From Dehalococcoidia bacterium (GTDB lineage Bacteria > Chloroflexota > Dehalococcoidia > Lucifugimonadales > UBA3495), in assembly GCA_965237775.1 (NCBI GenBank), contig OZ250155.1:17084-81083 (forward strand): DNA of 64,000 bases, read 5' to 3'. A program made the position numbers and the translations under genes. The notes under the pieces are model-generated. The model saw only the letters and a program-made list of their open reading frames with translations, did not search any database and was not told where the DNA came from. Below are positions 1 through 64,000 of the stretch, piece after piece. Each line of letters starts with the position of its first letter. Within the stretch, counting starts at the first letter, position 1.

Positions 1-1096
1 TGGTCTCCTCGGTGAGAAGCCGCTCCCGAACCTTCTCGATGACCAGGTCCTCCACCTTGGTTGCGTCCAGGTAGCGGGCGGTGCAGGCCCCGGCTCCCTC
101 GCGAAACAGGCTCGCGCAGACGTAGTAGGCGAACTGGCCGCTCTTGGCTCCCTGGGCCGAGTAGGGCATGCCGCACACCCCACAGCGGAGCAGGCCGCTT
201 AGCAGGTACTGGCTGCCCACCCGCGCGGTCCGCTGCACCGTGGGAGCCCGCTCATGGAGTCCCTGCTGCACCAGGTCGAAAGTCTCCCTGGACACCAGCG
301 CGGGCCAGGCGTTCTCCACCCTCACCGGCTCTCCCGCCTTCTCGTCCTTGCTCTTGACCCCCCAGACGGATGTTCCGGTGTACGCTTCGTTGGTCAGCAG
401 GTAGTGGACGATGTTCTTTTGCCAGCGCCGTCCCCGGTTGGTGATGCCCCTACCGTTCAGCTCCTTGCAGATTTCCTTCAGCCCGTTGCCCAGGCGGGAA
501 CTCTCGAATATCTCCTTCACGATGGGAGCGGCTACCGGGTCAACCTCGAGCGTGGGGCGGTCCTTCATTCCGTCGCTGACCTTGATGCGGTTGTAGCCGA
601 AGGGGGCCTTGGAACCCAGGAAGAAGCCCCTTGACGCCGCCTCCCGCATTCCCCGGACAATTTCTTGGGAAAAATTTCCCGAGTAAAATTCGTCCACGGA
701 CTCGATGATGGCCTCCATCAGCTTGCCGGTGGGGGAGTCGTCGGCGTGCTCGGTGATGGAGACGACGCGGATGCCCTTGCGCCTAAGCATGGACTTGAAG
801 GCCACGGCGTGCTCCCGCTTGCGGGTGAAGCGCGAGAATTTCCAGACCAGAATCACCTGGAAAGGGGCCGTCGCCTTGCCGCCCTCGTCGATCATGTTGC
901 GGAACTGGGGCCGGTCGGCGATACGGCCGCTCTCGGCCTCGTCCACGTACTCGCGGGCCACGGTGTAGCCGTTGTTCTTCGCGTAGTCTCTCAAGGCCCG
1001 CATCTGAGCGGCCACGGACAGGTCCACGTCCTGGCGGTCGCTGGAGACCCGGGCGTAGAGGGCTGCCGGGGTCAGTGGTTGAAACTGTTTCTGCAT
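1..1096 (-). CDS. Large serine recombinase (resolvase-type catalytic domain, recombinase domain and zinc ribbon); the 3' end runs off the window start
   Basis: The ORF is open to nt 1, so it is absent from the ORF track. My reverse-strand translation from the ATG at 1096-1094 reads MQKQFQPLTPAALYARVSSDRQDVDLSVAAQMRALRDYAKNNGYTV, which contains the catalytic-Ser motif YARVSSDRQ. Further on it reads GRRWQKNIVHYLLTNEAYTG and a CGVCG...YYVC zinc ribbon, with no stop down to nt 1. Confidence 0.85.
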   Translation of the reverse strand, partial: MQKQFQPLTPAALYARVSSDRQDVDLSVAAQMRALRDYAKNNGYTVAREYVDEAESGRIADRPQFRNMIDEGGKATAPFQVILVWKFSRFTRKREHAVAFKSMLRRKGIRVVSITEHADDSPTGKLMEAIIESVDEFYSGNFSQEIVRGMREAASRGFFLGSKAPFGYNRIKVSDGMKDRPTLEVDPVAAPIVKEIFESSRLGNGLKEICKELNGRGITNRGRRWQKNIVHYLLTNEAYTGTSVWGVKSKDEKAGEPVRVENAWPALVSRETFDLVQQGLHERAPTVQRTARVGSQYLLSGLLRCGVCGMPYSAQGAKSGQFAYYVCASLFREGAGACTARYLDATKVEDLVIEKVRERLLTEET

Positions 1097-1134
1097 ATGC
1101 GCTCCTTTTTTGTTTGGTCGTGGCAGCGGTTGCT

Positions 1135-1461
1135 TTACTCGTCGGCTGGGTCGGCGGTGGGGATGACCTGGAGGCTGAAGCCCTGGGCTTGCAGCACCTT
1201 GAGCACTGTGTTGAACTCAGGGCTGGCCCCGGCCCGCATGGACTTGTACAGACTTTTCTCGCCCAGGCCGGTCTCCCGGGCCACCCGCCGCATCCGGTGG
1301 GCGCGGGTCATTTCCCCCAGGGTGCCCATTATGCGGTCCAGGTCTCCCGCTTCCAGCGCGGCGTTCAGGGCAGCCGTCATCTCGTCCGACCTGGCTGGGT
1401 ACTCCGCCCGCGTCTCGGTGCTGCCCATCGCCGTTCGCTCGCCGTCGTGAGTTTGACCCAT
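1135..1461 (-). CDS. HigA-family antitoxin-like HTH protein (probable addiction-module antidote type), with no adjacent toxin
   Basis: The 108-aa ORF contains AALNAALEAGDLDRIMGTLGEMTRAHRMRRVARETGLGEKSLYKSMRAGASPEFNTVLKVLQAQGFSLQVIP. This fits my recollection of the addiction-module antidote HTH family. Confidence 0.7.
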   Translation of the reverse strand: MGQTHDGERTAMGSTETRAEYPARSDEMTAALNAALEAGDLDRIMGTLGEMTRAHRMRRVARETGLGEKSLYKSMRAGASPEFNTVLKVLQAQGFSLQVIPTADPADE

Positions 1462-1492
1462 GTCCCACTATGTTATCCCACCGGATACCTAG

Positions 1493-2944
1493 TACTACAA
1501 CGACGGGTTATTTGGTAGGATAGGTGACCAGATGGTGATGGGTGGTTTGGGTGATGGATGCGGCGAACTTCGAGCGGGTCTACGACGGCTTTCAGCAATT
1601 TCATGCCTTCTTCGCCCAGGCCTTTGGCCGCAAGCAATGGCGGGAACGCAGCCGGAACTATCTTCAGGCCCTGCTGGTGCAGTCTGGGGAGCGGCGCAAC
1701 GCTGAGAATCTTTCCGAATCGGTGGGCGTCTCGGCACGGGCGCTGCAGCGCTTTCTCACCGAGGCTCGCTGGGACGATGACGCAGTGATGGGACGCTTGC
1801 AGGAGTATCTGGCCCCCAGGCTGGCTCACCCTGAGGCGGTGTGGGTGTTCGACGGCAGCGACTTCCCCAAGCAGGGCGGGAAGTCGGCGGGAGTGGCCCG
1901 GCAGTACTGTGGGAGACTGGGCAAGGTGGCAAACTGCCAGGCCGGGATGTTTCTGGCCTACGTCAGCCCCCTGGGCCGGGCGTTGGTGGACAAACGGCTG
2001 TATCTGCCCGAGAGTTGGACTTCGGACCCGGGCCGCTGTGCGGCGGCGGGTGTGCCGAAGGAGCGGGGGAGCTACCGTTCGAAGACGGAGTTGGCCCTGG
2101 TGATGCTGGAGCGGGCCAGGGAACTGGGTCATCTCAGGGCCAAGTGGGTTGCCGGAGACGACGCCTTCGGGATGTCGCCGTCCTTCCGGGAGGGACTGGC
2201 GGCTCAGGGGATGTGGTACGTGCTGGACGTCCCCGGCGGCAGCACGGTGTGGCCTTTGGAGCCTTCGTGGACCAATCCGGAATATCAGGGGTTCGGGCGT
2301 CCCCGCAAACCCAAGCTCAGGGATGGGCAGCGCCGGACCATGGAGCAACGCAGTGATGAATTGCCGGAGGAGGCCTGGCGGGAGATAACGGTGGCGGAGG
2401 GATCCCAGGGGCCCCGCACCTACCGTTTCAGCGCCCAGCGGGTGCGGGTAACCGAGAGGCGCAAGCCCGGTGAGGTGGTCTGGGCCATCTGGCGATGTAA
2501 CCTGGACGGCAGCGAGCCTCGCTACTACCTGTCCAACGCCCCAGAAGGCACTCCCCTGGAGACCCTGGCGTACGTGGGCGGTTCCAGGTGGCGCATTGAA
2601 ACGGAGTTCGAGACTGAGAAGGGCGACGTGGGGCTGGACGAATACGAGACCCGGAGCTGGGCGGGCTGGCATCACCATATCGCAATGTGCCTGCTGGGCG
2701 GGGCATTCCTGCTGGACTTGCAGCAGGAATGGGGGGGAAAAGATGACCCGGATCACCCGATCCCAAGTGTACCGGGTGGTGCGGGAGATGCTGCCCAGGG
2801 AACAGTTCGGGCCGGATGAGTTGCTGCTATGGCTGGCGGATACGCAGTTACGCAACGAACGGGCGCGCCGCTCCCACGAGAAACGCCGCGCCGCCCGCCG
2901 TGAAGGCAGGATGGAGCCGCCACCCTAAAGTCGTCGTTGTAGTA
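1493..2944 (+). mobile_element. IS701-family insertion sequence, 1452 bp
   Basis: It has perfect 13-bp terminal inverted repeats: tactacaacgacg at 1493-1505 and cgtcgttgtagta at 2932-2944. These are flanked by a direct CTAG repeat at 1489-1492 and 2945-2948. The element encodes an IS701-like DDE transposase. Confidence 0.85.
1542..2928 (+). CDS. IS701-family DDE transposase; the reading frame changes (+1) at a G7A4 run at 2731-2741
   Basis: The 425-aa ORF 1542..2819 contains GVARQYCGRLGKVANCQ, WVAGDDAFG and SRWRIETEFETEKGDVGLDEYETRSWAGWHHH. The expected C-terminus (MTRITRSQVYRVVREMLPREQF...) continues in ORF 2470..2928 after the homopolymer. Confidence 0.8.
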
Positions 2945-3038
2945 CTAGTACGCAAGCGGGAAATGTCATTCGGCGCCGCCGGTTTCGGAGATTGCCTGCT
3001 CCCCTTCACCATCCGGCGGCAACCCGGCGCATGGGTCC

Positions 3039-3503
3039 CTACCTCAACACAAACCACCACAGGAGAACGCTGCCGACCAGCAGCACGAGCAGCACGACGG
3101 CGGTTACGCGGGCTGCGATGAACAGCTCCTTCGTCTCCTTGTGCTCAGCGACCTCCTTCTGGTACGCTCTCTCAAGCTCATGGTAAGGCCGGTTGGCGGT
3201 GGCTGCGGACTCCCTGGCCTCGTCCCGCTCCCGCTCCAACTCGGACGCTCTGAGCTTCCACTCGGATACGCTTTGCTCCAACTCCCGCACAGTTCGCTGA
3301 AGCTCGTCCTCCCTGGCGACGGCCCGGCGCAGCAGTTCCTCGTCGGGGACGTACTCCGGCCCCTGCATCCGCACGTACACCCGGCGGCCCTCCCGGCGAA
3401 CCTCGACCTCCCCCCGCCGGATCGTCCGGTCCAGGGTGGACAGGGAGATCTCCAGCTCCTCCGCCGCCTCCGCCTTGGACACCCAGCGGACTGACTCTTC
3501 CAT
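3039..3503 (-). CDS. Excisionase/MerR-type HTH DNA-binding protein with a coiled coil and a C-terminal TM anchor
   Basis: The protein has an HTH segment (WVSKAEAAEELEISLSTLDRTIRRGEVEVRREGRRVYV), a charged coiled coil, and a hydrophobic tail (ARVTAVVLLVLLVGSVLLWWFVL). I prefer the ATG at 3503 because GAGGAAAG lies just upstream; the track ORF starts at a TTG at 3545. Confidence 0.6.
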   Translation of the reverse strand: MEESVRWVSKAEAAEELEISLSTLDRTIRRGEVEVRREGRRVYVRMQGPEYVPDEELLRRAVAREDELQRTVRELEQSVSEWKLRASELERERDEARESAATANRPYHELERAYQKEVAEHKETKELFIAARVTAVVLLVLLVGSVLLWWFVLR

Positions 3504-3775
3504 CGCTCTTTCCTCGCTATAGGCTGACACGTCGGAGGGTTGCAAGTTGTCGAAACCCAGTACATTTTAATCCCAGTATTTTAGGCCCGCTATTCACTGC
3601 CGACCCTGACCGGTCAGGCGATGCTTCAACTCACTTTCGTACCTGAAACCGGCCCATGTCGGGCCTTTTTCAGCCTCCCCGGGCCACGGGATCGGGGCCT
3701 GCCGGGACAGTTTTGGACACCCAGCGGGCGTTGTGGAGAGATGGGGCTGCGTCAGTAGCTGCGTCAGTAGCTCCA

Positions 3776-5516
3776 TCACGTAACCCCCTCTATAGGACGC
3801 ATCCGGTGCCGCAGCGAGTCCCAGCCGTAGGCCGACAGCCCCCGCAGCGCCAGCCGCGGGGAGCGCGATTCCCACAGGGGACGCCAGGACCGGCCCAGCA
3901 GTCCCCGCCGGGTCAGCGCCGGCGGGGACGACACCAGGATGGGCAGCGTCATCAGGTTCATCCGGGTCGCCGTCCTCACGTATGTCTCCTCCACCTCCTC
4001 GTTGTCCACCACGAATAGCGTAACGGGAAACGGGGCCATGTCTGCTTCGGGAGCGTTGGACCAGTAGTAGCGGGTGTAGGGTCTCAGCCGGGCCAGCACT
4101 CCCCTGGGGTGGCGAGCGCGGAGCTCGTGCTCGAAGTAGAAGGGGATATGGAGTCCATCGACAACCAGCTGCCCCACGGCGTCCGGGGCGATGGCCGACT
4201 CCCCCCAGTTGAAGGCCCGGTCGGTCTTGGCCGTGGGGATGGACCACGTTAGCTCGGAGTCTGTTGCCGTCTGGGCCTCCGCCGCCAGCTCCGACAGGAA
4301 CCAGGTCACCCCGTCGGCGTGCCTGGTCTGCCGCGCCCAGGTCTCGATGCGGTGGCCCACGTGCCGCCTGCGGCCCCTGTTGTCCGCGGTTAGCTCCGTA
4401 CTCCAGATGCCCCGCGTCGTCGGCAGTTGCGCCCGGTCCCGGTGGGTGACGTAGCGGATGCCCTCCTCCGACAGGGTGTAGCGGACGTCGCCGCGCTTGC
4501 CCCGGCGCTCCAGCAGGTCCCAGGCATTCACGAGATTGTGCAGCATCTGGCTGACCCTCCCCTCGGAGACGCCCAGCCAGCGGGCCAGGTGCTCTCGGGG
4601 TATCATCGGGTGGTCGGTGACCAGGTCCAGCGTCCTCTTCTCCGACGGCGTTAGACCGAAGGCCGGCGCCGACGACACCATCTGCTCCGGGTCGGGAAGC
4701 GAGGCCCGCTTGCGCTCCGGCGGCTCGTTGAACCGTCCCCGGTTCGGGCTGCCGCGAGTGCTGATGAACTCCAGCGAGTAGGGCAGGCTGCCGAACACCC
4801 ACGAGGCATAGCGCCAGGCATTGCTGTTCCAGTCTTCCAGCGCCTCCCGGGACTCCACGGCGACGTAGGCTTCCTCCAGGTTGGCGGTCTCGCAGAACTG
4901 GGTCGTCAACCGCTGTTCCCAGACGCTGGGGGTCAGTACCAGGACCGTGCCGGGGCGGAGCCGGTACCCGTACTCCGCGATGGCCCGCAGCCGGTCGTAG
5001 AGGGACCGCCGCCGCAGGCCCGGACCCTGGCGCACCACGCCGAAGCTGCGCCCGTCGTGGCGGGTGATAGGCGTCGAACCGGCCCCGGCGGTGAAAGTCC
5101 ACCTGCGTCCGCAATCCATCGGTTCCGGGAGAAAGAGACGCTGCCAGGCGGTAGATGGTTGCCACCGCGTCCATCCGGCGGATGAGCAAGGTGAGCCACT
5201 CCCGGGACACCGGGTAGGCCCTAACGAAATCCGAGGGTGTCTCGAAGCCGAGAATACCGGCGGCCTCGCCGACGCCCTTCCTCGTCAGGTAGTACCGCCT
5301 ACTCGAAGGCAGGTGCGCCGTGCCGTGGCTGACCCGCCCCACGATGCCGTCGTCCAGCAGACCCGCCAGGCCCCGGTGCATGGCAACGTGTGCCTCCCCG
5401 GTGATCATAGCCAGTTCCGCCGTCTCTACCAAGGGCATCCGGCTCAGGTCGTGCAGCAGTTCCTGGTCGGAGACGCTAATGTATCGAGCGTAGCAGACCG
5501 AAGTCCCGACGGTCAT
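3776..5516 (-). pseudogene. Replication-relaxation (Replic_Relax)-like protein with two wHTH regions, interrupted by a 1-nt frame change near 5064-5072
   Basis: The N-terminal wHTH part (from the ATG at 5516) lies in the frame of ORF 3594..5597. The rest lies in ORF 3776..5119 and contains APDAVGQLVVDGLHIPFYFEHELRARHPRGVLARLRPY. Joining the frames at GRFDA|ITRHDGRSFGVV gives a continuous protein that is paralogous to 27814..30303. Confidence 0.6.
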
Positions 5517-5626
5517 CAGGCAAGTGTCAGTGACGGTGCGTGAGATTGGCGATTCTGTTGGTCCGAGCATTGCCGGGCGGTGTAGAATGAGAATCACCGA
5601 AGTAGGCCAGCACGGGGGTCATCACG

Positions 5627-5899
5627 ATGAATGCGCCAACCCGCCCGACAGCGGAGATCGCCCGCCTGGGCAAGGAGATATACGAGCGAGACATTCGCGG
5701 GCAGGTCGAAGATGCCCACCACGGTGAGGTCGTCGCCATTGACGTGGATACCGGCAATTGGGCGGTTGGGGACAATGTGATTGACGCGACGGAACGCTTG
5801 CGGGTGAAGCTCCCGGGCGCGGTCAACGTCTTGAGCGAAAGGGTGGGATATCCTGCGCTGCGGCACTTCGGTGGGCGCCCCCTGGGGAGAGACCGGTGA
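5627..5899 (+). CDS. Small conserved-looking protein, upstream partner of the retropepsin-like protease
   Basis: This 90-aa ORF overlaps the next gene by 4 nt (GTGA). Its content (GKEIYERDIRGQVEDAHHGEVVAIDVDTGNWAVGDN) resembles small partner proteins I recall next to such proteases. Confidence 0.5.
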   Translation: MNAPTRPTAEIARLGKEIYERDIRGQVEDAHHGEVVAIDVDTGNWAVGDNVIDATERLRVKLPGAVNVLSERVGYPALRHFGGRPLGRDR

Positions 5900-6267
5900 T
5901 CGAGGGCGTGGTGAACGCCGCATACGAGCCGGTGATAGCCCTCGCCGTGCAAGGCCAATCGGGGCAGTCTCGGGATATTGAGGCCGTCGTCGATACAGGC
6001 TTCAACGGGTTTCTCACCCTGCCGACCACATTGGTGTCAGAACTGGGACTTCCCTTCGTCAGCATCGGCCGGGCGACTCTCGCCGACGGTAGTGAGATAG
6101 CCTACGATGTTTACGGCGCAACCGTGCTGTGGGACGGCCAGGCCTTATACGTCGAAGCCGACGCCGCTAACAGCACTCCGCTGGTGGGCATGATGCTCCT
6201 GGACGGACAGGACCTGAACATCCAGGTCCGGGACGGCGGGCGCGTCGTCATCCAGGCCGGAGAGTAG
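5896..6267 (+). CDS. Clan AA (retropepsin-like) aspartic protease, small single-domain type
   Basis: The 123-aa ORF has the catalytic signature AVVDTGFNGFLTLP and ends in LVGMMLLDGQDLNIQVRDGGRVVI, as expected for this type. Confidence 0.75.
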   Translation: MIEGVVNAAYEPVIALAVQGQSGQSRDIEAVVDTGFNGFLTLPTTLVSELGLPFVSIGRATLADGSEIAYDVYGATVLWDGQALYVEADAANSTPLVGMMLLDGQDLNIQVRDGGRVVIQAGE

Positions 6268-6330
6268 CCGGGGCATCTTCTGCCAGAACACGCCGGGACA
6301 GGTTCCAGCAGTCTGTAAGTCTGTCTCGCA

Positions 6331-6530
6331 TTGAAATCGAAGCACTGCCGGACGGGCGCTTGCAGGGGTAAAGCCCTGCGTTGGACCTGTGCCTGCGGTA
6401 GGAGTCGGGCGAGCTGGTGTTCTATGCTTCGGCCACAGGGCGGCGCATCGCCTCCCTGGAAGATGAACGGGAGGCCCGCGCAGCCGCCGAAGCCCGTGTC
6501 CGCGAGTTGGAAGAGCAACTCTGCCGGTAA
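6331..6530 (+). pseudogene. 3' relic of a Uma2/DUF820-type endonuclease gene
   Basis: A single frame reads ...G*SPALDLCLR*ESGELVFYASATGRRIASLEDEREARAAAEARVRELEEQLCR*. This matches my recollection of the C-terminal pattern of Uma2 proteins, but it has two in-frame stops and no upstream body. Confidence 0.3.
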
Positions 6531-7012
6531 GGCCCGTGAAGTTGCGCAAGTTGGCTCATAGGGGAAAGTAGGGCCCTTGGCGTATCTCGGACGCTTAGGC
6601 TGGAACCAGACGGAGCAGCCTGTAGCAAAGGCTTGGTCAGGGTAGTGATGACAATCCCCCCGCAAACTCTAAGCGCCAGAAAACGCCTTTACCCAGAAAA
6701 ATATGGCACCTTCTTTCCCCGTAGCGATGCGAGGATTGTGACAGATTTCTACTAAACCAATACCAAGGTGGGATGTGCATTTCGGGATCTTGAAGACGAC
6801 CGAAAGGACTCCACGGCTCCCCATATCACGTTCGGCCCCAACTGGGTCGCCACCGACAGTGTGGTCTAGCAATATGTACATTTCACCTTGGCTTTAGTTT
6901 AGGGTCTGCTTTTTATTCCTACCAAGAAACTCCAGTAGCGCAGCAATCGGCAGCAAGTCCGTTGCTTAAGGGGATCTTATCCCTAAAGTCGGTTAGGTGG
7001 ACAGTGCGAAGG

Positions 7013-8644
7013 CTATTCCAGGCTCAGGAAGCGACGCTCGCCTTCGAAACTGTAAAACGGTTCGTGAATCAGGACGAAATTACCGTCACTTGCTTCGATC
7101 TGAAAACAGACATTGCCTTCGGTCTGTCCCCCGGGAAATAGCTCGGCGTCCAGTTCGCCCGGTATGACTCCGCAGGAATGATCGAATGGCGTGTAAACGA
7201 CCCGCTTGCCTCCAATCAGGCTGTAGTCGGATTCTGCCACGTTCAAGGAATCGGCACCGGAGGCGTAGGAAACTGCGACCGTCACCATGTAGAAGCGGTT
7301 TCCGGGTTCCGGCGGCTCGTTGAACTGATTGGCTTCCATCACCAAGTCGGCGGCGTCCTCCAAGATGCGGGTAACGACGATTTCCGTGCCGTCCGAACCC
7401 TGCAAAACATCGCCCGCCGCTACCGGATTGTCCAGCGTCATCCCTGGCGGCAAAGCTAGATTTTCCGGGGAAGGAGTTGTGAGTGGCACCGGAGAGAAAT
7501 TTGCCTCAGAGCCAATGCTCTGAGGGTTAATGCTCAGGAAGCGGCGCTCGCTTTCGAAACTGTAAAACGATTCGTGAATCAGGACGAAATTACCATCACT
7601 TGCTTCGATCTGGAAACAGACATTGCCTTCGGTCTTTCCCCCGGGAAATAGCTCGGCGTTCAGTTCGCCCGGTATGACTCCGCAGGAATGATCGAATGGC
7701 GTGTAAATGACTCTCTTGCTTCCGATCAGGCTGAAGTCGGATTCTGCCACGTTCAAGGAATCGGCACCGGACGCATAGGAAACTGCGACCGTCACCATGT
7801 AGAAGCGGTTTCCGGGTTCCGGCGGGTCGTTGAACTGATTGGCTTCCATCACCAAGTCGGCGGCGTCCTCCAAGATGCGGGTAACGACGATTTCCGTGCC
7901 GTCCGAACCCTGCAAGACATCGCCCGCTGCTACCGGATTGTCCAGTGTCATCCCTGGCGGAATAGAAGTTGGCGTTGGTGCTGGAGCCGGTGGGACGGTA
8001 GGCGGTGGAGTTTGCGTAGCAACCGTCGGGGTCATGGTTGCGGGTATTCCAATCGAAGCGGGAGTAGCAGTAGGCGCAAGCGTTGAAGTCCGCAAAGCGG
8101 TAGCCATTGCAGTTGCCACCGCCGGTATTGATGCCTCGGCTGTCTCTGTCGGTTTGGCGACCTGCCCTTCTGCAGAGATCTGCGGTGCCCCGCGGGACAA
8201 CGCTATGCTGCAGTCTTTAACAACGATGTCAAGAATACCGTCGTCTGTGACCTGCCCCAGCACGCTTACGGTTTGCCCCTGTTGCAGGGATAAAACAGCA
8301 GATTCGTCAGTCTTGTCTACCTTGCAGACAACGTCAACCGTGAAATTACCCGTTTCCAGTTTGACATCATACTTGTTCCCTGCCTCGGTGACTGATCTAA
8401 TAATACCTGCAATCAAGGCAATTCTGTCGTTGTATTTGTTAGTCCACGCGACCTCGTTTAGTTCTTTTTCATTTTGTAGCACCTCAGCTGACACGGAGAA
8501 GGGAGTCGGGCCTGGTATTGGAGTTGGAGAGGCGACCGGACCGCCGTTAGGGACGCCATTGGCAGGTGGAGGCTCGCTGCCGCAGGCAACGAAAGTCAAA
8601 GACACGAGGATAAGGAAGGCGAAGCCAGTACACATCCTGGACAT
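7013..8644 (-). CDS. Secreted lipoprotein: OB-fold (tRNA_anti-like) domain, Pro/Thr-rich linker, and two tandem DUF4352-like domains
   Basis: The signal peptide and lipobox read MSRMCTGFAFLILVSLTFVAC|GS, starting from the ATG at 8644, which is preceded by AAGGGGG. The OB-like segment reads KYNDRIALIAGIIRSV...VVCKVD...LQQGQTVSVLGQV. Two nearly identical copies of about 170 aa follow (PPGMTLDNPVAAGDVLQGSDGTEIVVTRILED...PGNRFYMVTVAVSY...GNVCFQIEASDGNFVLIHE). Confidence 0.8.
   Translation of the reverse strand: MSRMCTGFAFLILVSLTFVACGSEPPPANGVPNGGPVASPTPIPGPTPFSVSAEVLQNEKELNEVAWTNKYNDRIALIAGIIRSVTEAGNKYDVKLETGNFTVDVVCKVDKTDESAVLSLQQGQTVSVLGQVTDDGILDIVVKDCSIALSRGAPQISAEGQVAKPTETAEASIPAVATAMATALRTSTLAPTATPASIGIPATMTPTVATQTPPPTVPPAPAPTPTSIPPGMTLDNPVAAGDVLQGSDGTEIVVTRILEDAADLVMEANQFNDPPEPGNRFYMVTVAVSYASGADSLNVAESDFSLIGSKRVIYTPFDHSCGVIPGELNAELFPGGKTEGNVCFQIEASDGNFVLIHESFYSFESERRFLSINPQSIGSEANFSPVPLTTPSPENLALPPGMTLDNPVAAGDVLQGSDGTEIVVTRILEDAADLVMEANQFNEPPEPGNRFYMVTVAVSYASGADSLNVAESDYSLIGGKRVVYTPFDHSCGVIPGELDAELFPGGQTEGNVCFQIEASDGNFVLIHEPFYSFEGERRFLSLE
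7022..7959. repeat. Tandem duplication inside the lipoprotein gene: two units of about 430 bp with a 510-bp period
   Basis: Segment 7022-7449 closely matches 7532-7959, with only scattered substitutions by eye. The antisense ORFs 7178..7459 and 7688..8086 give near-identical translations. Confidence 0.85.
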
Positions 8645-9071
8645 AGGGAACCCCCTTGCCGGCGTTGGGACAGGGACCACCGCCACAGCGATCCTGCCCT
8701 TGCATGAACCTTCAAAGGGGCAAAGATGCCCCTGGCCAAGAGCTCGGCCTGGTCCATGCTCTGAGAAAGGGGTCCAAGATCGCTGTAGCGGGCGGAATTA
8801 TACTAGCAATGAGCCAAGGAGGCCCGCACTTAATGCATCAGCATAGACCCCAATCCACCGAATAACTGAGTGTGGCAGTGGGTTGGAGAGGCGAACTGGA
8901 CCAAGTTAATTTCTAGAGAATTCGTGCAGAGTCTAGTGATAGTCCCGTAGCTTCTGCATATGGGCCCAACATCGGTCCCCACGAACGCTTCCTAATCGTT
9001 GGACTCCCACCGGATCATTAATCTAGCTGGGTCAACCTCGGGCAAATGCAAGTCTACGCCGGCGTATCTGG

Positions 9072-9720
9072 CTACTCGGCGTCTCGGTGCTGAAGCCAGG
9101 GATAGCGTTGGTCGATGTATTGCCACCAAGTGGCAAGCTCCGGATGGGTGTCAATGGGGAAATTACCAAATAAGGCTTCAGTGGACGTACTGATAAATCG
9201 GTCAGGTAGTCTCACCAGACTTTTCCAGACCTCGATACTGGAGTCCCCCAGTTGCTGCAACCCTGGCGAAGTAACCCGATGGAAGTCGCGATTCTTGGCA
9301 GGGGCCACGTGTAACACTTTTACAAGATCAGTTTCAGATTCGCGCGCCGCCTCCATTTCTTGGGCGAGCAATTGTTGTCTCAGAAACTGGTAGAAGGGCT
9401 CATAGAACAAGTCACCGAAGTCTGTAATGTAGTTCTTGTCCAAAAGGCAGCCTGGGCTATGGTACAAGTCCCGGTAGATGTCCATCCTATTGGTTCCGCT
9501 CGGGGCAATTCCCTTCCAAGAGGGACTATATGACTCAGTGTATTTCCACTCAATCAATATTATCTGGCGGGTTCCGTCCACCAGACGGAACATAACAGCG
9601 GCGTCGGCACTCGTGAAATTGGCTCCCCTCGTGCGGCGTCCGCTCCGAGAAACCTTCTCTCCGAGATAGTTTTCGAGGCCAATCCATTCGAACGATACGA
9701 GTTGGCCTTCAACTTCCATC
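9072..9720 (-). pseudogene. 3' part of a PD-(D/E)xK nuclease-like gene split by IS66
   Basis: The part contains SADAAVMFRLVDGTRQIILIEWKYTE, which has a D...ExK motif. It joins in frame to 11153..11513 once the IS and one copy of the 8-bp duplication are removed (EPME|VEGQLVSFEW). Confidence 0.7.
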
Positions 9721-11152
9721 GTAACTGTTCAGAGTTGAGGGGATGGATTAGTTAAAACTTGCTTGGGAAGTTCGGTGCGTCGGGTCGTCGGTTATGTTAA
9801 ATCAGGAGGATGGAGAACAAGGTAGACCTGAGGACGGCCAGCCGGGAGGCGCTGTTGGCGGTGATTGCGCGGCAGCAGGCGGTCATCGACGAGTTGCAGC
9901 GGCGGATAGCGGCGTTGGAAGGGGGTCTCAAGGGCAAAGGGCGGCCCGGAATGCCGGGCAACAAACCGGGTGCAAAGTCAGAGCCGGCCGAGAAGAAGGA
10001 GCCAAGAAAGCCCCGGCCCCACGGCTTTAGCCGTCGGCGCACGGTGGCGGCTCACCAGGTGGAACATGTCTTGGACTCCTGTCCGGAGTGTGGCACCGGG
10101 TTGGTTGGGGGTTGGCCGCAGCGGACTCGGGAAGTCATCGATATCCCAGTGGCTCCGGTGGAGGTCACGGAGCACGTTTTCGTGACCCGGGTCTGCCCAG
10201 TATGTGAACGGCGCCGGACCCCCAAGACGGACTTGGGCGGTGGGGTAATCGGTCGGGGACGGTTGGGAGCCAACTTGGTCTCATTGATCGCTGGCCTGCG
10301 GGAAGAGGGCCGGTTGCCCCTTCGGACCATCCAATGGTATCTGGAGACCGTCCACCAGTTGCGCTTGAGCGTTGGGGGAATCACCCAGGTCCTCCACGGC
10401 GTGGCCCGGCAAGCCCAACCGGCGGTGGCCGAGGTGCTGGAACTAGTCCGGACCAGCCAGGTGGTGCACGCCGACGAGACCGGCTGGCGCCAGGAGGGGG
10501 CCAATGGCTATGTCTGGACCTTCTCCACTCCCACTGAGCGGTACTTCCTGCGCCGAGGCCGGAATAAGGAGGTGGTGGACGAGGCGCTGGGGGAGTCCTT
10601 CAGCGGGGTGTTGGTCAGCGATTTCTACGCTGCCTATAACCACTACCCTGGCCTGAAGCAGCGGTGTTGGGCTCATCTGCTCCGGGACATCCATGACCTG
10701 AAGGCCCTCTACCCAGCAGACGCCAAGCTGGCCGGATGGGCGGCGGCAGTGCATGACCTCTACGCCCAGGCCAAGCGGTTCTCCCATCCTCAGGCAAGGA
10801 AACGCCGTCAGGCCCAACTGGAGTTGGAGCGGAAATTGTTGGCCTGCTGCCGACCCTTCCTTGATGACCCAGGGGCAGTCCAGGCCAAGCTCTGCCGGCG
10901 CATCCAGCGCTTCATCAAGGAGTTGTTCGTATTCGTAGCCGAACCGGCCGTCCCCTCGGAGAACAACGCCGCCGAGAGGAGCCTTCGTCACCTGGTGACC
11001 AGCCGCAAGATCAGCGGCGGCACCCGCTCAACCCAGGGCACCAACACCAAGATGGCTCTCGCTTCCCTCTTCGGTACCTGGCGCGCCCGAGGATTGAATC
11101 CCCTCACCGCATGCCGCCAGTTGCTCACTTCCCCTCAACTCTGAACACTTAC
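9721..11152 (+). mobile_element. IS66-family insertion sequence (single-ORF, ISBst12-like), 1432 bp
   Basis: The 23-bp terminal inverted repeats are GTAACTGTTCAGAGTTGAGGGGA (9721-9743) and tcccctcaactctgaacacttac (11130-11152), matching at 22 of 23 positions. They are flanked by an 8-bp direct repeat CTTCCATC at 9713-9720 and 11153-11160. Confidence 0.9.
9810..11144 (+). CDS. IS66-family transposase
   Basis: The 444-aa ORF has an N-terminal coiled coil, a zinc finger (CPECGTGL...CPVCERR), a DDE core (VVHADETGWRQEG) and the C-terminal motif NNAAERSLRHLVTSRKISGGTRS. Confidence 0.9.
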   Translation: MENKVDLRTASREALLAVIARQQAVIDELQRRIAALEGGLKGKGRPGMPGNKPGAKSEPAEKKEPRKPRPHGFSRRRTVAAHQVEHVLDSCPECGTGLVGGWPQRTREVIDIPVAPVEVTEHVFVTRVCPVCERRRTPKTDLGGGVIGRGRLGANLVSLIAGLREEGRLPLRTIQWYLETVHQLRLSVGGITQVLHGVARQAQPAVAEVLELVRTSQVVHADETGWRQEGANGYVWTFSTPTERYFLRRGRNKEVVDEALGESFSGVLVSDFYAAYNHYPGLKQRCWAHLLRDIHDLKALYPADAKLAGWAAAVHDLYAQAKRFSHPQARKRRQAQLELERKLLACCRPFLDDPGAVQAKLCRRIQRFIKELFVFVAEPAVPSENNAAERSLRHLVTSRKISGGTRSTQGTNTKMALASLFGTWRARGLNPLTACRQLLTSPQL

Positions 11153-11513
11153 CTTCCATCGGCTCAATCGACTGGATGTCAGGAAAGAACGGACGTAGCA
11201 ATGTACAAAGAGCTTCTGGTTTATCTGCGAATGGGAATAGGAAGTTGACGCATTGTACCTGTGAACTGCAAAGATGATTGCTCGGCTTGGCGGCTATTCC
11301 GTCGTGCCATTTGATTTTATTCTGCTCGAAATAGACTAACGCCTCAGCACGAATTTCGCTGAATAAGTTTTCCTCGGCACAGTCAACGGGTAAGCAGAAT
11401 GGGCGGAACTTGCCTCGGTATAGTCCTTCCGCCCTCGCGGCTTCTGCGAAGTAATCCGAAGCTTCCCTAAACAGGGATTGATGTCGTTTTTCTTGCTCTA
11501 AGTATCTTCCCAT
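11153..11513 (-). pseudogene. 5' part of the PD-(D/E)xK nuclease-like gene split by IS66
   Basis: The first 120 codons of ORF 11028..11513 (MGRYLEQEKRH...HLCSSQVQCVNFLFPFADKPE...IQSIEPME) belong to the native gene. The remainder of that ORF reads into the IS66 terminus. Confidence 0.7.
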
Positions 11514-12036
11514 TCCTTCTGCAGCCTCCTCGAAATAGCTCCTGCCTCAATCTCTGTATCAAGCTCAAAAGGAGTTTTGCCGTTCAATCCGCTGGTTCTG
11601 CCAATGCAGCATTCTTGCTGGGGCTGGGTTCTCCAAGGCGATGGTGTCTTTCTCCATTATGACATGTCCGCCAGGACTCAACCCTATCCACTCCATTCTC
11701 CAACCACAGAAATCAGTTCTTGTTCAGGCATTCCTGGAGAAACCTGCCGGCGAAAACCTCGGTGAAGGCGTTGATCCTGGGGGTCCCATGCCGACTGAAG
11801 TCCAGCTCCACGAAATGCTCAAGCCTACCTGGGCAAGCGGCTGACCGGGTTTATTCCCTATACTTGAAAAGGGAGCCGGATTCGTTGGCTGTATGGACCG
11901 GCTAGCTTTTTCCAGCAACCTCAGTTTCAGAGTTGAAGCCTCTCAAAAAAGAACCTTGACACCGCTCCAGGCAAAACTCAGAATCGCAAGGCATGAGTTA
12001 TCGCCTCGCCAATGGGGATATAGCCGATCTCCCAGT

Positions 12037-13983
12037 ATGAATAGCAGGAGCATCATGGACAACGTTGTTTCCTTAGACGACCTGTTCCACAAGAGGCTGT
12101 TCCGGGTACCCGACTATCAGCGTGGCTACTCTTGGGAACAACGGCAAGTCCGAGAGTTCCTTGAAGACCTGGAGCTGCTTACATTTGGTCGTTACCATTA
12201 CACAGGCACGGTTGTTCTCCACGAATCGCGTCCAGAAGACCAACGAATGGATAAAGATGGGAACGTTTATCTCCCCGTTGACATCGTTGATGGACAGCAG
12301 CGACTGACAACCATCGTCTTACTACTGGATGGGGTCCGCAGGTCGTTGGCTTCATTATCCGATTCGGCTCAAGGTCTCTCTCAAGGGATCTTAAGAAACT
12401 TCATCTCCACTGATGAGATGAACGGACAACGCCTGTTTAAGCTGTCTCTCAATGCGGACACAGACCATTTCTTTAAGGAGAGCATCCTCGCTGAACAGCC
12501 GGGCGTGGAGGGGCCACAGATCACTTCTGAGCGTAGACTAGCAGAGGCGAAGCAACAGATAGCCGACTATCTTTCGACGAACGTCCATCCACAGGAATGC
12601 GCCGGAGAAGAGTGGCTGCGGACTCTGTATGCGAAGCTCGCCACTCAACTCCGTTTCACTCTGTATCAGGTAGGAGATGAGGCCGAGGTTGGGGTCATTT
12701 TCGAAGTAATGAACGACCGAGGCAAGCCATTGACTGACTTGGAGAAGGTCAAGAATTATCTCCTTCACGTCTCCACATCGCTCGCCATTCCCAACGATCT
12801 CGCCAAGTCAGTCAATGGGGCTTGGGCAGAGATTCTCCGCCAGCTGATGTCTGCCCATCTCGTTTCAAGTGATGACGAAGACCAACTGCTACGGGCGCAT
12901 TGGCTGACGCACTACAACCCTCAGTCCAGGCAATGGGAGCGTAGCAGGAGCATAAAACGGAAGTTCGACCTTCGCGAGTTCAAAGACCGGCATGAAGAAC
13001 TCCTAAGCCACTTGCACACTTACGCCGAAGGTCTCAGGGCCTCATGCATTAGTTTCTGCGACGCTTATCAGCCAAACAGACCCGACGCTTTTGCATCGTT
13101 CAAGGCGAATCCCAAGGTCAGGTCACAGGTAGTTGATTGGAGCGCCAAACTGAGAAGAACTGGATTCGTTGCCACGTTTCTTCCCTTGCTTATGGCGGTG
13201 AGGCTGGGTTGGCCAAACGACCCTACTAAATACCTCGAAGTCCTGAAACTGTGTGAGGCTTTTGCTTTCCGGGTGTATCGATGGAATGAATATAGGTCCA
13301 ACGCTGGACAAGCACGACTGTTCCGCCTTGGCTATGACTTGGCGACGAAAAACCAGACGTTTGGCGATACGGTTGAGGCATTGAAGGCTGAGCTTGCTTA
13401 CTGGTGCAGCGTCGATGACTTCGAAGACGAAACTACTCCGGACAGCACCTTCAATTGGTATCGTTGGGCCGGACTGCGCTACTTCTTATATGAGTATGAA
13501 GTCGCCCTAGCGTCAGAACAAGGCGCTTCCCCTATTGCGACATGGGATGAAATTTGGAATCGAGACCTTCAGGACACCATCGAACATGTTCTACCTCAAA
13601 CGATTAGCGATCGGCCATATTGGGAAGGCAGGTTCACGACACAAGAACACCAACGATACGTTCACGACCTGGGGAATCTATCCCTTACAAAGCACAACTC
13701 GACCTACCAGAATAAACCGTTTCCTGAAAAGAAAGGCGCAGTCGACGCCGCCGGCCACTGCTATGCAAAGTCTCCCCTGTATTTGGAGAGGGAGTTGACA
13801 CAATGGTATGACTGGGATGCCGACACGATCGACGAACGCCGGCTTAAACTGTTGGAATGGGGGAAGAAAAGGTGGGCAGTCGATGCGAGTGACCCGCAAT
13901 ATGAAGGCCGTGCACAAGATTTGATAGACAACGAGCTTGACGAAGATGATGGACTTTTCGGCGATCACGACATCGTGGAATAG
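12037..13983 (+). CDS. GmrSD-like type IV restriction endonuclease (DUF262 N-terminal plus DUF1524 His-Me C-terminal domain)
   Basis: The DUF262 motifs are RVPDYQRGYSWEQRQV and IVDGQQRLTTIVLLL. The DUF1524-type motifs are TIEHVLPQT and VHDLGNLSLTKHNSTYQNKPF. I prefer the ATG at 12037 (or 12055) over the track start at 11893. Confidence 0.85.
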   Translation: MNSRSIMDNVVSLDDLFHKRLFRVPDYQRGYSWEQRQVREFLEDLELLTFGRYHYTGTVVLHESRPEDQRMDKDGNVYLPVDIVDGQQRLTTIVLLLDGVRRSLASLSDSAQGLSQGILRNFISTDEMNGQRLFKLSLNADTDHFFKESILAEQPGVEGPQITSERRLAEAKQQIADYLSTNVHPQECAGEEWLRTLYAKLATQLRFTLYQVGDEAEVGVIFEVMNDRGKPLTDLEKVKNYLLHVSTSLAIPNDLAKSVNGAWAEILRQLMSAHLVSSDDEDQLLRAHWLTHYNPQSRQWERSRSIKRKFDLREFKDRHEELLSHLHTYAEGLRASCISFCDAYQPNRPDAFASFKANPKVRSQVVDWSAKLRRTGFVATFLPLLMAVRLGWPNDPTKYLEVLKLCEAFAFRVYRWNEYRSNAGQARLFRLGYDLATKNQTFGDTVEALKAELAYWCSVDDFEDETTPDSTFNWYRWAGLRYFLYEYEVALASEQGASPIATWDEIWNRDLQDTIEHVLPQTISDRPYWEGRFTTQEHQRYVHDLGNLSLTKHNSTYQNKPFPEKKGAVDAAGHCYAKSPLYLERELTQWYDWDADTIDERRLKLLEWGKKRWAVDASDPQYEGRAQDLIDNELDEDDGLFGDHDIVE

Positions 13984-14329
13984 TGAACAAAGCCCGGCGC
14001 GATGCTATTGTCTCCGCACACCTAATAATTGACCATCATTGTAAGCTGGCCCGAGGCGAACTAAGGTAGGAACAAAACGTAGGAGAGGAGCGCGATGACC
14101 ATAGGACAACGGCTGCAGATGCAGACCCGGTCGATTCCCTCAGCTATAGCGTCTCCTAGTTACCACCATAGGGTAGCCGCCCTCGCTTCAAACCCACGCG
14201 CACGCAACCAGCGTTGCCATACGGTGGCCAGCGCATTGGACACCATCGAGCTTAGCTATCCATCACAGGCGCGCAAACTTCCCGTCAATTCAACTGCCGG
14301 TTAATCAAAGTCATCCACGAAGGACAATT

Positions 14330-15325
14330 ATGAGCATGCGTGCCCCACGAAATAGGACTTTGAGATGCACAATAGAGGAAGCCACTGCGCTGTCCACCCA
14401 TCTCCTCCAATTATCGCAGCCGGCGACAATTGGGTTGCTCAAAGGCCGCGTCATCAATCAAGACTTTCAGCTTGCCCGTCCCTTTCTCCCAGACGCTTTC
14501 GTGGACCTGTTGATTCTTGATCCACCCTACAATCTGACAAAAGATTTCAATGGAAATGTGTTTCGAGCCCAAGACGCAGAAGCTTATGCCTCCTGGTTTG
14601 ACGAACTCCTGTCATTTACAGTTCCGCTACTGCGTCACACGGCGACAGTTTACGTTTGCAGCGATTGGCAATCTTCGACGCTGATTTATCCCATTCTAAA
14701 CAGACATTTGCGAGTTAGGAACCGAATCACATGGGAGCGGGAAAAAGGACGAGGAGCGAAGGCCAATTGGAAAAACAACACCGAGGATATTTGGTTTTGT
14801 ACCGTCGGGGAGGAGTATACCTTCAACGTTGATTCTGTGAAGCTAAAGAGGCGGGTCCTTGCGCCATATCGTCGAGAGGACGGGAAACCAAAGGATTGGA
14901 ATGAGACCAACTTCGGGAAGTACAGACTCACACACCCATCTAACCTGTGGTCCGACATAACAATTCCCTTCTGGTCCATGCCTGAAAATACCGATCACCC
15001 CACGCAAAAGCCAGAAAAACTATTCGCCAAGTTAGTTCTTGCAAGTTCCAATCGTGAAGATTTCGTATTTGATCCATTTTTGGGGAGCGGAACAACAGCC
15101 GTGGTTGCTAAGAAGCTCCAACGAAATTACTGTGGCGTAGAACTAAACCGGGAGTATTCCTGCTGGGCCCTGAAGCGCCTAGAAAAAGCGGAGACTGACC
15201 CAAGCATTCAAGGATATCGGGATGGTGTATTTTGGGAGAGAAATAGCCTGAAGGACCAAAGGCCCTCTAGAGCAGAAATGTCGATGGAACCCATGATGGA
15301 GTTCTTTGATGGCCGATCCTCTTGA
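14330..15325 (+). CDS. Beta-class N6-adenine (or N4-cytosine) DNA methyltransferase
   Basis: Motif IV (LLILDPPYNL) precedes motif I (VFDPFLGSGTTAVVAKKLQRNYCGVELNREY), which is the beta-class order. Confidence 0.9.
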   Translation: MSMRAPRNRTLRCTIEEATALSTHLLQLSQPATIGLLKGRVINQDFQLARPFLPDAFVDLLILDPPYNLTKDFNGNVFRAQDAEAYASWFDELLSFTVPLLRHTATVYVCSDWQSSTLIYPILNRHLRVRNRITWEREKGRGAKANWKNNTEDIWFCTVGEEYTFNVDSVKLKRRVLAPYRREDGKPKDWNETNFGKYRLTHPSNLWSDITIPFWSMPENTDHPTQKPEKLFAKLVLASSNREDFVFDPFLGSGTTAVVAKKLQRNYCGVELNREYSCWALKRLEKAETDPSIQGYRDGVFWERNSLKDQRPSRAEMSMEPMMEFFDGRSS

Positions 15326-16466
15326 GTCTCTCCTCGAAGTCATCCATAGGAACGATGGGATAAATGATAAGGATCTTTTGACACAACTCGTTTCTGAGGA
15401 GTTTCGCCTGATCAGAGATCGGTCTGTCTTTTATTGTCGTGAATACGCGATTCGCTTCAGTTCGTCAGTTCGTCCTAATTTCGGGAATACCGTTCTCTCG
15501 TTATCTAATCTGCGTAAGTATGACGATCGTCCTTTTATCGTCTGTCTCGTCACTCCCGACAGAAACTTCTGTTTCATTGCGAACACGATCTTCTTGAAAA
15601 AAATAAGCCACAGCTCACATGAGCTCAGAGAGAACAATATCAGGGGAAGTTTCAATGGCTCCGATATCGTCAGAGCTTTTGAAGGAACCCCGAATTCCAG
15701 AGAGAACATCAGGCGACTGTATGACATCCATGCTGAAATCGGTTTCGAAGGCAACTTAGCGCGACTCGTGGAGGCGACGAACAACATCTCTCCATCTGGG
15801 AGCAAGTTCTTCGTGGGCGATGGCGCACGTCGGACTATACTTGAGGCTCCGGACAGAGCCATTCGTTTCGTCGCGTCTTCCGAAGCGTACACATTAAAAT
15901 CGGAACTCGACGACAAAGTCGAGAAATTCAAAAATGAGATTCTTTTGGCAGCCCTCATTGACAACGTTAATGTTCGTGGACGTGTAATAGAGTACCTGAT
16001 TGCTGGAGAAGACGAGGCGCTTCGTCAAAGTCTTATTTCCGCTCTGACATCAGACATTCCTGGCCTCCCTCAGTTCAGAACGGATAACAGCTTGGGGGAC
16101 TACCGAAGAGATTTCAACCTCTTTGACACGGAAACTGACGTCAAAACGAAGATAATGATCCTGAGCTCCAACCCCAAGGCATACAACTTGGACAAAATGC
16201 TGGAATTTCTTGCAAATTCCAGGTCCGTATTTATGCTCTATTTTGTTGGCATCCACCCTGGCAAGATCGTAAACACTGTCCTGGTATCCATGTTCCAGAG
16301 AGATCTGCTCAAGGCGACGATCCTCTTGAGACACTGGGCTGGACGAAACTCGCGAGGTGTATCCCAATTTGAAGGGAAAGCGATAAACGAGCTTATCGAG
16401 AATCCTGATTCACAAATTGACGATCAGGTTGCTCAAGAGTTTCTGGGCCGAGTTATCGCTCTGTGA
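15306..16466 (+). CDS. Putative cognate type II restriction endonuclease
   Basis: This 386-aa ORF overlaps the methyltransferase gene by 17-20 nt (an ATG lies at 15309) and has the same AT-richer composition. A possible PD-(D/E)xK-like stretch is NLFDTETDVKTKIMIL. I recognised no family. Confidence 0.5.
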   Translation: MMADPLESLLEVIHRNDGINDKDLLTQLVSEEFRLIRDRSVFYCREYAIRFSSSVRPNFGNTVLSLSNLRKYDDRPFIVCLVTPDRNFCFIANTIFLKKISHSSHELRENNIRGSFNGSDIVRAFEGTPNSRENIRRLYDIHAEIGFEGNLARLVEATNNISPSGSKFFVGDGARRTILEAPDRAIRFVASSEAYTLKSELDDKVEKFKNEILLAALIDNVNVRGRVIEYLIAGEDEALRQSLISALTSDIPGLPQFRTDNSLGDYRRDFNLFDTETDVKTKIMILSSNPKAYNLDKMLEFLANSRSVFMLYFVGIHPGKIVNTVLVSMFQRDLLKATILLRHWAGRNSRGVSQFEGKAINELIENPDSQIDDQVAQEFLGRVIAL

Positions 16467-17475
16467 GACATTGGAAGGCTGCCAGGGAACAGCAACAGAC
16501 CACCGAGCAAGTATTGATCCCGTTGAGTCGTCTAAAGCTCTGCTCCTCGCCCCACCGAAAAAATTGGCCTGTGGCCTTCGCCACTAGCTGTCCCTATTCG
16601 GTCCTAGCTACATCGGAATCGACCGCCCACGAGAGAGGTGCTCTTTGCGTAGACTGGGGGACTAGAGACCCGGGTGGAGTGTACGTGTCGTTGCATACAA
16701 CTTACGCTGCATCAAGGCCCACCAGAGTACCAGATATCCCAAACGAAAAGCCCCTGCTCGCAAGGCAGAGGCTCGGGAACCTCATCAATCGGGTGTAGCC
16801 GTAAAGACGGCCGCTTACACCGCCACCGGGAACCTGATGAGAAAAGTTCTTGATTTTATCCAGTTTGGTGGGCCTGACTGGACGGTAGGTGGTACCATCT
16901 TCGAGATGTGGCTGGGCCGCCTTTGAGCCCACCGAGGCCCTCTATCCAAAATTATGAGGGTGCGATGTTGGCCTCTGCAATATCACTGCGCCCCGGCCGA
17001 GTTCTTGGTCCTCCAATCGACAGAAAGAGGTACGGTTGTCATGGGCAGTAGATTTGGATGCAACTGGATAAAAGATTCTAGCTGACCGACAAATGGCTGT
17101 GCCACCACAGCTTTAATCATCGGTTCGAACTCCGAGACTCTACCAGCCGACACAAGCTCATTATCAGGAAGGGTCGGCTTGGTCATACCTTGGCAGACGA
17201 AGCGTCCAAACCACCTTCTAAGCTTAAACCCGAATCCACCGATGGGAGGCGTGAAGGCAGGGCAAATTGGGATGAGGGAGCCTACAAGGGAGAAAGCCTG
17301 GGCTCCATTGGGACCGATGTGACACCGCAGAGGGTTTTCAGTAGCCGCACCGGGCCTCGAGAGCGGTCTATGGAGGCTGGGAATCGCGTGATAGTGAGAC
17401 CGGACGCAACAGGATGCACTCGCGGACCGGGCGGACGCGAGTTTGGATGCGGTGGGTCGGTTGCGGATAGCGCCG

Positions 17476-18367
17476 TCAGGCTGGGAGTGGGATGGCTCGC
17501 AGTCGGGCCAGGGCGAGAGTGGCCTGCTCAGCCCAGGGCCAGCCCCGGGGAAGATGCAAAGTGAGTCTGCGCGCCGAGCGGGTAAGCCGTCCGGCCAGGG
17601 AGAAGAAGCGTCGCCGCAGGGTCTTGGTGGTCACCAGTTGCTCGCCCAGACCGATGCGTGCCGCCCAACGGGCCAGATTATGCGCCAGCGCCTGGACGGC
17701 CAGCCAGGCGGCGTTGGCGGCGAAACGGCCTGACGGGAGATGATTGAGTCCCACGCCGTACTTGAGGTCTCGGATGGCATTTTCGACCTCGGCGTGGCGG
17801 CGATGGTCGGCCTCCAGCTCCAGGGTATCCCCGTCCCGGTCGGTGATGAAGCCGTGATAGCTGTAGCTGGCGAAGAGGGCCAGCTGGGAACCGGGCGTGG
17901 GCTTCACCCGCCGGACGATGAGCCGCACCGGCGCGGCATCGGGCTTGCTCCTGAAGGGAGTGTAAGCGGTCTCGGCCACGTCGGCGGCGCCGTCCATCCA
18001 ATAAGGGATGGGCCTCCAGTCCGCCTCGGGTATGGCTTCAATAAGATTCAATGAGATTGCGCAGGCTATTGTGCTGGCGGATGGTGATGGAGAAGCGGAC
18101 CTTCGTCTTGCGACAGACGGCGACCACGGCGTGGGTGTAGAAGCCGCTGTCGGTCCGCACCGTGAGTTGCCCCTTGGCCCCAGCATGGCGCACCCGCCCC
18201 ACGGTCTCCCGCAGGAAGTGGGCGGCGCCCCGAGCGGTGTTGGCGCGGCCCTCGCGCAGCCGAGACATCAGCACGTCGCCGGTTCCGGCGGCCACGGCCA
18301 GCAGCGGGTGATAGCCTCGCTTGCCAGTGTAGCCATGGTGTCGCGCCCCCTCCTTGGCCAGCCCGTA
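17476..18367 (-). pseudogene. IS1380-family transposase, 3' portion (decayed)
   Basis: The portion contains YGLAKEGARHHGYTGKRGYHPLL, DSGFY and ADHRRHAEVENAIRDLKYGVGLNHLPSGRFAANAAWLAVQALAHNL. Its frame is broken by a 10-bp tandem duplication at 18039-18058. It is separated from its 5' part by an IS110 element. Confidence 0.75.
18039..18058. repeat. 10-bp imperfect tandem duplication (caataagatt / caatgagatt) that frameshifts the IS1380 transposase
   Basis: On the coding strand, AATCTCATTG|AATCTTATTG encodes NLIE twice. Removing one unit restores RNLIEAIPEADW. Confidence 0.8.
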
Positions 18368-20042
18368 GCAAAATTATGCCCTTGTCCGGCCTGTGCAGAG
18401 GCGACTAACCGGTGAGCCGGCTCAAGGATGTATGCTCGTGGCGAGGCGTGCCGTCCGGACGAAGACCGAGCAGACACTGGTGCGTATTGCCCGACCCGTA
18501 GCATGGTCTGGGAGCCTTACGACTGCATCATTGGTGACGCCCGGACCCGGGCGATCCCGTTGGGGAGAGTGGCTACGGTCCGTGGCTCCCTCCGGCGACA
18601 CGCCTACGCTGCAATGGTAGAGTCGATGATGAACAGACGCAAGAGCAACGCAGAACCGGAGGGGCTGTCCCAGCTGAACCTGAACGCGGCGGGCATTGAC
18701 GTGGGGGCCACCAGCCAGTTCGTGGCAGTTCCCTCCGACCGGGCGGAAGCGCCGGTGCGAGAGTTTGCCGCCTTCACGGCGGACCTGTACCGCTTGGCCG
18801 ACTGGCTGCTGGATTGCCGCGTGGACACCGTGGTCATGGAGTCCACCGGTGTGTACTGGATACCGCTGTTCGGGGTGCTGGAGGAGCGGGGATTCCAGGT
18901 GATGCTGGTAGATCCCAGACGCATCAAGAACGTGCCTGGCCGCAAGACCGACGTGCTGGATTGCCAGTGGCTGCAGCAGTTGCACACCTACGGCCTGCTG
19001 TCGGGAGCCTTCCGTCCCGGCGGGGACATCCGGCGCCTGCGCAGCTACCTGCGGCAGCGGGCCATGCTGGTGGAATACGCGTCCCAACATATCCAGCATA
19101 TGCAGAAGGCGCTGACCCAGATGAACGTGAAGCTGCAGCACGTGATCAGCGACATCGCCGGCAGGACCGGCACGGAAATCATCGAGGCCATCGTGGGTGG
19201 CCAACGGGATCCGGTGAAACTGGCGCAACTGCGCGACCCCAGGATCAAGGCCGACGAGGCCACCATCGCAAAGTCGTTGCGGGGCCATTGGCGGGCGGAG
19301 CACATCTTCGAGCTGACCCAAGCTCTGGAGCTGTACCGGGCGTACCAAGGCAAGATTGCCGAGTGCGACCGGGAGATTGAAGCCCAGCTGGAGCGGTTTG
19401 AGGACCGCAGTACCGGCGAACCTCCAGCGGCGAAGTCCGGCCGGAGGCGCATTAAAGGAAACGCACCCCGCTTCGATGTTTGGACGCACTTATATCGGAT
19501 GACGGGAGTGGACCTGACCCGGATCGACGGGGTGGAGGCGTACACGGCCCTGAAGGTCATTAGCGAGATTGGCGCCGACATGACGAAATGGCCCAGCGCC
19601 AAGCATTTCGCGTCCTGGCTGGGGCTGAGCCCCAACAACCGCATCACCGGTGGGCGGGTGATCAGCTCCAAGACCAAGCCCAGCGCCAACCGTGCCGCGG
19701 CGGCATTGCGTCTGGCAGCCAACGCGCTGCACCGCTCCGACAGTGCCCTGGGCGCCTTCCTGCGCCGGAAGAAAGCCCAACTGGGCGCGCCTAAAGCCAT
19801 CACCGCCACCGCCCACAAGCTGGCCAGGCTCATCTATTCCATGCTGCGGTACGGACAGGAGTACGTGGATGTTGGCGCGGAATACTACGAACGGCAGTAT
19901 CAGCAGCGGGCGTTGCGCTCGGCGAAGCAGCGGGCGGCACAACTGGGCTACCAGCTGGTGCCAATGTCCGACGCCGGGGAACGCACCACGGACGCACCTC
20001 CCGGCGCGCCAATCGCCGCGTGACGACGTGGGTTAGTGGGGA
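18368..20042 (+). mobile_element. IS110-family element nested in the IS1380 transposase gene (boundaries approximate)
   Basis: The IS1380 reading frame ...DLDSTICET (ending at 20043) resumes as YGLAKEG... at 18367. The intervening 1675 bp carries an IS110-type transposase, and I see no terminal inverted repeats, as expected for IS110. Confidence 0.75.
18614..20023 (+). CDS. IS110-family (DEDD) transposase
   Basis: The ORF contains AAGIDVGATSQFVAV, VVMESTGVYWIPL, RKTDVLDCQWLQQLH and the C-terminal segment GVDLTRIDGVEAYTALKVISEIGADMTKWPSAKHFASWLGLSPNNRITGG. I chose the internal ATG at 18614; the track ORF starts at 18428. Confidence 0.85.
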   Translation: MVESMMNRRKSNAEPEGLSQLNLNAAGIDVGATSQFVAVPSDRAEAPVREFAAFTADLYRLADWLLDCRVDTVVMESTGVYWIPLFGVLEERGFQVMLVDPRRIKNVPGRKTDVLDCQWLQQLHTYGLLSGAFRPGGDIRRLRSYLRQRAMLVEYASQHIQHMQKALTQMNVKLQHVISDIAGRTGTEIIEAIVGGQRDPVKLAQLRDPRIKADEATIAKSLRGHWRAEHIFELTQALELYRAYQGKIAECDREIEAQLERFEDRSTGEPPAAKSGRRRIKGNAPRFDVWTHLYRMTGVDLTRIDGVEAYTALKVISEIGADMTKWPSAKHFASWLGLSPNNRITGGRVISSKTKPSANRAAAALRLAANALHRSDSALGAFLRRKKAQLGAPKAITATAHKLARLIYSMLRYGQEYVDVGAEYYERQYQQRALRSAKQRAAQLGYQLVPMSDAGERTTDAPPGAPIAA

Positions 20043-20529
20043 GGTCTCGCAGATGGTGGAGTCCAGGTCGATGGTCAGCGGCCCGTCGCCGGGTCCGGCG
20101 CCGGCGGCCCGGGTCCGGCGCCGGCGGCCCAGGCCCGGGCCAGCAGTTCCCGGCTCACCCGGTCCAGCTGGCGGACATGGCCCCACCGGAAGCTGCGCAG
20201 GAACGTCCCCAGAGCCTGCCCTCGCGAAAGCGGGGGGTGGAGGGCGCTTTGACCATGCACCCCAGCACCGAGGAGGTCCGCCCCGCACGCAGCGCATCGG
20301 CGTCGTCAATGCAATCGCCGCCCGCCAGCGCCGAGGCCACCAGCGTCAGCATCTTGTCTCCCGCGTTCGCCCGCCCCGGCGCATACCCGAGGTCAAGGTG
20401 ACGGTCAACGAGTTCACGCAGGCCCACGTGCTGGGCCAGGGTGGCCGGAAGAAGCAGCCCGGCATTGTTGACCAGGCGGTGGTCGTCGAAGGCGATTTGG
20501 ATGCGGTCGGGGTGCTCAAGTGGTAGCAT
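20043..20529 (-). pseudogene. IS1380-family transposase, 5' portion (decayed)
   Basis: From the ATG at 20529 it reads MLPLEHPDRIQIAFDDHRLVNNAGLLLPATLAQHVGLRELVD. The frame is lost at a G6 run (20232-20237) and again at a perfect 20-bp tandem duplication (20091-20130). Beyond that it reads GDGPLTIDLDSTICET. Confidence 0.75.
20091..20130. repeat. Perfect 20-bp tandem duplication (gggtccggcgccggcggccc, two copies)
   Basis: The duplication is visible directly in the sequence. A single copy would restore AWAAGAGPGDGPLTIDLDSTICET in the IS1380 transposase. Confidence 0.9.
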
Positions 20530-20585
20530 CTGTTGGGTGCTCCTTGTTTCTGGTCGGTTCCCTCTCTCGAAAACCATTATCCCAG

Positions 20586-20833
20586 ATGCAAAGGAGCACT
20601 TTCTTACCCATTCACCACGCCGCGACCCTCATCTCTTCGGTGGATTGGGGCTTAGGCATCCTGCTACTTGGGTTAATTCTGGGAATAACGGCGATCTGGT
20701 TGCAAGCGCAGGCAGAGACCAGGGTCAAAAGCCGAATACCAAGGCAAGGAGCGATCATACTATTGGACCTCATCCTTGGGCTCGGCATACTGTTTGTCCC
20801 ACTCATGCTTAGCGTTCCGGTCGTGCAGCTGAG
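20586..20833 (+). pseudogene. 5' part of a multi-TM membrane protein gene split by IS copy A
   Basis: It reads MQRSTFLPIHHAATLISSVDWGLGILLLGLILGITAIWL...LFVPLMLSVPVVQLS and continues in frame at 22690 once the IS is removed. Confidence 0.55.
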
Positions 20834-22689
20834 CCTAGAAATGCGGATGAAAAGCCTTGGTTGAGAAGAGGGCTTTAGGCAGAAAGGCCGGCGTCAGCAA
20901 CGCCAGCGGCCAAATCAGACCGAGCCGGATTGCACCAAATGTTGCTGTAGCACTGTCGGCGCCGGCCCAGGCGTCACGGTAGCCGATGGCAGCGCCACCA
21001 ATATCGCCTGTCAAACCGGTTTTGCCCGCCAGCAGGGTCAGGTTGGCCACCGTGGCTGCCAGGTACAGCTGGAACCGGGTTTTGGTCCGACCGAAGTAGC
21101 GGGCCTGGCGAATCCCCAGCTGCACCAGCCGGGCCAGCCGGTGCTCCACCACCACCCGGCGTTGACAATACCCGGCAAAGGCTTCGCTCTGCTGCAGGGC
21201 CCGGGCCTGCTGCAACAAAGCCTCCTGCGGGTGCAGTTGGACCGTTCGCCCCAATCCCGATGACCCGGCCACGCATTGAGAGCGCAGCGGGCAGGCTCCG
21301 CACACCGCCGCATCGAACCGGAAGGCTTGCAGCCGGTGAGTCCGTCCCGTGGAACCGGTCCGCTTCCCCGCCGGCAGCAGCTTCCGGGTGACCTGACCCG
21401 CCGGACAGGTGCAGGTTCCCGCCGCCAGGTCAATCCGGAAGTCATCCTTCGGGAAGTGTTTCCGGTTCGGACGGCCCGGCACCCGGGCAATCAGGGTCCG
21501 TCCCGCGTCGGCGAAGGCCTGCCTGGTATCGCCGTCGCCATAAGCGGCATCGCCCAGCGCCTCCTCCACCGGCACACCGGTATTGGCCTCGCTCCGTTCC
21601 ACCAGTTCCAAGGCCCCCAGGTTGTCCGGAGCGTTGCCGGGCAATACTTCCACAGCAGTAATGAGCTGGGTATCGGTGTCCACCACAATCGCCGCCTTGT
21701 GCCCGTCGAAGCGACGGCTGCTGCTCTTGTGGCCGTGGCGCATCTCCGGGTCATGCACCGACACCATCCGGTCCTTGCTCACCCCGTCCTTGAGACCAAT
21801 ACCGTCGCCGGTGCGCTCCACATCCTGGAGCAGCAACTGCCCCAGCAACTCCGCCGCCGCGACGATGCCCTGCCGCTCAGGGCTGCCCTCCGGCAGAGCC
21901 TCCTGCGCCTGCCGCCCTGCTTCCAACAGACGGTCGGCGTCAGCCACAATCGTGGCCAGCAACCCCGCCCGTGCCCCCTTGTCGGACCAGTCGATGGCCG
22001 ACTCTCCCTTGATGCTGGATGCAAGGTACCGCCCGTACCCCTGGGCCTCGGCCCATCCTTTGACATTGGACCTCTCCACGGCTGCCAGCGCCCGCAGCAG
22101 CTTCACAATCCCGTCCGCCAGCAGGTTGAAGGTGTCCCTCACGGCGCCCCGCCCCAGGATGTTCGTGGTGTCCAGCGCCACCCGCATGCCGCGCTTTTTT
22201 AGGTAGCCCGACTCCCGGGCCAGCCGCAGGCTGGACTCGAACACCGCCCGCACCTTGTCGTGGAGAATCAACTGGGCGCGGAACACCTGGAGCGTGCTCT
22301 TGGCGAAGGGCCTGTCCTCCACCTCAATTCCCAACGCCACTTTCCAGCGGATGTCGAAGTCGGCTCTGGCCTTGGCCTCGGCGTCGCTCACCTTGTCGTG
22401 GGTCTGCAGCAGCAGCGCCGTGGCCAGCAGGCTGGGCGGCACGCTGTCCCGGCCGTTGTCGGCGCAGTAGAACTCGGCGAAGTCGGAGTCCCGGAATAGT
22501 TGGCCTCTCAACGATGCCAACAGGCCGTAGAAAGTGTCCTTACCCACGTGGTCCAGATACAGCCGGTCCGCCTCCCAGAAGCCCCTCTGATCCGATCGCT
22601 CTCCCAGCATTCCCTTGCTCCGCTATCTTTGATACCCCGGAGTATAACCCCTGGCATCAAAATGGACAGTTTCCGGCCAGACTTCTAGG
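20834..22689 (-). mobile_element. IS1182/IS5-superfamily insertion sequence, copy A, 1856 bp
   Basis: The ends are CCTAGAAGTCTGG... and ...CCGCATTTCTAGG (an inverted repeat matching at 10 of 13 positions). The element appears identical to the copies at 23433-25288 and 60085-61940. Confidence 0.9.
20835..22610 (-). CDS. IS1182/IS5-like DDE transposase (591 aa)
   Basis: The N-terminal InsH/DUF772-like region reads GRDSVPPSLLATALLLQTHDKVSDAEAKARADFDIRWKVALG. The DDE region contains FDGHKAAIVVD and LGDAAYGDGD. The C-terminus reads RRVVVEHRLARLVQLGIRQARYFGRTKTRFQLYLAATVANL. Confidence 0.9.
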   Translation of the reverse strand: MLGERSDQRGFWEADRLYLDHVGKDTFYGLLASLRGQLFRDSDFAEFYCADNGRDSVPPSLLATALLLQTHDKVSDAEAKARADFDIRWKVALGIEVEDRPFAKSTLQVFRAQLILHDKVRAVFESSLRLARESGYLKKRGMRVALDTTNILGRGAVRDTFNLLADGIVKLLRALAAVERSNVKGWAEAQGYGRYLASSIKGESAIDWSDKGARAGLLATIVADADRLLEAGRQAQEALPEGSPERQGIVAAAELLGQLLLQDVERTGDGIGLKDGVSKDRMVSVHDPEMRHGHKSSSRRFDGHKAAIVVDTDTQLITAVEVLPGNAPDNLGALELVERSEANTGVPVEEALGDAAYGDGDTRQAFADAGRTLIARVPGRPNRKHFPKDDFRIDLAAGTCTCPAGQVTRKLLPAGKRTGSTGRTHRLQAFRFDAAVCGACPLRSQCVAGSSGLGRTVQLHPQEALLQQARALQQSEAFAGYCQRRVVVEHRLARLVQLGIRQARYFGRTKTRFQLYLAATVANLTLLAGKTGLTGDIGGAAIGYRDAWAGADSATATFGAIRLGLIWPLALLTPAFLPKALFSTKAFHPHF

Positions 22690-22807
22690 CCAGGCTTTGA
22701 TAGCACCAAGCCACGTGTCGTATGTTCACATGTTAATCTTGTCCGCCGATGCAGGACTGATATTCGGGATACTGTCAACATGGACCGGGGGGAGATTGGG
22801 AAACTAA
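22690..22807 (+). pseudogene. 3' part of the membrane protein gene split by IS copy A
   Basis: The in-frame continuation reads ...QALIAPSHVSYVHMLILSADAGLIFGILSTWTGGRLGN*, which appears as the C-terminus of track ORF 22514..22807. Confidence 0.5.
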
Positions 22808-23256
22808 GGTGGTCCGCGTCTGCTTGGCACGGGGCGAGGGTCTTCATAGAGACGGCCACCCTGGCGTTTGCTGGCCGATGGCTGATCAGGGATGGGTTCC
22901 AGTTGATTGCCGAGCAGCATAAGTCGATCCAAGAAGCGCAAGGGGAAATCCTCAACATCTGGCCACTCGTGTTAATGCGGTTTTTCGGTACGATGCTGGT
23001 CTTCGCGGGTAGCGTGTCATTGATGGCTAGACAGGCCAGGTCCTGGCCTCAGCAGGAGGAAGTAGTAGGACAGGTGTCTCTCTCCGAACGTATCAGGTAT
23101 GGGGTTAGACGCGCTAAGGAGATAGTGAAATCTATACGGTTTCCCATCTCAGGCGATCGACCACCAGGGCACGGTCCGGTAGATCGAAAGGGAGAGATTT
23201 GCCAAGTCGAACGGGGACCTTCAGGCGATCTGCCGAGACGTCGGATGGATGCGTAG
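22780..23256 (+). CDS. Hypothetical protein with two hydrophobic segments, located between the inverted IS copies
   Basis: This 158-aa ORF is the only sizeable ORF in the 743-bp spacer. I recognised no motif. Confidence 0.3.
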   Translation: MDRGEIGKLRWSASAWHGARVFIETATLAFAGRWLIRDGFQLIAEQHKSIQEAQGEILNIWPLVLMRFFGTMLVFAGSVSLMARQARSWPQQEEVVGQVSLSERIRYGVRRAKEIVKSIRFPISGDRPPGHGPVDRKGEICQVERGPSGDLPRRRMDA

Positions 23257-23432
23257 CCAATGCCGCCCGGCTCGGTGCCCAGCGTTCCCCTCAAAGGTTG
23301 GGGGGAGCTGTGATGACTAACCGCGCACCGGTGTCGGGTTACACAAGCGTGATAGTACGCCTACGGACACAGGGGCTCTGCCAATAGGATTCGACAAGAA
23401 ATCCGGGTGCATTCTCGAACCCCTGGGCAGGT

Positions 23433-25288
23433 CCTAGAAGTCTGGCCGGAAACTGTCCATTTTGATGCCAGGGGTTATACTCCGGGGTATCAAAGATAGC
23501 GGAGCAAGGGAATGCTGGGAGAGCGATCGGATCAGAGGGGCTTCTGGGAGGCGGACCGGCTGTATCTGGACCACGTGGGTAAGGACACTTTCTACGGCCT
23601 GTTGGCATCGTTGAGAGGCCAACTATTCCGGGACTCCGACTTCGCCGAGTTCTACTGCGCCGACAACGGCCGGGACAGCGTGCCGCCCAGCCTGCTGGCC
23701 ACGGCGCTGCTGCTGCAGACCCACGACAAGGTGAGCGACGCCGAGGCCAAGGCCAGAGCCGACTTCGACATCCGCTGGAAAGTGGCGTTGGGAATTGAGG
23801 TGGAGGACAGGCCCTTCGCCAAGAGCACGCTCCAGGTGTTCCGCGCCCAGTTGATTCTCCACGACAAGGTGCGGGCGGTGTTCGAGTCCAGCCTGCGGCT
23901 GGCCCGGGAGTCGGGCTACCTAAAAAAGCGCGGCATGCGGGTGGCGCTGGACACCACGAACATCCTGGGGCGGGGCGCCGTGAGGGACACCTTCAACCTG
24001 CTGGCGGACGGGATTGTGAAGCTGCTGCGGGCGCTGGCAGCCGTGGAGAGGTCCAATGTCAAAGGATGGGCCGAGGCCCAGGGGTACGGGCGGTACCTTG
24101 CATCCAGCATCAAGGGAGAGTCGGCCATCGACTGGTCCGACAAGGGGGCACGGGCGGGGTTGCTGGCCACGATTGTGGCTGACGCCGACCGTCTGTTGGA
24201 AGCAGGGCGGCAGGCGCAGGAGGCTCTGCCGGAGGGCAGCCCTGAGCGGCAGGGCATCGTCGCGGCGGCGGAGTTGCTGGGGCAGTTGCTGCTCCAGGAT
24301 GTGGAGCGCACCGGCGACGGTATTGGTCTCAAGGACGGGGTGAGCAAGGACCGGATGGTGTCGGTGCATGACCCGGAGATGCGCCACGGCCACAAGAGCA
24401 GCAGCCGTCGCTTCGACGGGCACAAGGCGGCGATTGTGGTGGACACCGATACCCAGCTCATTACTGCTGTGGAAGTATTGCCCGGCAACGCTCCGGACAA
24501 CCTGGGGGCCTTGGAACTGGTGGAACGGAGCGAGGCCAATACCGGTGTGCCGGTGGAGGAGGCGCTGGGCGATGCCGCTTATGGCGACGGCGATACCAGG
24601 CAGGCCTTCGCCGACGCGGGACGGACCCTGATTGCCCGGGTGCCGGGCCGTCCGAACCGGAAACACTTCCCGAAGGATGACTTCCGGATTGACCTGGCGG
24701 CGGGAACCTGCACCTGTCCGGCGGGTCAGGTCACCCGGAAGCTGCTGCCGGCGGGGAAGCGGACCGGTTCCACGGGACGGACTCACCGGCTGCAAGCCTT
24801 CCGGTTCGATGCGGCGGTGTGCGGAGCCTGCCCGCTGCGCTCTCAATGCGTGGCCGGGTCATCGGGATTGGGGCGAACGGTCCAACTGCACCCGCAGGAG
24901 GCTTTGTTGCAGCAGGCCCGGGCCCTGCAGCAGAGCGAAGCCTTTGCCGGGTATTGTCAACGCCGGGTGGTGGTGGAGCACCGGCTGGCCCGGCTGGTGC
25001 AGCTGGGGATTCGCCAGGCCCGCTACTTCGGTCGGACCAAAACCCGGTTCCAGCTGTACCTGGCAGCCACGGTGGCCAACCTGACCCTGCTGGCGGGCAA
25101 AACCGGTTTGACAGGCGATATTGGTGGCGCTGCCATCGGCTACCGTGACGCCTGGGCCGGCGCCGACAGTGCTACAGCAACATTTGGTGCAATCCGGCTC
25201 GGTCTGATTTGGCCGCTGGCGTTGCTGACGCCGGCCTTTCTGCCTAAAGCCCTCTTCTCAACCAAGGCTTTTCATCCGCATTTCTAGG
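23433..25288 (+). mobile_element. IS1182/IS5-superfamily insertion sequence, copy B, 1856 bp
   Basis: It has the same ends and the same internal ORF set as copy A, in the opposite orientation. Confidence 0.9.
23512..25287 (+). CDS. IS1182/IS5-like DDE transposase (591 aa)
   Basis: Its translation is identical to those of 20835..22610 and 60164..61939. Confidence 0.9.
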   Translation: MLGERSDQRGFWEADRLYLDHVGKDTFYGLLASLRGQLFRDSDFAEFYCADNGRDSVPPSLLATALLLQTHDKVSDAEAKARADFDIRWKVALGIEVEDRPFAKSTLQVFRAQLILHDKVRAVFESSLRLARESGYLKKRGMRVALDTTNILGRGAVRDTFNLLADGIVKLLRALAAVERSNVKGWAEAQGYGRYLASSIKGESAIDWSDKGARAGLLATIVADADRLLEAGRQAQEALPEGSPERQGIVAAAELLGQLLLQDVERTGDGIGLKDGVSKDRMVSVHDPEMRHGHKSSSRRFDGHKAAIVVDTDTQLITAVEVLPGNAPDNLGALELVERSEANTGVPVEEALGDAAYGDGDTRQAFADAGRTLIARVPGRPNRKHFPKDDFRIDLAAGTCTCPAGQVTRKLLPAGKRTGSTGRTHRLQAFRFDAAVCGACPLRSQCVAGSSGLGRTVQLHPQEALLQQARALQQSEAFAGYCQRRVVVEHRLARLVQLGIRQARYFGRTKTRFQLYLAATVANLTLLAGKTGLTGDIGGAAIGYRDAWAGADSATATFGAIRLGLIWPLALLTPAFLPKALFSTKAFHPHF

Positions 25289-25317
25289 GAACCAATATTA
25301 TTACCTGGAGGTGGACC

Positions 25318-26097
25318 ATGGCACTCATAGACCTCAATCGCCCGCCGGGCGAATATCTCCCGGAGCAGCGTGACCACGGTTGTGTCAGCGGAGACGTGGA
25401 GGCGGTGTTCCGCAACCATCAGGAACGGGTGATACACCTCTTCAAGGAGGCCCGCGAGCGCAACCTGGCGTGCGTGGGCGCGGTCGCCTGGCTCACCGCC
25501 CCCCGGGTCCTCGCCGCGATGGCCACTATCCCCACGTCGCTAATAGTCCAGAAGGAAGACTTCCTGCGCTCGGACATCTCCGCCGGCGGAAACCTCGACG
25601 CGTGGAAGGCACGCCTGCGGCGGCAGTACGAGGCCATCGCCGACTCGGACCGCCGGCGAGACCCGGGCATTGCGTTCCAGCGCCAGAACATGCCCGATCC
25701 CCTTGGAAGCATGTCATACGGCGGCGACCCGCAGATTTCCGGCGTCTATGCTTTCGGCATCAGGAATGACCGGAGCAAGGAGGGAGGGCGGAGACAGCCC
25801 CTGATGCACAACAAGTTCTTGGCGTTCATCAGGGGTGTCGTGCAGGCTGGTACTGCCTGTGAGGGAGAGGGGGACGGGGCCTCAACCCTCGACTTCCACT
25901 GGCTTGTCGAGGCCGTTTGGACGGGCTCCTGCAACCTGAGCCTGTTGGCCCCGCGGTCCCGGGAGAATACGGTCATCATCAGGGACCCTGCCATCGGCAA
26001 CGCCTACCTGCACGAGTGGGCGGACATGATGGCCCTATCGGAGCCCCCGGACTGGAACTCGGCTTGGATCGACCCCCAATGGCGCACCGGCACCTGA
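25318..26097 (+). CDS. Phospholipase D-family (single HKD motif, Nuc-like) protein
   Basis: The HKD signature is LMHNKFLAF, followed by VWTGSCNLSLLAPRSRENTVII (an HxK...GSxN arrangement). GGAGGTGG lies upstream of the ATG. Confidence 0.7.
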   Translation: MALIDLNRPPGEYLPEQRDHGCVSGDVEAVFRNHQERVIHLFKEARERNLACVGAVAWLTAPRVLAAMATIPTSLIVQKEDFLRSDISAGGNLDAWKARLRRQYEAIADSDRRRDPGIAFQRQNMPDPLGSMSYGGDPQISGVYAFGIRNDRSKEGGRRQPLMHNKFLAFIRGVVQAGTACEGEGDGASTLDFHWLVEAVWTGSCNLSLLAPRSRENTVIIRDPAIGNAYLHEWADMMALSEPPDWNSAWIDPQWRTGT

Positions 26098-26194
26098 CGC
26101 TGCCGCCGCCAGCGGCTGTGAAAACCCGGATTATTGACATAATTATCGGGGAGGTGAGGCATGGCGAAACCGCAGGGACGGCTCCTATTTCTGG

Positions 26195-26713
26195 GTGACC
26201 TGGCTCACCAAACTCCTGAGCGGAGAGAACTCGTGCGAATGGGCGACCTGGTTCAGGGCCCGCCACGAGAGCGGCAGCTGGGAGCAGGTCCCCGGGGATT
26301 TCGACCGGGCCGGGAGGCAGAACCACTTTGCCCTGAGGGGCGGCGCGGGCACGCTGGGAGGCCAGCCGGACCTGGTCGCCAGGATGGGCGAGACGGGCGC
26401 CATCATCGACGCCAAGACCGGGAAACCGAGCCCGTCCCACCTGGCCCAGGTCATTCTCTACATGTACGCCGTGCCCAGGGCAATCGGGCGGCGCCAGGGC
26501 GTGGTCTTCGACGGCCAGGTGGCCTGTGCGGACTACGTCGTCGACATACCGGCCTCCGACGTCGATGACCGGTTCGTGGAACGGCTCTCACAGTTGATCG
26601 GCCGGTTGGCGTCGGACGCCCCGGTGAGGAAGATTCCCAGAACCGGCGCTCGCCGGTTCTGCCCCATCACGGCGGGGGGAACCGTTCGCTATTGGGGTAT
26701 GAGGGTATTGTAG
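26195..26713 (+). CDS. PD-(D/E)xK nuclease, Cas4/RecB-like
   Basis: The core reads QPDLVARMGETGAIIDAKTGKPSPSHLAQVILYMYA (D...D-x-K...Q..Y), with an N-terminal Cys (ENSCEW) and a C-terminal RRFCPI. The start is uncertain: the track uses a GTG and the frame is open from 26138. Confidence 0.6.
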   Translation: MTWLTKLLSGENSCEWATWFRARHESGSWEQVPGDFDRAGRQNHFALRGGAGTLGGQPDLVARMGETGAIIDAKTGKPSPSHLAQVILYMYAVPRAIGRRQGVVFDGQVACADYVVDIPASDVDDRFVERLSQLIGRLASDAPVRKIPRTGARRFCPITAGGTVRYWGMRVL

Positions 26714-27494
26714 CCAGCCCTATATGCCCCACGAGCAAACGATACAGGCCAGGCCGCCGCCGAATGGGCCCGCCACCGGGACATCGTCTCCCTCGGGACC
26801 CTGACCGTCGCAACCGCCGTGACCGGCACAGCCGTCGTGATCGCAACCGGCTCGGCGATGTCCCGGGACATCGCCGCCGGCAACCCGGCAACCCGGCAAC
26901 CCCGGTTATCATCTGGGGCTACTTGGGCATCATCATCCTGGGACTCTACCTGGCCATCACACTGGCGACCGACGCCGCTGAGCCGGAGACCAGGGAGACC
27001 CCGCACAGGCATGGCGCCGCGGTATCCCCGCCGTAAGCCATCATGGCCAACTCGGCCGCCGGAAACGGCGACTGGCGCCTGGCGATCATCTGGTCCGTGG
27101 CCGCAGCGGTCTTCGTCTCAGCACCGACGGTTTTCCTGTTCAGGTTCGAGAGACGGAGATGAGCCCGTGAGTCCGGAAGCAAGGCCAGGCGAGAGGCCGG
27201 AGACCAAGAGAAGGCGCGACCGCCTTGCTGGTATCCCGAAGGCCACGACGATGGAAGCCGCCACCGACCCGGGCTGGCTGACTACGATTACGATCAATAG
27301 TCGGGACGACTTCCCTGGGGATTCCGGGGTGAACCCCAGGCGGGCAACTCCTGAGCGCCCTGCTTCCGGGCGGGCAGTATCACCCGGTACATCAAGGCCG
27401 AAGGTTTCAGGGGATAGATGACCGCCTTCGCCGACAACCAGAGAGGACCCACGGAAGAAATCCCGGATGTGCCGGCCTTCATCAACAGGTCGAC

Positions 27495-27672
27495 TCACCC
27501 GTAATTGACACTGAAGGACGGAGACATCCTGAAAGCGCCATCCCGGGCAACCCATTGCGCCCGCAGATTACCCCCCGCCAAAGCCCGCTCCAGCATCTCC
27601 AAGGCCAATCGGCCCTGTGTCAGTCGGCCGGCTAACGGCTCAGTGGCCGCCGCCAAGCCGGAAACGAAGTGT
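27495..27672 (-). pseudogene. Relic fragment of an IS701-family transposase
   Basis: The reverse-strand translation GRLALEMLERALAGGNLRAQWVARDGAFRMSPSFSVNYG* parallels TELALVMLERARELGHLRAKWVAGDDAFGMSPSFREGL in the intact copy at 1542..2819. Confidence 0.45.
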
Positions 27673-27813
27673 CCCGTACTCCTAGGGGATTTCCCTACGG
27701 TTTCACCCCTTTTCTATGACATCCCCCCTGCATCGGCACCTACAGGAATCGCAGGACGCTCCCCCACCGAACTGTCCGGTGGTTGTAGCTGATGGTGGGG
27801 TATTTCAACGGGC

Positions 27814-30303
27814 CTAGGGTGCAGAGCTGTGGGGTGGATCACCCGACTCAAGTGTCCGGGCCCTCCGGGCCCTCCGGGCTGTCCGAACCGCACGGTCCAC
27901 CATCTTGGCCCACTGGTCGAACTTCTTGCAGGCGTCCCGCCTGATATTCGGGTATTCTTTCAAGATGTCCCTAAACGCTTGACGAGGATCTGTCTTGGTC
28001 TGGGACGTTGTTAACCACCGCAGGAGATTTGCTGGACGGACCTCGTTTTGGTACTGTTCCTCCAGCCTGAGACAATACTGAGCCATCTTCTCTAAGGGGC
28101 CCGCGGGAACCGCGTGTTGCCGCGCCGCGCCATAGTCGATAATGGCCCTGACACGGTGCAGGCACAGGCGCTCCGCATTAGTGAGACCGGTCTGCGTCAA
28201 GCGCCTTACAACGGTCCGGTCGGCCTCGGCTACCAGATCGTTTATCTTTCTCAACGCTTCCCATCGTCGCCGAGCTCGGTCCTGGGCGGTGGCATGTGTC
28301 CTAACTGGCTCCGGTGACGGAGCCGGCGGCGCCGGCGCCGGCGCCTCTTGCAGCACACGGTCCTGGGCAGCAGCCGCTTTTCTAACCGGCGCTGGGGACG
28401 GAGTTGGTGGCATCGGGGTGGAAACCGGCTTGTTCGTGGAAGCTCCTGCCTTGCCCTCATTCGGCACGCGGTCCATCTCTGCCTGGTCGATGGGCGGTGG
28501 TTCCCAATCTAGTTCCTCCGTCACGGGGTCCGACCAGATGCGTTGCTCTTCGAGCAATCTTACCCAAACCTCGAGCGAAGGTTTACTGTAGTCCAGCCGC
28601 CGTCCCGTCCGCTGCTGGAGGTGACCCCGGTACTCCCTGGCAATATCACTCAACCCCACCGGGCGGCCCTTGCATCGCCATACACTCTCCGGCCCCTCCC
28701 ATACGCCTTTGGAGAATTCCTTCAAGGTGGCGGTGAGAATCATCAAATCCCCCGCCAGGTCATCAAAGCGCTTCGCAGGCAACTCCTCACCGGTAATGAC
28801 CAGGATGGGGAAAGACTTTCCCAGCCGGATCGGGGCCAGGCGGTATGAGCGGAGCTTTTCTTCCTCTATCCGTTTCTTCGCCTTCGCCGAAAACTCCACC
28901 TCCAGGGGAACCCACATGCCTTCCTCCCGGCCGGGTACCGGCACCCGAACCCAGAGGTCGGGGACCAACTGGCCATCGTGCCAGGACACCACCCATCTCC
29001 ACCCGGCGGCCACCGGCATCCCAGCCCCCAGGAACGCTGCCGCCACCTCCGCCACCGCCGAGTCATGGCGCCTTTCCCTTATCGCATCCGCTCCCTCCGG
29101 GTCCAGATGCGTGACCTCCACCAGCCGGTCGGCATCCACCCTGTCCCGAGCAGCCAACATTTCGCGACCCCTCTGGGTAACATAGATGTTTTTTTCGATG
29201 CTTGTGATCAGCCCACGGTCTGCCAAGGGATCGACTGCAGCATTGACCGCGCCGCCGGACATATGAAAGGCTCTCACCAGGTTCGCCCTGGTGGCTGCCC
29301 GAAACTCCGACACAAAGGCCAGGAGCCGATATACCCGTGTACCCCCCAGATTCACCAGGTCGGGACCCTCTCCGATGGCCGCAGCCTCGGGGTGGCCGAT
29401 CGACCTGGCCTGCGGAGGCTTCTCCCTCAGAGTCCACTCGCTGTGACTGGCCTCTGCAGACCAGACCAGGGCGCCGGCTGTGTCCACGGACCCCACCTCC
29501 ACGTCGTCACCATAGGCGGTCTTTGATCGAAACGCCGCAAATTCGTCCAGTCCAATGGCGGCAACGGGCGGATCTATATCCCACCAGATACGGTCTTCCG
29601 GACCGCGGGGAGAGCGAATGAACTTGGAGCCAAGCCGGAGACTGCGGGACTGGTAGTCCTCCTGGGGCAGCAGTCCGGCCCAGAAGAAGGGGATGGAGTA
29701 GAACCCGGGGCGCTTGGTATACAGGTCAAAACGCCAGGTGGCTACGGCGTGCAGGCGGCCACTGGGCAACCACCGGACCTCGGTCAGGGTGGGCACGCCC
29801 AGCCAGACAAGACTGCTGCAGGCCGGATCCGGATAGCTGGACTGCCACTGGAATGGTCTGGCAAGCCCACAGGTCCAGAACGTGGGGAGGATCTCATAGA
29901 GGGATTCGATCATGGGCAGCCATAGCAGCATCCTTGTGACACCTTCTTCCGTCATCTGCCAGGTAAGGGGCAGCGCTGCCCGAAGCAGGCCCCTGTACTG
30001 GAAGGGCTTGATCACGTGATTCACACCCTCTCGCGCCAGCACATACCGCCGTTGAATCCGGCGGGTCACGCCCAGTCCGCGGCCGGCGATGAGTTTCTTC
30101 TTCTCCAACTCGTGACACGCCTTGTGAATTTCGGAATCTGACATATCGAGCCTTTTGGCGAGATCCGAGGCGGAGGCCCAGGGCTGATGCGCCAGCGCCA
30201 ACAGAATCCGCTCCTCCGGGGGGAACTCTGCCAGTAATGTTGCATCCTCTGCCCGCCCCCCTGCAGGGTGAAGACGCGGCGGGAATGCTGCTCGGTGCTG
30301 CAT
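27814..30303 (-). CDS. Replication-relaxation (Replic_Relax)-like protein with two wHTH regions and a long C-terminal extension (829 aa)
   Basis: The first wHTH reads ASASDLAKRLDMSDSEIHKACHELEKKKLIAGRG. The second reads ATRANLVRAFHMSGGAVNAAVDPLADRGLITS. The core reads RHDSAVAEVAAAF...LVPDLWVRVPV...WVPLEVEFSAKAKKRIEEEKLRSYRL. It is paralogous to 3776..5516. Confidence 0.65.
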   Translation of the reverse strand: MQHRAAFPPRLHPAGGRAEDATLLAEFPPEERILLALAHQPWASASDLAKRLDMSDSEIHKACHELEKKKLIAGRGLGVTRRIQRRYVLAREGVNHVIKPFQYRGLLRAALPLTWQMTEEGVTRMLLWLPMIESLYEILPTFWTCGLARPFQWQSSYPDPACSSLVWLGVPTLTEVRWLPSGRLHAVATWRFDLYTKRPGFYSIPFFWAGLLPQEDYQSRSLRLGSKFIRSPRGPEDRIWWDIDPPVAAIGLDEFAAFRSKTAYGDDVEVGSVDTAGALVWSAEASHSEWTLREKPPQARSIGHPEAAAIGEGPDLVNLGGTRVYRLLAFVSEFRAATRANLVRAFHMSGGAVNAAVDPLADRGLITSIEKNIYVTQRGREMLAARDRVDADRLVEVTHLDPEGADAIRERRHDSAVAEVAAAFLGAGMPVAAGWRWVVSWHDGQLVPDLWVRVPVPGREEGMWVPLEVEFSAKAKKRIEEEKLRSYRLAPIRLGKSFPILVITGEELPAKRFDDLAGDLMILTATLKEFSKGVWEGPESVWRCKGRPVGLSDIAREYRGHLQQRTGRRLDYSKPSLEVWVRLLEEQRIWSDPVTEELDWEPPPIDQAEMDRVPNEGKAGASTNKPVSTPMPPTPSPAPVRKAAAAQDRVLQEAPAPAPPAPSPEPVRTHATAQDRARRRWEALRKINDLVAEADRTVVRRLTQTGLTNAERLCLHRVRAIIDYGAARQHAVPAGPLEKMAQYCLRLEEQYQNEVRPANLLRWLTTSQTKTDPRQAFRDILKEYPNIRRDACKKFDQWAKMVDRAVRTARRARRARTLESGDPPHSSAP

Positions 30304-30864
30304 ATTCTCAACCTCTTGTCCAACTCATACATCCAGTATGACGGAGAAATTTGGCTCCACTTGGGTTGTTAAGAGCGGAGGTGTCAATAGCAAGCCGGAT
30401 GGCTTGTTGAAAAAGTCAGACGCCGGGTGACCGCCTGAATTCGCACTACGAATATCGGCTTTCTTTTCGGTTATGTGTTATCGGCCCTCACTCGATATAA
30501 CTTTATCGCCCGACTTTCGGCAATGCAGACGCCGAGAATTTCTCCTGTACTCACTAGAGCGGACTTTTTCAACAAGCCCTCTATCTTCCTATTGACAGAC
30601 GGCGCAGGCGCAGGTCCGCGATGGCGCCCTCGGTGGCCCGAACACCGGCCAGTTGCGTGGGGTCTAGCGGGTAGGGGTGCTGGTGCAATGCGGTCATGGG
30701 TGGACTCCTGCGCCAATACTCTTGGGGATCATCCGGACACAATCCGGGGAACAGCAATAACCTTCAGGAGGTATCCGGGCCAAAGTTCACGAAAGGTCGG
30801 GAGTGTTACCTGGGATTGCGCTGGCGTGTGAGGGCGGCCCGGGCCTGAGTCTACGCGCAGTACA

Positions 30865-31083
30865 TCATCGCCATTCTGTCTCTGATGCCCGCGGCCTGGA
30901 CTCTACCCACGCGATGACTTCCCGGGCTCTCCAGGCGACGGCCCTGCGCCCAATGCGCAGGGGAGCCGGGAAGTCCCCGCGGGCGACCATGGCAAGAAGT
31001 GTGGAACGAGAGAAGCCGGTGGTCCTGAGGACCTCGGGGAGCCTCATCAGACGGAGGCTTTCGATACTGGTGGCAAGGCTCAT
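30865..31083 (-). CDS. AlpA-family phage regulatory/excisionase-like HTH protein
   Basis: The 72-aa ORF contains LMRLPEVLRTTGFSRSTLLAMVARGDFPAPLRIGRRAVAWRAREVIAWVESR. Confidence 0.8.
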   Translation of the reverse strand: MSLATSIESLRLMRLPEVLRTTGFSRSTLLAMVARGDFPAPLRIGRRAVAWRAREVIAWVESRPRASETEWR

Positions 31084-31668
31084 AGTACGCTCCTCACAAA
31101 AATCCCCGCGCAGCCAACCTCAGAGAGCCGGTCTCTAAGCGTTATCTTGCACGGGGTCTGTGAGAACCGTGCCGTTGAGTAGGGCTTGTAATTAAGCCCT
31201 TAACCACAGTGGGATCTCGATGTGGCGCCCACTGTGCTGGGTCCGGGGGCCCTGAGCCTGCCGTGATTCTTTACGAGGGGCTCAACCCCCACTCTGTGCG
31301 GCGTGGCTGAAGCCACCCGCGTTCTCTATGCGGACATGGAGTCCGCCCTGTTTTTTACTGCGGGCCTGATGCCTGCAGGTGATTTAGCGAACCAGTGGCC
31401 CGCCCTCATTCTCTCGGCGGATCTGGAACTCGCCGTAGTCCTTACGGCGAACCTGGAGCCCCCGGGTAGGTCAGCTCGCTGCGCTAACGGAGACAATATA
31501 ACCTACCCCTCAATCGTAGCAATGATATTCGGGTTGGTCAAGACCAGATTCCCGCAGCAGAAAATTGCGAAACTCCCTTGCGGGTCTTGCGCGTGTTGGA
31601 TGCCTTTGGCTTTCTCCGGGTCTCGTTGCCCTGCCGGTGATGGAAGGGGGTGAATTGGGCAGTTTGAC

Positions 31669-31878
31669 TTAACCTTGGCCGAAATCTGATCTGGAGATTC
31701 CCAGGTTTCTCCTGATCCGGTGGAGGGTTCCTGTGGCCAGGTCACGGTTGCCATGCCTGGGGATAGGCGTCTGCCGCCCGTTTGCGGGGTTCTCCCATAT
31801 TTCGTGGGACCCGTCGGCCTGGCGCTGGAATTTACAACCCAGGCTCTCCAACTTTCTGCGTAGTTCCCTGTAGGTCAT
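31669..31878 (-). CDS. hicA: HicA-family mRNA interferase toxin
   Basis: The 69-aa ORF reads MTYRELRRKLESLGCKFQRQADGSHEIWENPANGRQTPIPRHGNRDLATGTLHRIRRNLGI. It overlaps the upstream hicB by 4 nt (ATGA). Confidence 0.85.
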   Translation of the reverse strand: MTYRELRRKLESLGCKFQRQADGSHEIWENPANGRQTPIPRHGNRDLATGTLHRIRRNLGISRSDFGQG

Positions 31879-32120
31879 GCGGTTACTGTCAGGGTGCCTT
31901 CGAAGCTGCGCAGGGGAGTCATCTCCGGGGGCAGTGCTTGCCCATTTTCCTTGCGCAGTTGGATGATGGTCTGTGCTACTGCCAGAAGGCTTTTAAGTGT
32001 TTCTTCCGGGGTCTCCCCCCAGGCCATGCAACCCTGTAGCGCCGGAATTTCGGCCAGGTACATCCAGCCCTCGCTTTCCTCGGGTTCGTGGAGCACGTAG
32101 TCCAGCTGGTATAGGTCCAT
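31875..32120 (-). CDS. hicB: HicB-family antitoxin (short form without a DNA-binding domain)
   Basis: The 81-aa ORF contains GWMYLAEIPALQGCMAWGETPEETLKSLLAVAQTIIQLRKENGQALP, which is UPF0150/HicB-like. Confidence 0.75.
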   Translation of the reverse strand: MDLYQLDYVLHEPEESEGWMYLAEIPALQGCMAWGETPEETLKSLLAVAQTIIQLRKENGQALPPEMTPLRSFEGTLTVTA

Positions 32121-32414
32121 CTTTTTCCTCCGGTCTGGACGTTCGCTGCCGTGGAATCTTTTCCATTTTGCCCTGCTGAATTGTTCTGGTCAAAGGGCTG
32201 TCTTTCAGCGGGGTTTTCACTTCATTGGTTTCGCAATTTTCTCCCCGCAGGGACCCCAACACCTGTCAGTATTGGATCAGAGCTAGGAGGAGCCAACCAA
32301 GTCCATCATCAGGGCGCGATTGCCCTGGCCAGAATCCCCAGGCCAATCGCATCTTAGTCAAGTTCTAAGAAATTGGTTAAATCAGGGTACAAGTTCTTGG
32401 TGTGAGGGAGGAAG

Positions 32415-33654
32415 ATGATGGGTGGATTGAAGAATGGGTCGATCTTAGATTGTTTCGCGGGGTTGGAAGACCCACGAATTGAGCGTAGCAAGCGGCATAA
32501 GCTGCTGGACACCATAGCGATTGCCATCTGCGGAGCGAACTCCTGGGTCCACGTGGAGCTATTCGGCTGGAGCAAGGAGGAGTGGTTAAAGAGCTTCTTG
32601 GAACTGCCCAACGGAATCCCATCCCATGACACTTTCGGGGAGGTCTTCTCGCGGATAAACCCGGACCTGTTCCAAAGCTTTTTAATGGCATGGACCCAAG
32701 AGATAGCCCAACTGGCCCTGGGAGAAGTGGTGGCCATCGACGGGAAGACGGTGCGCCGCTCCCACGATGGATTCCGGCGCAAGGGGGCAATCCACCTGCT
32801 AAGCGCCTGGGCGTCGGCCAACAGCATGACTTTGGGACAGGTGAAGGTGGATGAGGAGTCCAACGAAATCACCTCCATTCCCAGGTTGCTGGAACTATTG
32901 ACCCTACATGGCTGTATCGTGACCATCGACGCCATGGGCTGTCAAAAGGAGATTGCCCAACAGATCGTCGACGCCGGGGCGGACTACGTGCTGGCGGTGA
33001 AGCAGAACCAGGGCCAGTTGTTTGAAGACGTACGTGACCTCTTCCAGGGTGCGGAAGAGTTTGGCTTTGAAGGAGTACCCCATGATTTCGCCCGGACTGT
33101 AGAGAAGGGCCACAGGCGCATCGAATCTCGAGAATGTTGGGTGGTCGCCGACCCGGGCTGTCTAGTATTACAACGACGGTTCAAGGCGGGATGTCGCGGG
33201 ATGCACGAAGGGCGGCGCGCCGCCCGCCGTGAAGACAGGATGGAGCCGCCACCCTAAAGCCGTCGTTGAAGTACTAGAGTACCTGGAGAACGGGAAGCAA
33301 TGGGCCGGGCTTGAGGCGGTGGTGAAAGTAACGGCCCGGCGGGAGACGGACCGGGGCGTGAGCATCCAGTCCCGTTACTACATCAGCAGCCTGAGGGCTC
33401 CCGCTGCCCGGATGCTGCAGGCCATTCGCCGCCACTGGGGCGTCGAGAATTCTCTGCATTGGACCTTGGACGTAACCTACCGAGAGGACCAATGCCGGGT
33501 GCGCAGAGACCATGCTCCCCAGAACATGGCGGCCCTGCGCAACATCTCCCATAACCTGCTCAAGCCCGAGTCCAGCCTCAAAACCGGTATCCAAGGCAAA
33601 CGGCTCCAAGCCGGCTGGCGTGAGCACTACCTGATCAAAGTCCTCTCCTCCTAA
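32415..33654 (+). pseudogene. ISAs1-family transposase interrupted by a 108-bp MITE
   Basis: The N-terminal part reads FAGLEDPRIERSKRHKLLDTIAIAICGANSWVHVELFG...IDAMGCQKEIAQQIV. The C-terminal part reads RYYISSLRAPAARMLQAIRRHWGVENSLHWTLDVTYREDQCR. Removing 33166-33277 restores ...ADPGCLEYLENGKQWAG in frame. Confidence 0.85.
33166..33273. mobile_element. 108-bp MITE related to the IS701-family element at 1493-2944
   Basis: Its ends, tattacaacgacgg and ccgtcgttgaagta, form an inverted repeat matching at 12 of 14 positions. A CTAG direct repeat flanks it at 33162-33165 and 33274-33277. The last 59 bp or so match the right end of the IS at 2886-2944 at about 55 of 59 positions. Confidence 0.85.
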
Positions 33655-34070
33655 GACGCGATCGCCCTGCCGTCATCTTGAAGAATTGGACGCAGCTACA
33701 AGCCATTGCGTATACGATGCCGGATCGGCCGCTTTCTTCAGGCACCAAGACCTGCCTGAACGGATGGCCGCAATTTCCTGGCCGCTGTGGGAATAGTCCC
33801 AAGTAGTCCGGTAAGTTCCAGCCCTACGTGTGGGAATAAATGTGGGAATAACCAGAGTTGCAGGCCGTAATCGCCGTGATTTAGCTTCGGTTTTTGGATT
33901 ATAATACTGCCACTCCCTCCGCCAGTCATATCCTCTATATCAGATACAACACCCCTTCCTCAGCTACGAGATTAGCTTCAAATCACCCGATTGCCACTGT
34001 CCATTGCGGGTTGTTGCGTCCATAGAAATTCATTACAATCCAGGTCAAAAATGTACACGAAAGTGTACAC

Positions 34071-35285
34071 GTGAACATGGGGGAAATGGCAGTGGCCGCA
34101 GGGTTGACCGACAGGCGAGCAAGGACGATTAAGAAACCTGGGGAGTACTCCGACGGCAGCGGCTTGTATCTCCGGATCGACACCAAAGGGGGTAAGCGGT
34201 GGGTCCAGCGGATTAAAGTCAAGAACGGGCCCTTGCGTCACCTCGGCTTGGGGGCGTTTCCGGTGATCACGCTCGCGGAGGCCCGAGAGACTGCCTTGGC
34301 CAACCGGAAGATGGCCCGCCTCGGCATCGACCCGTTGGAGACTCAGAAGCAGGCTCGCGAGGAACAGGAGCGGGCCGAGTCCGTTGTCAACTTTTCCGAG
34401 GCCGCCGAACGGGTGATAGCGTTGCGGCGGCCAAGCTGGAAGAACACCAAACATGCCGCGCAATGGGCATCTACTCTTCGGACCTATGCGTTTCCGGCAA
34501 TCGGGGATCTGCCGGTCGGAGAGGTTACGAACGCGGATGTCCTGAAGCTCTTGGAGCCGATCTGGACTGCCAAGCCCGAGACGGCCCGGCGCGTGCGCCA
34601 GCGCACAAAGACAGTCTTGGACTGGGCGATTGCCCAGGGTTATCGCAACGACAACCCGGCAGGAGAGTCACTGAACGCAGTGCTCCCCAGGTTGCCGCGT
34701 ACGAAATCACATCACCCGGCCCTCCACTACTCCCAGGTGGCGGGCGCCATAAGCCGGGTCTACGAATCTGATGCCGAGCTTGTCACCAAGTTGTCGTTCG
34801 AGTTCTTGGTGCTGACGGTCACGCGGTCCAACAATGTCCGGGGAGCTGAATGGAGGGAAGTGGATATGGACTCCCGGACCTGGACCATACCTGCGGCGCG
34901 GATGAAGGGGACGGAGATGACGGCCGGGGAACACCGGGTCCCGCTGTCCGATAGGGCTATGGGAGTGCTGGCAGAAGCGCAGGCCCTCTGGTCCGATTCG
35001 GAGTGGATTTTCCCGGGTCCCCGTTCTGGACGCCCATTGTCGGACTCGACCCATAGCACCTTGCTACGAGACTTGGGCGTACCGGCGGTTCCCCACGGGT
35101 TTCGCTCTAGCTTTAAGGACTGGTGCATCGAACAGACGGATACACCCTGGGCGGTGGGTGAAGCGGCGCTTGCCCACACTCTTGGCAACTCCACCGAAGT
35201 GGCCTACGCAAGGAGCGACCTGTTCGACCGGCGGCGCCAACTGATGGACGAGTGGGCGGCCTACTTGGTGGCCCGCCGCGCCTAG
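34071..35285 (+). CDS. int: Tyrosine integrase with an N-terminal Arm-type (DUF4102-like) DNA-binding domain
   Basis: The N-terminus reads LTDRRARTIKKPGEYSDGSGLYLRIDTKGGKRWVQRI. The catalytic region contains TRSNNVRGAEWREV, HGFRSSFKDW and LAHTLGNSTEVAYARSD (R...HxxR...Y). The true start may be the ATG at 34077 or 34086. A direct repeat of TGTACAC at 34052-34058 and 34064-34070 abuts the start. Confidence 0.9.
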   Translation: MNMGEMAVAAGLTDRRARTIKKPGEYSDGSGLYLRIDTKGGKRWVQRIKVKNGPLRHLGLGAFPVITLAEARETALANRKMARLGIDPLETQKQAREEQERAESVVNFSEAAERVIALRRPSWKNTKHAAQWASTLRTYAFPAIGDLPVGEVTNADVLKLLEPIWTAKPETARRVRQRTKTVLDWAIAQGYRNDNPAGESLNAVLPRLPRTKSHHPALHYSQVAGAISRVYESDAELVTKLSFEFLVLTVTRSNNVRGAEWREVDMDSRTWTIPAARMKGTEMTAGEHRVPLSDRAMGVLAEAQALWSDSEWIFPGPRSGRPLSDSTHSTLLRDLGVPAVPHGFRSSFKDWCIEQTDTPWAVGEAALAHTLGNSTEVAYARSDLFDRRRQLMDEWAAYLVARRA

Positions 35286-35549
35286 ATGCTGGACCACTAT
35301 ACGGCGACGATGGACACCCAGGAAGGAGCGATCGAGGCGTTCCGGGGGGGTCAAGTCGTTTGGGGGTTAGATTCTCGGCACACCTTCGCGGTCAGCGTAA
35401 TCGAGGCCGACGTGGCGCTGCCCGCGCTCCAGGGCATGGGCGGATGGAAGCACTTGCCCTGGACCTATCTGGCCACCCTGGGGGATAGGGCAGCGAAGGC
35501 AGCCCACCAGAGGGTGTCGCCCGCGGACGGGCTGGCGGGGAAGAGATAA
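35286..35549 (+). CDS. Hypothetical ORF directly abutting the integrase stop; possibly a relic
   Basis: This 87-aa ORF starts at TAGATG. It contains one copy of the 42-bp repeat. I recognised no family with confidence. Confidence 0.25.
   Translation: MLDHYTATMDTQEGAIEAFRGGQVVWGLDSRHTFAVSVIEADVALPALQGMGGWKHLPWTYLATLGDRAAKAAHQRVSPADGLAGKR
35328..35369. repeat. Copy 1 of a 42-bp direct repeat
   Basis: The sequence gcgatcgaggcgttccgggggggtcaagtcgtttgggggtta resembles 36351-36392 (gcgatggaggcgttccgggggtccaagccgtttggggggtga) at roughly 85 percent, with one or two small indels. Confidence 0.7.
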
Positions 35550-35932
35550 CTGACCGGCTACGAAAGGCTCGGGGTATCGTCCAACGGCCAGCAGGCACTA
35601 TTCGAGGGAGAATTGGATGTAGATGTCGAACGAACAGATAGGAAATGTAAAATGATAGACCAAAACCAAGAAAAACCGAAGCCTGAAAAGCCGCCCGCCA
35701 GACCGCCGATTCCCCCGCTGCCAACTCCGGAGCCGAGACGCTATTCTGAGCCGAAGAGGCCGGAAACCAAGAGCTGAAACAGAGCTACCCAGTCGAACTT
35801 CGGTCCGAATACAACCACCGCCAGCATGACGGCTTCGACGGTCAGAAATCGTACTGCCCACTGAAGCATGTTGGCCTTGTGAGTTAGCTGCCTTTCGTTC
35901 CGCGCGTTAGCATCGCCCGTTGCCTGCCCAGC

Positions 35933-36256
35933 CTAAGACATGAGGCTATCTTCCTCGTAGTTGGGGAGTTGTTCGTAGAGGGTGGCAAGGGGCGGTGATG
36001 TCTGAAAGTCCTGAACCTGAAGAACGCGGAGTGCATGGGCAGCGGAAAGAAGAAAAGCGAATCCCATCAGGATAACGGGAAGCAGTAGCCACCCGCTCCA
36101 TTCATCACCGTTCCAACCAGCTAGACCTGCAAATCCAATCAGGGCTGCACTGAGTCCCAGCGATGCACTTCCCTTGATTTCTAACTGCGACTTTCTCGTC
36201 TCTTGCTCTACCGCATAGGACCTGGCCAACTGAAAGTAAAGTTCGTACTTCGTCAT
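35933..36256 (-). CDS. Small membrane protein (two TM helices after an amphipathic N-terminus)
   Basis: The 107-aa ORF reads MTKYELYFQLARSYAVEQETRKSQLEIKGSASLGLSAALIGFAGLAGW...WLLLPVILMGFAFLLSAAHAL. It lies in an AT-richer segment between the two 42-bp repeats. Confidence 0.5.
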   Translation of the reverse strand: MTKYELYFQLARSYAVEQETRKSQLEIKGSASLGLSAALIGFAGLAGWNGDEWSGWLLLPVILMGFAFLLSAAHALRVLQVQDFQTSPPLATLYEQLPNYEEDSLMS

Positions 36257-36350
36257 CGCTCACCTCTATCTAAATTTTACAATCCTGGGTTGGAAAGGTC
36301 GATGGGAGGCGGACCGTTCTAATCAATCCCAAGGGAGAAGGTTAACGGCT

Positions 36351-36392
36351 GCGATGGAGGCGTTCCGGGGGTCCAAGCCGTTTGGGGGGTGA
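36351..36392. repeat. Copy 2 of the 42-bp direct repeat
   Basis: See copy 1 at 35328-35369. Here the homologous reading frame (AMEAFRGSKPFGG*) is shifted and truncated relative to copy 1 (AIEAFRGGQVVWGLD). Confidence 0.7.
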
Positions 36393-36623
36393 GACAATTT
36401 AGGGTGAAAGAGTCTCAGGCGGTTTCCCAAAGTCGACTGCTACCAGTGCCGTAGCCCATCTTTGTCTCTCTATTGGGTAACGAGCCTGTGATTCTTTTGT
36501 GCCAAATAGCAGACGAGCAGAAGATTGGTGTCATCCATGGGGGTACGAGTTCTGATTCACGTGAACGACCATATGCTTGGGTTGGATCGTTTGACTGTTG
36601 GTCTCCTCGTGAATCGAGGTCGC

Positions 36624-37115
36624 TTATGGCATAAGAAGGGGTTCGATCGTCCTAGGATGCTCAACCGTCAACCCGACTAACGCACCAGCACGTAACAGCC
36701 GATCGTCGTAAGTGTGAACCGCTTCCAGTTCGAGACCCCGTTGGGTCAGCCATTCTGCCGTAGCCAGATGGGTGGCGTCATAAGGCCTAATACTTCTACC
36801 ACCCGCCATGGCGCGTCTCATCAGCGATCTGGCCATATTTCCGATTCCGTCGTGAAACTCGACGACCGTAATCCCCGGTTCACTCCATAGGCCATCAATC
36901 AGTTCTTCAATCTCAGAGCTAAGGGTTTGCGACTCCCTTTCGGAAGCGGCAAAAGCCACCTCAACTTTAGCAAGGGAAGACGTGTATATCCTAGTCCGAC
37001 CTCTTGACATAGATTGAAGGATGGCTTCCAAAACAGGCAGCCGCTCCGGGTTTTCCTCGACATACGAGAGAAAGACGCAGGAGTCCCAATACAGGAGCCG
37101 ATTTTCCCTAGGCAT
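36624..37115 (-). CDS. PIN-domain ribonuclease (VapC-like)
   Basis: The acidic residues follow the PIN pattern: LLYWDSCVF, LAKVEVA, RPYDATHLATA and HTYDDRLL. The gene overlaps the upstream gene by 8 nt. Confidence 0.8.
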   Translation of the reverse strand: MPRENRLLYWDSCVFLSYVEENPERLPVLEAILQSMSRGRTRIYTSSLAKVEVAFAASERESQTLSSEIEELIDGLWSEPGITVVEFHDGIGNMARSLMRRAMAGGRSIRPYDATHLATAEWLTQRGLELEAVHTYDDRLLRAGALVGLTVEHPRTIEPLLMP

Positions 37116-37845
37116 CGCGCAAACGCCGGATCACGTCCTCGGGCAATGTGTCTCCAGGTTGCCGGTGAATGGCTCCCCTAGCCTTTCGGTACGACCCAGG
37201 AGCAACGTCCTCAAGGACCTCCACGTCTAAAAGGTGTCTGACAGCGACAGGGCGAAACGAATGGGGGTCCCGACTAACGGTTCCACTTACTCTTGCCCTT
37301 CGGTCCCATGCTTCGAACATCAGGTCTTCCTGACCCGGCTGAAGGTAGCAAGGGACCGCTTGGTCGTGGATAGAGTCGAATATTACGAAACGAAGACTCC
37401 CTCTGTTGCTCAGGGTTTGAACACGCCCTGTCACGGCGCCGATGCTAACCGAGAGTCGAAGACGTGCTGGGGTTACCCCGTTGGACGAGACGGTGTAATC
37501 ACGCTCCGCAACTTGAAGCATAACGTATTCGATTGAACCCGCTAACCTCCTGATCTCTTGGGCAGACCTATTGACATCCGGGCTAAAGTCCAAGGGGCGT
37601 TGCTGTTCGAGGGCTTCACCAACGGCGCCATAGTTGGCGACCACGGCGTCCACATCGCCTATGTCTTCGGCTTCGCCTCTGAGCGTGGCCGTCGCGCTTC
37701 CGACTTGAAGGTCTTGGACAACCCACTTCACCTGCTTGTCACTACTAAGGTCACGGACCAAATTGCGAAACAACCGAATCCCTCGGAGGAATTCGGAGAC
37801 TTCTAATTCACCACCTAGCACGATTGTGACAGTGTCGTCGGCCAT
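37108..37845 (-). CDS. 245-aa protein of unknown family, translationally coupled upstream partner of the PIN gene
   Basis: The overlap ATGCCTAG spans 37108-37115. The protein has an OB-like segment (GAVTGRVQTLSNRGSLRFVIFDS...ARVSGTVSRD) and a C-terminal tail (TLPEDVIRRLRDA). I recognised no HTH, RHH or AbrB motif. Confidence 0.6.
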   Translation of the reverse strand: MADDTVTIVLGGELEVSEFLRGIRLFRNLVRDLSSDKQVKWVVQDLQVGSATATLRGEAEDIGDVDAVVANYGAVGEALEQQRPLDFSPDVNRSAQEIRRLAGSIEYVMLQVAERDYTVSSNGVTPARLRLSVSIGAVTGRVQTLSNRGSLRFVIFDSIHDQAVPCYLQPGQEDLMFEAWDRRARVSGTVSRDPHSFRPVAVRHLLDVEVLEDVAPGSYRKARGAIHRQPGDTLPEDVIRRLRDA

Positions 37846-38048
37846 TATGCTAACCTGAAATCAGCAGCTTCCAGCAGCTTGTTGGACTATAAGAGCGCTC
37901 GGAATGCCTGTCAACGCAGACACATCTAGGTAGATTTCATTATCCCATCACACCGAGGGCGACATAATGCAGCTCGACCTTCGGTGCGACAAAGTGGAGT
38001 TTGTCAGGGAGACCGTTGGTTTCGCTAGCCGAATGGGAATCACCCCAT

Positions 38049-38357
38049 CTACCGGTTGTTCCCCGCCTTCTTGTTCCCGGGCGACTTCCCCTTCTTAGGC
38101 GGCTTCGTGACTAGTGGCTCCGTCTGCACCGGCGGCTCCCAGTCATCGGTCTGGGCTTCAACTGATTCCTCCTCTTCCTCTCCACCGGGCAGCAGGTCCT
38201 GGAACTCATCGCTACAGAAGTCGCAGTCGGCGGAGCTCAAAAGGCGGTCCTGGGGGTCCTCGGGGCTGTCGCAGGGGATTTCGCCGCCGCAGGAGATGCA
38301 CTGGTGAGCGTGGGTGGTTTCGCTCCGGTACAGCAAGGCTCTCTGAACTGGTTCCAT
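38049..38357 (-). CDS. Small zinc-ribbon protein with an acidic middle and a lysine-rich tail
   Basis: From the ATG at 38357 it reads MEPVQRALLYRSETTHAHQCISCGG...CDFCSD (two CxxC pairs), then GGEEEEES and KPPKKGKSPGNKKAGNNR. Confidence 0.5.
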   Translation of the reverse strand: MEPVQRALLYRSETTHAHQCISCGGEIPCDSPEDPQDRLLSSADCDFCSDEFQDLLPGGEEEEESVEAQTDDWEPPVQTEPLVTKPPKKGKSPGNKKAGNNR

Positions 38358-38532
38358 TGACCAACTCTGTTTAACCCTAGTGTATTCGCGGAGGTAGGGA
38401 AACGAAATCGGCAAGTGTCAGTGGGGGAGCCTAAAACGGAAAGGCCCAGGCCGAAACCCGGGCGAAATACCGTGCCGGTGCGACCACACCGGCGACCCTC
38501 ACCGACAAATGTCTCACTTCACAGTTTAAGGC

Positions 38533-38643
38533 AAAAATGACGGGAAATTAACAATCGAAACGTTGTCAATTTTATTGTCATTTTTTGCATACCAATGTTT
38601 TTGTCATTTTGTGCACCCTTTTGTTACCTATGCCTGTTATAAT
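38533..38643 (+). promoter_or_regulatory. AT-rich promoter/operator region with repeated TTGTCA(T/A)TTT boxes upstream of 38670..40363
   Basis: Boxes lie at 38563-38573 (ttgtcaatttt), 38575-38586 (ttgtcatttttt) and 38601-10 (ttgtcatttt). An inverted aaaaatgac lies at 38533-38541. TATAAT lies at 38638-38643, and GAGGTG precedes the ATG at 38670. Confidence 0.45.
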
Positions 38644-38669
38644 GCCATAACCAACTGAAGAGGTGCATC

Positions 38670-39254
38670 ATGGAAGAGCATCTTATAACTTTGCCAAGGG
38701 CCCAGAACCTTCTTGCCTCGAAAATCCCCTCCTTTGTGAGTGCTTTGGGGATGACCATGAAGACTTGGACTGCTAGCCCTCCTGTGTTCCACCAACTTTT
38801 GGATGAGTCTGCCAGGGCGACAGTCATGCACCGATTTTGGTATGGTTTCGTAGAACAAAATCTGCGGCAGGACTCAGATGTCGAGTTTAAGTCCTCCCTC
38901 GGTCAGCGATTTTTGGTGGTCTCCGGAAAGGTTGTGGTGAGGTTTAAACTCGTTGACCGGTATTATCTGTCCAAGAATTATCCGACCAAACGATCGTTGG
39001 CATGGAAGCGCCAGGACCACCTGCGGGGTATTCCCCCGGCGAGTAGGGTGGAGTTCGGTTACATTCCTGATATAACCGGCACGGTCCTTGTTCGGGCTTG
39101 TATGCTCTTGCGTTTGGGCAACGATATCCTCTGGGTCTGGCAGGTGTTGGGTGAGAGAGACAATTCTTTCTTCTCGGCCACCCCTGTGGAGGGCACTGAT
39201 CTGTTTGACCGACAAGTTTTCGCTTACGACGATTATTCGGCGTCCTTGGTGTAA
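38670..39254 (+). CDS. Hypothetical 194-aa protein, first gene of a two-gene unit with the XRE-ImmA fusion
   Basis: The ORF has a good RBS. Its stop lies 2 nt before the next start. I recognised no motif. Confidence 0.55.
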   Translation: MEEHLITLPRAQNLLASKIPSFVSALGMTMKTWTASPPVFHQLLDESARATVMHRFWYGFVEQNLRQDSDVEFKSSLGQRFLVVSGKVVVRFKLVDRYYLSKNYPTKRSLAWKRQDHLRGIPPASRVEFGYIPDITGTVLVRACMLLRLGNDILWVWQVLGERDNSFFSATPVEGTDLFDRQVFAYDDYSASLV

Positions 39255-39256
39255 AC

Positions 39257-40363
39257 GTGATGACGAGCCGTAATGCTGTGAATCCTGAAATGATTCGGTT
39301 GGCCCGATTGTCTCGCGGCAAGTCCCAAGCTCAACTTGCCTCGTTGATTGGTGTTCCTTCATCTGAGGTATCCCGGTTCGAATCCGGGATTAGGGCCGTT
39401 ACCGATTCCTTGATGTTGAGGATTGTGGGCGCTTTGGGATATCCCATCAGTTTCTTTACGAGATATCCTCGTTTGGAAGGGCCTGGAGCGGACGTGACAT
39501 TCCACAGGAAACGAAAGAGCGTTAGCAATACCAGGTTGAATCAAATTTACGCTTTGGCGGACATCCGCCGTCTGGAGTTGGAGAAACTCTTAGAATTTTG
39601 CCCTCAAGAGGTGACAGTTCCTGATTATCCAGTTGATCTATTTGATGACGATCCTACGAAGATTGCCCGCTCTGTCCGAGCGGCAATGAGGGTTCCGCCT
39701 GGTCCTATCTTCAATGTGACCAAGATTCTTGAGCAAGTTGGCTGTGTGGTTGTGACTCACGATTTTGGCACACGTCAGGTTGATGGTTTCAGCCGGCGGC
39801 CCTTGATGGGTCCGCCCTTTTTTCACATGAATGCTGGGCTTCCGCCGGACCGATGGCGTTGGACTCTGGCTCACGAGTTGGGTCATGTGGTGATGCACCC
39901 GGACCCTTTGGTGTCTCCAAAGGTAGTTGAGCAGCAGGCAGACCAGTTTGCCGGGGAATTCTTAGCGCCGGCGGCAGAGTTGCAGCCCGTGCTGTTTAAC
40001 CTGAGTTTCCAACGGTTGGCTGGTTTGAAACTTGAGTGGAAGATTTCCATGCAGGCGTTGGTAATGCGGGCATACCAGTTGGGGACAATCACTGACCGTC
40101 AACGTGTCAGTATGTTCTCTCGGTTATCGAAAGCAGGATACAGAGTTCGGGAACCTTCGACTTTGGACCCTCCCCTGGAGCCACCGGAGCGCCTTTTTCA
40201 ATTGTCCAAGTTGTATATGTCGCGGCTTGGGTATAGCCGTTCGGAACTCATGGATTTCCTTGCTATCGGTGATCTGGACTTCCAAGTTTACTACCATGAT
40301 CCGAGGGATGTTCTCCCAGGGTTGGAAAGCGACGATGAGTGGTCTATTCCCGGAGTCGGCTAG
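39257..40363 (+). CDS. Fused XRE-family HTH and ImmA/IrrE-family (DUF955) zinc metallopeptidase
   Basis: The N-terminal HTH reads IRLARLSRGKSQAQLASLIGVPSSEVSRFESG. The HEXXH site reads RWTLAHELGHVVMH, followed by ADQFAGEFLAP. Confidence 0.85.
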   Translation: MMTSRNAVNPEMIRLARLSRGKSQAQLASLIGVPSSEVSRFESGIRAVTDSLMLRIVGALGYPISFFTRYPRLEGPGADVTFHRKRKSVSNTRLNQIYALADIRRLELEKLLEFCPQEVTVPDYPVDLFDDDPTKIARSVRAAMRVPPGPIFNVTKILEQVGCVVVTHDFGTRQVDGFSRRPLMGPPFFHMNAGLPPDRWRWTLAHELGHVVMHPDPLVSPKVVEQQADQFAGEFLAPAAELQPVLFNLSFQRLAGLKLEWKISMQALVMRAYQLGTITDRQRVSMFSRLSKAGYRVREPSTLDPPLEPPERLFQLSKLYMSRLGYSRSELMDFLAIGDLDFQVYYHDPRDVLPGLESDDEWSIPGVG

Positions 40364-40623
40364 GCCGTTGTCTGGACCAAAATAATTGGACGACATCATC
40401 TAGGGAAAGTGGACTACAAGAAACCCAACTCCCCCGGCAGCGGGAGCATCGCCCCGGCGCCAATGAACGCCCCGGCGATGAACTCGCCCCACTGGATGAA
40501 ACTCCAGTCCTGAATCCGGGACGCCGTGTACCAAGGCGCTGAGAACGGACCCGGGGGCTCAGTCGGTGCTCCAGCCGTCCGTGAGCGTCAGAGAGTGTGT
40601 AGGTTTGCAAGGGTTCCTCCTCC

Positions 40624-40899
40624 CTACCAGGCCCCGAACAGCCGCCCCAGGCTCCAGCTACCCCCGCTGGCCGCGCTGAGGATGCCGACGAGCCAGGGAA
40701 GCGACAAGAACCCGGCGAACTTAACGCGCTTGTTCCGCACCGAGACGGTGATCCCGCCGTTGGCGTTCTCCAAGTAGACTTCCAACTTGGCCACCTGGAC
40801 CGTTAGCTTCTGCAGCGTCTCCGCGATCTCCTTGCGCTCCTCCCGTTCCTGCTGGGAAAGCTGCTCCAGGGCTGCTACCCGTTCATCTAGTGTGGTCAT
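40624..40899 (-). CDS. Small coiled-coil protein with a C-terminal TM helix (holin-like or lysis-associated candidate)
   Basis: The 91-aa ORF reads LDERVAALEQLSQQEREERKEIAETLQKLTVQVAKLEVYLE, then FAGFLSLPWLVGILSAA. It is the last gene of the tail operon. Confidence 0.45.
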   Translation of the reverse strand: MTTLDERVAALEQLSQQEREERKEIAETLQKLTVQVAKLEVYLENANGGITVSVRNKRVKFAGFLSLPWLVGILSAASGGSWSLGRLFGAW

Positions 40900-40903
40900 T
40901 GGC

Positions 40904-41425
40904 CTAGACTTGCCAGCCTTCGAATTTGAACGTGCCCAGAGCTAGGGTTTGTTCTGCATCGCTGTGGTTCCAGGCGGCAAATCGAACCAGCACGACGGTG
41001 AGGCCATCTTTGTCAAAGTCAAGGTCGGAAACACCTCCTCTCACAGCCGATGTTTCGTGATTTGCATTTGATACCCAACTGGCGTCAGACATTTGAAATG
41101 CGACTTCGCACACCACATCGTTCTGTTTCGCTGGCAGCTCCCACGACGTTGGGATGATGGAGTGGTAGCCATTAGCAAGGGAGAAATCTGCAAGCAAGTG
41201 CCAGCCCGATGCGTAGGTAATGGAGGCCGGTGTAAGCTCCTTGTGGAAGTTGGCTGCCAAGCCTTGAGTGGCCGTCACTAAGTAACCGCCGCTGGACTGC
41301 ACTCCGTCTGCCAGGAGCGATGCCATCTTCCGGTTGCGCGTGCCCCACTGGTCCTGCCAGCGTTCTATGCGTTTCACCCGGGCCGCCAGTTCAGCGAATT
41401 GGTCCACGAAGTCTCTTTCACGCAT
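40904..41425 (-). CDS. Phage tail-module protein of unknown function (173 aa)
   Basis: The call rests on position downstream of the distal-tail-like gene, with a 1-nt start/stop overlap at 41425. I recognised no motif. Confidence 0.4.
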   Translation of the reverse strand: MRERDFVDQFAELAARVKRIERWQDQWGTRNRKMASLLADGVQSSGGYLVTATQGLAANFHKELTPASITYASGWHLLADFSLANGYHSIIPTSWELPAKQNDVVCEVAFQMSDASWVSNANHETSAVRGGVSDLDFDKDGLTVVLVRFAAWNHSDAEQTLALGTFKFEGWQV

Positions 41426-42363
41426 TAGGTCACTCTGAAGTAAGCGGCATCGTTGTGCTCAACAAAATTCCCATATCGTTGGGCTACCCCCTGGCTCACC
41501 AGTTCCTCGACCTCCATCAAGACCCAGGGGACTCCGGCATCCCCGTTGTTGACCCCAATCGTAGGCAGGTAAATCGAAACCTTGTCTCCAGGTTCAATGA
41601 CCCAATCAACTATGCGGAACCGTCCTTCCCAGAGGTCGAACTTTCGTTGCTCCAGGATCGACACTCCTACCGTCCCGAGCGCCACGAGGTCAATAACATC
41701 ATTCTCCTTGGTTACTAAATCCCTCACACCATAGGCAGACTGGGAATTCGAGTCTTCAGAGGTGACGCGGACCGGCCAATTCGCGCTAACCGATGGGTTG
41801 TCATCTCCAACAACGGTGATCCTGTTTCTGGGGTCAACCTTCGGCTGGATCCCGAAGGGAATGCCGATGTCGTTCTCGGTAATGGTCACTGCCGCAGTGC
41901 GGTCGGTGTGGCCTCGCGGTTGTACGAATAGTTTTTTCTGAATGCCGTTGTTATTAGCGCCGTTGTGCCCGACCCACCAGGTCCAGTCTGGCAAGAAGCG
42001 GTGGACGATTTCATTGGTCAAGTTCGCTAGTGTGTCGAAACCGGGGCTGAACCTCTCTGGGTGGGTCAAATCATGGTCGACTACTCCACCGCTGTCAGTG
42101 TCTACCTCGCCCCAATGGATGAACCAATAGCCCTTGAGGGCATCGGTGTATTTTGTGCCCTCGGTCGAATAGAAGGGGAGAGTCCCTTTCCATGATGCTC
42201 CGTGAGATAGGTCAACTACTCTCGGGTATATGTTGAAACTGCCCGGAGCTTCAACCTGTATTCTGGGGCGGTCTATGAATCCACCAAAAACCTTCCTGAT
42301 TCCGTCAACCGTGATGATAAGTTCGCATTCACGTCCTGTACGGATGAGATTGCGAAGAGACAC
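41425..42363 (-). CDS. Phage distal tail / baseplate-like protein (312-aa ORF; the true 5' end is probably at 42493 in another frame)
   Basis: The gene lies immediately after the tape measure gene. A 22-codon ORF (MAVTTLVRVHNGAAWQTVENNQ*) starts in a TAATG overlap with the tape measure stop at 42493 and is out of frame (+1) with the 312-aa ORF. Confidence 0.45.
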   Translation of the reverse strand: MSLRNLIRTGRECELIITVDGIRKVFGGFIDRPRIQVEAPGSFNIYPRVVDLSHGASWKGTLPFYSTEGTKYTDALKGYWFIHWGEVDTDSGGVVDHDLTHPERFSPGFDTLANLTNEIVHRFLPDWTWWVGHNGANNNGIQKKLFVQPRGHTDRTAAVTITENDIGIPFGIQPKVDPRNRITVVGDDNPSVSANWPVRVTSEDSNSQSAYGVRDLVTKENDVIDLVALGTVGVSILEQRKFDLWEGRFRIVDWVIEPGDKVSIYLPTIGVNNGDAGVPWVLMEVEELVSQGVAQRYGNFVEHNDAAYFRVT

Positions 42364-42492
42364 GGAAGCATCATTTACCCTGAAGCTGGCCTCGCCAGAC
42401 CCGAGCCTTCGGCGAAGACGTATATCACTGGTTGTTCTCCACCGTCTGCCAGGCGGCGCCGTTGTGGACCCTCACCAACGTCGTCACAGCCA

Positions 42493-44172
42493 TTAGCGCA
42501 CCCCGTCCATCGAGCTACGGACTCGGTTGGCGATGGAGTCTATGTCTGACTCGTCACGAATCACCAGGCCGTGGAAGTGGTTGACCACAGTAATGCTTCT
42601 CCCTCCGGTGAGTGGGTTGCTCCCTGCCCCCAGCGGGATGATGGCCTCGTTGGGCATCACCGACACCAACCCGGCGCCCCGGGTAATCGCCCCCTGGTGG
42701 GCCGTGGGGATCTGGGTGGTCTGAGCGGCCCTTACCGGCTCGCCGGAGGCGATGGTTGGTATCTCCCCGATGTTCACGCCGGGTATCGCATTCATCGCGC
42801 CAATCAGTTTGTTAATCAACCCGATGATGGGGTTGATGAAAAAGGCGGCTGTGTCCTTCACCTTGCCCCACAGTTCGCCCCAACCCCCGGCCATGTTCTT
42901 CAGGGCCAGCAGTATCCAACCGGCGGGGCCGAGGAACAGCAGCAACTTATCGAAGTTGGCCGCGATGAAGCCCACCACCGCGCTGAAGACCGTGCTGATG
43001 ACGTTCCACACCGTCTCCCAATTGGTGAGCAACAGCCCGAGGACCACGATCAGGATGCCAATACCAGAAGCCACCAAGACACCGCGTAGACTCACGGCCA
43101 GAAGCCGTGACGTAATCGCGGCTACCCTCTGTGACTTCGCAAGGGCCGTCAGACCCTGGACCGCGAGGCCCGCCCCCTGGACCAAGGCCCCAAGGCCGCT
43201 GGCGACAGGACCTGCGGCTAGGGCAAGGCCGAGCATTAGGATGGTTGCGGTCTTGAGCGGTCCGGGCAGGGCGTTGAACGCGCCCAGCATGGTCTCCAGG
43301 GCCGGTATCAGCGTCCTCAGCAAGTTGTCGGTGGTGTTGGATAGCTCCGCCTGCATCTGCTGAAGCCTCTCCGCCTCGTTCAGAGTCGCCAGGTCTGCCT
43401 CCGCCAACTTCTGACTACCTTCTTCCAGCACGGCGTTCAACACGATCTGAGACCGGGTGGCCTGGTCCATTTCTGCCGTGGCGACCCCCATCGTCTCGGC
43501 GTACTTGGCGAACAACTGCTCACTACGGATGGTGAAACCAGAACTAATCAGCGTCTCGGCGGAACCTTGGGCAATCGCTTGCGTCATCCTCTGGAAAGAC
43601 TCGTCCACGGCGCCGCCCAACTCCCGGGCTTGGAGCCGGGCCAACTGCCACAACTGCGTCATCTGGCCCATGTCCTTGCCAACACCCAGCGCCAACGACC
43701 GCGTGGTAGCGGCTTGGAGCGCGGTGTCGTCGATAATGCCGCCGGTAGCGTCGCGGATGGCCTTCATCATCTGGTCGGCGCTCAAGCCCACGTTGTCCGC
43801 GGTGCGGCGGAACTGGCTTTCCACCTGCAAGCTGGTGGCGATGTCGTTGAACTTGGCGAACGCCAACCCAGCCGCAGCCAGGGGAATCGTGACGCCGGTG
43901 GTGAGGGACTGGCCCGCCTGGGACATGGAACGGCCCGCAGTCCTCATGGACTGGCCCGCACTCTTCATCCCATCGGTGAGGGACCGCCGTATTCTCTGGC
44001 CCGCGGTCTCGGCGGCGCGGCCAGTGTCCTCGACCTGCCGCTCCGTCGATTCCAGGTCCCGGTTGAGCTGCTGTGTGGCGCGCTGGACCAACCGCTGCGC
44101 CTGCTGGAAGGCGCGGCTGATCTCATCCTTCCCCTCGATGGGGATTTCGAGTGCGAATTGGCGGCTGGTCAT
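42493..44172 (-). CDS. Phage tail tape measure protein
   Basis: The 559-aa ORF has an N-terminal coiled coil (RAFQQAQRLVQRATQQLNRDLESTERQVEDTGRAAE), Ala/Gly-rich hydrophobic segments (TATILMLGLALAAGPVASGLGALVQGAGLAVQGL), and the expected position after a chaperone-like gene. Confidence 0.85.
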   Translation of the reverse strand: MTSRQFALEIPIEGKDEISRAFQQAQRLVQRATQQLNRDLESTERQVEDTGRAAETAGQRIRRSLTDGMKSAGQSMRTAGRSMSQAGQSLTTGVTIPLAAAGLAFAKFNDIATSLQVESQFRRTADNVGLSADQMMKAIRDATGGIIDDTALQAATTRSLALGVGKDMGQMTQLWQLARLQARELGGAVDESFQRMTQAIAQGSAETLISSGFTIRSEQLFAKYAETMGVATAEMDQATRSQIVLNAVLEEGSQKLAEADLATLNEAERLQQMQAELSNTTDNLLRTLIPALETMLGAFNALPGPLKTATILMLGLALAAGPVASGLGALVQGAGLAVQGLTALAKSQRVAAITSRLLAVSLRGVLVASGIGILIVVLGLLLTNWETVWNVISTVFSAVVGFIAANFDKLLLFLGPAGWILLALKNMAGGWGELWGKVKDTAAFFINPIIGLINKLIGAMNAIPGVNIGEIPTIASGEPVRAAQTTQIPTAHQGAITRGAGLVSVMPNEAIIPLGAGSNPLTGGRSITVVNHFHGLVIRDESDIDSIANRVRSSMDGVR

Positions 44173-44474
44173 CGGTTACGCCTTAGCCTCTGGTACTGGC
44201 GCTCCGTCTCCTCGTGCTGGTACTCCAGTGCGTCCAGCAGAGCTTTACGCTGGAGCGGTGTCATCTCCGCCTGCGTCCTCGCGGGCGGTATCCCGGCCTG
44301 AGACATCAGAAGCATCCTCATGCCCGCCGTTCTGACCAACTCGCCCCATTCCCGCACCGTCTCGAAACGTGTCCTCTTGGTCCAGGATGCCGCTGATCCG
44401 TTGCACCACCCGGGCCAGGGCTTCCACCCAGGCGGCGGGCATCTGTCCCGCTTGCTCGTAGGTGCATTCCTCAC
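44169..44474 (-). CDS. Alternative-frame ORF overlapping the chaperone gene 3' end (possible frameshift extension, or a short separate gene)
   Basis: The C-terminal half (REWGELVRTAGMRMLLMSQAGIPPARTQAEMTPLQRKALLDALEYQHEETERQYQRL) looks protein-like. Its stop overlaps the tape measure ATG (ATGA at 44169-44172). It lies in the +1 frame relative to 44245..44748. Confidence 0.4.
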   Translation of the reverse strand: MRNAPTSKRDRCPPPGWKPWPGWCNGSAASWTKRTRFETVREWGELVRTAGMRMLLMSQAGIPPARTQAEMTPLQRKALLDALEYQHEETERQYQRLRRNR

Positions 44475-44748
44475 CTGAGTGGGAAAGGCCGAATTGGACC
44501 GTAATCACACGGGCCTGGTGCTGCTTCTCCAGCAACAGTGATATGTCCTCAACCACGGGCGTCGCATTGACCGCCGCGCCCTCGACCTGCAAGTCGGCGC
44601 GGATGCCCTGAAGTTTCATCTGCTCCACCCGGCCAGCTTCGGCGCTGCTGAGCGGCCTGACCAACACGTCCTTCGGACCGTTGTGGGCCGAAAGGTCAAC
44701 GGGCTCCAGGTGGTTAATGCCGTTCAACAGCGCTTCCAGTTGTCCCAT
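44245..44748 (-). CDS. Putative tail assembly chaperone
   Basis: This 167-aa ORF lies between the gp10-like gene (TAATG overlap at 44748) and the tape measure gene. Its last 50 residues or so are low-complexity and probably not native. Confidence 0.5.
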   Translation of the reverse strand: MGQLEALLNGINHLEPVDLSAHNGPKDVLVRPLSSAEAGRVEQMKLQGIRADLQVEGAAVNATPVVEDISLLLEKQHQARVITVQFGLSHSGEECTYEQAGQMPAAWVEALARVVQRISGILDQEDTFRDGAGMGRVGQNGGHEDASDVSGRDTAREDAGGDDTAPA

Positions 44749-45206
44749 TAGATTCGCACTCCTGCGTTTCTGATTGAGCGGACCAGTATCTCCCTGGAGC
44801 GTTGCATCGCTTTCTCCGCGCCCCGGCGGTGGAACCCTATGTTGCGCCGCTCTTTTGCCGTCGAGGGGACCCGGCGGGCGGGTATATTTGCTTTCTTGGC
44901 GAACACCGTCTTACCGCCCACCTGGAACCGGAGGGCCTTGGCGCGGCGGGGACGGATGGTGTGGGCGCGGATCGTACCGCCCTCTGCCACCATGCGGATG
45001 TACCGGACGTTGTTCCCCACCACGCCTTTGAGAGTCGAGGGAGTGAATTTAGCGGTCCACGCGGCCCTGGAGCGGCCTGTGTCCACCGGGTTCTCTTTCT
45101 GGACCTGCCGCTTGATCTCCAGGGTCAGGTCACGCAGGCCCCGCTCTGCACCCCGGCGGATCCGCCGCTCCAGGTATTTAAGGTTGCCTCGTTGTTTGAC
45201 CGGCAT
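44748..45206 (-). CDS. HK97 gp10-family phage neck/tail-completion protein
   Basis: The 152-aa ORF contains LEIKRQVQKENPVDTGRSRAAWTAKF...GNNVRYIRMVAEGG, which fits the gp10-family pattern (aPvdTG.lr.s...v.Ya..vE.G). Confidence 0.7.
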   Translation of the reverse strand: MPVKQRGNLKYLERRIRRGAERGLRDLTLEIKRQVQKENPVDTGRSRAAWTAKFTPSTLKGVVGNNVRYIRMVAEGGTIRAHTIRPRRAKALRFQVGGKTVFAKKANIPARRVPSTAKERRNIGFHRRGAEKAMQRSREILVRSIRNAGVRI

Positions 45207-45261
45207 CTAGCCATCCTCGGGGGTATTGGAGGATCGGGCTCTAGGGGGAACGGCGTCACCG

Positions 45262-45930
45262 TCAGGGAACCGTGATCGTCTCGGTGACATACTCGCTTAT
45301 GCGCTCGTTCCCCTCGGAGTCCGTAATCCTCGTGGCGGCTTTCACCGTGAACGGACCGCTTTTGAAGGCCGGAGCGCTACCAGACACCCTCCCATCAACA
45401 ACGGATGAGGTGGTATGGGAGTAGACTCGCTGGGAGCCTTCCCGCATTTCATACCTGTACTCTGCGCCGTCTGGCGCGCCGGGCGGTACGTTGAAGGACC
45501 AATGTACTCTCTTAGAGCTCAGTAGACGGAGAGATAGATTCACTGGAGCAGGCAGAAGGGTCGAAAAGGCTTCGGACAGCATGTTGCTCGTGCGTTCCGA
45601 GTGATCCTCATCGACCGAAATTTGGGCCCCCCCCCCCGATCCATCTCCCGAATGCTCCTCTACCGTCACGCCAGACTTCACGGATACCGACGCCACGTAG
45701 CTCAGGCCGGGTTTTAATCCCTCAACCACCACAGGAGACACCACAGAGTACGTGGTGTTCACCGGAGACCCGTCGAGGGCCACCTGGACCTGGTAGCCAT
45801 AGCCTTCCGGTAGGGTTTCTGGACCCTTCCACCCGACGCTAACGGAGTCTTGTCCAGGTGCCAGACCCAAGTCAGATATCTGTACCGGCTGGCCGGTGAA
45901 ACTCTCACTGGTTAGCAATATCGTGTTCAT
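45262..45930 (-). CDS. Protein with two FN3/Ig-like domains (virion-associated candidate)
   Basis: The 222-aa ORF has two beta-sandwich-like halves (VSVGWKGPETLPEGYGYQVQV...GLKPGLSYVASVSV and VHWSFNVPPGAPDGAEYRYEM) joined by a linker encoded across a G11 run. Confidence 0.55.
   Translation of the reverse strand: MNTILLTSESFTGQPVQISDLGLAPGQDSVSVGWKGPETLPEGYGYQVQVALDGSPVNTTYSVVSPVVVEGLKPGLSYVASVSVKSGVTVEEHSGDGSGGGAQISVDEDHSERTSNMLSEAFSTLLPAPVNLSLRLLSSKRVHWSFNVPPGAPDGAEYRYEMREGSQRVYSHTTSSVVDGRVSGSAPAFKSGPFTVKAATRITDSEGNERISEYVTETITVP
45627..45637. repeat. C11 homopolymer (G11 on the coding strand) inside 45262..45930
   Basis: The sequence tttgggCCCCCCCCCCCgatcc is visible directly. It encodes the GSGGGA linker between the two FN3-like halves. 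Confidence 0.95.
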
Positions 45931-45999
45931 CTCTTCTCCCGGTCACGCTCCAGGTAGTTGGAGTCGCTGACCCGCATCTATGCTAGGACCACGGCTGCG

Positions 46000-48804
46000 T
46001 TATGATCCGTAGTCCTCTTCCTCGTCGTCAGACCCCATGTCGTAGTCACCGTCATCGTCGTCACCACCGCCGCCGCTGCCACCGTTGTCCTCTTCCTCGT
46101 CGTCACCACCGCCGGACTCCTCATCCTCAAGGTCGTCGTCGTTCCCACTCCCGCCGGAGCCGGAGTCATCATCATCGTCTGCTCCTCCGCTAGCATCGCC
46201 TCCGGTGTCCTCCTCTTCGTCGTCACCACCACCACCGCCTCCGGCGTCCTCTTCCTCATCGTCCCCTCCGCCAGCATCGCCTCCGGTGTCCTCCTCTTCG
46301 TCATCCCCGCCGCCGGAGTCGTCATCGCCGGAGTCGTCGTCATCGTCGTCGTCGTACCCGTGACCGCCTCCCGAGCCAAAACTGGAGGAATCGCTGCTGG
46401 AGGAACTGCTGCTGGAAGAGCCTCCTCCGGCATCTTCCTCATCTTCGGTCTGGCCTCCAATGGTGCCCTCACCGGCTCCCCCGGAGCTGTCACCCGGAGG
46501 GTCAGCGGGGGTGGATCCGAACTCTCCCATCTCCTCCTGTAGCTGTTCCTCCATGCTGACTTGGGGGATGGCTTCCGGTTCCGGTTCCGGTTCGGGTTCG
46601 GGTTCGGGTTCGGGCGGTGGCGGGGGGTCATCATCACCGTTACCAGAGGGGGTCGCGGTGGTTCCTTCTCCAGGGGGGGTCGCGGTGGGTATATCGGGCG
46701 TCTCGGGGCCATTCGGTGGCTGGCCTTGCCCATCATCGTCGTCATCGTGAAACCCAGGGGTCTGTGGTGTCACCACCACGGCTCCCTGCGGTTGCTGCGC
46801 CACGGCTGCCGGAGGTAAAACTGGGGGCGTCACGACCGCCGGCTTAACCCCTACGTCCCCTTGAATGGACGCGAGAACCTCGACTTGTACATCAAGCTCC
46901 GCCGCAGTTTTGACCACTTCCTCGGTGTCGTCTTCAGCCTGCTCCAGCGCTTGCTCTGCTACTTGAGACAACTGCTGCGCCTGCTCGGCGTAATCGTCGG
47001 CTCGTTCCTGGGCCGCCTGCGCTACGGCTACATCACCCGAATCCTGGGCGGCCAGCGCCTCGTTCAAAGCGTCTTGAGCAAGAGTGCTGAGGTCTTGCGC
47101 CTGAGCCGACGCATCCACCGCGATCTGATGGGATTCGGCCACCTGATTGGTCAGCGCCTCGATACGCTCCGCCAGGTCCGAAATCTGAGTGGATACATGG
47201 GCTGCCTGGTCCGATAACGCCGCCAGTTCCCGAGCTTCATCCGCAGCCTGAATCGCATCCAGCGTGTCGTCTCCTGCCAGGGACTCGGCCCTCGCCGCCT
47301 CAGCCGCCTGTGTTGCAAGGTCAGAAATCGCTCGGGAATTGATTGCCGCTGCTGACGCCGCAATAGTGCTATCAACCACGATGCGAGCGGACTGGCTTAC
47401 CAACTGCGATGCTGCTTGGGCGTCATCACGAGTGGATTGGGCTGCTTCAGTGACGGTCTTAAAAGCCGCCTTCGCTTCGTCCGCAGACGCTTCCGCCGCG
47501 GTCTTCTTTTTGTCCTTTGGTTTCTCGGGGACCGGCACTACCCCCTTCTTCTTCTCTTTCGGTTTGACCATCGCAGGGGCGCTAGGCGTCCCGGTAGCGG
47601 CGACCCAACCACTCGCAGCCTCAAAGACTCCTGCTGGGTTGTAATACACCGCCCTCACCCGGACCTGGTAGGGGTCCGGCACCAAACCGGTAAGATTGTA
47701 AGCCTCGGTGTACACGTAAATCGGGGTTGCGGGAGTCCACTCCGTCCAGTCGGTGTCTCCGGTATCCGGGTTTTCTACGAGGAATTTGTACTGCATCTGG
47801 TAGACGTCGGTTGACGGGTTGAACGAGGCTGGCCGCACCCAGCCAATGAGTAGTTGTCCAGGGTTCAGGCCCGGGTACACCGCCAAGCTACCGGGCGCTT
47901 CGTAGGTCCTCGGCACTCCTGACGTGGGTGTGCCGTAGGCGTAGGCGTACAGGATGGGCGCGTCCACGTCCGGGTCTGCGTCGCCACAGACGGTCTTGGC
48001 TCTCACCTGGTGCCGCTCCGATCCCAATCCCTCCAGGATCAAACCGTTGCCGGTCACGGAGTATGGCGGCACGGGAAGCCAGCCGCTCCAGTGGTGTTCG
48101 CCGGTCTCGGGTATCTCGTGCTCGACCCGGTACTCCAGCTCGAAGTGGTCCTTGGCCGGGTCGAACCCCTCAGGGTCTGTCCATGTGGCCGAGAGTTGGC
48201 CGACGGTGCCAGTGGGCCTGGCCTGCATAGCGACGGGCGCCGGGCATGGCGCCACGGTCACGACCGGGGGCCGCGGGGTTACTCTTCCCGTAACCCACGG
48301 ACTCACCATCTCCACATTACCGTCTGCGTCGAAGCAGACTGTCCGCACTTGGATTTGGTGCTCTACGGTGGGAAGTCCGCGCACCGTGAAGCTCGTGCTG
48401 GTTGTCCGGGCTGCGGGATCGGGAGTCCAAGGGTCCCAATTCAGATCCCCGGTCTCCTGGTCTTCGGTGGCGCCCCGGTGCTGATACTCGAAGCTGTGTG
48501 TGTTCGGGTCGAAGCTCGGCGCCACCACCCAGGAAGACGTGAATCCGAACACCAATGCGGCCAGGCTGAGGTTTTCGGGAGGGTCGCATTGTGTGATAAC
48601 CGGCGCGCCAAGGGTCGCTCGTGCGTATACCTCCTCGCTCATGCCTTCTATATTGCCGTTGGAGTCGTAGCAAACGGTCCAAACCTTGAACAGGTAGGTG
48701 CCAGGGTCCATGCCAGTAAGGTGTTGGTCCGTGTCTCCAATGACCAGGGGAGTTTGGGGAATCCACTCGGTCCAATCCCCCGTTTCAGGGTCCCCTATTG
48801 CCAT
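46000..48804 (-). CDS. Giant-gene segment 3: FN3-like repeats, a coiled coil of about 250 aa, a Pro-rich region and a polyacidic Asp/Glu/Gly tail of about 190 aa
   Basis: The 934-aa ORF has recurrent FN3 signatures (FDPNTHSFEYQHR...ETGDLNWDPWTP; FDPAKDHFELEYR...ETGEHHWSGWLP; FNPSTDVYQMQYK...DTGDTDWTEWTP). An Ala/Gln/Glu-rich helix follows, then (PE)7, then a tail such as GGDDEEEDTGGDAGGGDDEEEDAGGG. Confidence 0.75.
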   Translation of the reverse strand: MAIGDPETGDWTEWIPQTPLVIGDTDQHLTGMDPGTYLFKVWTVCYDSNGNIEGMSEEVYARATLGAPVITQCDPPENLSLAALVFGFTSSWVVAPSFDPNTHSFEYQHRGATEDQETGDLNWDPWTPDPAARTTSTSFTVRGLPTVEHQIQVRTVCFDADGNVEMVSPWVTGRVTPRPPVVTVAPCPAPVAMQARPTGTVGQLSATWTDPEGFDPAKDHFELEYRVEHEIPETGEHHWSGWLPVPPYSVTGNGLILEGLGSERHQVRAKTVCGDADPDVDAPILYAYAYGTPTSGVPRTYEAPGSLAVYPGLNPGQLLIGWVRPASFNPSTDVYQMQYKFLVENPDTGDTDWTEWTPATPIYVYTEAYNLTGLVPDPYQVRVRAVYYNPAGVFEAASGWVAATGTPSAPAMVKPKEKKKGVVPVPEKPKDKKKTAAEASADEAKAAFKTVTEAAQSTRDDAQAASQLVSQSARIVVDSTIAASAAAINSRAISDLATQAAEAARAESLAGDDTLDAIQAADEARELAALSDQAAHVSTQISDLAERIEALTNQVAESHQIAVDASAQAQDLSTLAQDALNEALAAQDSGDVAVAQAAQERADDYAEQAQQLSQVAEQALEQAEDDTEEVVKTAAELDVQVEVLASIQGDVGVKPAVVTPPVLPPAAVAQQPQGAVVVTPQTPGFHDDDDDGQGQPPNGPETPDIPTATPPGEGTTATPSGNGDDDPPPPPEPEPEPEPEPEPEAIPQVSMEEQLQEEMGEFGSTPADPPGDSSGGAGEGTIGGQTEDEEDAGGGSSSSSSSSSDSSSFGSGGGHGYDDDDDDDSGDDDSGGGDDEEEDTGGDAGGGDDEEEDAGGGGGGDDEEEDTGGDASGGADDDDDSGSGGSGNDDDLEDEESGGGDDEEEDNGGSGGGGDDDDGDYDMGSDDEEEDYGS
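46573..46614. repeat. Hexanucleotide tandem repeat (ttccgg three times, ttcggg four times) encoding (PE)7
   Basis: The repeat is visible directly and lies within the giant-gene segment 46000..48804. Confidence 0.9.
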
Positions 48805-49451
48805 TGCGTACTCGAACAGGAACTGTGCTTGGAAGGGTCGAAGCCTTCAGGTTCATTGAAGGTGAGGACCAGCGTGCTGGGAGGCGAAACGGTGACCCCA
48901 AGGTTCTCGGGCGCGGGACAGGCATCGACAGTTGCAGGAGTTGCTGAGGCATCGACGGGAACGCTTCGGCAGACCTCAACACCCGCCTCATCGTGATAGA
49001 CCACCGCAACTCGAAACTCGTGGAGCACCGGGTCGAGCCCGTTGATGATGAGACCCTTACTGGTGACCACCCAGGATTCGACGGGCCACCAGGGCACTTC
49101 GTTCATCTCCTCGGCGACTGCATCCCATTCGATCTTCCTGGCCTGGACCTCGTAGTGGTGGCGTGCGGGGTCATGGTCTTCCGCATGGGTCCAGGCCAAT
49201 TGCAGTTGCCTAGCTTTCTTGGCGGGAAACGCCCGGAAGAACAGGGGTGCATGGAGCCTGGCCGTAAACTCTCCGGTGATGACACCGCTGTACAAGGGGT
49301 CGGTTCTCCAGGAGACATGCGACCTGGTGGCGACGCTGAACGTATAGGGAACGCAGGGGTCGAGGCCGTAGACCACTCCCGGAGGCACGGCGATAGTCTC
49401 TTCCTCTTGGGTATCGTCGTCCTGGTCTCGGTTGGTCTCCCAGAAAATCAC
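48795..49451 (-). CDS. Giant-gene segment 2: two FN3-like domains
   Basis: The 218-aa ORF ends with FDPSKHSSCSSTQWQ*. In the -1 frame the same DNA reads ...FLFEYAMAIGDPETGDWTEWIP, which completes the FN3 signature and runs into 46000..48804. Confidence 0.65.
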   Translation of the reverse strand: MIFWETNRDQDDDTQEEETIAVPPGVVYGLDPCVPYTFSVATRSHVSWRTDPLYSGVITGEFTARLHAPLFFRAFPAKKARQLQLAWTHAEDHDPARHHYEVQARKIEWDAVAEEMNEVPWWPVESWVVTSKGLIINGLDPVLHEFRVAVVYHDEAGVEVCRSVPVDASATPATVDACPAPENLGVTVSPPSTLVLTFNEPEGFDPSKHSSCSSTQWQ

Positions 49452-50401
49452 CCGGTAAGCCGAACCACTGGGCCGTTCGGAGGGGTGTCGAAGTCCACTA
49501 CGGCGGTGCCAGCGGCTCTGCCGGGCTTCAGGGTCAAGTTGCTGGGGTCGGGGATAAGACCCGTTAGGGTCAGGGTGAAATCGCCAGTCTCCTGTTCAAA
49601 CGTCGTCGCTTCGACTGTGTACATGCCCGGGTTCAGGTCGATGACCAGCCGGGAGTCGGTGAGTGAGCCACTGTCATCGTCGGACGCGATTATTGTTCCA
49701 GATTTACCGCGGCCTTCCAGAATGAAGACGTAGGGATTCTCTGCCGATTCCAGGTCCAGCCTAATCCGCGTCGGGTAGCTGAGCGAGAAGGCGAAATACC
49801 TGGCGTACATGCCAGAGCGGTTAACGGATAATAGGTCGGCACCATAGCTCCCTTCGCGGATCACCCGGTCACCCGCGTTCAGGACTCCAAGCCACTCGAT
49901 CTCATGGACGGGAGGCGCGTCGCCCGCGCCCGACACGTCCACCAGCACCGTTATCTCTTCGCCGGATTTCTCCGCGTTGGCCAGGGAGCGGCCGATGATG
50001 GGCTCATCGGCGGAGGTCGCTTTCTTGACCAGAGCAACGGGATGCCCCTTGAGAAACTTGGTCTCCATCGCGGGGGTCAAGGGGTCACCGATGGATACTG
50101 CTCCCGTTGCGCTGGCCTGCGCCAGACCCCGGACCACCAGTTGCACCGGGTCGTCTTTCCCGGTGCTCCGGTCGCCCAACGACTCGTCAGACTTGGTATG
50201 GACGATGCCGATGACGCGCCGAACGTCTACGCCCTCCTTCATTTTGAACAGCCGTGGCAAATTCAAAGAATTCGGGGCCTGCTGGATACCCAATACGTCT
50301 CCAGCAGCCAGAATCTCCCCTGCGCGGAAGTACTCGTCGATGATGATCCGGCGACCCTCAAACCCTTCACTTGTCAATACTGGTACTGGCACTTCTATCA
50401 C
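49448..50401 (-). CDS. Giant-gene segment 1: DUF2190-like beta-barrel, PPC (pre-peptidase C-terminal)-like domain, and the start of an FN3 domain
   Basis: The 317-aa ORF has a GTG start preceded by GAAGAAGAGG. Its N-terminal domain is paralogous to the C-terminal domains of the four protease genes (VPVLTSEGFEGRRIIIDEYFRAGEILAAGDVLGI...VIGIVHT...LVVRGLAQA...IGDPLTP...IIGRSL...ITVLVDV). The PPC-like part reads YFAFSLSYPTRIRLDLES...ASDDDSG...GMYTVEATTF...GDFTLTLTG. Confidence 0.7.
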   Translation of the reverse strand: MIEVPVPVLTSEGFEGRRIIIDEYFRAGEILAAGDVLGIQQAPNSLNLPRLFKMKEGVDVRRVIGIVHTKSDESLGDRSTGKDDPVQLVVRGLAQASATGAVSIGDPLTPAMETKFLKGHPVALVKKATSADEPIIGRSLANAEKSGEEITVLVDVSGAGDAPPVHEIEWLGVLNAGDRVIREGSYGADLLSVNRSGMYARYFAFSLSYPTRIRLDLESAENPYVFILEGRGKSGTIIASDDDSGSLTDSRLVIDLNPGMYTVEATTFEQETGDFTLTLTGLIPDPSNLTLKPGRAAGTAVVDFDTPPNGPVVRLTG

Positions 50402-50466
50402 CTCTTCTTCACCTGCCGGTCATAGAACCGGCTACCGAATCCGCTCCTTGGTATCTACAGTCTCAG

Positions 50467-51639
50467 CTATTGATTCCCTAGGCTTAGCGGGGTACCTGCT
50501 GCGTCTATTAGCAATTCGATATCCTGTCCAGGGCCCGTCGCGTTGGTGACGCTCCTTCCTAAGATCGGCTCATCTGTCCGAGTAGCTTTCTTGACTCTTG
50601 CGACGGGTTCTTTGTCCGGGTGTGCTTGAAGACTGCTATCCGGGGTCACTGGGTCTCCAACTCCTATGGGAGAGGCGGACATGCTCTTCGCCAGCCCGTG
50701 AACAACCACGGGTACCAAATGTGCCTTAGAGGCAATGAGGTCCCCTATAGCTTTATGGGCCGGAGTGTGGACGACCCCAATAACGCTATGAGACGCCGTT
50801 TTCCCGATGACCTTGAACACGGAGGGCTTGTTGGGCATGGATGGGTCCTCTCTGACGCCCACAACGTCCCCCGCGCTCAAGGGCTCTCCCGCGACGAAGT
50901 AGTCATTAACTATCACCCGCCGAGCACTAAGTGTGTCAGTGTGCCCTCGATAGCCGAACGTGATATCGAGTTCATGCTCAGCAACAGAAGCTGGCATTGC
51001 CCAGATTTCTCCTTTTTCGGGTATCCCGGCGAACGCAATGGCTGCTAATTGGTATACACCAGGAGCAGAAGCGTACAAGATTGGGGCTCCAGAATCGGTT
51101 TCTACCATTGGAGTTCCTAAGTCATCAACAACGACTACTCCCGTGTAAGCGACTTCTGCCGACTTTCCGGCGCCCCCAAACTGTGTATGAACGATCTCAC
51201 GTGATCCGGTTCGGAGGACTCGAACTGGTCTGACTCCAGTACCAACTCCCACCATGATCAAGGGCGTGTCTATTCCAGGTTCTTCTACCCCAGCGAGTAA
51301 CACTCCCAAGTCGTGGCCCTCGTTATGGATTTCATAGGAAGCGGTGATGCCCTCGTCCAGGGTGGCTATCCCGAAGTCCCCGATGTTGTCCTCCGTGGTT
51401 GACGCTGGAATCCAGTCGAAAATCATCCCCACACGGTTAGGGGATGACCCTACTGGCTGGAATAGCGGAGCAAGGTCATCCACATCCCACATCCCTGGGA
51501 CGCTCACCATTACATGAAGATTCGTGGTCAGAACCGGAGTTTGGTCTGAGTTCAGTGTTGCAATGGCGGTCAGAGTGCCACCATTGATGTTTGTGCCGGC
51601 CATTAGTGGCCTATGCGGCGTGTTTGGCTTAGCCATCAT
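50467..51639 (-). CDS. Cassette 1 protease: leaderless chymotrypsin-fold serine protease fused to a DUF2190-like C-terminal domain (390 aa)
   Basis: The N-terminus reads PHRPLMAG...GGTLTAIATL. The triad candidates are LTTNLHV (His), NIGDFGIATL (Asp) and ETDSGAPIL (Ser). The C-terminal domain reads AGDVVGV...VIGVVHTPA...LVPVVVHGLAKS...IGVGDPVTP...ILGRSV...IELLID. Confidence 0.75.
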   Translation of the reverse strand: MMAKPNTPHRPLMAGTNINGGTLTAIATLNSDQTPVLTTNLHVMVSVPGMWDVDDLAPLFQPVGSSPNRVGMIFDWIPASTTEDNIGDFGIATLDEGITASYEIHNEGHDLGVLLAGVEEPGIDTPLIMVGVGTGVRPVRVLRTGSREIVHTQFGGAGKSAEVAYTGVVVVDDLGTPMVETDSGAPILYASAPGVYQLAAIAFAGIPEKGEIWAMPASVAEHELDITFGYRGHTDTLSARRVIVNDYFVAGEPLSAGDVVGVREDPSMPNKPSVFKVIGKTASHSVIGVVHTPAHKAIGDLIASKAHLVPVVVHGLAKSMSASPIGVGDPVTPDSSLQAHPDKEPVARVKKATRTDEPILGRSVTNATGPGQDIELLIDAAGTPLSLGNQ

Positions 51640-51689
51640 CCAACTGCTCCTGACTCATGAGTTCGTCTAAGGAAACACATGTCGTCTCT

Positions 51690-52205
51690 TTAATAGTAGC
51701 GACCCATCGGTCTCTGGTGGATCTGTACCCTTACCCCGTCCAAGGTAGCAGGTACTCGTTGCTGCTCGGGTATCGAGCCATTGGAGACTTTCTCGGTGAC
51801 GGACAAAAGGATGCCGACTTCGTCCGAAAACTGCCCATCTCGGTCGTACAAGAACCAAACCGACAGCCCACTGGCATTAGGGTGGCTCAATAATCGAACT
51901 GCGTGCTTGTCCACGATAGGTTGAATTCTCTTTACATCTCTTCGGAAACGAAGCAGCTGGTCCGGGCTGAGTCTGTCCAGCTTGCTTGACATCGTTTCGA
52001 CCTGACTCGCATCATCGAAGAATTGGGCGTAAGAGGGGTCTCCACTTCCCTGGTCGAACTGATCCCGCTGACAGGCCAAAGTTACCGTCAGAACTGCTAG
52101 TGTCATCAACATAAACATGGTCCAGAGAACGGGCGGTAACCTCCTTCCTCGCACGATAGTCTGGATACCTTCAAACCCTTCGCTGGTCAGAACTGGGACC
52201 GTCAC
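51690..52205 (-). CDS. Cassette 1 lipoprotein with a pro-domain-like C-terminal block
   Basis: The signal and lipobox read MFMLMTLAVLTVTLAC|QRD. The C-terminal block reads HPNASGLSVWFLYDRDGQFSDEVGILLSVTEKV...RVPATLDGVRVQIHQRP. The first 12 codons (VPVLTSEGFEG) copy the DUF2190-domain junction motif. Confidence 0.65.
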   Translation of the reverse strand: MTVPVLTSEGFEGIQTIVRGRRLPPVLWTMFMLMTLAVLTVTLACQRDQFDQGSGDPSYAQFFDDASQVETMSSKLDRLSPDQLLRFRRDVKRIQPIVDKHAVRLLSHPNASGLSVWFLYDRDGQFSDEVGILLSVTEKVSNGSIPEQQRVPATLDGVRVQIHQRPMGRYY

Positions 52206-52272
52206 TTCTCTAACCTCTTCAGCCGCCGGTCATTAGCCGGCTTTGTTTCTAGGATTGAGTCTTGTTTTGGCT

Positions 52273-53496
52273 CTACCCTGCCGGCGGTGCGAATGTGGGC
52301 CCGGCGATGTCTACTATTACTTCGATTACCCGGCTGTCAGCGTCTTCTCCAGTTACCCCAGAAGAAACGCAACGGCCTACGATGGGCTCGCTTATGGAAG
52401 TAGCCGTCTTCACTCTGAACGGGGTATCGGTGTCTAGGTCCTTGCTGGGCATATCAGGGGTGACGGCATCCCCGGGTTCAACGTCGTTCGAGGCCCTCGT
52501 CTTGGCGATGCCCTGGACCACCACCGGAACGAGGGCCGTCGCCTTGGCAACCAAGTCCCCAACGCTTTTGGTCCGGGGCGTGTGGTCTATACCGATGAGC
52601 ATGTGCGGCGCGGTCTCCGAGTCCATCCTGAATAAAGCTGGGTCATCGTCCGACTCCGAGACGGGATTGATGCCTACGACGTCACCGGCCATCAGGTCCT
52701 CACCAGCTTTGAAGTAATCGTCGATGATGAACCTGCGCCCCAGAAATCCTTCTTGGTTGAGAAGTGGAAGACCCAGGTTCCGGGGGTTCCTCTCCAGAAG
52801 GATGGAGTTATCACCGAAGAAGAACTCCAGCTCGGATTCTGCAATATGAGCGGAAAGGCCAAAGCCGATGCCCAGGGCAAGATTGGAGGCAAATACAACT
52901 CCGCACATACGGAATATGCCGGGGCTGTCCTCATATAAGATCGGAGCACCGGAATCCCCACGCACCAATGGACGGTCGTGCGGCAGAACAATCATTACTG
53001 GATACCAGTCGTAACCCTGAAAAGAAAAACCTTGGTTGATGAAGAAAACAGTACCCCGTTGAACACCTGATATTGCTCCCAATATGTGAACGGTCATGCC
53101 CACTCGCGGTGGTATGGACGCGGAGACGATCATCCCTAGATCGTGGGCAGGATTGTGAGCCTCAAATTCAGCGTCTACTCCAGATTCCAGTTCCAACACC
53201 GCCAGGTCCACCGAGTTGGTTACGCCGACAGACACCGGAGCCGAATCGTACATCCGGGCCACTAGATGGTCCGCGATGTCCCGGTCATTTTGGTACATCT
53301 CTTCTGTACGAGTGCGGGCGAACGTAGCCACGGTCACTACGTGAAGGCAGGTGGCCAAGAGTGGGTTGTTGGTTCGCCTGCTGGTCCCTAGCCCGGACAA
53401 GGTTCCAAACGCATTCCTGGTACGAATGCCCGGCGTCTTGACCTCGACGTAGAGACCCGCCATGAGAGGACGGTGCCAAGATTGTCTTTCAGTCAT
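52273..53496 (-). CDS. Cassette 2 protease: leaderless chymotrypsin-fold serine protease fused to a DUF2190-like domain (407 aa)
   Basis: The N-terminus reads WHRPLMAG...FGTLSGL. The triad candidates are LATCLHVV, SVDLAVLEL and RGDSGAPIL. The junction motif reads LPLLNQEGFLGRRFIIDDYFKAGEDLMAGDVVGI, followed by LIGIDHTP, LVPVVVQGIAK and IVGRCV. Confidence 0.8.
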   Translation of the reverse strand: MTERQSWHRPLMAGLYVEVKTPGIRTRNAFGTLSGLGTSRRTNNPLLATCLHVVTVATFARTRTEEMYQNDRDIADHLVARMYDSAPVSVGVTNSVDLAVLELESGVDAEFEAHNPAHDLGMIVSASIPPRVGMTVHILGAISGVQRGTVFFINQGFSFQGYDWYPVMIVLPHDRPLVRGDSGAPILYEDSPGIFRMCGVVFASNLALGIGFGLSAHIAESELEFFFGDNSILLERNPRNLGLPLLNQEGFLGRRFIIDDYFKAGEDLMAGDVVGINPVSESDDDPALFRMDSETAPHMLIGIDHTPRTKSVGDLVAKATALVPVVVQGIAKTRASNDVEPGDAVTPDMPSKDLDTDTPFRVKTATSISEPIVGRCVSSGVTGEDADSRVIEVIVDIAGPTFAPPAG

Positions 53497-53525
53497 TGTG
53501 TGTCTGAATCCTCCTAAGGAACGGG

Positions 53526-54080
53526 TTATCCTGGAGAGTTCGCTGTGACGTTGAATTCAACGTCGTTCGGTACTTCGAGAATCTGGATTCTCACACCATC
53601 GATTGACTCAGGAATCCGGTCGATCTCAGGGAGGTCTTCCTGGAGGACCAATTGAGTGACCCAAATCACGATACCGATTTGTTCAGTGTATTCACCGTTT
53701 TGATCTTGCAGGAACCCTACGCCAACTGACCACATATTGGGTTGGCGTCGGAACAGGCCGGAATGCTTCTTGCGCACGGCGCTAGCCTTATCGGCCGCTG
53801 GCTGGTACTTGAGCCAACTGGGTTCTGATTCCGTCATCGAACTCCTCTCCGGTCGCTGATTCTTGGTGGAGGTAATCCGTTCGGTGGGGTCTTGGTCCTG
53901 GATAGCAGGCGCCAAGGGGACTTCGGCAGGTGCCTGGCCGCTCTCGGGCGATTCGGTACTACACGCCAGTAGCAGTAAGCACACCGAGGCCAGAACGATC
54001 AGTAGCCACCACCTTCCGATACTCAGTGTGGAATCCATCCTCTCCTCCTCCATTTGGGTCCCCGTCTTGTCTGGATACAC
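53526..54080 (-). CDS. Cassette 2 lipoprotein with a pro-domain-like C-terminal block
   Basis: The signal and lipobox read RWWLLIVLASVCLLLLAC|STE. The C-terminal block reads QPNMWSVGVGFLQDQNGEYTEQIGIVIWVTQLV...RIPESIDGVRIQILEVP. The start is probably an internal ATG such as 54038. Confidence 0.7.
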   Translation of the reverse strand: MYPDKTGTQMEEERMDSTLSIGRWWLLIVLASVCLLLLACSTESPESGQAPAEVPLAPAIQDQDPTERITSTKNQRPERSSMTESEPSWLKYQPAADKASAVRKKHSGLFRRQPNMWSVGVGFLQDQNGEYTEQIGIVIWVTQLVLQEDLPEIDRIPESIDGVRIQILEVPNDVEFNVTANSPG

Positions 54081-54139
54081 CGGAGTCAGCTAGGTCCGTC
54101 AGGGCAGCGCCTGTTTGAAACCTGGGCCGGCCTGTCGCC

Positions 54140-55387
54140 CTACGATTGGGATGGCGCGTGACCCGCGCCGGAGATGTCCACCAGCACGTCAATCACGCGG
54201 TTTTCCTTCTCCTCGTCTGCGCCACGAGCCGACACACAGCGGCCGATGATGGGGTCGTTGGCGGATCTGGCGGTCTTCACCCTGGACGGAGCGTCGGCAG
54301 CCAGTGGTTCCGTGGGCATCTCAGGGGTGACCGAGTCCCCAACTCCGATGTCGTCAGAGGCTCGCGCCTTGGCGATTCCGTGTACCACTACCGGCACAAG
54401 GTCGGGAGAGGAGGCAACGCGGTCCCCCACTTGCTTTCCTGCCGGAGTGTGGACTATGCCGATGAGCATGTGCGGCTCCATGTCCGAGTCCATCTTGAAT
54501 AGTGCGGGGTCATCGTCCGACTCTGAGACGGGATTGATGCCTACGACGTCACCGGCCATCAGGTCTTCACCTGCCTTGAAATGGTCGTCGATGATCAACT
54601 TTCTCCCGGCGAACCCTTCGCTGGTTAAGATTGGAATTCCTTCGTTGCCCACCCCGACCGTCGGGTCTCCGAAGGTGATGTCAAGCTCTTGTTCGATGAT
54701 GGAGGCTTTAACTGCGGCGCCGGTGGGCAATAGGGGGTGTTCAGTTACATGGAGTCCCACCATGTGGAATTCGCCGGGGGAGGACTCGAGAAGCAGAGGG
54801 GCTCCAGAATCACCCGGTTCAGATTCAGGGCTCCCATCAACCGGCCTTGTTATAAACACGTTATAAAAGATTTGGAGCCCCGGTGCTGTAACAAAGTGTG
54901 TTGCAACCACGACTACATTGGACGGCCCTGTGACGGCTCCCAGGCGTAAGAGCCGCATACGAGAAGTGGGTTCTCGAACGCCTGCCAATATCCTTCCAGG
55001 AGTGTGGTCATCCGGATTTCCTCCCAGGTGACGGTGCGGCACAAGACTTGGGGTTACCGAGTCCGACAGCGTTATCGCAGCAGCTTCAGCCTCATGAAGT
55101 GATACTGGCACCGGGCCGAGGTCTGCCGGAGTCCACCGGACAGGATTTCCGATTCTCTGGTTGGACCTCCGAGGTGTCCCTTGATGGACTTCTGCCTCCT
55201 TCGTAACGTCGAAGGAACCCGACTTAGCTACAACATGGGCAGCGGTCACAGCGACGCGTTCTCCACCAGGATGAAGAGTGGCAATTCCGGTGAGAGTCCC
55301 CGATTGAATAACCTCGGAATCTGGGTACTTGGAGTAGATCGCCAATCCTGCCATCAACTCCTCGTGCTCAAGACTTCTCCAGGGCAT
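54140..55387 (-). CDS. Cassette 3 protease: leaderless chymotrypsin-fold serine protease fused to a DUF2190-like domain (415 aa)
   Basis: I chose the ATG at 55387 (MPWRSLEHEELMAG...SGTLTGIATL). The motifs are VTAAHVV (His) and PGDSGAPLL (Ser); the Asp position is unclear (EAAAITL). The junction motif reads IPILTSEGFAGRKLIIDDHFKAGEDLMAGDVVGI. The N-terminal 78 codons of the 493-aa track ORF are an Arg/Trp-rich overprint of the upstream gene. Confidence 0.75.
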   Translation of the reverse strand: MPWRSLEHEELMAGLAIYSKYPDSEVIQSGTLTGIATLHPGGERVAVTAAHVVAKSGSFDVTKEAEVHQGTPRRSNQRIGNPVRWTPADLGPVPVSLHEAEAAAITLSDSVTPSLVPHRHLGGNPDDHTPGRILAGVREPTSRMRLLRLGAVTGPSNVVVVATHFVTAPGLQIFYNVFITRPVDGSPESEPGDSGAPLLLESSPGEFHMVGLHVTEHPLLPTGAAVKASIIEQELDITFGDPTVGVGNEGIPILTSEGFAGRKLIIDDHFKAGEDLMAGDVVGINPVSESDDDPALFKMDSDMEPHMLIGIVHTPAGKQVGDRVASSPDLVPVVVHGIAKARASDDIGVGDSVTPEMPTEPLAADAPSRVKTARSANDPIIGRCVSARGADEEKENRVIDVLVDISGAGHAPSQS

Positions 55388-55389
55388 GG

Positions 55390-55607
55390 CTACCTCCAGG
55401 GGTCGTGTTCGATGATCTGGACCTTGACCCCATCCAAGACTGCCGGGATTCGGTCTTCCGTCGGCAAAGTTTCTTGATCGACCTTCTCGGTGACGAATAT
55501 CAGAATTCCAACCTCTCCAACGTAGTTGCCGTTCTCGTCGACCAGCAACCCAACGGCACCACCGTTGAAGTTCGGCTGCCGACCAAAGAGTTGGAGGTGC
55601 CGCTCTA
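55390..55607 (-). pseudogene. Cassette 3 lipoprotein, 3' part (split by an IS427-group element)
   Basis: The reverse-strand translation reads ERHLQLFGRQPNFNGGAVGLLVDENGNYVGEVGILIFVTEKVDQETLPTEDRIPAVLDGVKVQIIEHDPWR*. It joins in frame to 56451..56690 when the IS and one TA are removed. Confidence 0.75.
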
Positions 55608-56450
55608 GGGCGTGTCGTCAAAACAGGAACAAGATGGTAGATTATTTCGGAGAGTGTGAGTGTGTGGAGTTGAAGTATGGCGGCAGCGCATCGGCGTCAC
55701 GACCTTTCGGACAAGGTTTGGGAACAATTGAGACCTTACTTGCCTGGTGGAGCAGGCAAAAGGGGGCGTCCAGCCCGGGATAACCGGCTTTTCTTGAACG
55801 CGGTGTTTTGGATCCTGCGTACTGGGGCGCCCTGGCGGGACCTGCCGCCGGATTACGGGGACTGGAAGAACACCCATAGACGCTTTTGCCGGTGGCGAGA
55901 CCGCGGTGTCTGGGACCAACTGCTGGAGCGGGTCATCGAAGATCCGGACTTTGAGTGGTTGATGGTCGACGCAAGCCACATCAAGGTTCACCCTCATGGC
56001 ACTGGGGCCCGGGGAGGCAATCAAGCCATAGGCCGCACAAAAGGGGGCTAAACAGCAAACTGCACCTGGCGGTGGACTCCCACGGCATGCCGGTACGTAT
56101 GATCTTGACCGAGGGTACGGTGGCGGATTGCACGCAGGCTCATTCGCTGATCGCCGACATCCCAGCTGAATATCTGCTGGCAGACCGAGGCTACCACACC
56201 AACGGCATCGTGGCCGAAGCCGAGGGCCAGGGGATGGAACCGGTGATACCACCCAGGAGCCATCGCAAGGAACAACGGTACTACGACCGGGCACTGTACA
56301 AACTGCGGCACTTGGTCGAGAACTCATTCCTGGACTTCAAGCAATGGCGGGGGGTTGCCACCCGATATGCCAAAAACGCAGCGTCTTTCCTGGCAATTTG
56401 CCAAATCCGAGCGCTGGTCATCTGGACCAAGTTATTTTGACGACACCCCC
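55608..56450 (+). mobile_element. IS5-family (IS427-group) insertion sequence, 843 bp
   Basis: The terminal inverted repeats are GGGCGTGTCGTCAAAA (55608-) and ttttgacgacaccccc (-56450). A TA direct repeat flanks the element at 55606-55607 and 56451-56452. It carries two overlapping transposase ORFs. Confidence 0.85.
55677..56440 (+). CDS. IS427-group transposase, orfA (55677..56051) and orfB (to 56440), joined by a -1 frameshift at A4G5 (56039-56047)
   Basis: OrfA reads HDLSDKVWEQLRPYLPG...RDNRLFLNAVFWILRTGAPWRDLP. Slipping -1 on A-AAA-GGG-G gives ...AIGRTKGGLNSKLHLAVDSHG, then LLADRGY and LRHLVENSFLDFKQWRGVATRYAK. Confidence 0.85.
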
Positions 56451-56690
56451 TAATACTGCTACCGCGCGTTCCTCTGTTTTCTTGTGATACCCAGGGTATG
56501 GCTCGGTAGGGATGGGAGAGTTAGGGTTGATGCCCATTTTGGAACCTCCTGTCTCTGCTGTTGGCTCAACATTTTCCAGGGTTGAATCTGGCTTGCTAGA
56601 GTCGTTGGGCTCCTTCGAGCAACCCAAAGCCGGTAAGAGCAGAAGTATCACCACGACGAACGCGAGAGGTATCCCCCGAATCTTCAACAT
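56451..56690 (-). pseudogene. Cassette 3 lipoprotein, 5' part
   Basis: It reads MLKIRGIPLAFVVVILLLLPALGC|SKEPNDSS...YHKKTEERAVAVL. The track ORF 56418..56690 then reads into the IS end. Confidence 0.75.
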
Positions 56691-56795
56691 TGTTCCCTCT
56701 CTTTCTGATTTGAACCCTCCCCTCTTGGTTCGGACCCGCTTGCAAAGGCCGGTCGGTCAACATCACCTTACCTTGAAATCAGGAGTATGTTGTTG

Positions 56796-57365
56796 CTACT
56801 GCCGGGATGGGGTATGGCCTGCATCCGCGATGTCCACCAGCACTTCAATGTCTTGGTCGGCGCCGGGGGTCACCGTAAGGCACCGGCCCACAATCAGGTC
56901 AGTGCTGGCAGTAGCGGTCTCCACCCGAGAAACGGTCGCGGAATCGTTGTGCTCGTAGGGGGTCACGCTGTCACCCACGCCGATGGCCGCGGCGGACTTG
57001 GCTTTCGCTACCCCCTGGATCACGATGGGGACCAGTTGACCATCCGACGCAATATCATCCCCGACCGACTTCGCCGACGGGGTATGGACTATGCCGATGA
57101 CCCGCCAGTCGTCCATCGTTGAGGTCATCTTGTAGACCTTCGGATCGCTGCCATCCGCCTTGATGCCTACCACGTCGCCAGCCAGGAGCTCTTCCCCGGC
57201 GGTGAAGTAGTCATCGACGATCAACCGTTGTCCTACGAAACCTTCGCTGGTTAGAATCGGAATTCCCATCTCTGCTTCACTCCTTGCAAAACTGACATTG
57301 AGAGCCTTTTCGATTACCGTTGCGGTGGAGACGCAAGCGGTCTCGCCCGAGTCTCCCCACACCAT
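56796..57365 (-). CDS. Cassette 4 remnant: intact DUF2190-like domain preceded by only the tail of a protease domain
   Basis: The 189-aa ORF starts MVWGDSGETACVSTATVIEKALNVSFA, which parallels GDSGAP...ELDITFG of the full copies. It continues MGIPILTSEGFVGQRLIVDDYF...VIGIVHTPS...LVPIVIQGVAKA...IVGRCL...IEVLVDI. No His or Asp region is present. Confidence 0.55.
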   Translation of the reverse strand: MVWGDSGETACVSTATVIEKALNVSFARSEAEMGIPILTSEGFVGQRLIVDDYFTAGEELLAGDVVGIKADGSDPKVYKMTSTMDDWRVIGIVHTPSAKSVGDDIASDGQLVPIVIQGVAKAKSAAAIGVGDSVTPYEHNDSATVSRVETATASTDLIVGRCLTVTPGADQDIEVLVDIADAGHTPSRQ

Positions 57366-57637
57366 CCCAGTTCCGCCGCCTCCATGACCGTCAACCCTGG
57401 GGTCATTCGCCGGTGTGCCTGGCCCATCGCAGACAGGAGCCGGGGGACACTACCTTCCTGGACATCGACGCGGATACCGTCGATGGTGCGCGGCACTAAA
57501 CCAAAGCCAAGGTGGAATCTACATTTGTGGGGCGATGAAGATTGACTTGGGTGCCCAGGGAAGCTCTTGCTCCTGTGTCTGGAGAGCGATCCGGTGCCGC
57601 CGATTGACTTCCTCCATACGCGTATTTCACCTTGGTA

Positions 57638-57874
57638 TTAGTTTAGGTCCTCGGTGGCCAGGCCGGACTCAGGGACCTCTTGGCTAACGAGGACTTGCAG
57701 GCCGGTCTCGCCGGTCTTGTGACCGGCCTCGTAGACTAAGCCCACGCCGACGCCAACGACGTCCTCCCTGGAAAGGAGATCGGCGGCGTGCCGGGCCTTG
57801 AAGCCGCGGACTTCAGAGATATGTGGAGAAACTGCGGCCAAGTCGATTACTCCTCCATTCTTGCTTGTAACCAC
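57638..57874 (-). pseudogene. Cassette 4 pro-domain-like fragment without a signal peptide
   Basis: The 78-aa ORF reads ...LLSREDVVGVGVGLVYEAGHKTGETGLQVLVSQEVPE and ends prematurely. The expected continuation (PRTIDGIRVDVQEGS) lies downstream in ORF 57314..57496. Confidence 0.5.
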
Positions 57875-57875
57875 C

Positions 57876-59648
57876 CTAGCCGACTAACTGGGATCGACTC
57901 TGGAATATGGTCTGCTCATACAGGAGGAGAGCGTGATACCATTCCAGGCTGGCCTCTGGGTGTTCAGTCAAATACCATTGGTCAACGTGCTGCTCGTCCG
58001 GGCCGGTTGACAAGGCGAGAATCCCATCGATGAGTTGGTTACACCAAGTATTTTCTTGAGCCACGTACGGGTCGCCGTTATCGTCTAACCGGAATCGGCC
58101 TGGCATACCACCGGCACACCAAGGCGAATAGTAGTCCCGGATATCCCCATGCCCGTCGCCCCTAGTTCGGCCGTTCCAATCGAACTGGAGAGCCAGTAAT
58201 TTGTCCATCCAGTAATCGATCCTGGGCCTCACCCAGTCCATGCCTTCTTGATTGCCGATGAATTTGCAATATTGCCAATACATGCAGCCAACTTCGACCA
58301 CTCGGACTACCCAGTCTGAATACCAAGGAGACGATTGAGGGCACACTACTGGCGGATTACGCCATACGAGATTCGCGGAGTCGAAAACGGGGGAAGTCAC
58401 GTTTATTGAGCCAGCCGCAATGTTGTTCTGGATCGTGAGCGAGTCCTTCCCTTCAAAGCACTCCTCAAGAAAAAGCCGACAAATCTCGATGCCGGAACCA
58501 GTATTAGGACCCGCCCACCATGGCTTCTCGTCTCCATATGCGATCAAGGCCGTTGCTGCCGCCTGAGTCTTTGAGTTTACGGACCAAGGGAATCCGACTT
58601 GGGAATATCGTTGCCGATTACCCTCGCCAGCAGCTCTCGAGATATGCGGAGTCCATGCAAAAATGTTAGCGTTCGCCGAGTTGCGGATCGTGTCTGGCCA
58701 TAAGTCATTCTCAAGGAACATCTCAGGTGTTATCGGCCACCAGGTCTCCCAAGAGAACTCAGCGCCCTCAAAAAACTCTCGGCGCAACAAACCGAATGTT
58801 TGCTCGTATAAGTCGTGCTTACTCTTCAGAAATTCCTTAGCAGCATTCATGACCTTGACGCCGTTGGTGATGTCTTCTCCAGTGCCGAGTTCGCGGAGTA
58901 CGTACCCTGCGATCCAGTTCAGATCAAGCATCGCGAACTCGTTCCAGGACCAAAACTCACCAGGTCCCATATCTTGCTCGCGGCAACGAATTCTCCAAAG
59001 AAGGGTCTTGGGATTACCTGCAACGAGGAGGCGGTCCGGGAGCCAAAGGAGATTCATTTCACCTGCAGAGTCAAGACTCTCGTACCAGATGAAAGCCTCA
59101 CTTTCCCCATCCGAGTAGTCGCTCCCACCCCATCGGACTTCATTTATGAATTTCACGGTGTGATAGGTCTCGTATGTCACCGATTCACGGCCGGAGATCG
59201 GGAACGGCCAACCCGAAGGCAGGGTGGGGAAATCGGTAACCACCTTCGAATTTGGGTCCCGGAAACTGACCGCTGTCTCGTAACGCTGCCAACTATAATT
59301 CGGAAGGCTGTCTCCGAACTCTATTTCCGATGAACCAAGGTGTGCATGGGCCATCCGATTAAAGTGGAAGATTCGATAATCTCCCTTCAGGAGCACCTGG
59401 TCATACTCCACTCCCTCAGAGTCGAGTCGACTTTGAGAACTGGGACGTTCGCCAGTATTCGGTATTAGGCCAACAACAGGCGGATACTTCCCAGTGGTGA
59501 ACATCCGCCAACGGTCTTCACCATTCGGAGCGTAGGCGATGGGAGGAGATAGCTCCTCCTGATTAGCGGCCAAGGGTTTACTTACGCAGCGGCGAATGAA
59601 CGCGGCGGACAGTTTCTTAGCCTTGTCCAGTTGCTCTCGGGTTGGCAT
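57876..59648 (-). CDS. Trp-rich 590-aa protein of unknown function (AT-richer patch)
   Basis: This long ORF has no competing frame and no signal peptide. I recognised no motif. An alpha/alpha-toroid-type enzyme is only a guess, based on W/Y/F-rich composition. Confidence 0.55.
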   Translation of the reverse strand: MPTREQLDKAKKLSAAFIRRCVSKPLAANQEELSPPIAYAPNGEDRWRMFTTGKYPPVVGLIPNTGERPSSQSRLDSEGVEYDQVLLKGDYRIFHFNRMAHAHLGSSEIEFGDSLPNYSWQRYETAVSFRDPNSKVVTDFPTLPSGWPFPISGRESVTYETYHTVKFINEVRWGGSDYSDGESEAFIWYESLDSAGEMNLLWLPDRLLVAGNPKTLLWRIRCREQDMGPGEFWSWNEFAMLDLNWIAGYVLRELGTGEDITNGVKVMNAAKEFLKSKHDLYEQTFGLLRREFFEGAEFSWETWWPITPEMFLENDLWPDTIRNSANANIFAWTPHISRAAGEGNRQRYSQVGFPWSVNSKTQAAATALIAYGDEKPWWAGPNTGSGIEICRLFLEECFEGKDSLTIQNNIAAGSINVTSPVFDSANLVWRNPPVVCPQSSPWYSDWVVRVVEVGCMYWQYCKFIGNQEGMDWVRPRIDYWMDKLLALQFDWNGRTRGDGHGDIRDYYSPWCAGGMPGRFRLDDNGDPYVAQENTWCNQLIDGILALSTGPDEQHVDQWYLTEHPEASLEWYHALLLYEQTIFQSRSQLVG

Positions 59649-59676
59649 AATCCGTCCGTCCTTATATTGTTAGGAT

Positions 59677-60084
59677 TTGAGGTTCGAAATGGGGTCGGAT
59701 GCAGAGGAAGCGGGCCCAATTCCAGTGATTCCGTTCGCGATTATGCTGATCGCGCCGATTCTGGTCGGATTCGTGATGGCAGCCATTTTCATGGTGGACG
59801 CGGGATTCTCCTTGAGGGTGACCTCGGAAGGCGCATTCTCTCTCCTGCTGTTCTCCCTGTATTCTCTATTGGGGATATTCACCCTCTACCTGTTTATGGG
59901 CCTTTTGTCTTTCTTCATGGTGAGCGTAGCGTTTGCCCTTATGAATCCAGCGCCAATGCCGGCGTTCAATGCCGCATTGTGGGTCGTGGCGTTTTTCGCC
60001 GTCGTCTTTTGGTTGTTCGTTCTCTTCCTCATTCTTCTTGGGTCGTCAGGACATTCCTCAATGCCTTACGGGGCCGGAGGGTAG
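59677..60084 (+). CDS. Small integral membrane protein (four predicted TM helices)
   Basis: The 135-aa ORF has hydrophobic stretches IPFAIMLIAPILVGFVMAAIFMV, FSLLLFSLYSLLGIFTLYLFMGLLSFFMV and AALWVVAFFAVVFWLFVLFLILL. It is the only plus-strand native gene in the structural region, and its stop abuts IS copy C. Confidence 0.55.
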   Translation: MRFEMGSDAEEAGPIPVIPFAIMLIAPILVGFVMAAIFMVDAGFSLRVTSEGAFSLLLFSLYSLLGIFTLYLFMGLLSFFMVSVAFALMNPAPMPAFNAALWVVAFFAVVFWLFVLFLILLGSSGHSSMPYGAGG

Positions 60085-61940
60085 CCTAGAAGTCTGGCCG
60101 GAAACTGTCCATTTTGATGCCAGGGGTTATACTCCGGGGTATCAAAGATAGCGGAGCAAGGGAATGCTGGGAGAGCGATCGGATCAGAGGGGCTTCTGGG
60201 AGGCGGACCGGCTGTATCTGGACCACGTGGGTAAGGACACTTTCTACGGCCTGTTGGCATCGTTGAGAGGCCAACTATTCCGGGACTCCGACTTCGCCGA
60301 GTTCTACTGCGCCGACAACGGCCGGGACAGCGTGCCGCCCAGCCTGCTGGCCACGGCGCTGCTGCTGCAGACCCACGACAAGGTGAGCGACGCCGAGGCC
60401 AAGGCCAGAGCCGACTTCGACATCCGCTGGAAAGTGGCGTTGGGAATTGAGGTGGAGGACAGGCCCTTCGCCAAGAGCACGCTCCAGGTGTTCCGCGCCC
60501 AGTTGATTCTCCACGACAAGGTGCGGGCGGTGTTCGAGTCCAGCCTGCGGCTGGCCCGGGAGTCGGGCTACCTAAAAAAGCGCGGCATGCGGGTGGCGCT
60601 GGACACCACGAACATCCTGGGGCGGGGCGCCGTGAGGGACACCTTCAACCTGCTGGCGGACGGGATTGTGAAGCTGCTGCGGGCGCTGGCAGCCGTGGAG
60701 AGGTCCAATGTCAAAGGATGGGCCGAGGCCCAGGGGTACGGGCGGTACCTTGCATCCAGCATCAAGGGAGAGTCGGCCATCGACTGGTCCGACAAGGGGG
60801 CACGGGCGGGGTTGCTGGCCACGATTGTGGCTGACGCCGACCGTCTGTTGGAAGCAGGGCGGCAGGCGCAGGAGGCTCTGCCGGAGGGCAGCCCTGAGCG
60901 GCAGGGCATCGTCGCGGCGGCGGAGTTGCTGGGGCAGTTGCTGCTCCAGGATGTGGAGCGCACCGGCGACGGTATTGGTCTCAAGGACGGGGTGAGCAAG
61001 GACCGGATGGTGTCGGTGCATGACCCGGAGATGCGCCACGGCCACAAGAGCAGCAGCCGTCGCTTCGACGGGCACAAGGCGGCGATTGTGGTGGACACCG
61101 ATACCCAGCTCATTACTGCTGTGGAAGTATTGCCCGGCAACGCTCCGGACAACCTGGGGGCCTTGGAACTGGTGGAACGGAGCGAGGCCAATACCGGTGT
61201 GCCGGTGGAGGAGGCGCTGGGCGATGCCGCTTATGGCGACGGCGATACCAGGCAGGCCTTCGCCGACGCGGGACGGACCCTGATTGCCCGGGTGCCGGGC
61301 CGTCCGAACCGGAAACACTTCCCGAAGGATGACTTCCGGATTGACCTGGCGGCGGGAACCTGCACCTGTCCGGCGGGTCAGGTCACCCGGAAGCTGCTGC
61401 CGGCGGGGAAGCGGACCGGTTCCACGGGACGGACTCACCGGCTGCAAGCCTTCCGGTTCGATGCGGCGGTGTGCGGAGCCTGCCCGCTGCGCTCTCAATG
61501 CGTGGCCGGGTCATCGGGATTGGGGCGAACGGTCCAACTGCACCCGCAGGAGGCTTTGTTGCAGCAGGCCCGGGCCCTGCAGCAGAGCGAAGCCTTTGCC
61601 GGGTATTGTCAACGCCGGGTGGTGGTGGAGCACCGGCTGGCCCGGCTGGTGCAGCTGGGGATTCGCCAGGCCCGCTACTTCGGTCGGACCAAAACCCGGT
61701 TCCAGCTGTACCTGGCAGCCACGGTGGCCAACCTGACCCTGCTGGCGGGCAAAACCGGTTTGACAGGCGATATTGGTGGCGCTGCCATCGGCTACCGTGA
61801 CGCCTGGGCCGGCGCCGACAGTGCTACAGCAACATTTGGTGCAATCCGGCTCGGTCTGATTTGGCCGCTGGCGTTGCTGACGCCGGCCTTTCTGCCTAAA
61901 GCCCTCTTCTCAACCAAGGCTTTTCATCCGCATTTCTAGG
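60085..61940 (+). mobile_element. IS1182/IS5-superfamily insertion sequence, copy C, 1856 bp
   Basis: It has the same ends and internal ORFs as copies A and B. It is inserted between the convergent genes 59677..60084 and 61936..63165. Confidence 0.9.
60164..61939 (+). CDS. IS1182/IS5-like DDE transposase (591 aa)
   Basis: Its translation is identical to those of the other two copies. Confidence 0.9.
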   Translation: MLGERSDQRGFWEADRLYLDHVGKDTFYGLLASLRGQLFRDSDFAEFYCADNGRDSVPPSLLATALLLQTHDKVSDAEAKARADFDIRWKVALGIEVEDRPFAKSTLQVFRAQLILHDKVRAVFESSLRLARESGYLKKRGMRVALDTTNILGRGAVRDTFNLLADGIVKLLRALAAVERSNVKGWAEAQGYGRYLASSIKGESAIDWSDKGARAGLLATIVADADRLLEAGRQAQEALPEGSPERQGIVAAAELLGQLLLQDVERTGDGIGLKDGVSKDRMVSVHDPEMRHGHKSSSRRFDGHKAAIVVDTDTQLITAVEVLPGNAPDNLGALELVERSEANTGVPVEEALGDAAYGDGDTRQAFADAGRTLIARVPGRPNRKHFPKDDFRIDLAAGTCTCPAGQVTRKLLPAGKRTGSTGRTHRLQAFRFDAAVCGACPLRSQCVAGSSGLGRTVQLHPQEALLQQARALQQSEAFAGYCQRRVVVEHRLARLVQLGIRQARYFGRTKTRFQLYLAATVANLTLLAGKTGLTGDIGGAAIGYRDAWAGADSATATFGAIRLGLIWPLALLTPAFLPKALFSTKAFHPHF

Positions 61941-63165
61941 AGTAACGGAATTCTTCGGAGTTCTGGATTCTTATGGCCCCCATCACGCCACGAGCACCCA
62001 CCGGGTCACGTTGAATCGTTTGATATTCAAGAGTCTGAACAAGCATGTCCCTACCCGAGACCTCGAAGACGGGTGTCGTCAGGTAACTGTTGAAGGTATA
62101 GACCTCGAACAGGTCAGTGCCCTGAGAGAGTTTGATTTCGATGTTCCGGGGCTTGGGATTACTGGTACCAGGGCTGTCCGCCCCCCAGAAATCTTTGTAC
62201 TGATCACGGGTCTTGAATTCGAGGGTCAGACTGGCCGTGAGTTCCAGACCTTGGGCTTCCAGCTTGACCGGAAACCTTGAACCCATCCGCATCCCGTCCT
62301 CGGCCTGCACGTTGTTGTTGAACGTGAACGATGCGGAACGGATGTAATTGATGATGTCCTTGTCGTCGGTGCCGGGGCTGGCGGTGTCGATCAGCCTGGC
62401 CGAGCTTACATGGAGCCCCGCAAACGGCACCGAGTCGAATGCGGACCCAGGGGGATTGAAGACGTCCTCGCTGGCGTCCTTCTGGGCGATGATGCTGGCC
62501 GTGAGGTCGGCCATCGTGTTGTAGGCGATGGACAGGGTAATCTGGCTTACGGCACAACCGTAGAACGCGTGAGTGTCGAAGTCCTTGCCAACCCGGACTG
62601 TCATGGAGTCCAAATCAGTGATGTCACCCCCAAAGTCCATGATGTGCAGGACTCCCGGAGACGCATCCAGTTTGGTCACCGTCGCGTCCTCAGCATGGGA
62701 ACGGGTCAAGCCGTCGGCGATGGTCAGTTCTCCGGTACCTACGGCAGTAACCTTATGGATTTCTGAGCCACCGAAATCGCCACCGACCTGAACCAGATCG
62801 TTCTCCGCGAAACCAGCCTCAGTGTCCACCGATAGTGTGGTTGAACCCGCAGCGTGATCGACGTCCAACTCGGTATCAGTGCTGGATTTATTGACTGATA
62901 GCTGCTGGTAGTTCAGCTCGGGGACGGCCGCCCGGAAGAAAGCGCCTGCCCGCCACGTATCAACTACCGTCTCGATGTCACCCTGCGGGACATAGCTGGT
63001 CGGCACAATGGTTCGCTGGCCCCTGCCACTGGCGCCTGAGTAGATCAAGAAGGGGTTGCTAGGCGAATCAAGGGAGACTCGGTTTGGATCAAAGTAATAT
63101 TTGGGGGCCGCGGAGGCCCCGTAGCTGGACTCGAACCCTATACTCAACGCGCGTCTGATTGCCAT
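61936..63165 (-). CDS. Phage major structural protein, most likely a tail tube-type protein with an inserted domain
   Basis: The 409-aa ORF opens MAIRRALSIGFESSYGASAAPKYYFDP...SGASGRGQRTIVPTSYVPQGDIETVVD and later reads SASFTFNNNVQAEDGMRMGSRFPVKLEAQGLELTASLTLEFK. This fits my recollection of tail-tube families. It follows adaptor and neck genes. Its stop codon lies in the CCTAGG at the IS junction. Confidence 0.45.
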   Translation of the reverse strand: MAIRRALSIGFESSYGASAAPKYYFDPNRVSLDSPSNPFLIYSGASGRGQRTIVPTSYVPQGDIETVVDTWRAGAFFRAAVPELNYQQLSVNKSSTDTELDVDHAAGSTTLSVDTEAGFAENDLVQVGGDFGGSEIHKVTAVGTGELTIADGLTRSHAEDATVTKLDASPGVLHIMDFGGDITDLDSMTVRVGKDFDTHAFYGCAVSQITLSIAYNTMADLTASIIAQKDASEDVFNPPGSAFDSVPFAGLHVSSARLIDTASPGTDDKDIINYIRSASFTFNNNVQAEDGMRMGSRFPVKLEAQGLELTASLTLEFKTRDQYKDFWGADSPGTSNPKPRNIEIKLSQGTDLFEVYTFNSYLTTPVFEVSGRDMLVQTLEYQTIQRDPVGARGVMGAIRIQNSEEFRYS

Positions 63166-63177
63166 CTGGTGGTCTCC

Positions 63178-63621
63178 TTACGGTCTAGAAAAGCGGATGT
63201 CCCACGCTGCGGTAACCACTACCCATTCGGCGGGGTCTTCTTCACCGGCAACATCTGCGTCAAACTCGATGCTCTCTACTCTGGCGTCTGTAGACACACC
63301 GCCTAGAAATGGGTCCGCCATCAACAAGTCGGCCAGCCAGTAGGACAAGTCCTCCGCATTGTGCTTTCCCTGCGGACGGTCTCCGCTCCTCACCATGCAG
63401 CCGAACTGAACGGTCATCGTTGCTTGAAGCTGATGAACGGCGGTACGAGCAAACGCGACTGTTCGCGCTAATGACACCACTGCCTTGTTGGTTCGATGCG
63501 GGTCCTGATCGGTCGATCCAAAAAACTCGACGCCGGGCTGCTGCGAGACCAAACCCTCTTGAACGATTGAAACTACAGTCGCCCAAAGTGCGGGAACTGG
63601 GTTCTGGACTACGCTGCTCAT
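63178..63621 (-). CDS. Phage neck / tail-terminator-like protein (148 aa)
   Basis: I chose the ATG at 63621 (MSSVVQNPVPALWATVV...), which lies directly after the upstream stop at 63623. The call rests on position between the adaptor and the tube-like gene. The 58 extra N-terminal codons of the track ORF overlap the adaptor gene. Confidence 0.4.
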   Translation of the reverse strand: MSSVVQNPVPALWATVVSIVQEGLVSQQPGVEFFGSTDQDPHRTNKAVVSLARTVAFARTAVHQLQATMTVQFGCMVRSGDRPQGKHNAEDLSYWLADLLMADPFLGGVSTDARVESIEFDADVAGEEDPAEWVVVTAAWDIRFSRP

Positions 63622-63622
63622 G

Positions 63623-63982
63623 CTAGGGAAACAAGACCTTGATTCGTCCCGTCGTCCGACGACGGTATGGCGCCAACATCGCCACCACATCTGAGTCCAA
63701 AAGGCCAGACTCACCAGAGTAGGCATCGCCGTATCCGGTATCCCGGCGCTTGAACCACCTGGACGCAGTGAGCAGGACCGACTCCCTAACCACATCAGGA
63801 ACGGCCGGCCAACCCCATCTCGCCACGACCTCTACCGACCTCCCGAATGGTGGGAACGAGGACAACTGCCCCTTTTTTCGGAGCTTGACCGAAAATTTCG
63901 GAACGCTGTTCAAGGGGTAGAGGTCGAAGTCGACTCCCTCGATTAAAGCTACACCGAAATCCCCGTCTCCACTCGTGTCCAC
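63623..63982 (-). CDS. Phage head-to-tail adaptor (gp6-like connector); the 5' end may extend beyond the window
   Basis: It contains SVEVVARWGWPAVPDVVRESVLLTASRWFKRRDTGYG...LLDSDVVAMLAPYRRR, which matches my recollection of the adaptor signature. The frame stays open upstream of the GTG at 63982 to the window end. Confidence 0.6.
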   Translation of the reverse strand: MDTSGDGDFGVALIEGVDFDLYPLNSVPKFSVKLRKKGQLSSFPPFGRSVEVVARWGWPAVPDVVRESVLLTASRWFKRRDTGYGDAYSGESGLLDSDVVAMLAPYRRRTTGRIKVLFP

Positions 63983-64000
63983 TTTGAACGACGAGACCGA

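Follow-up and report, generated by a model that had tools for sequence, protein, structure and literature searches.

In the 64,000-nucleotide stretch of Dehalococcoidia DNA analysed here (the window), a NAL1-type protease is divided between two genes. The second gene encodes a chymotrypsin-fold domain which starts exactly where the protease domain of single-chain relatives starts, while the first encodes a predicted lipoprotein whose C-terminal ~85 aa (N-dom) are homologous to Pfam NAL1_N. No description of this split layout was found in the literature searched.

Two-gene units in a decaying prophage

Three two-gene units (U1, U2 and U3) and a degraded fourth unit (U4) lie within the block of virion genes of a decaying prophage. 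The window carries phage genes for an integrase, an ImmA/IrrE-like repressor, a tail-tube-like protein (Phage_tube_2), an HK97-gp10-like neck protein and a tape measure protein, and the syntenic sister element L002 has an S78 prohead protease (Peptidase_S78_2). The lipoprotein genes are co-oriented and closely spaced with the late structural genes, and are not set apart like a lysogenic-conversion gene. A promoter and terminator scan gave results at chance level, and PADLOC gave no defence-system match. The features are listed below, where CDOM denotes a ~160-aa C-terminal domain which is fused to the catalytic domain and also heads the neighbouring giant FN3 protein.

46000-50401, minus strand: CDOM-FN3 giant, broken into three ORFs; shares CDOM and the PVLTSEGF start with the protease genes (ORFs and local HMM)
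50467-51639, minus strand: U1 leaderless protease-CDOM gene, 390 aa (ORF and local HMM)
51690-52205, minus strand: U1 lipoprotein gene, 171 aa as a GTG ORF, lipobox VTLAC, N-dom at aa 87-170 (ORF, local HMM and lipobox pattern)
52273-53496, minus strand: U2 leaderless protease gene, 407 aa, S1 catalytic domain and CDOM (ORF and homologues)
52300-52773, minus strand: U2 CDOM, aa 242-399, opening with PLLNQEGF, a version of the PILTSEGF motif (local HMM)
52810-53496, minus strand: U2 catalytic domain, aa 1-229, with His52, Asp97 and Ser182 (AlphaFold2, Foldseek, PDB profile match and alignment columns of the triad)
53526-54038, minus strand: U2 lipoprotein gene, 170 aa from MDSTLS, identical to P0005 (ORF; P0005 starts at the same ATG)
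53556-53807, minus strand: U2 N-dom, the NAL1_N or 'ABD'-like domain of the lipoprotein (local HMM, E=7e-37; phrog_20754 positions 13-78; Pfam NAL1_N; best PDB matches NAL1)
53961-54038, minus strand: predicted U2 signal peptide and lipobox, MDSTLSIGRWWLLIVLASVCLLLLA followed by C (pattern and hydrophobicity scan)
54140-55387, minus strand: U3 leaderless protease-CDOM gene, 415 aa, which is P0003; Glu instead of the catalytic Asp (ORF, local HMM and triad columns)
55390-55605, minus strand: 3' part of the U3 lipoprotein gene, with the N-dom (ORF and local HMM)
55606-56452, plus strand: IS element inside the U3 lipoprotein gene, with 18-nt inverted repeats and transposase ORFs at 55677-56440 (sequence)
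56453-56690, minus strand: 5' part of the U3 lipoprotein gene, with signal peptide and lipobox PALGC (sequence)
56796-57874, minus strand: U4, a degraded leaderless single-chain unit with an N-dom, the protease start AHRRMTPGL, an internal deletion and frameshifts, and a CDOM ORF at 56796-57365 (ORFs and local HMM)

Each unit consists of two translationally independent genes. The gap between the lipoprotein stop and the protease ATG is 50 nt in U1, 29 nt in U2 (where the open lipoprotein frame extends over 53526-54080) and 2 nt in U3 (55390 and 55387); a previous reading made from the sequence only had given the same values, and the ORF coordinates agree with them. Shine-Dalgarno (SD)-like sequences precede the start codons of both U2 genes and of the U1 protease gene. 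AGGAGGA lies 11 nt 5' of the U2 protease ATG, and GGAGGAGGAGAGG lies just upstream of the U2 lipoprotein gene start.

The sequence-only reading spoke of three intact units and of a split in every cassette. A separate lipoprotein gene is indeed present in U1, U2 and U3, but U3 is not intact because an IS, with inverted repeats at 55606-55623 and 56435-56452, interrupts its lipoprotein gene. Removal of this IS and one TA restores the frame to one ORF of about 148 aa. U4 is of the leaderless single-chain type, so "every cassette" was too strong; P0079 is the unshifted reading of U4 in another assembly, and the U4 remnant is also present in L002. A second IS is located in the module. The CDOM-FN3 giant is a single 1607-aa ORF in L002, and the U2 signal-peptide region has 76% DNA identity to L002, compared with about 50% for the remainder of the gene.

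The two halves and their relatives

Nine of the ten N-dom copies matched phrog_20754 'protease' (positions 13-78 of 324), the best at 1e-8, and six matched Pfam NAL1_N, the best at 6.5e-4 and all under the gathering score. The nine best matches in the PDB search were all NAL1. In the single-chain proteins P0054, P0056, P0129, P0070 and P0132 the N-dom lies 10-20 aa ahead of HRPxxxG, and the split falls exactly at this domain boundary. The homology to the N-terminal region of single-chain proteases, which had been proposed earlier, was thus borne out.

The label 'pro-domain-like' given to this region did not hold. Its homologue in rice NAL1, the 'ABD' (aa 89-172), is an ATP-binding module which contacts the neighbouring subunit's protease domain, burying 1,991 Å2, and builds the trimer (PMC12012508). 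It is required for trimer formation, stability and activity, ATP is its structural ligand, and no cleaved pro-peptide is described (PMC12012508). None of the ten N-dom copies matched the alpha-lytic pro-region family of Pfam at E<=1. Because the N-domain of NAL1 clamps a neighbouring subunit and not its own protease domain, the N-dom as a separate polypeptide plausibly binds the protease domain. The Lys aligned with K139 of NAL1, whose ATP-stabilised assembly is a trimer/hexamer cage, is present in U1 and U3 and absent in U2. At E<=1e-3 the N-dom had 1,125 cluster representatives as relatives; of the best 150, about 100 are small and have a signal or lipoprotein leader. The N-dom also occurs in gene arrays and in tandem repeats of up to four domains, in some cases with no protease gene.

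The first gene's product is predicted to be a lipoprotein exported via the Sec/signal peptidase II route. A pattern and hydrophobicity scan found positive charge at the start, a run of hydrophobic residues and a lipobox (VTLAC in U1, LLLAC at aa 26 of P0005 in U2, PALGC in U3). By the pattern used here (charged n-region, hydrophobic h-region and lipobox [LVI][ASTVI][GAS]C ~15-35 aa from the start), the leaders of all three units are putative signal peptidase II substrates, and a loose pattern found a lipobox in 46 of 58 family leaders. The proteases of the units begin with M-x6-HRPLMAG without a hydrophobic stretch, and the hydrophobicity scan found no TM-like segment anywhere in any leaderless family member. 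Both results agree with the earlier claim that only the lipoprotein half carries an export signal. A tail-anchored topology for the protease was ruled out, as there is no hydrophobic segment, and Tat hitch-hiking was judged unlikely, as inspection of the leaders revealed no twin-arginine motifs.

The AlphaFold2 model of the catalytic domain had a pLDDT of about 85-95 (about 90 over aa 1-233). Foldseek matched it to streptogrisin/alpha-lytic proteases and to NAL1 at E about 1e-10, the two being equally close to the model (TM about 0.8 over the target), while the best PDB match of the protease profile was NAL1 at 1.2e-3. The catalytic His and Ser are invariant in 22 diverged proteases (25-41% identity to U2); Asp is present in 21 of the 22, the exception being Glu in U3.

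CDOM had been labelled DUF2190 (PF09956), a label that was not confirmed: CDOM had no Pfam match at E<=1, and six of seven copies gave weak matches to phrog_673 'head scaffolding' (best 6e-6). Its AlphaFold2 pLDDT was about 30 even with a 20-row alignment. A tblastn search of 50,697 phage records with CDOM had no match. No confirmed relative emerged when viral contigs were scanned with the N-dom and the protease-CDOM alignments, or JGI metagenome contigs with the protease-CDOM alignment, and NCBIfam gave nothing useful. The relative P0004 has collagen repeats, matching tail-fibre PHROGs. The annotation is corrected on two points: by current evidence the N-dom is no pro-peptide, and the C-terminal domain is no recognisable DUF2190.

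The split across Dehalococcoidia

The two-gene split was found in at least 14 of 23 Dehalococcoidia loci, which were collected with a narrow N-dom alignment (A5) and are biased towards one subfamily, and also in the metagenome contigs L027-L029. All 23 loci found in species genomes belong to Dehalococcoidia. This recurrence supports the earlier proposal that the split predates the local duplications. That the split is maintained, as was also proposed, is supported by the conserved M-x6-HRP start, the downstream genes' own SD sequences and the invariant catalytic His and Ser. Paired genes are tightly spaced or overlap by 1-14 nt, and many species retain long ORFs whose C-terminal domains are intact. 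Two other arrangements are a leaderless split pair (L028:5691-6014 with 6001-7320) and a lipoprotein that is a single-chain form (L016:5821-7779). At most loci of the family the neighbours are housekeeping genes and phage genes are absent. Of the N-doms counted, 55 were full and 8 partial; of the protease ORFs, 15 were full and 15 partial. These counts are biased, because the loci were chosen by N-dom and MAG assemblies tend to break long genes more often.

The probability that each unit is one ORF after all, its stop being an assembly error or bypassed by frameshifting or read-through, appears negligible. The protease has the same relative frame (+2) in all three units of the window, which would suit such a reading. 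Across the loci, however, the frame relation is 0, 1 or 2 while the protease start is always M-x6-HRP; recoding was rejected on these mixed frames, which exclude a single recoding trick. The in-frame cases have further stops, the downstream gene has its own SD and ATG, and the split recurs in independent assemblies from different samples, so the stops are not assembly errors.

The divergence of N-dom and protease is correlated (Mantel r=0.47, reached by 0 of 2000 permutations), and the N-dom core shows the higher mean conservation (46.7%, against 40.6% for the protease). The U1 protease is about 93-94% identical to that of L002:12338-13507 (97% DNA identity), whereas the paired N-doms are only 57% identical, and a recombination breakpoint is located at about 51.45-51.6 kb, near the U1 gene junction. 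On these sequence comparisons, partner pairing appears to be re-assorted and not specific, unlike typical toxin-immunity pairs.

Possible roles and known systems

An exported partner of a protease with no recognisable signal had been considered a puzzle of topology. The puzzle is partly eased in the window, because the units belong to a prophage virion module, whose proteins have no need of a signal; it remains for the family at large. Given the prophage virion block and the domain shared with the giant FN3 protein, protease-CDOM probably exits with virions or at lysis, a signal being unneeded. Virion delivery is not a general answer, since phage genes are missing from most family loci, which lie among housekeeping genes.

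We tentatively favour, at somewhat less than an even chance, neutralisation at the cell surface, where the lipoprotein would bind protease that has been released or is arriving. The earlier suggestion of inhibition or immunity in trans is compatible with the data. The protease-CDOM proteins would be made in the cytoplasm and be attached to virions or released by lysis. The partner domain would be displayed by the lipoprotein on the outer face of the cell membrane, where it could capture protease domains from superinfecting particles or lysing sister cells. Such capture would neutralise the protease and shield the cell surface, without a role as a cleaved pro-peptide. The NAL1 ABD, which contacts a neighbour's protease domain, is a precedent for trans-binding, and the arrays and repeats without a protease gene hint at a role of the N-dom on its own. 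The excess of full N-doms over full protease ORFs (in a biased sample), the many small leader-bearing proteins among the best relatives, and the phage setting, with CDOM common to the FN3 giant and collagen repeats in P0004, point the same way. Neutralisation fits less well with the placement of the lipoprotein genes among late structural genes, with the U1 protease that is paired with a diverged N-dom in comparison with L002, with an N-dom more conserved than the protease, and with the housekeeping neighbours at most family loci. The lipoprotein single-chain form of L016 suggests that some members are surface enzymes, which docking or activation fits better. The units may also no longer function, because the prophage is decaying (IS insertions and a broken FN3 gene).

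Docking or activation is the main rival to neutralisation, although we consider it doubtful. The lipoprotein N-domain would hold a catalytic subunit, whether released or secreted, at the membrane of the producing cell and assemble it into an active NAL1-like oligomer, with multi-N-dom lipoproteins as scaffolds for several protease molecules. The homologous domain of NAL1 is needed for trimer formation, stability and activity, and the N-dom of the L028 pair can only be an enzyme subunit, because this pair is split and leaderless. The L016 form, the tight spacing or overlap of the genes, and the conserved N-dom core with a divergence that correlates with that of the protease partner also favour docking. 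However, the exit route that it requires was not found, as the catalytic subunit has no export signal or TM segment in any member; an obligate subunit would not readily account for N-dom arrays that lack an intact protease gene, ATP would ordinarily be unavailable to an externally displayed domain, and U2 is without the Lys aligned to K139. A classical pro-domain acting in trans, a folding catalyst and temporary inhibitor like the alpha-lytic protease pro-region, is very unlikely. Alpha-lytic protease and the streptogrisins need a pro-region, which is effective in trans as well; the catalytic model is as near to them as to NAL1, and the N-dom occupies the pro-region position in single-chain relatives. 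Against this stand the lack of any Pfam pro-region match among the ten N-dom copies, the only characterised homologue (NAL1 ABD), which is a permanent, uncleaved oligomerisation domain, and the predicted location of the halves on opposite sides of the membrane.

It is also unlikely that the units have no current function, being relics in a dying prophage, with catalytic halves stranded in the cytoplasm by a family-wide split and decaying there. Decay is visible in the IS in the U3 lipoprotein gene, the other IS in the module, the degraded U4 and the broken FN3 giant, and half of the protease ORFs in other loci are fragments (again in a biased sample). But among 22 proteases the catalytic His and Ser never vary and 21 retain Asp, many species have long ORFs in which the C-terminal domain is intact, the start position and SD sequences are conserved, and two prophages that are otherwise mosaic share the U1 protease at 94% identity.

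A broader reading, which is possible but which we hold with considerable doubt, is that Dehalococcoidia display the clamping or regulatory domain, a 'half-enzyme on the surface', while the signal-less catalytic half travels on phage particles or in lysates, the halves meeting only outside the cell. If so, the pair would be a recognition device (immunity, capture of the protease, or a phage receptor-adhesin pair) and not a pro-peptide enzyme.

These results give a domain identity to many small proteins that had no name: they carry the separated partner domain of a NAL1-type protease, a type known chiefly through a gene for rice yield. They describe a natural split of a self-assembling protease, with the halves predicted to lie across a membrane, and raise the question of how a signal-less protein with PKD, FN3 or collagen domains reaches a surface-anchored partner. 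In the window the answer may be phage particles or lysis, and the pair would then concern surface protection or recognition between phages and uncultivated Chloroflexota.

Rice NAL1 (PDB 8PMM, 8PME, 7Y77 and 8HAS) combines the two domains, and it was the best PDB sequence match for each half of the units, at marginal sequence similarity (E 1e-3 to 4e-2). The N-dom aligns with the 'ABD' region (aa 114-157 of the full-length chain), and the similarity of the catalytic domain lies around the His and Ser motifs, with a fold E of about 1e-10. NAL1 is one cytosolic chain, whereas here there are two genes with the N-dom on a predicted exported lipoprotein; the units have no counterpart of NAL1 aa 1-88, and CDOM is added at the C-terminus. 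In phrog_20754 and the single-chain P0054, P0056, P0129 and P0070 (P0153 and P0110 are of the classical type), the N-dom is followed after 10-20 aa by the same HRPxxxG...GTLTG...HV...GDSG protease, but they are one chain, mostly leaderless, and have PKD-type C-termini rather than CDOM.

The alpha-lytic/streptogrisin proteases (MEROPS S1E) share the catalytic fold (TM about 0.8) and an accessory domain in the same N-terminal position, but the N-dom has no detectable homology to the S1E pro-region, and S1E precursors are single secreted chains from which the pro-region is cleaved off. In phage T5 the lipoprotein gene llp lies beside the receptor-binding protein gene, and Llp is considered to work on the surface of the cell against phage particles that arrive or are set free. 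Like it, the lipoprotein described here is phage-encoded and adjoins a gene for a putative virion surface protein; however, Llp blocks the host receptor and not a virion protein, has no homology to the N-dom, and involves no enzyme. A separate neighbouring gene supplies a protease or hydrolase with a membrane-anchored maturation factor or a pro-peptide-like inhibitor in the lipoprotein PrtM with PrtP of Lactococcus, the Lif foldase with lipase of Pseudomonas, and the pro-peptide-like Spi with SpeB of Streptococcus. None of these factors is homologous to the N-dom, their enzymes carry their own signal peptide, and Spi is cytoplasmic.

Units U1 to U4 and their prophage

Four related units (U1 to U4) lie on the minus strand at about 50.4-57.9 kb of the window, within a prophage. 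N-dom denotes the ~85-aa C-terminal domain of their lipoproteins.

34071-35285, integrase
39257-40363, HTH/Peptidase_M78 protein
42493-44172, minus, tape-measure protein
44748-45206, minus, gp10-like neck protein
50467-51639, minus, U1 protease gene (ORF; 50-nt gap to the U1 lipoprotein gene)
51690-52205, minus, U1 lipoprotein gene (ORF)
52273-53496, minus, U2 protease gene (ORF, 407 aa; 29 nt after the U2 lipoprotein gene)
53526-54080, minus, U2 lipoprotein gene (ORF; likely start MDSTLS at 54038)
54140-55387, minus, U3 protease gene (ORF; U3 lipoprotein stop 2 nt upstream)
55606-56452, IS in the U3 lipoprotein gene (18-nt inverted repeats 55606-55623 and 56435-56452; TA duplication; two-ORF transposase)
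56796-57874, minus, degraded U4 (N-dom directly into the protease start AHRRMTPGL, then an internal deletion and frameshifts)
61936-63165, minus, Phage_tube_2 protein
20835-22610 (minus), 23512-25287 (plus) and 60164-61939 (plus), copies of a 591-aa IS transposase

Each of the U1-U3 lipoproteins begins with charged residues and a hydrophobic stretch and has a lipobox, which is LLLAC in U2, VTLAC in U1 and PALGC in U3. The window proteases open with M-x6-HRPLMAG, where a hydrophobic stretch is absent, and no TM-like segment was found along the whole length of any leaderless family member. Judged by pattern and hydropathy, the lipoprotein half alone appears to carry an export signal in the split units, as the sequence-only reading had proposed. 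The true start of the U2 lipoprotein is probably MDSTLS, in agreement with the database protein P0005. Shine-Dalgarno-like sequences precede the start codons of both U2 genes and the U1 protease gene.

That reading had also counted three intact units, which does not hold for U3 because the IS element interrupts its lipoprotein gene; signal peptide and domain rejoin exactly in frame once the IS and one flanking TA copy are removed. Nor do separate halves with an exported lipoprotein occur in every cassette: U4 is of a different kind, without a signal and with N-dom continuous with the protease start. P0079, from another assembly, is an unshifted reading of U4.

A sister element (L002/L003) is 86-95% identical to the window in protein sequence over the downstream genes and additionally has an S78 prohead protease. 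The window prophage is decaying, with two kinds of IS, the degraded U4 and a broken FN3 gene. The three 591-aa transposase copies (DDE_Tnp_1, DUF772) do not differ in DNA (100% identity), which suggests recent activity of the element; one of them lies within the structural module of the prophage. Upstream of the prophage, 11893-15325 looks like a defence and mobile-element island, in which a GmrSD-type restriction endonuclease gene and then an N6/N4 DNA methylase gene lie among IS66, IS110 and DDE_5 transposases.

The split layout across Dehalococcoidia

With a narrow N-dom alignment as query, scanning a single genome from each species gave 23 loci, all from Dehalococcoidia MAGs, and three home-made HMMs were mapped onto all their ORFs. 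In at least 14 of the 23, an N-dom gene directly precedes a gene for a leaderless protease; tandem arrays are common. The N-dom leaders have a lipobox in 46 of 58 cases and a signal-anchor look in most of the rest, and HRP is always preceded by seven residues from the protease start. Relative to the stop that precedes it, the protease lies in frame 0, 1 or 2, with extra stops in the in-frame cases; this rules out a single recoding mechanism, or an assembly error that recurs, as the cause of the split. The same layout was found in other metagenome contigs with independent gene calls (L027, L028, L029). The split is thus real and maintained, as had been proposed from U1-U3.

All four arrangements of N-dom and protease were found: leaderless fused (P0054 and others), lipoprotein fused (L016:5821-7779), lipoprotein N-dom with leaderless protease (the majority) and leaderless N-dom with leaderless protease (L028). 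Neighbours of the 23 loci are housekeeping genes, transposases and GH99-like genes; since no recurring phage family is among them, virion delivery cannot be the family-wide solution to the topology puzzle. The GH99-like domain repeats the protease's theme of lipoprotein and leaderless forms. It occurs as lipoproteins adjoining the N-dom/protease module of a non-phage locus (L001:5972-7027, 8263-9456), and signal-less in a prophage relative (L002:4341-5663), fused to a C-terminus resembling, by eye only, a head-tail adaptor.

Domains of the two halves

A profile of ten N-dom copies gave nine best PDB matches, all rice NARROW LEAF 1 (NAL1; E about 0.04), and aligned with residues 114-157 of the full-length chain. 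Nine of the ten copies matched PHROG 20754 'protease' at positions 13-78 of 324 (best 1e-8), and six matched Pfam NAL1_N (best 6.5e-4, under the gathering score). When 1.84 billion representatives were searched in full with HMMER, 1,125 relatives emerged at E<=1e-3. Among these, P0054, P0056, P0129, P0070 and P0132 are single chains in which HRPxxxG...GTLTGLA...TNLHV...GDSGAP comes 10-20 aa after N-dom, clearly the protease subtype of the window (local HMM E 1e-42 to 1e-59). P0153 and P0110 are of the classical type described in the sequence-only reading (GVGIG...IP..L.GV..DV...RP..PPG...GTFG...SNNHV). These matches bear out its proposal that the lipoprotein domain is the N-terminal domain of related proteases.

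The profile of 22 protease domains also had NAL1 as best PDB match (1.2e-3), and the two are collinear at both the His and the Ser motif. The AlphaFold2 model of the U2 protease (pLDDT 85-95 for aa 1-233) fits NAL1 as well as it fits the streptogrisin/alpha-lytic proteases (E about 1e-10). All 22 sequences have His52 and Ser182; the catalytic Asp97 is present in 21 and is Glu in U3 (54140-55387). Protease C-termini in the 23 loci carry PKD/K319L-like, Big_9, PPC or FN3 domains. Several family proteases (P0129, L020:6306-7670, L023:7028-8875, L024:7064-9052) end in ~35-aa Trp/Arg-rich repeats, W(G)xWxDTGxT...RTSxxGNxxTRWV, similar to thrombospondin type-1 repeats but without cysteines.

CDOM, the ~160-aa C-terminal domain of the window proteases, had no match in a Pfam search, which leaves the name DUF2190 given to it earlier unconfirmed. 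Six of seven copies weakly matched PHROG 673 'head scaffolding protein' (best 6e-6), and structure prediction yielded no fold. A neighbouring FN3 giant likewise starts with CDOM and its opening motif P(I/V)LTSEGF; it is a single 1607-aa ORF in L002 (13573-18396) but is broken in the window (46000-50401) into ORFs of 317, 218 and 934 aa by either frameshift mutations or sequencing errors; its tail is very acidic and Asp/Glu/Gly-rich. The motif (45898-45921, 50360-50383, 52173-52196, 54611-54634, 57237-57260) opens every CDOM and a 222-aa FN3 protein without CDOM, and may serve as a peptide for virion anchoring. It also stands, with similar sequence upstream, before the U1 lipoprotein signal peptide, and this copy looks like a recombination scar. 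P0004, a relative outside any prophage, has added collagen repeats matching tail-fibre PHROGs. We infer that CDOM is a virion-attachment or trimerising module; protease-CDOM proteins would then be virion-associated or released by lysis, and so would need no signal.

Possible roles of the split modules

The anatomy and homology of the split modules are solid. The mechanism is not, and our best reading, held tentatively, is that the surface-anchored N-dom would bind protease domains coming from outside and neutralise them. N-dom genes form arrays and tandem repeats of up to four domains, sometimes without a protease gene. In the 23 loci N-doms were mostly full (55 full, 8 partial) while half of the protease ORFs were partial (15 and 15), which suggests that the lipoprotein is of value without a neighbouring protease, although N-dom was the criterion for choosing the loci and MAGs fragment long genes more readily. 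Compared with L002, the window has a sharp breakpoint at about 51450-51600, adjoining the U1 lipoprotein/protease junction near the protease start, with DNA identity of 47-76% upstream of it and 97-98% downstream; the same U1/L002 protease thus has N-dom partners that share only 57% identity. Such re-assortment of partners argues for a binding surface that would be generic rather than one of lock-and-key immunity. PADLOC gave no match, and the split was not described in the literature searched, only part of which dealt with NAL1 or its relatives in bacteria.

The main rival, docking or assembly of an active surface enzyme, is a real though lesser possibility. N-dom and protease divergence are correlated (Mantel r=0.47, reached by 0 of 2000 permutations), and the N-dom core is more conserved than the protease. 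That the modules are functionless relics seems unlikely, and a pro-peptide supplied in trans is slightly less probable than relics. None of the ten N-dom copies matched the alpha-lytic pro-region family, and the earlier 'pro-domain-like' label is unsupported; the only characterised N-dom homologue is the 'ABD' of NAL1. A single recoded ORF is scarcely credible given the mixed frames.

The best-conserved N-dom motif, VTEKVDQ..LP.EDRIP (window 53556-53807; alignments A1, A4 and A5), corresponds in the alignment to the loop of NAL1 that binds ATP (K139, V140); the Lys at the K139 position is present in U1 and U3 and is Leu in U2. It is conceivable that the N-dom loop has an extracellular ligand. 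In NAL1 the ABD (aa 89-172) is made up of four strands plus a curved helix, with ATP bound between two loops; it builds the trimer by contacting the adjacent subunit's protease domain, and is needed for stability and activity (PMC12012508).
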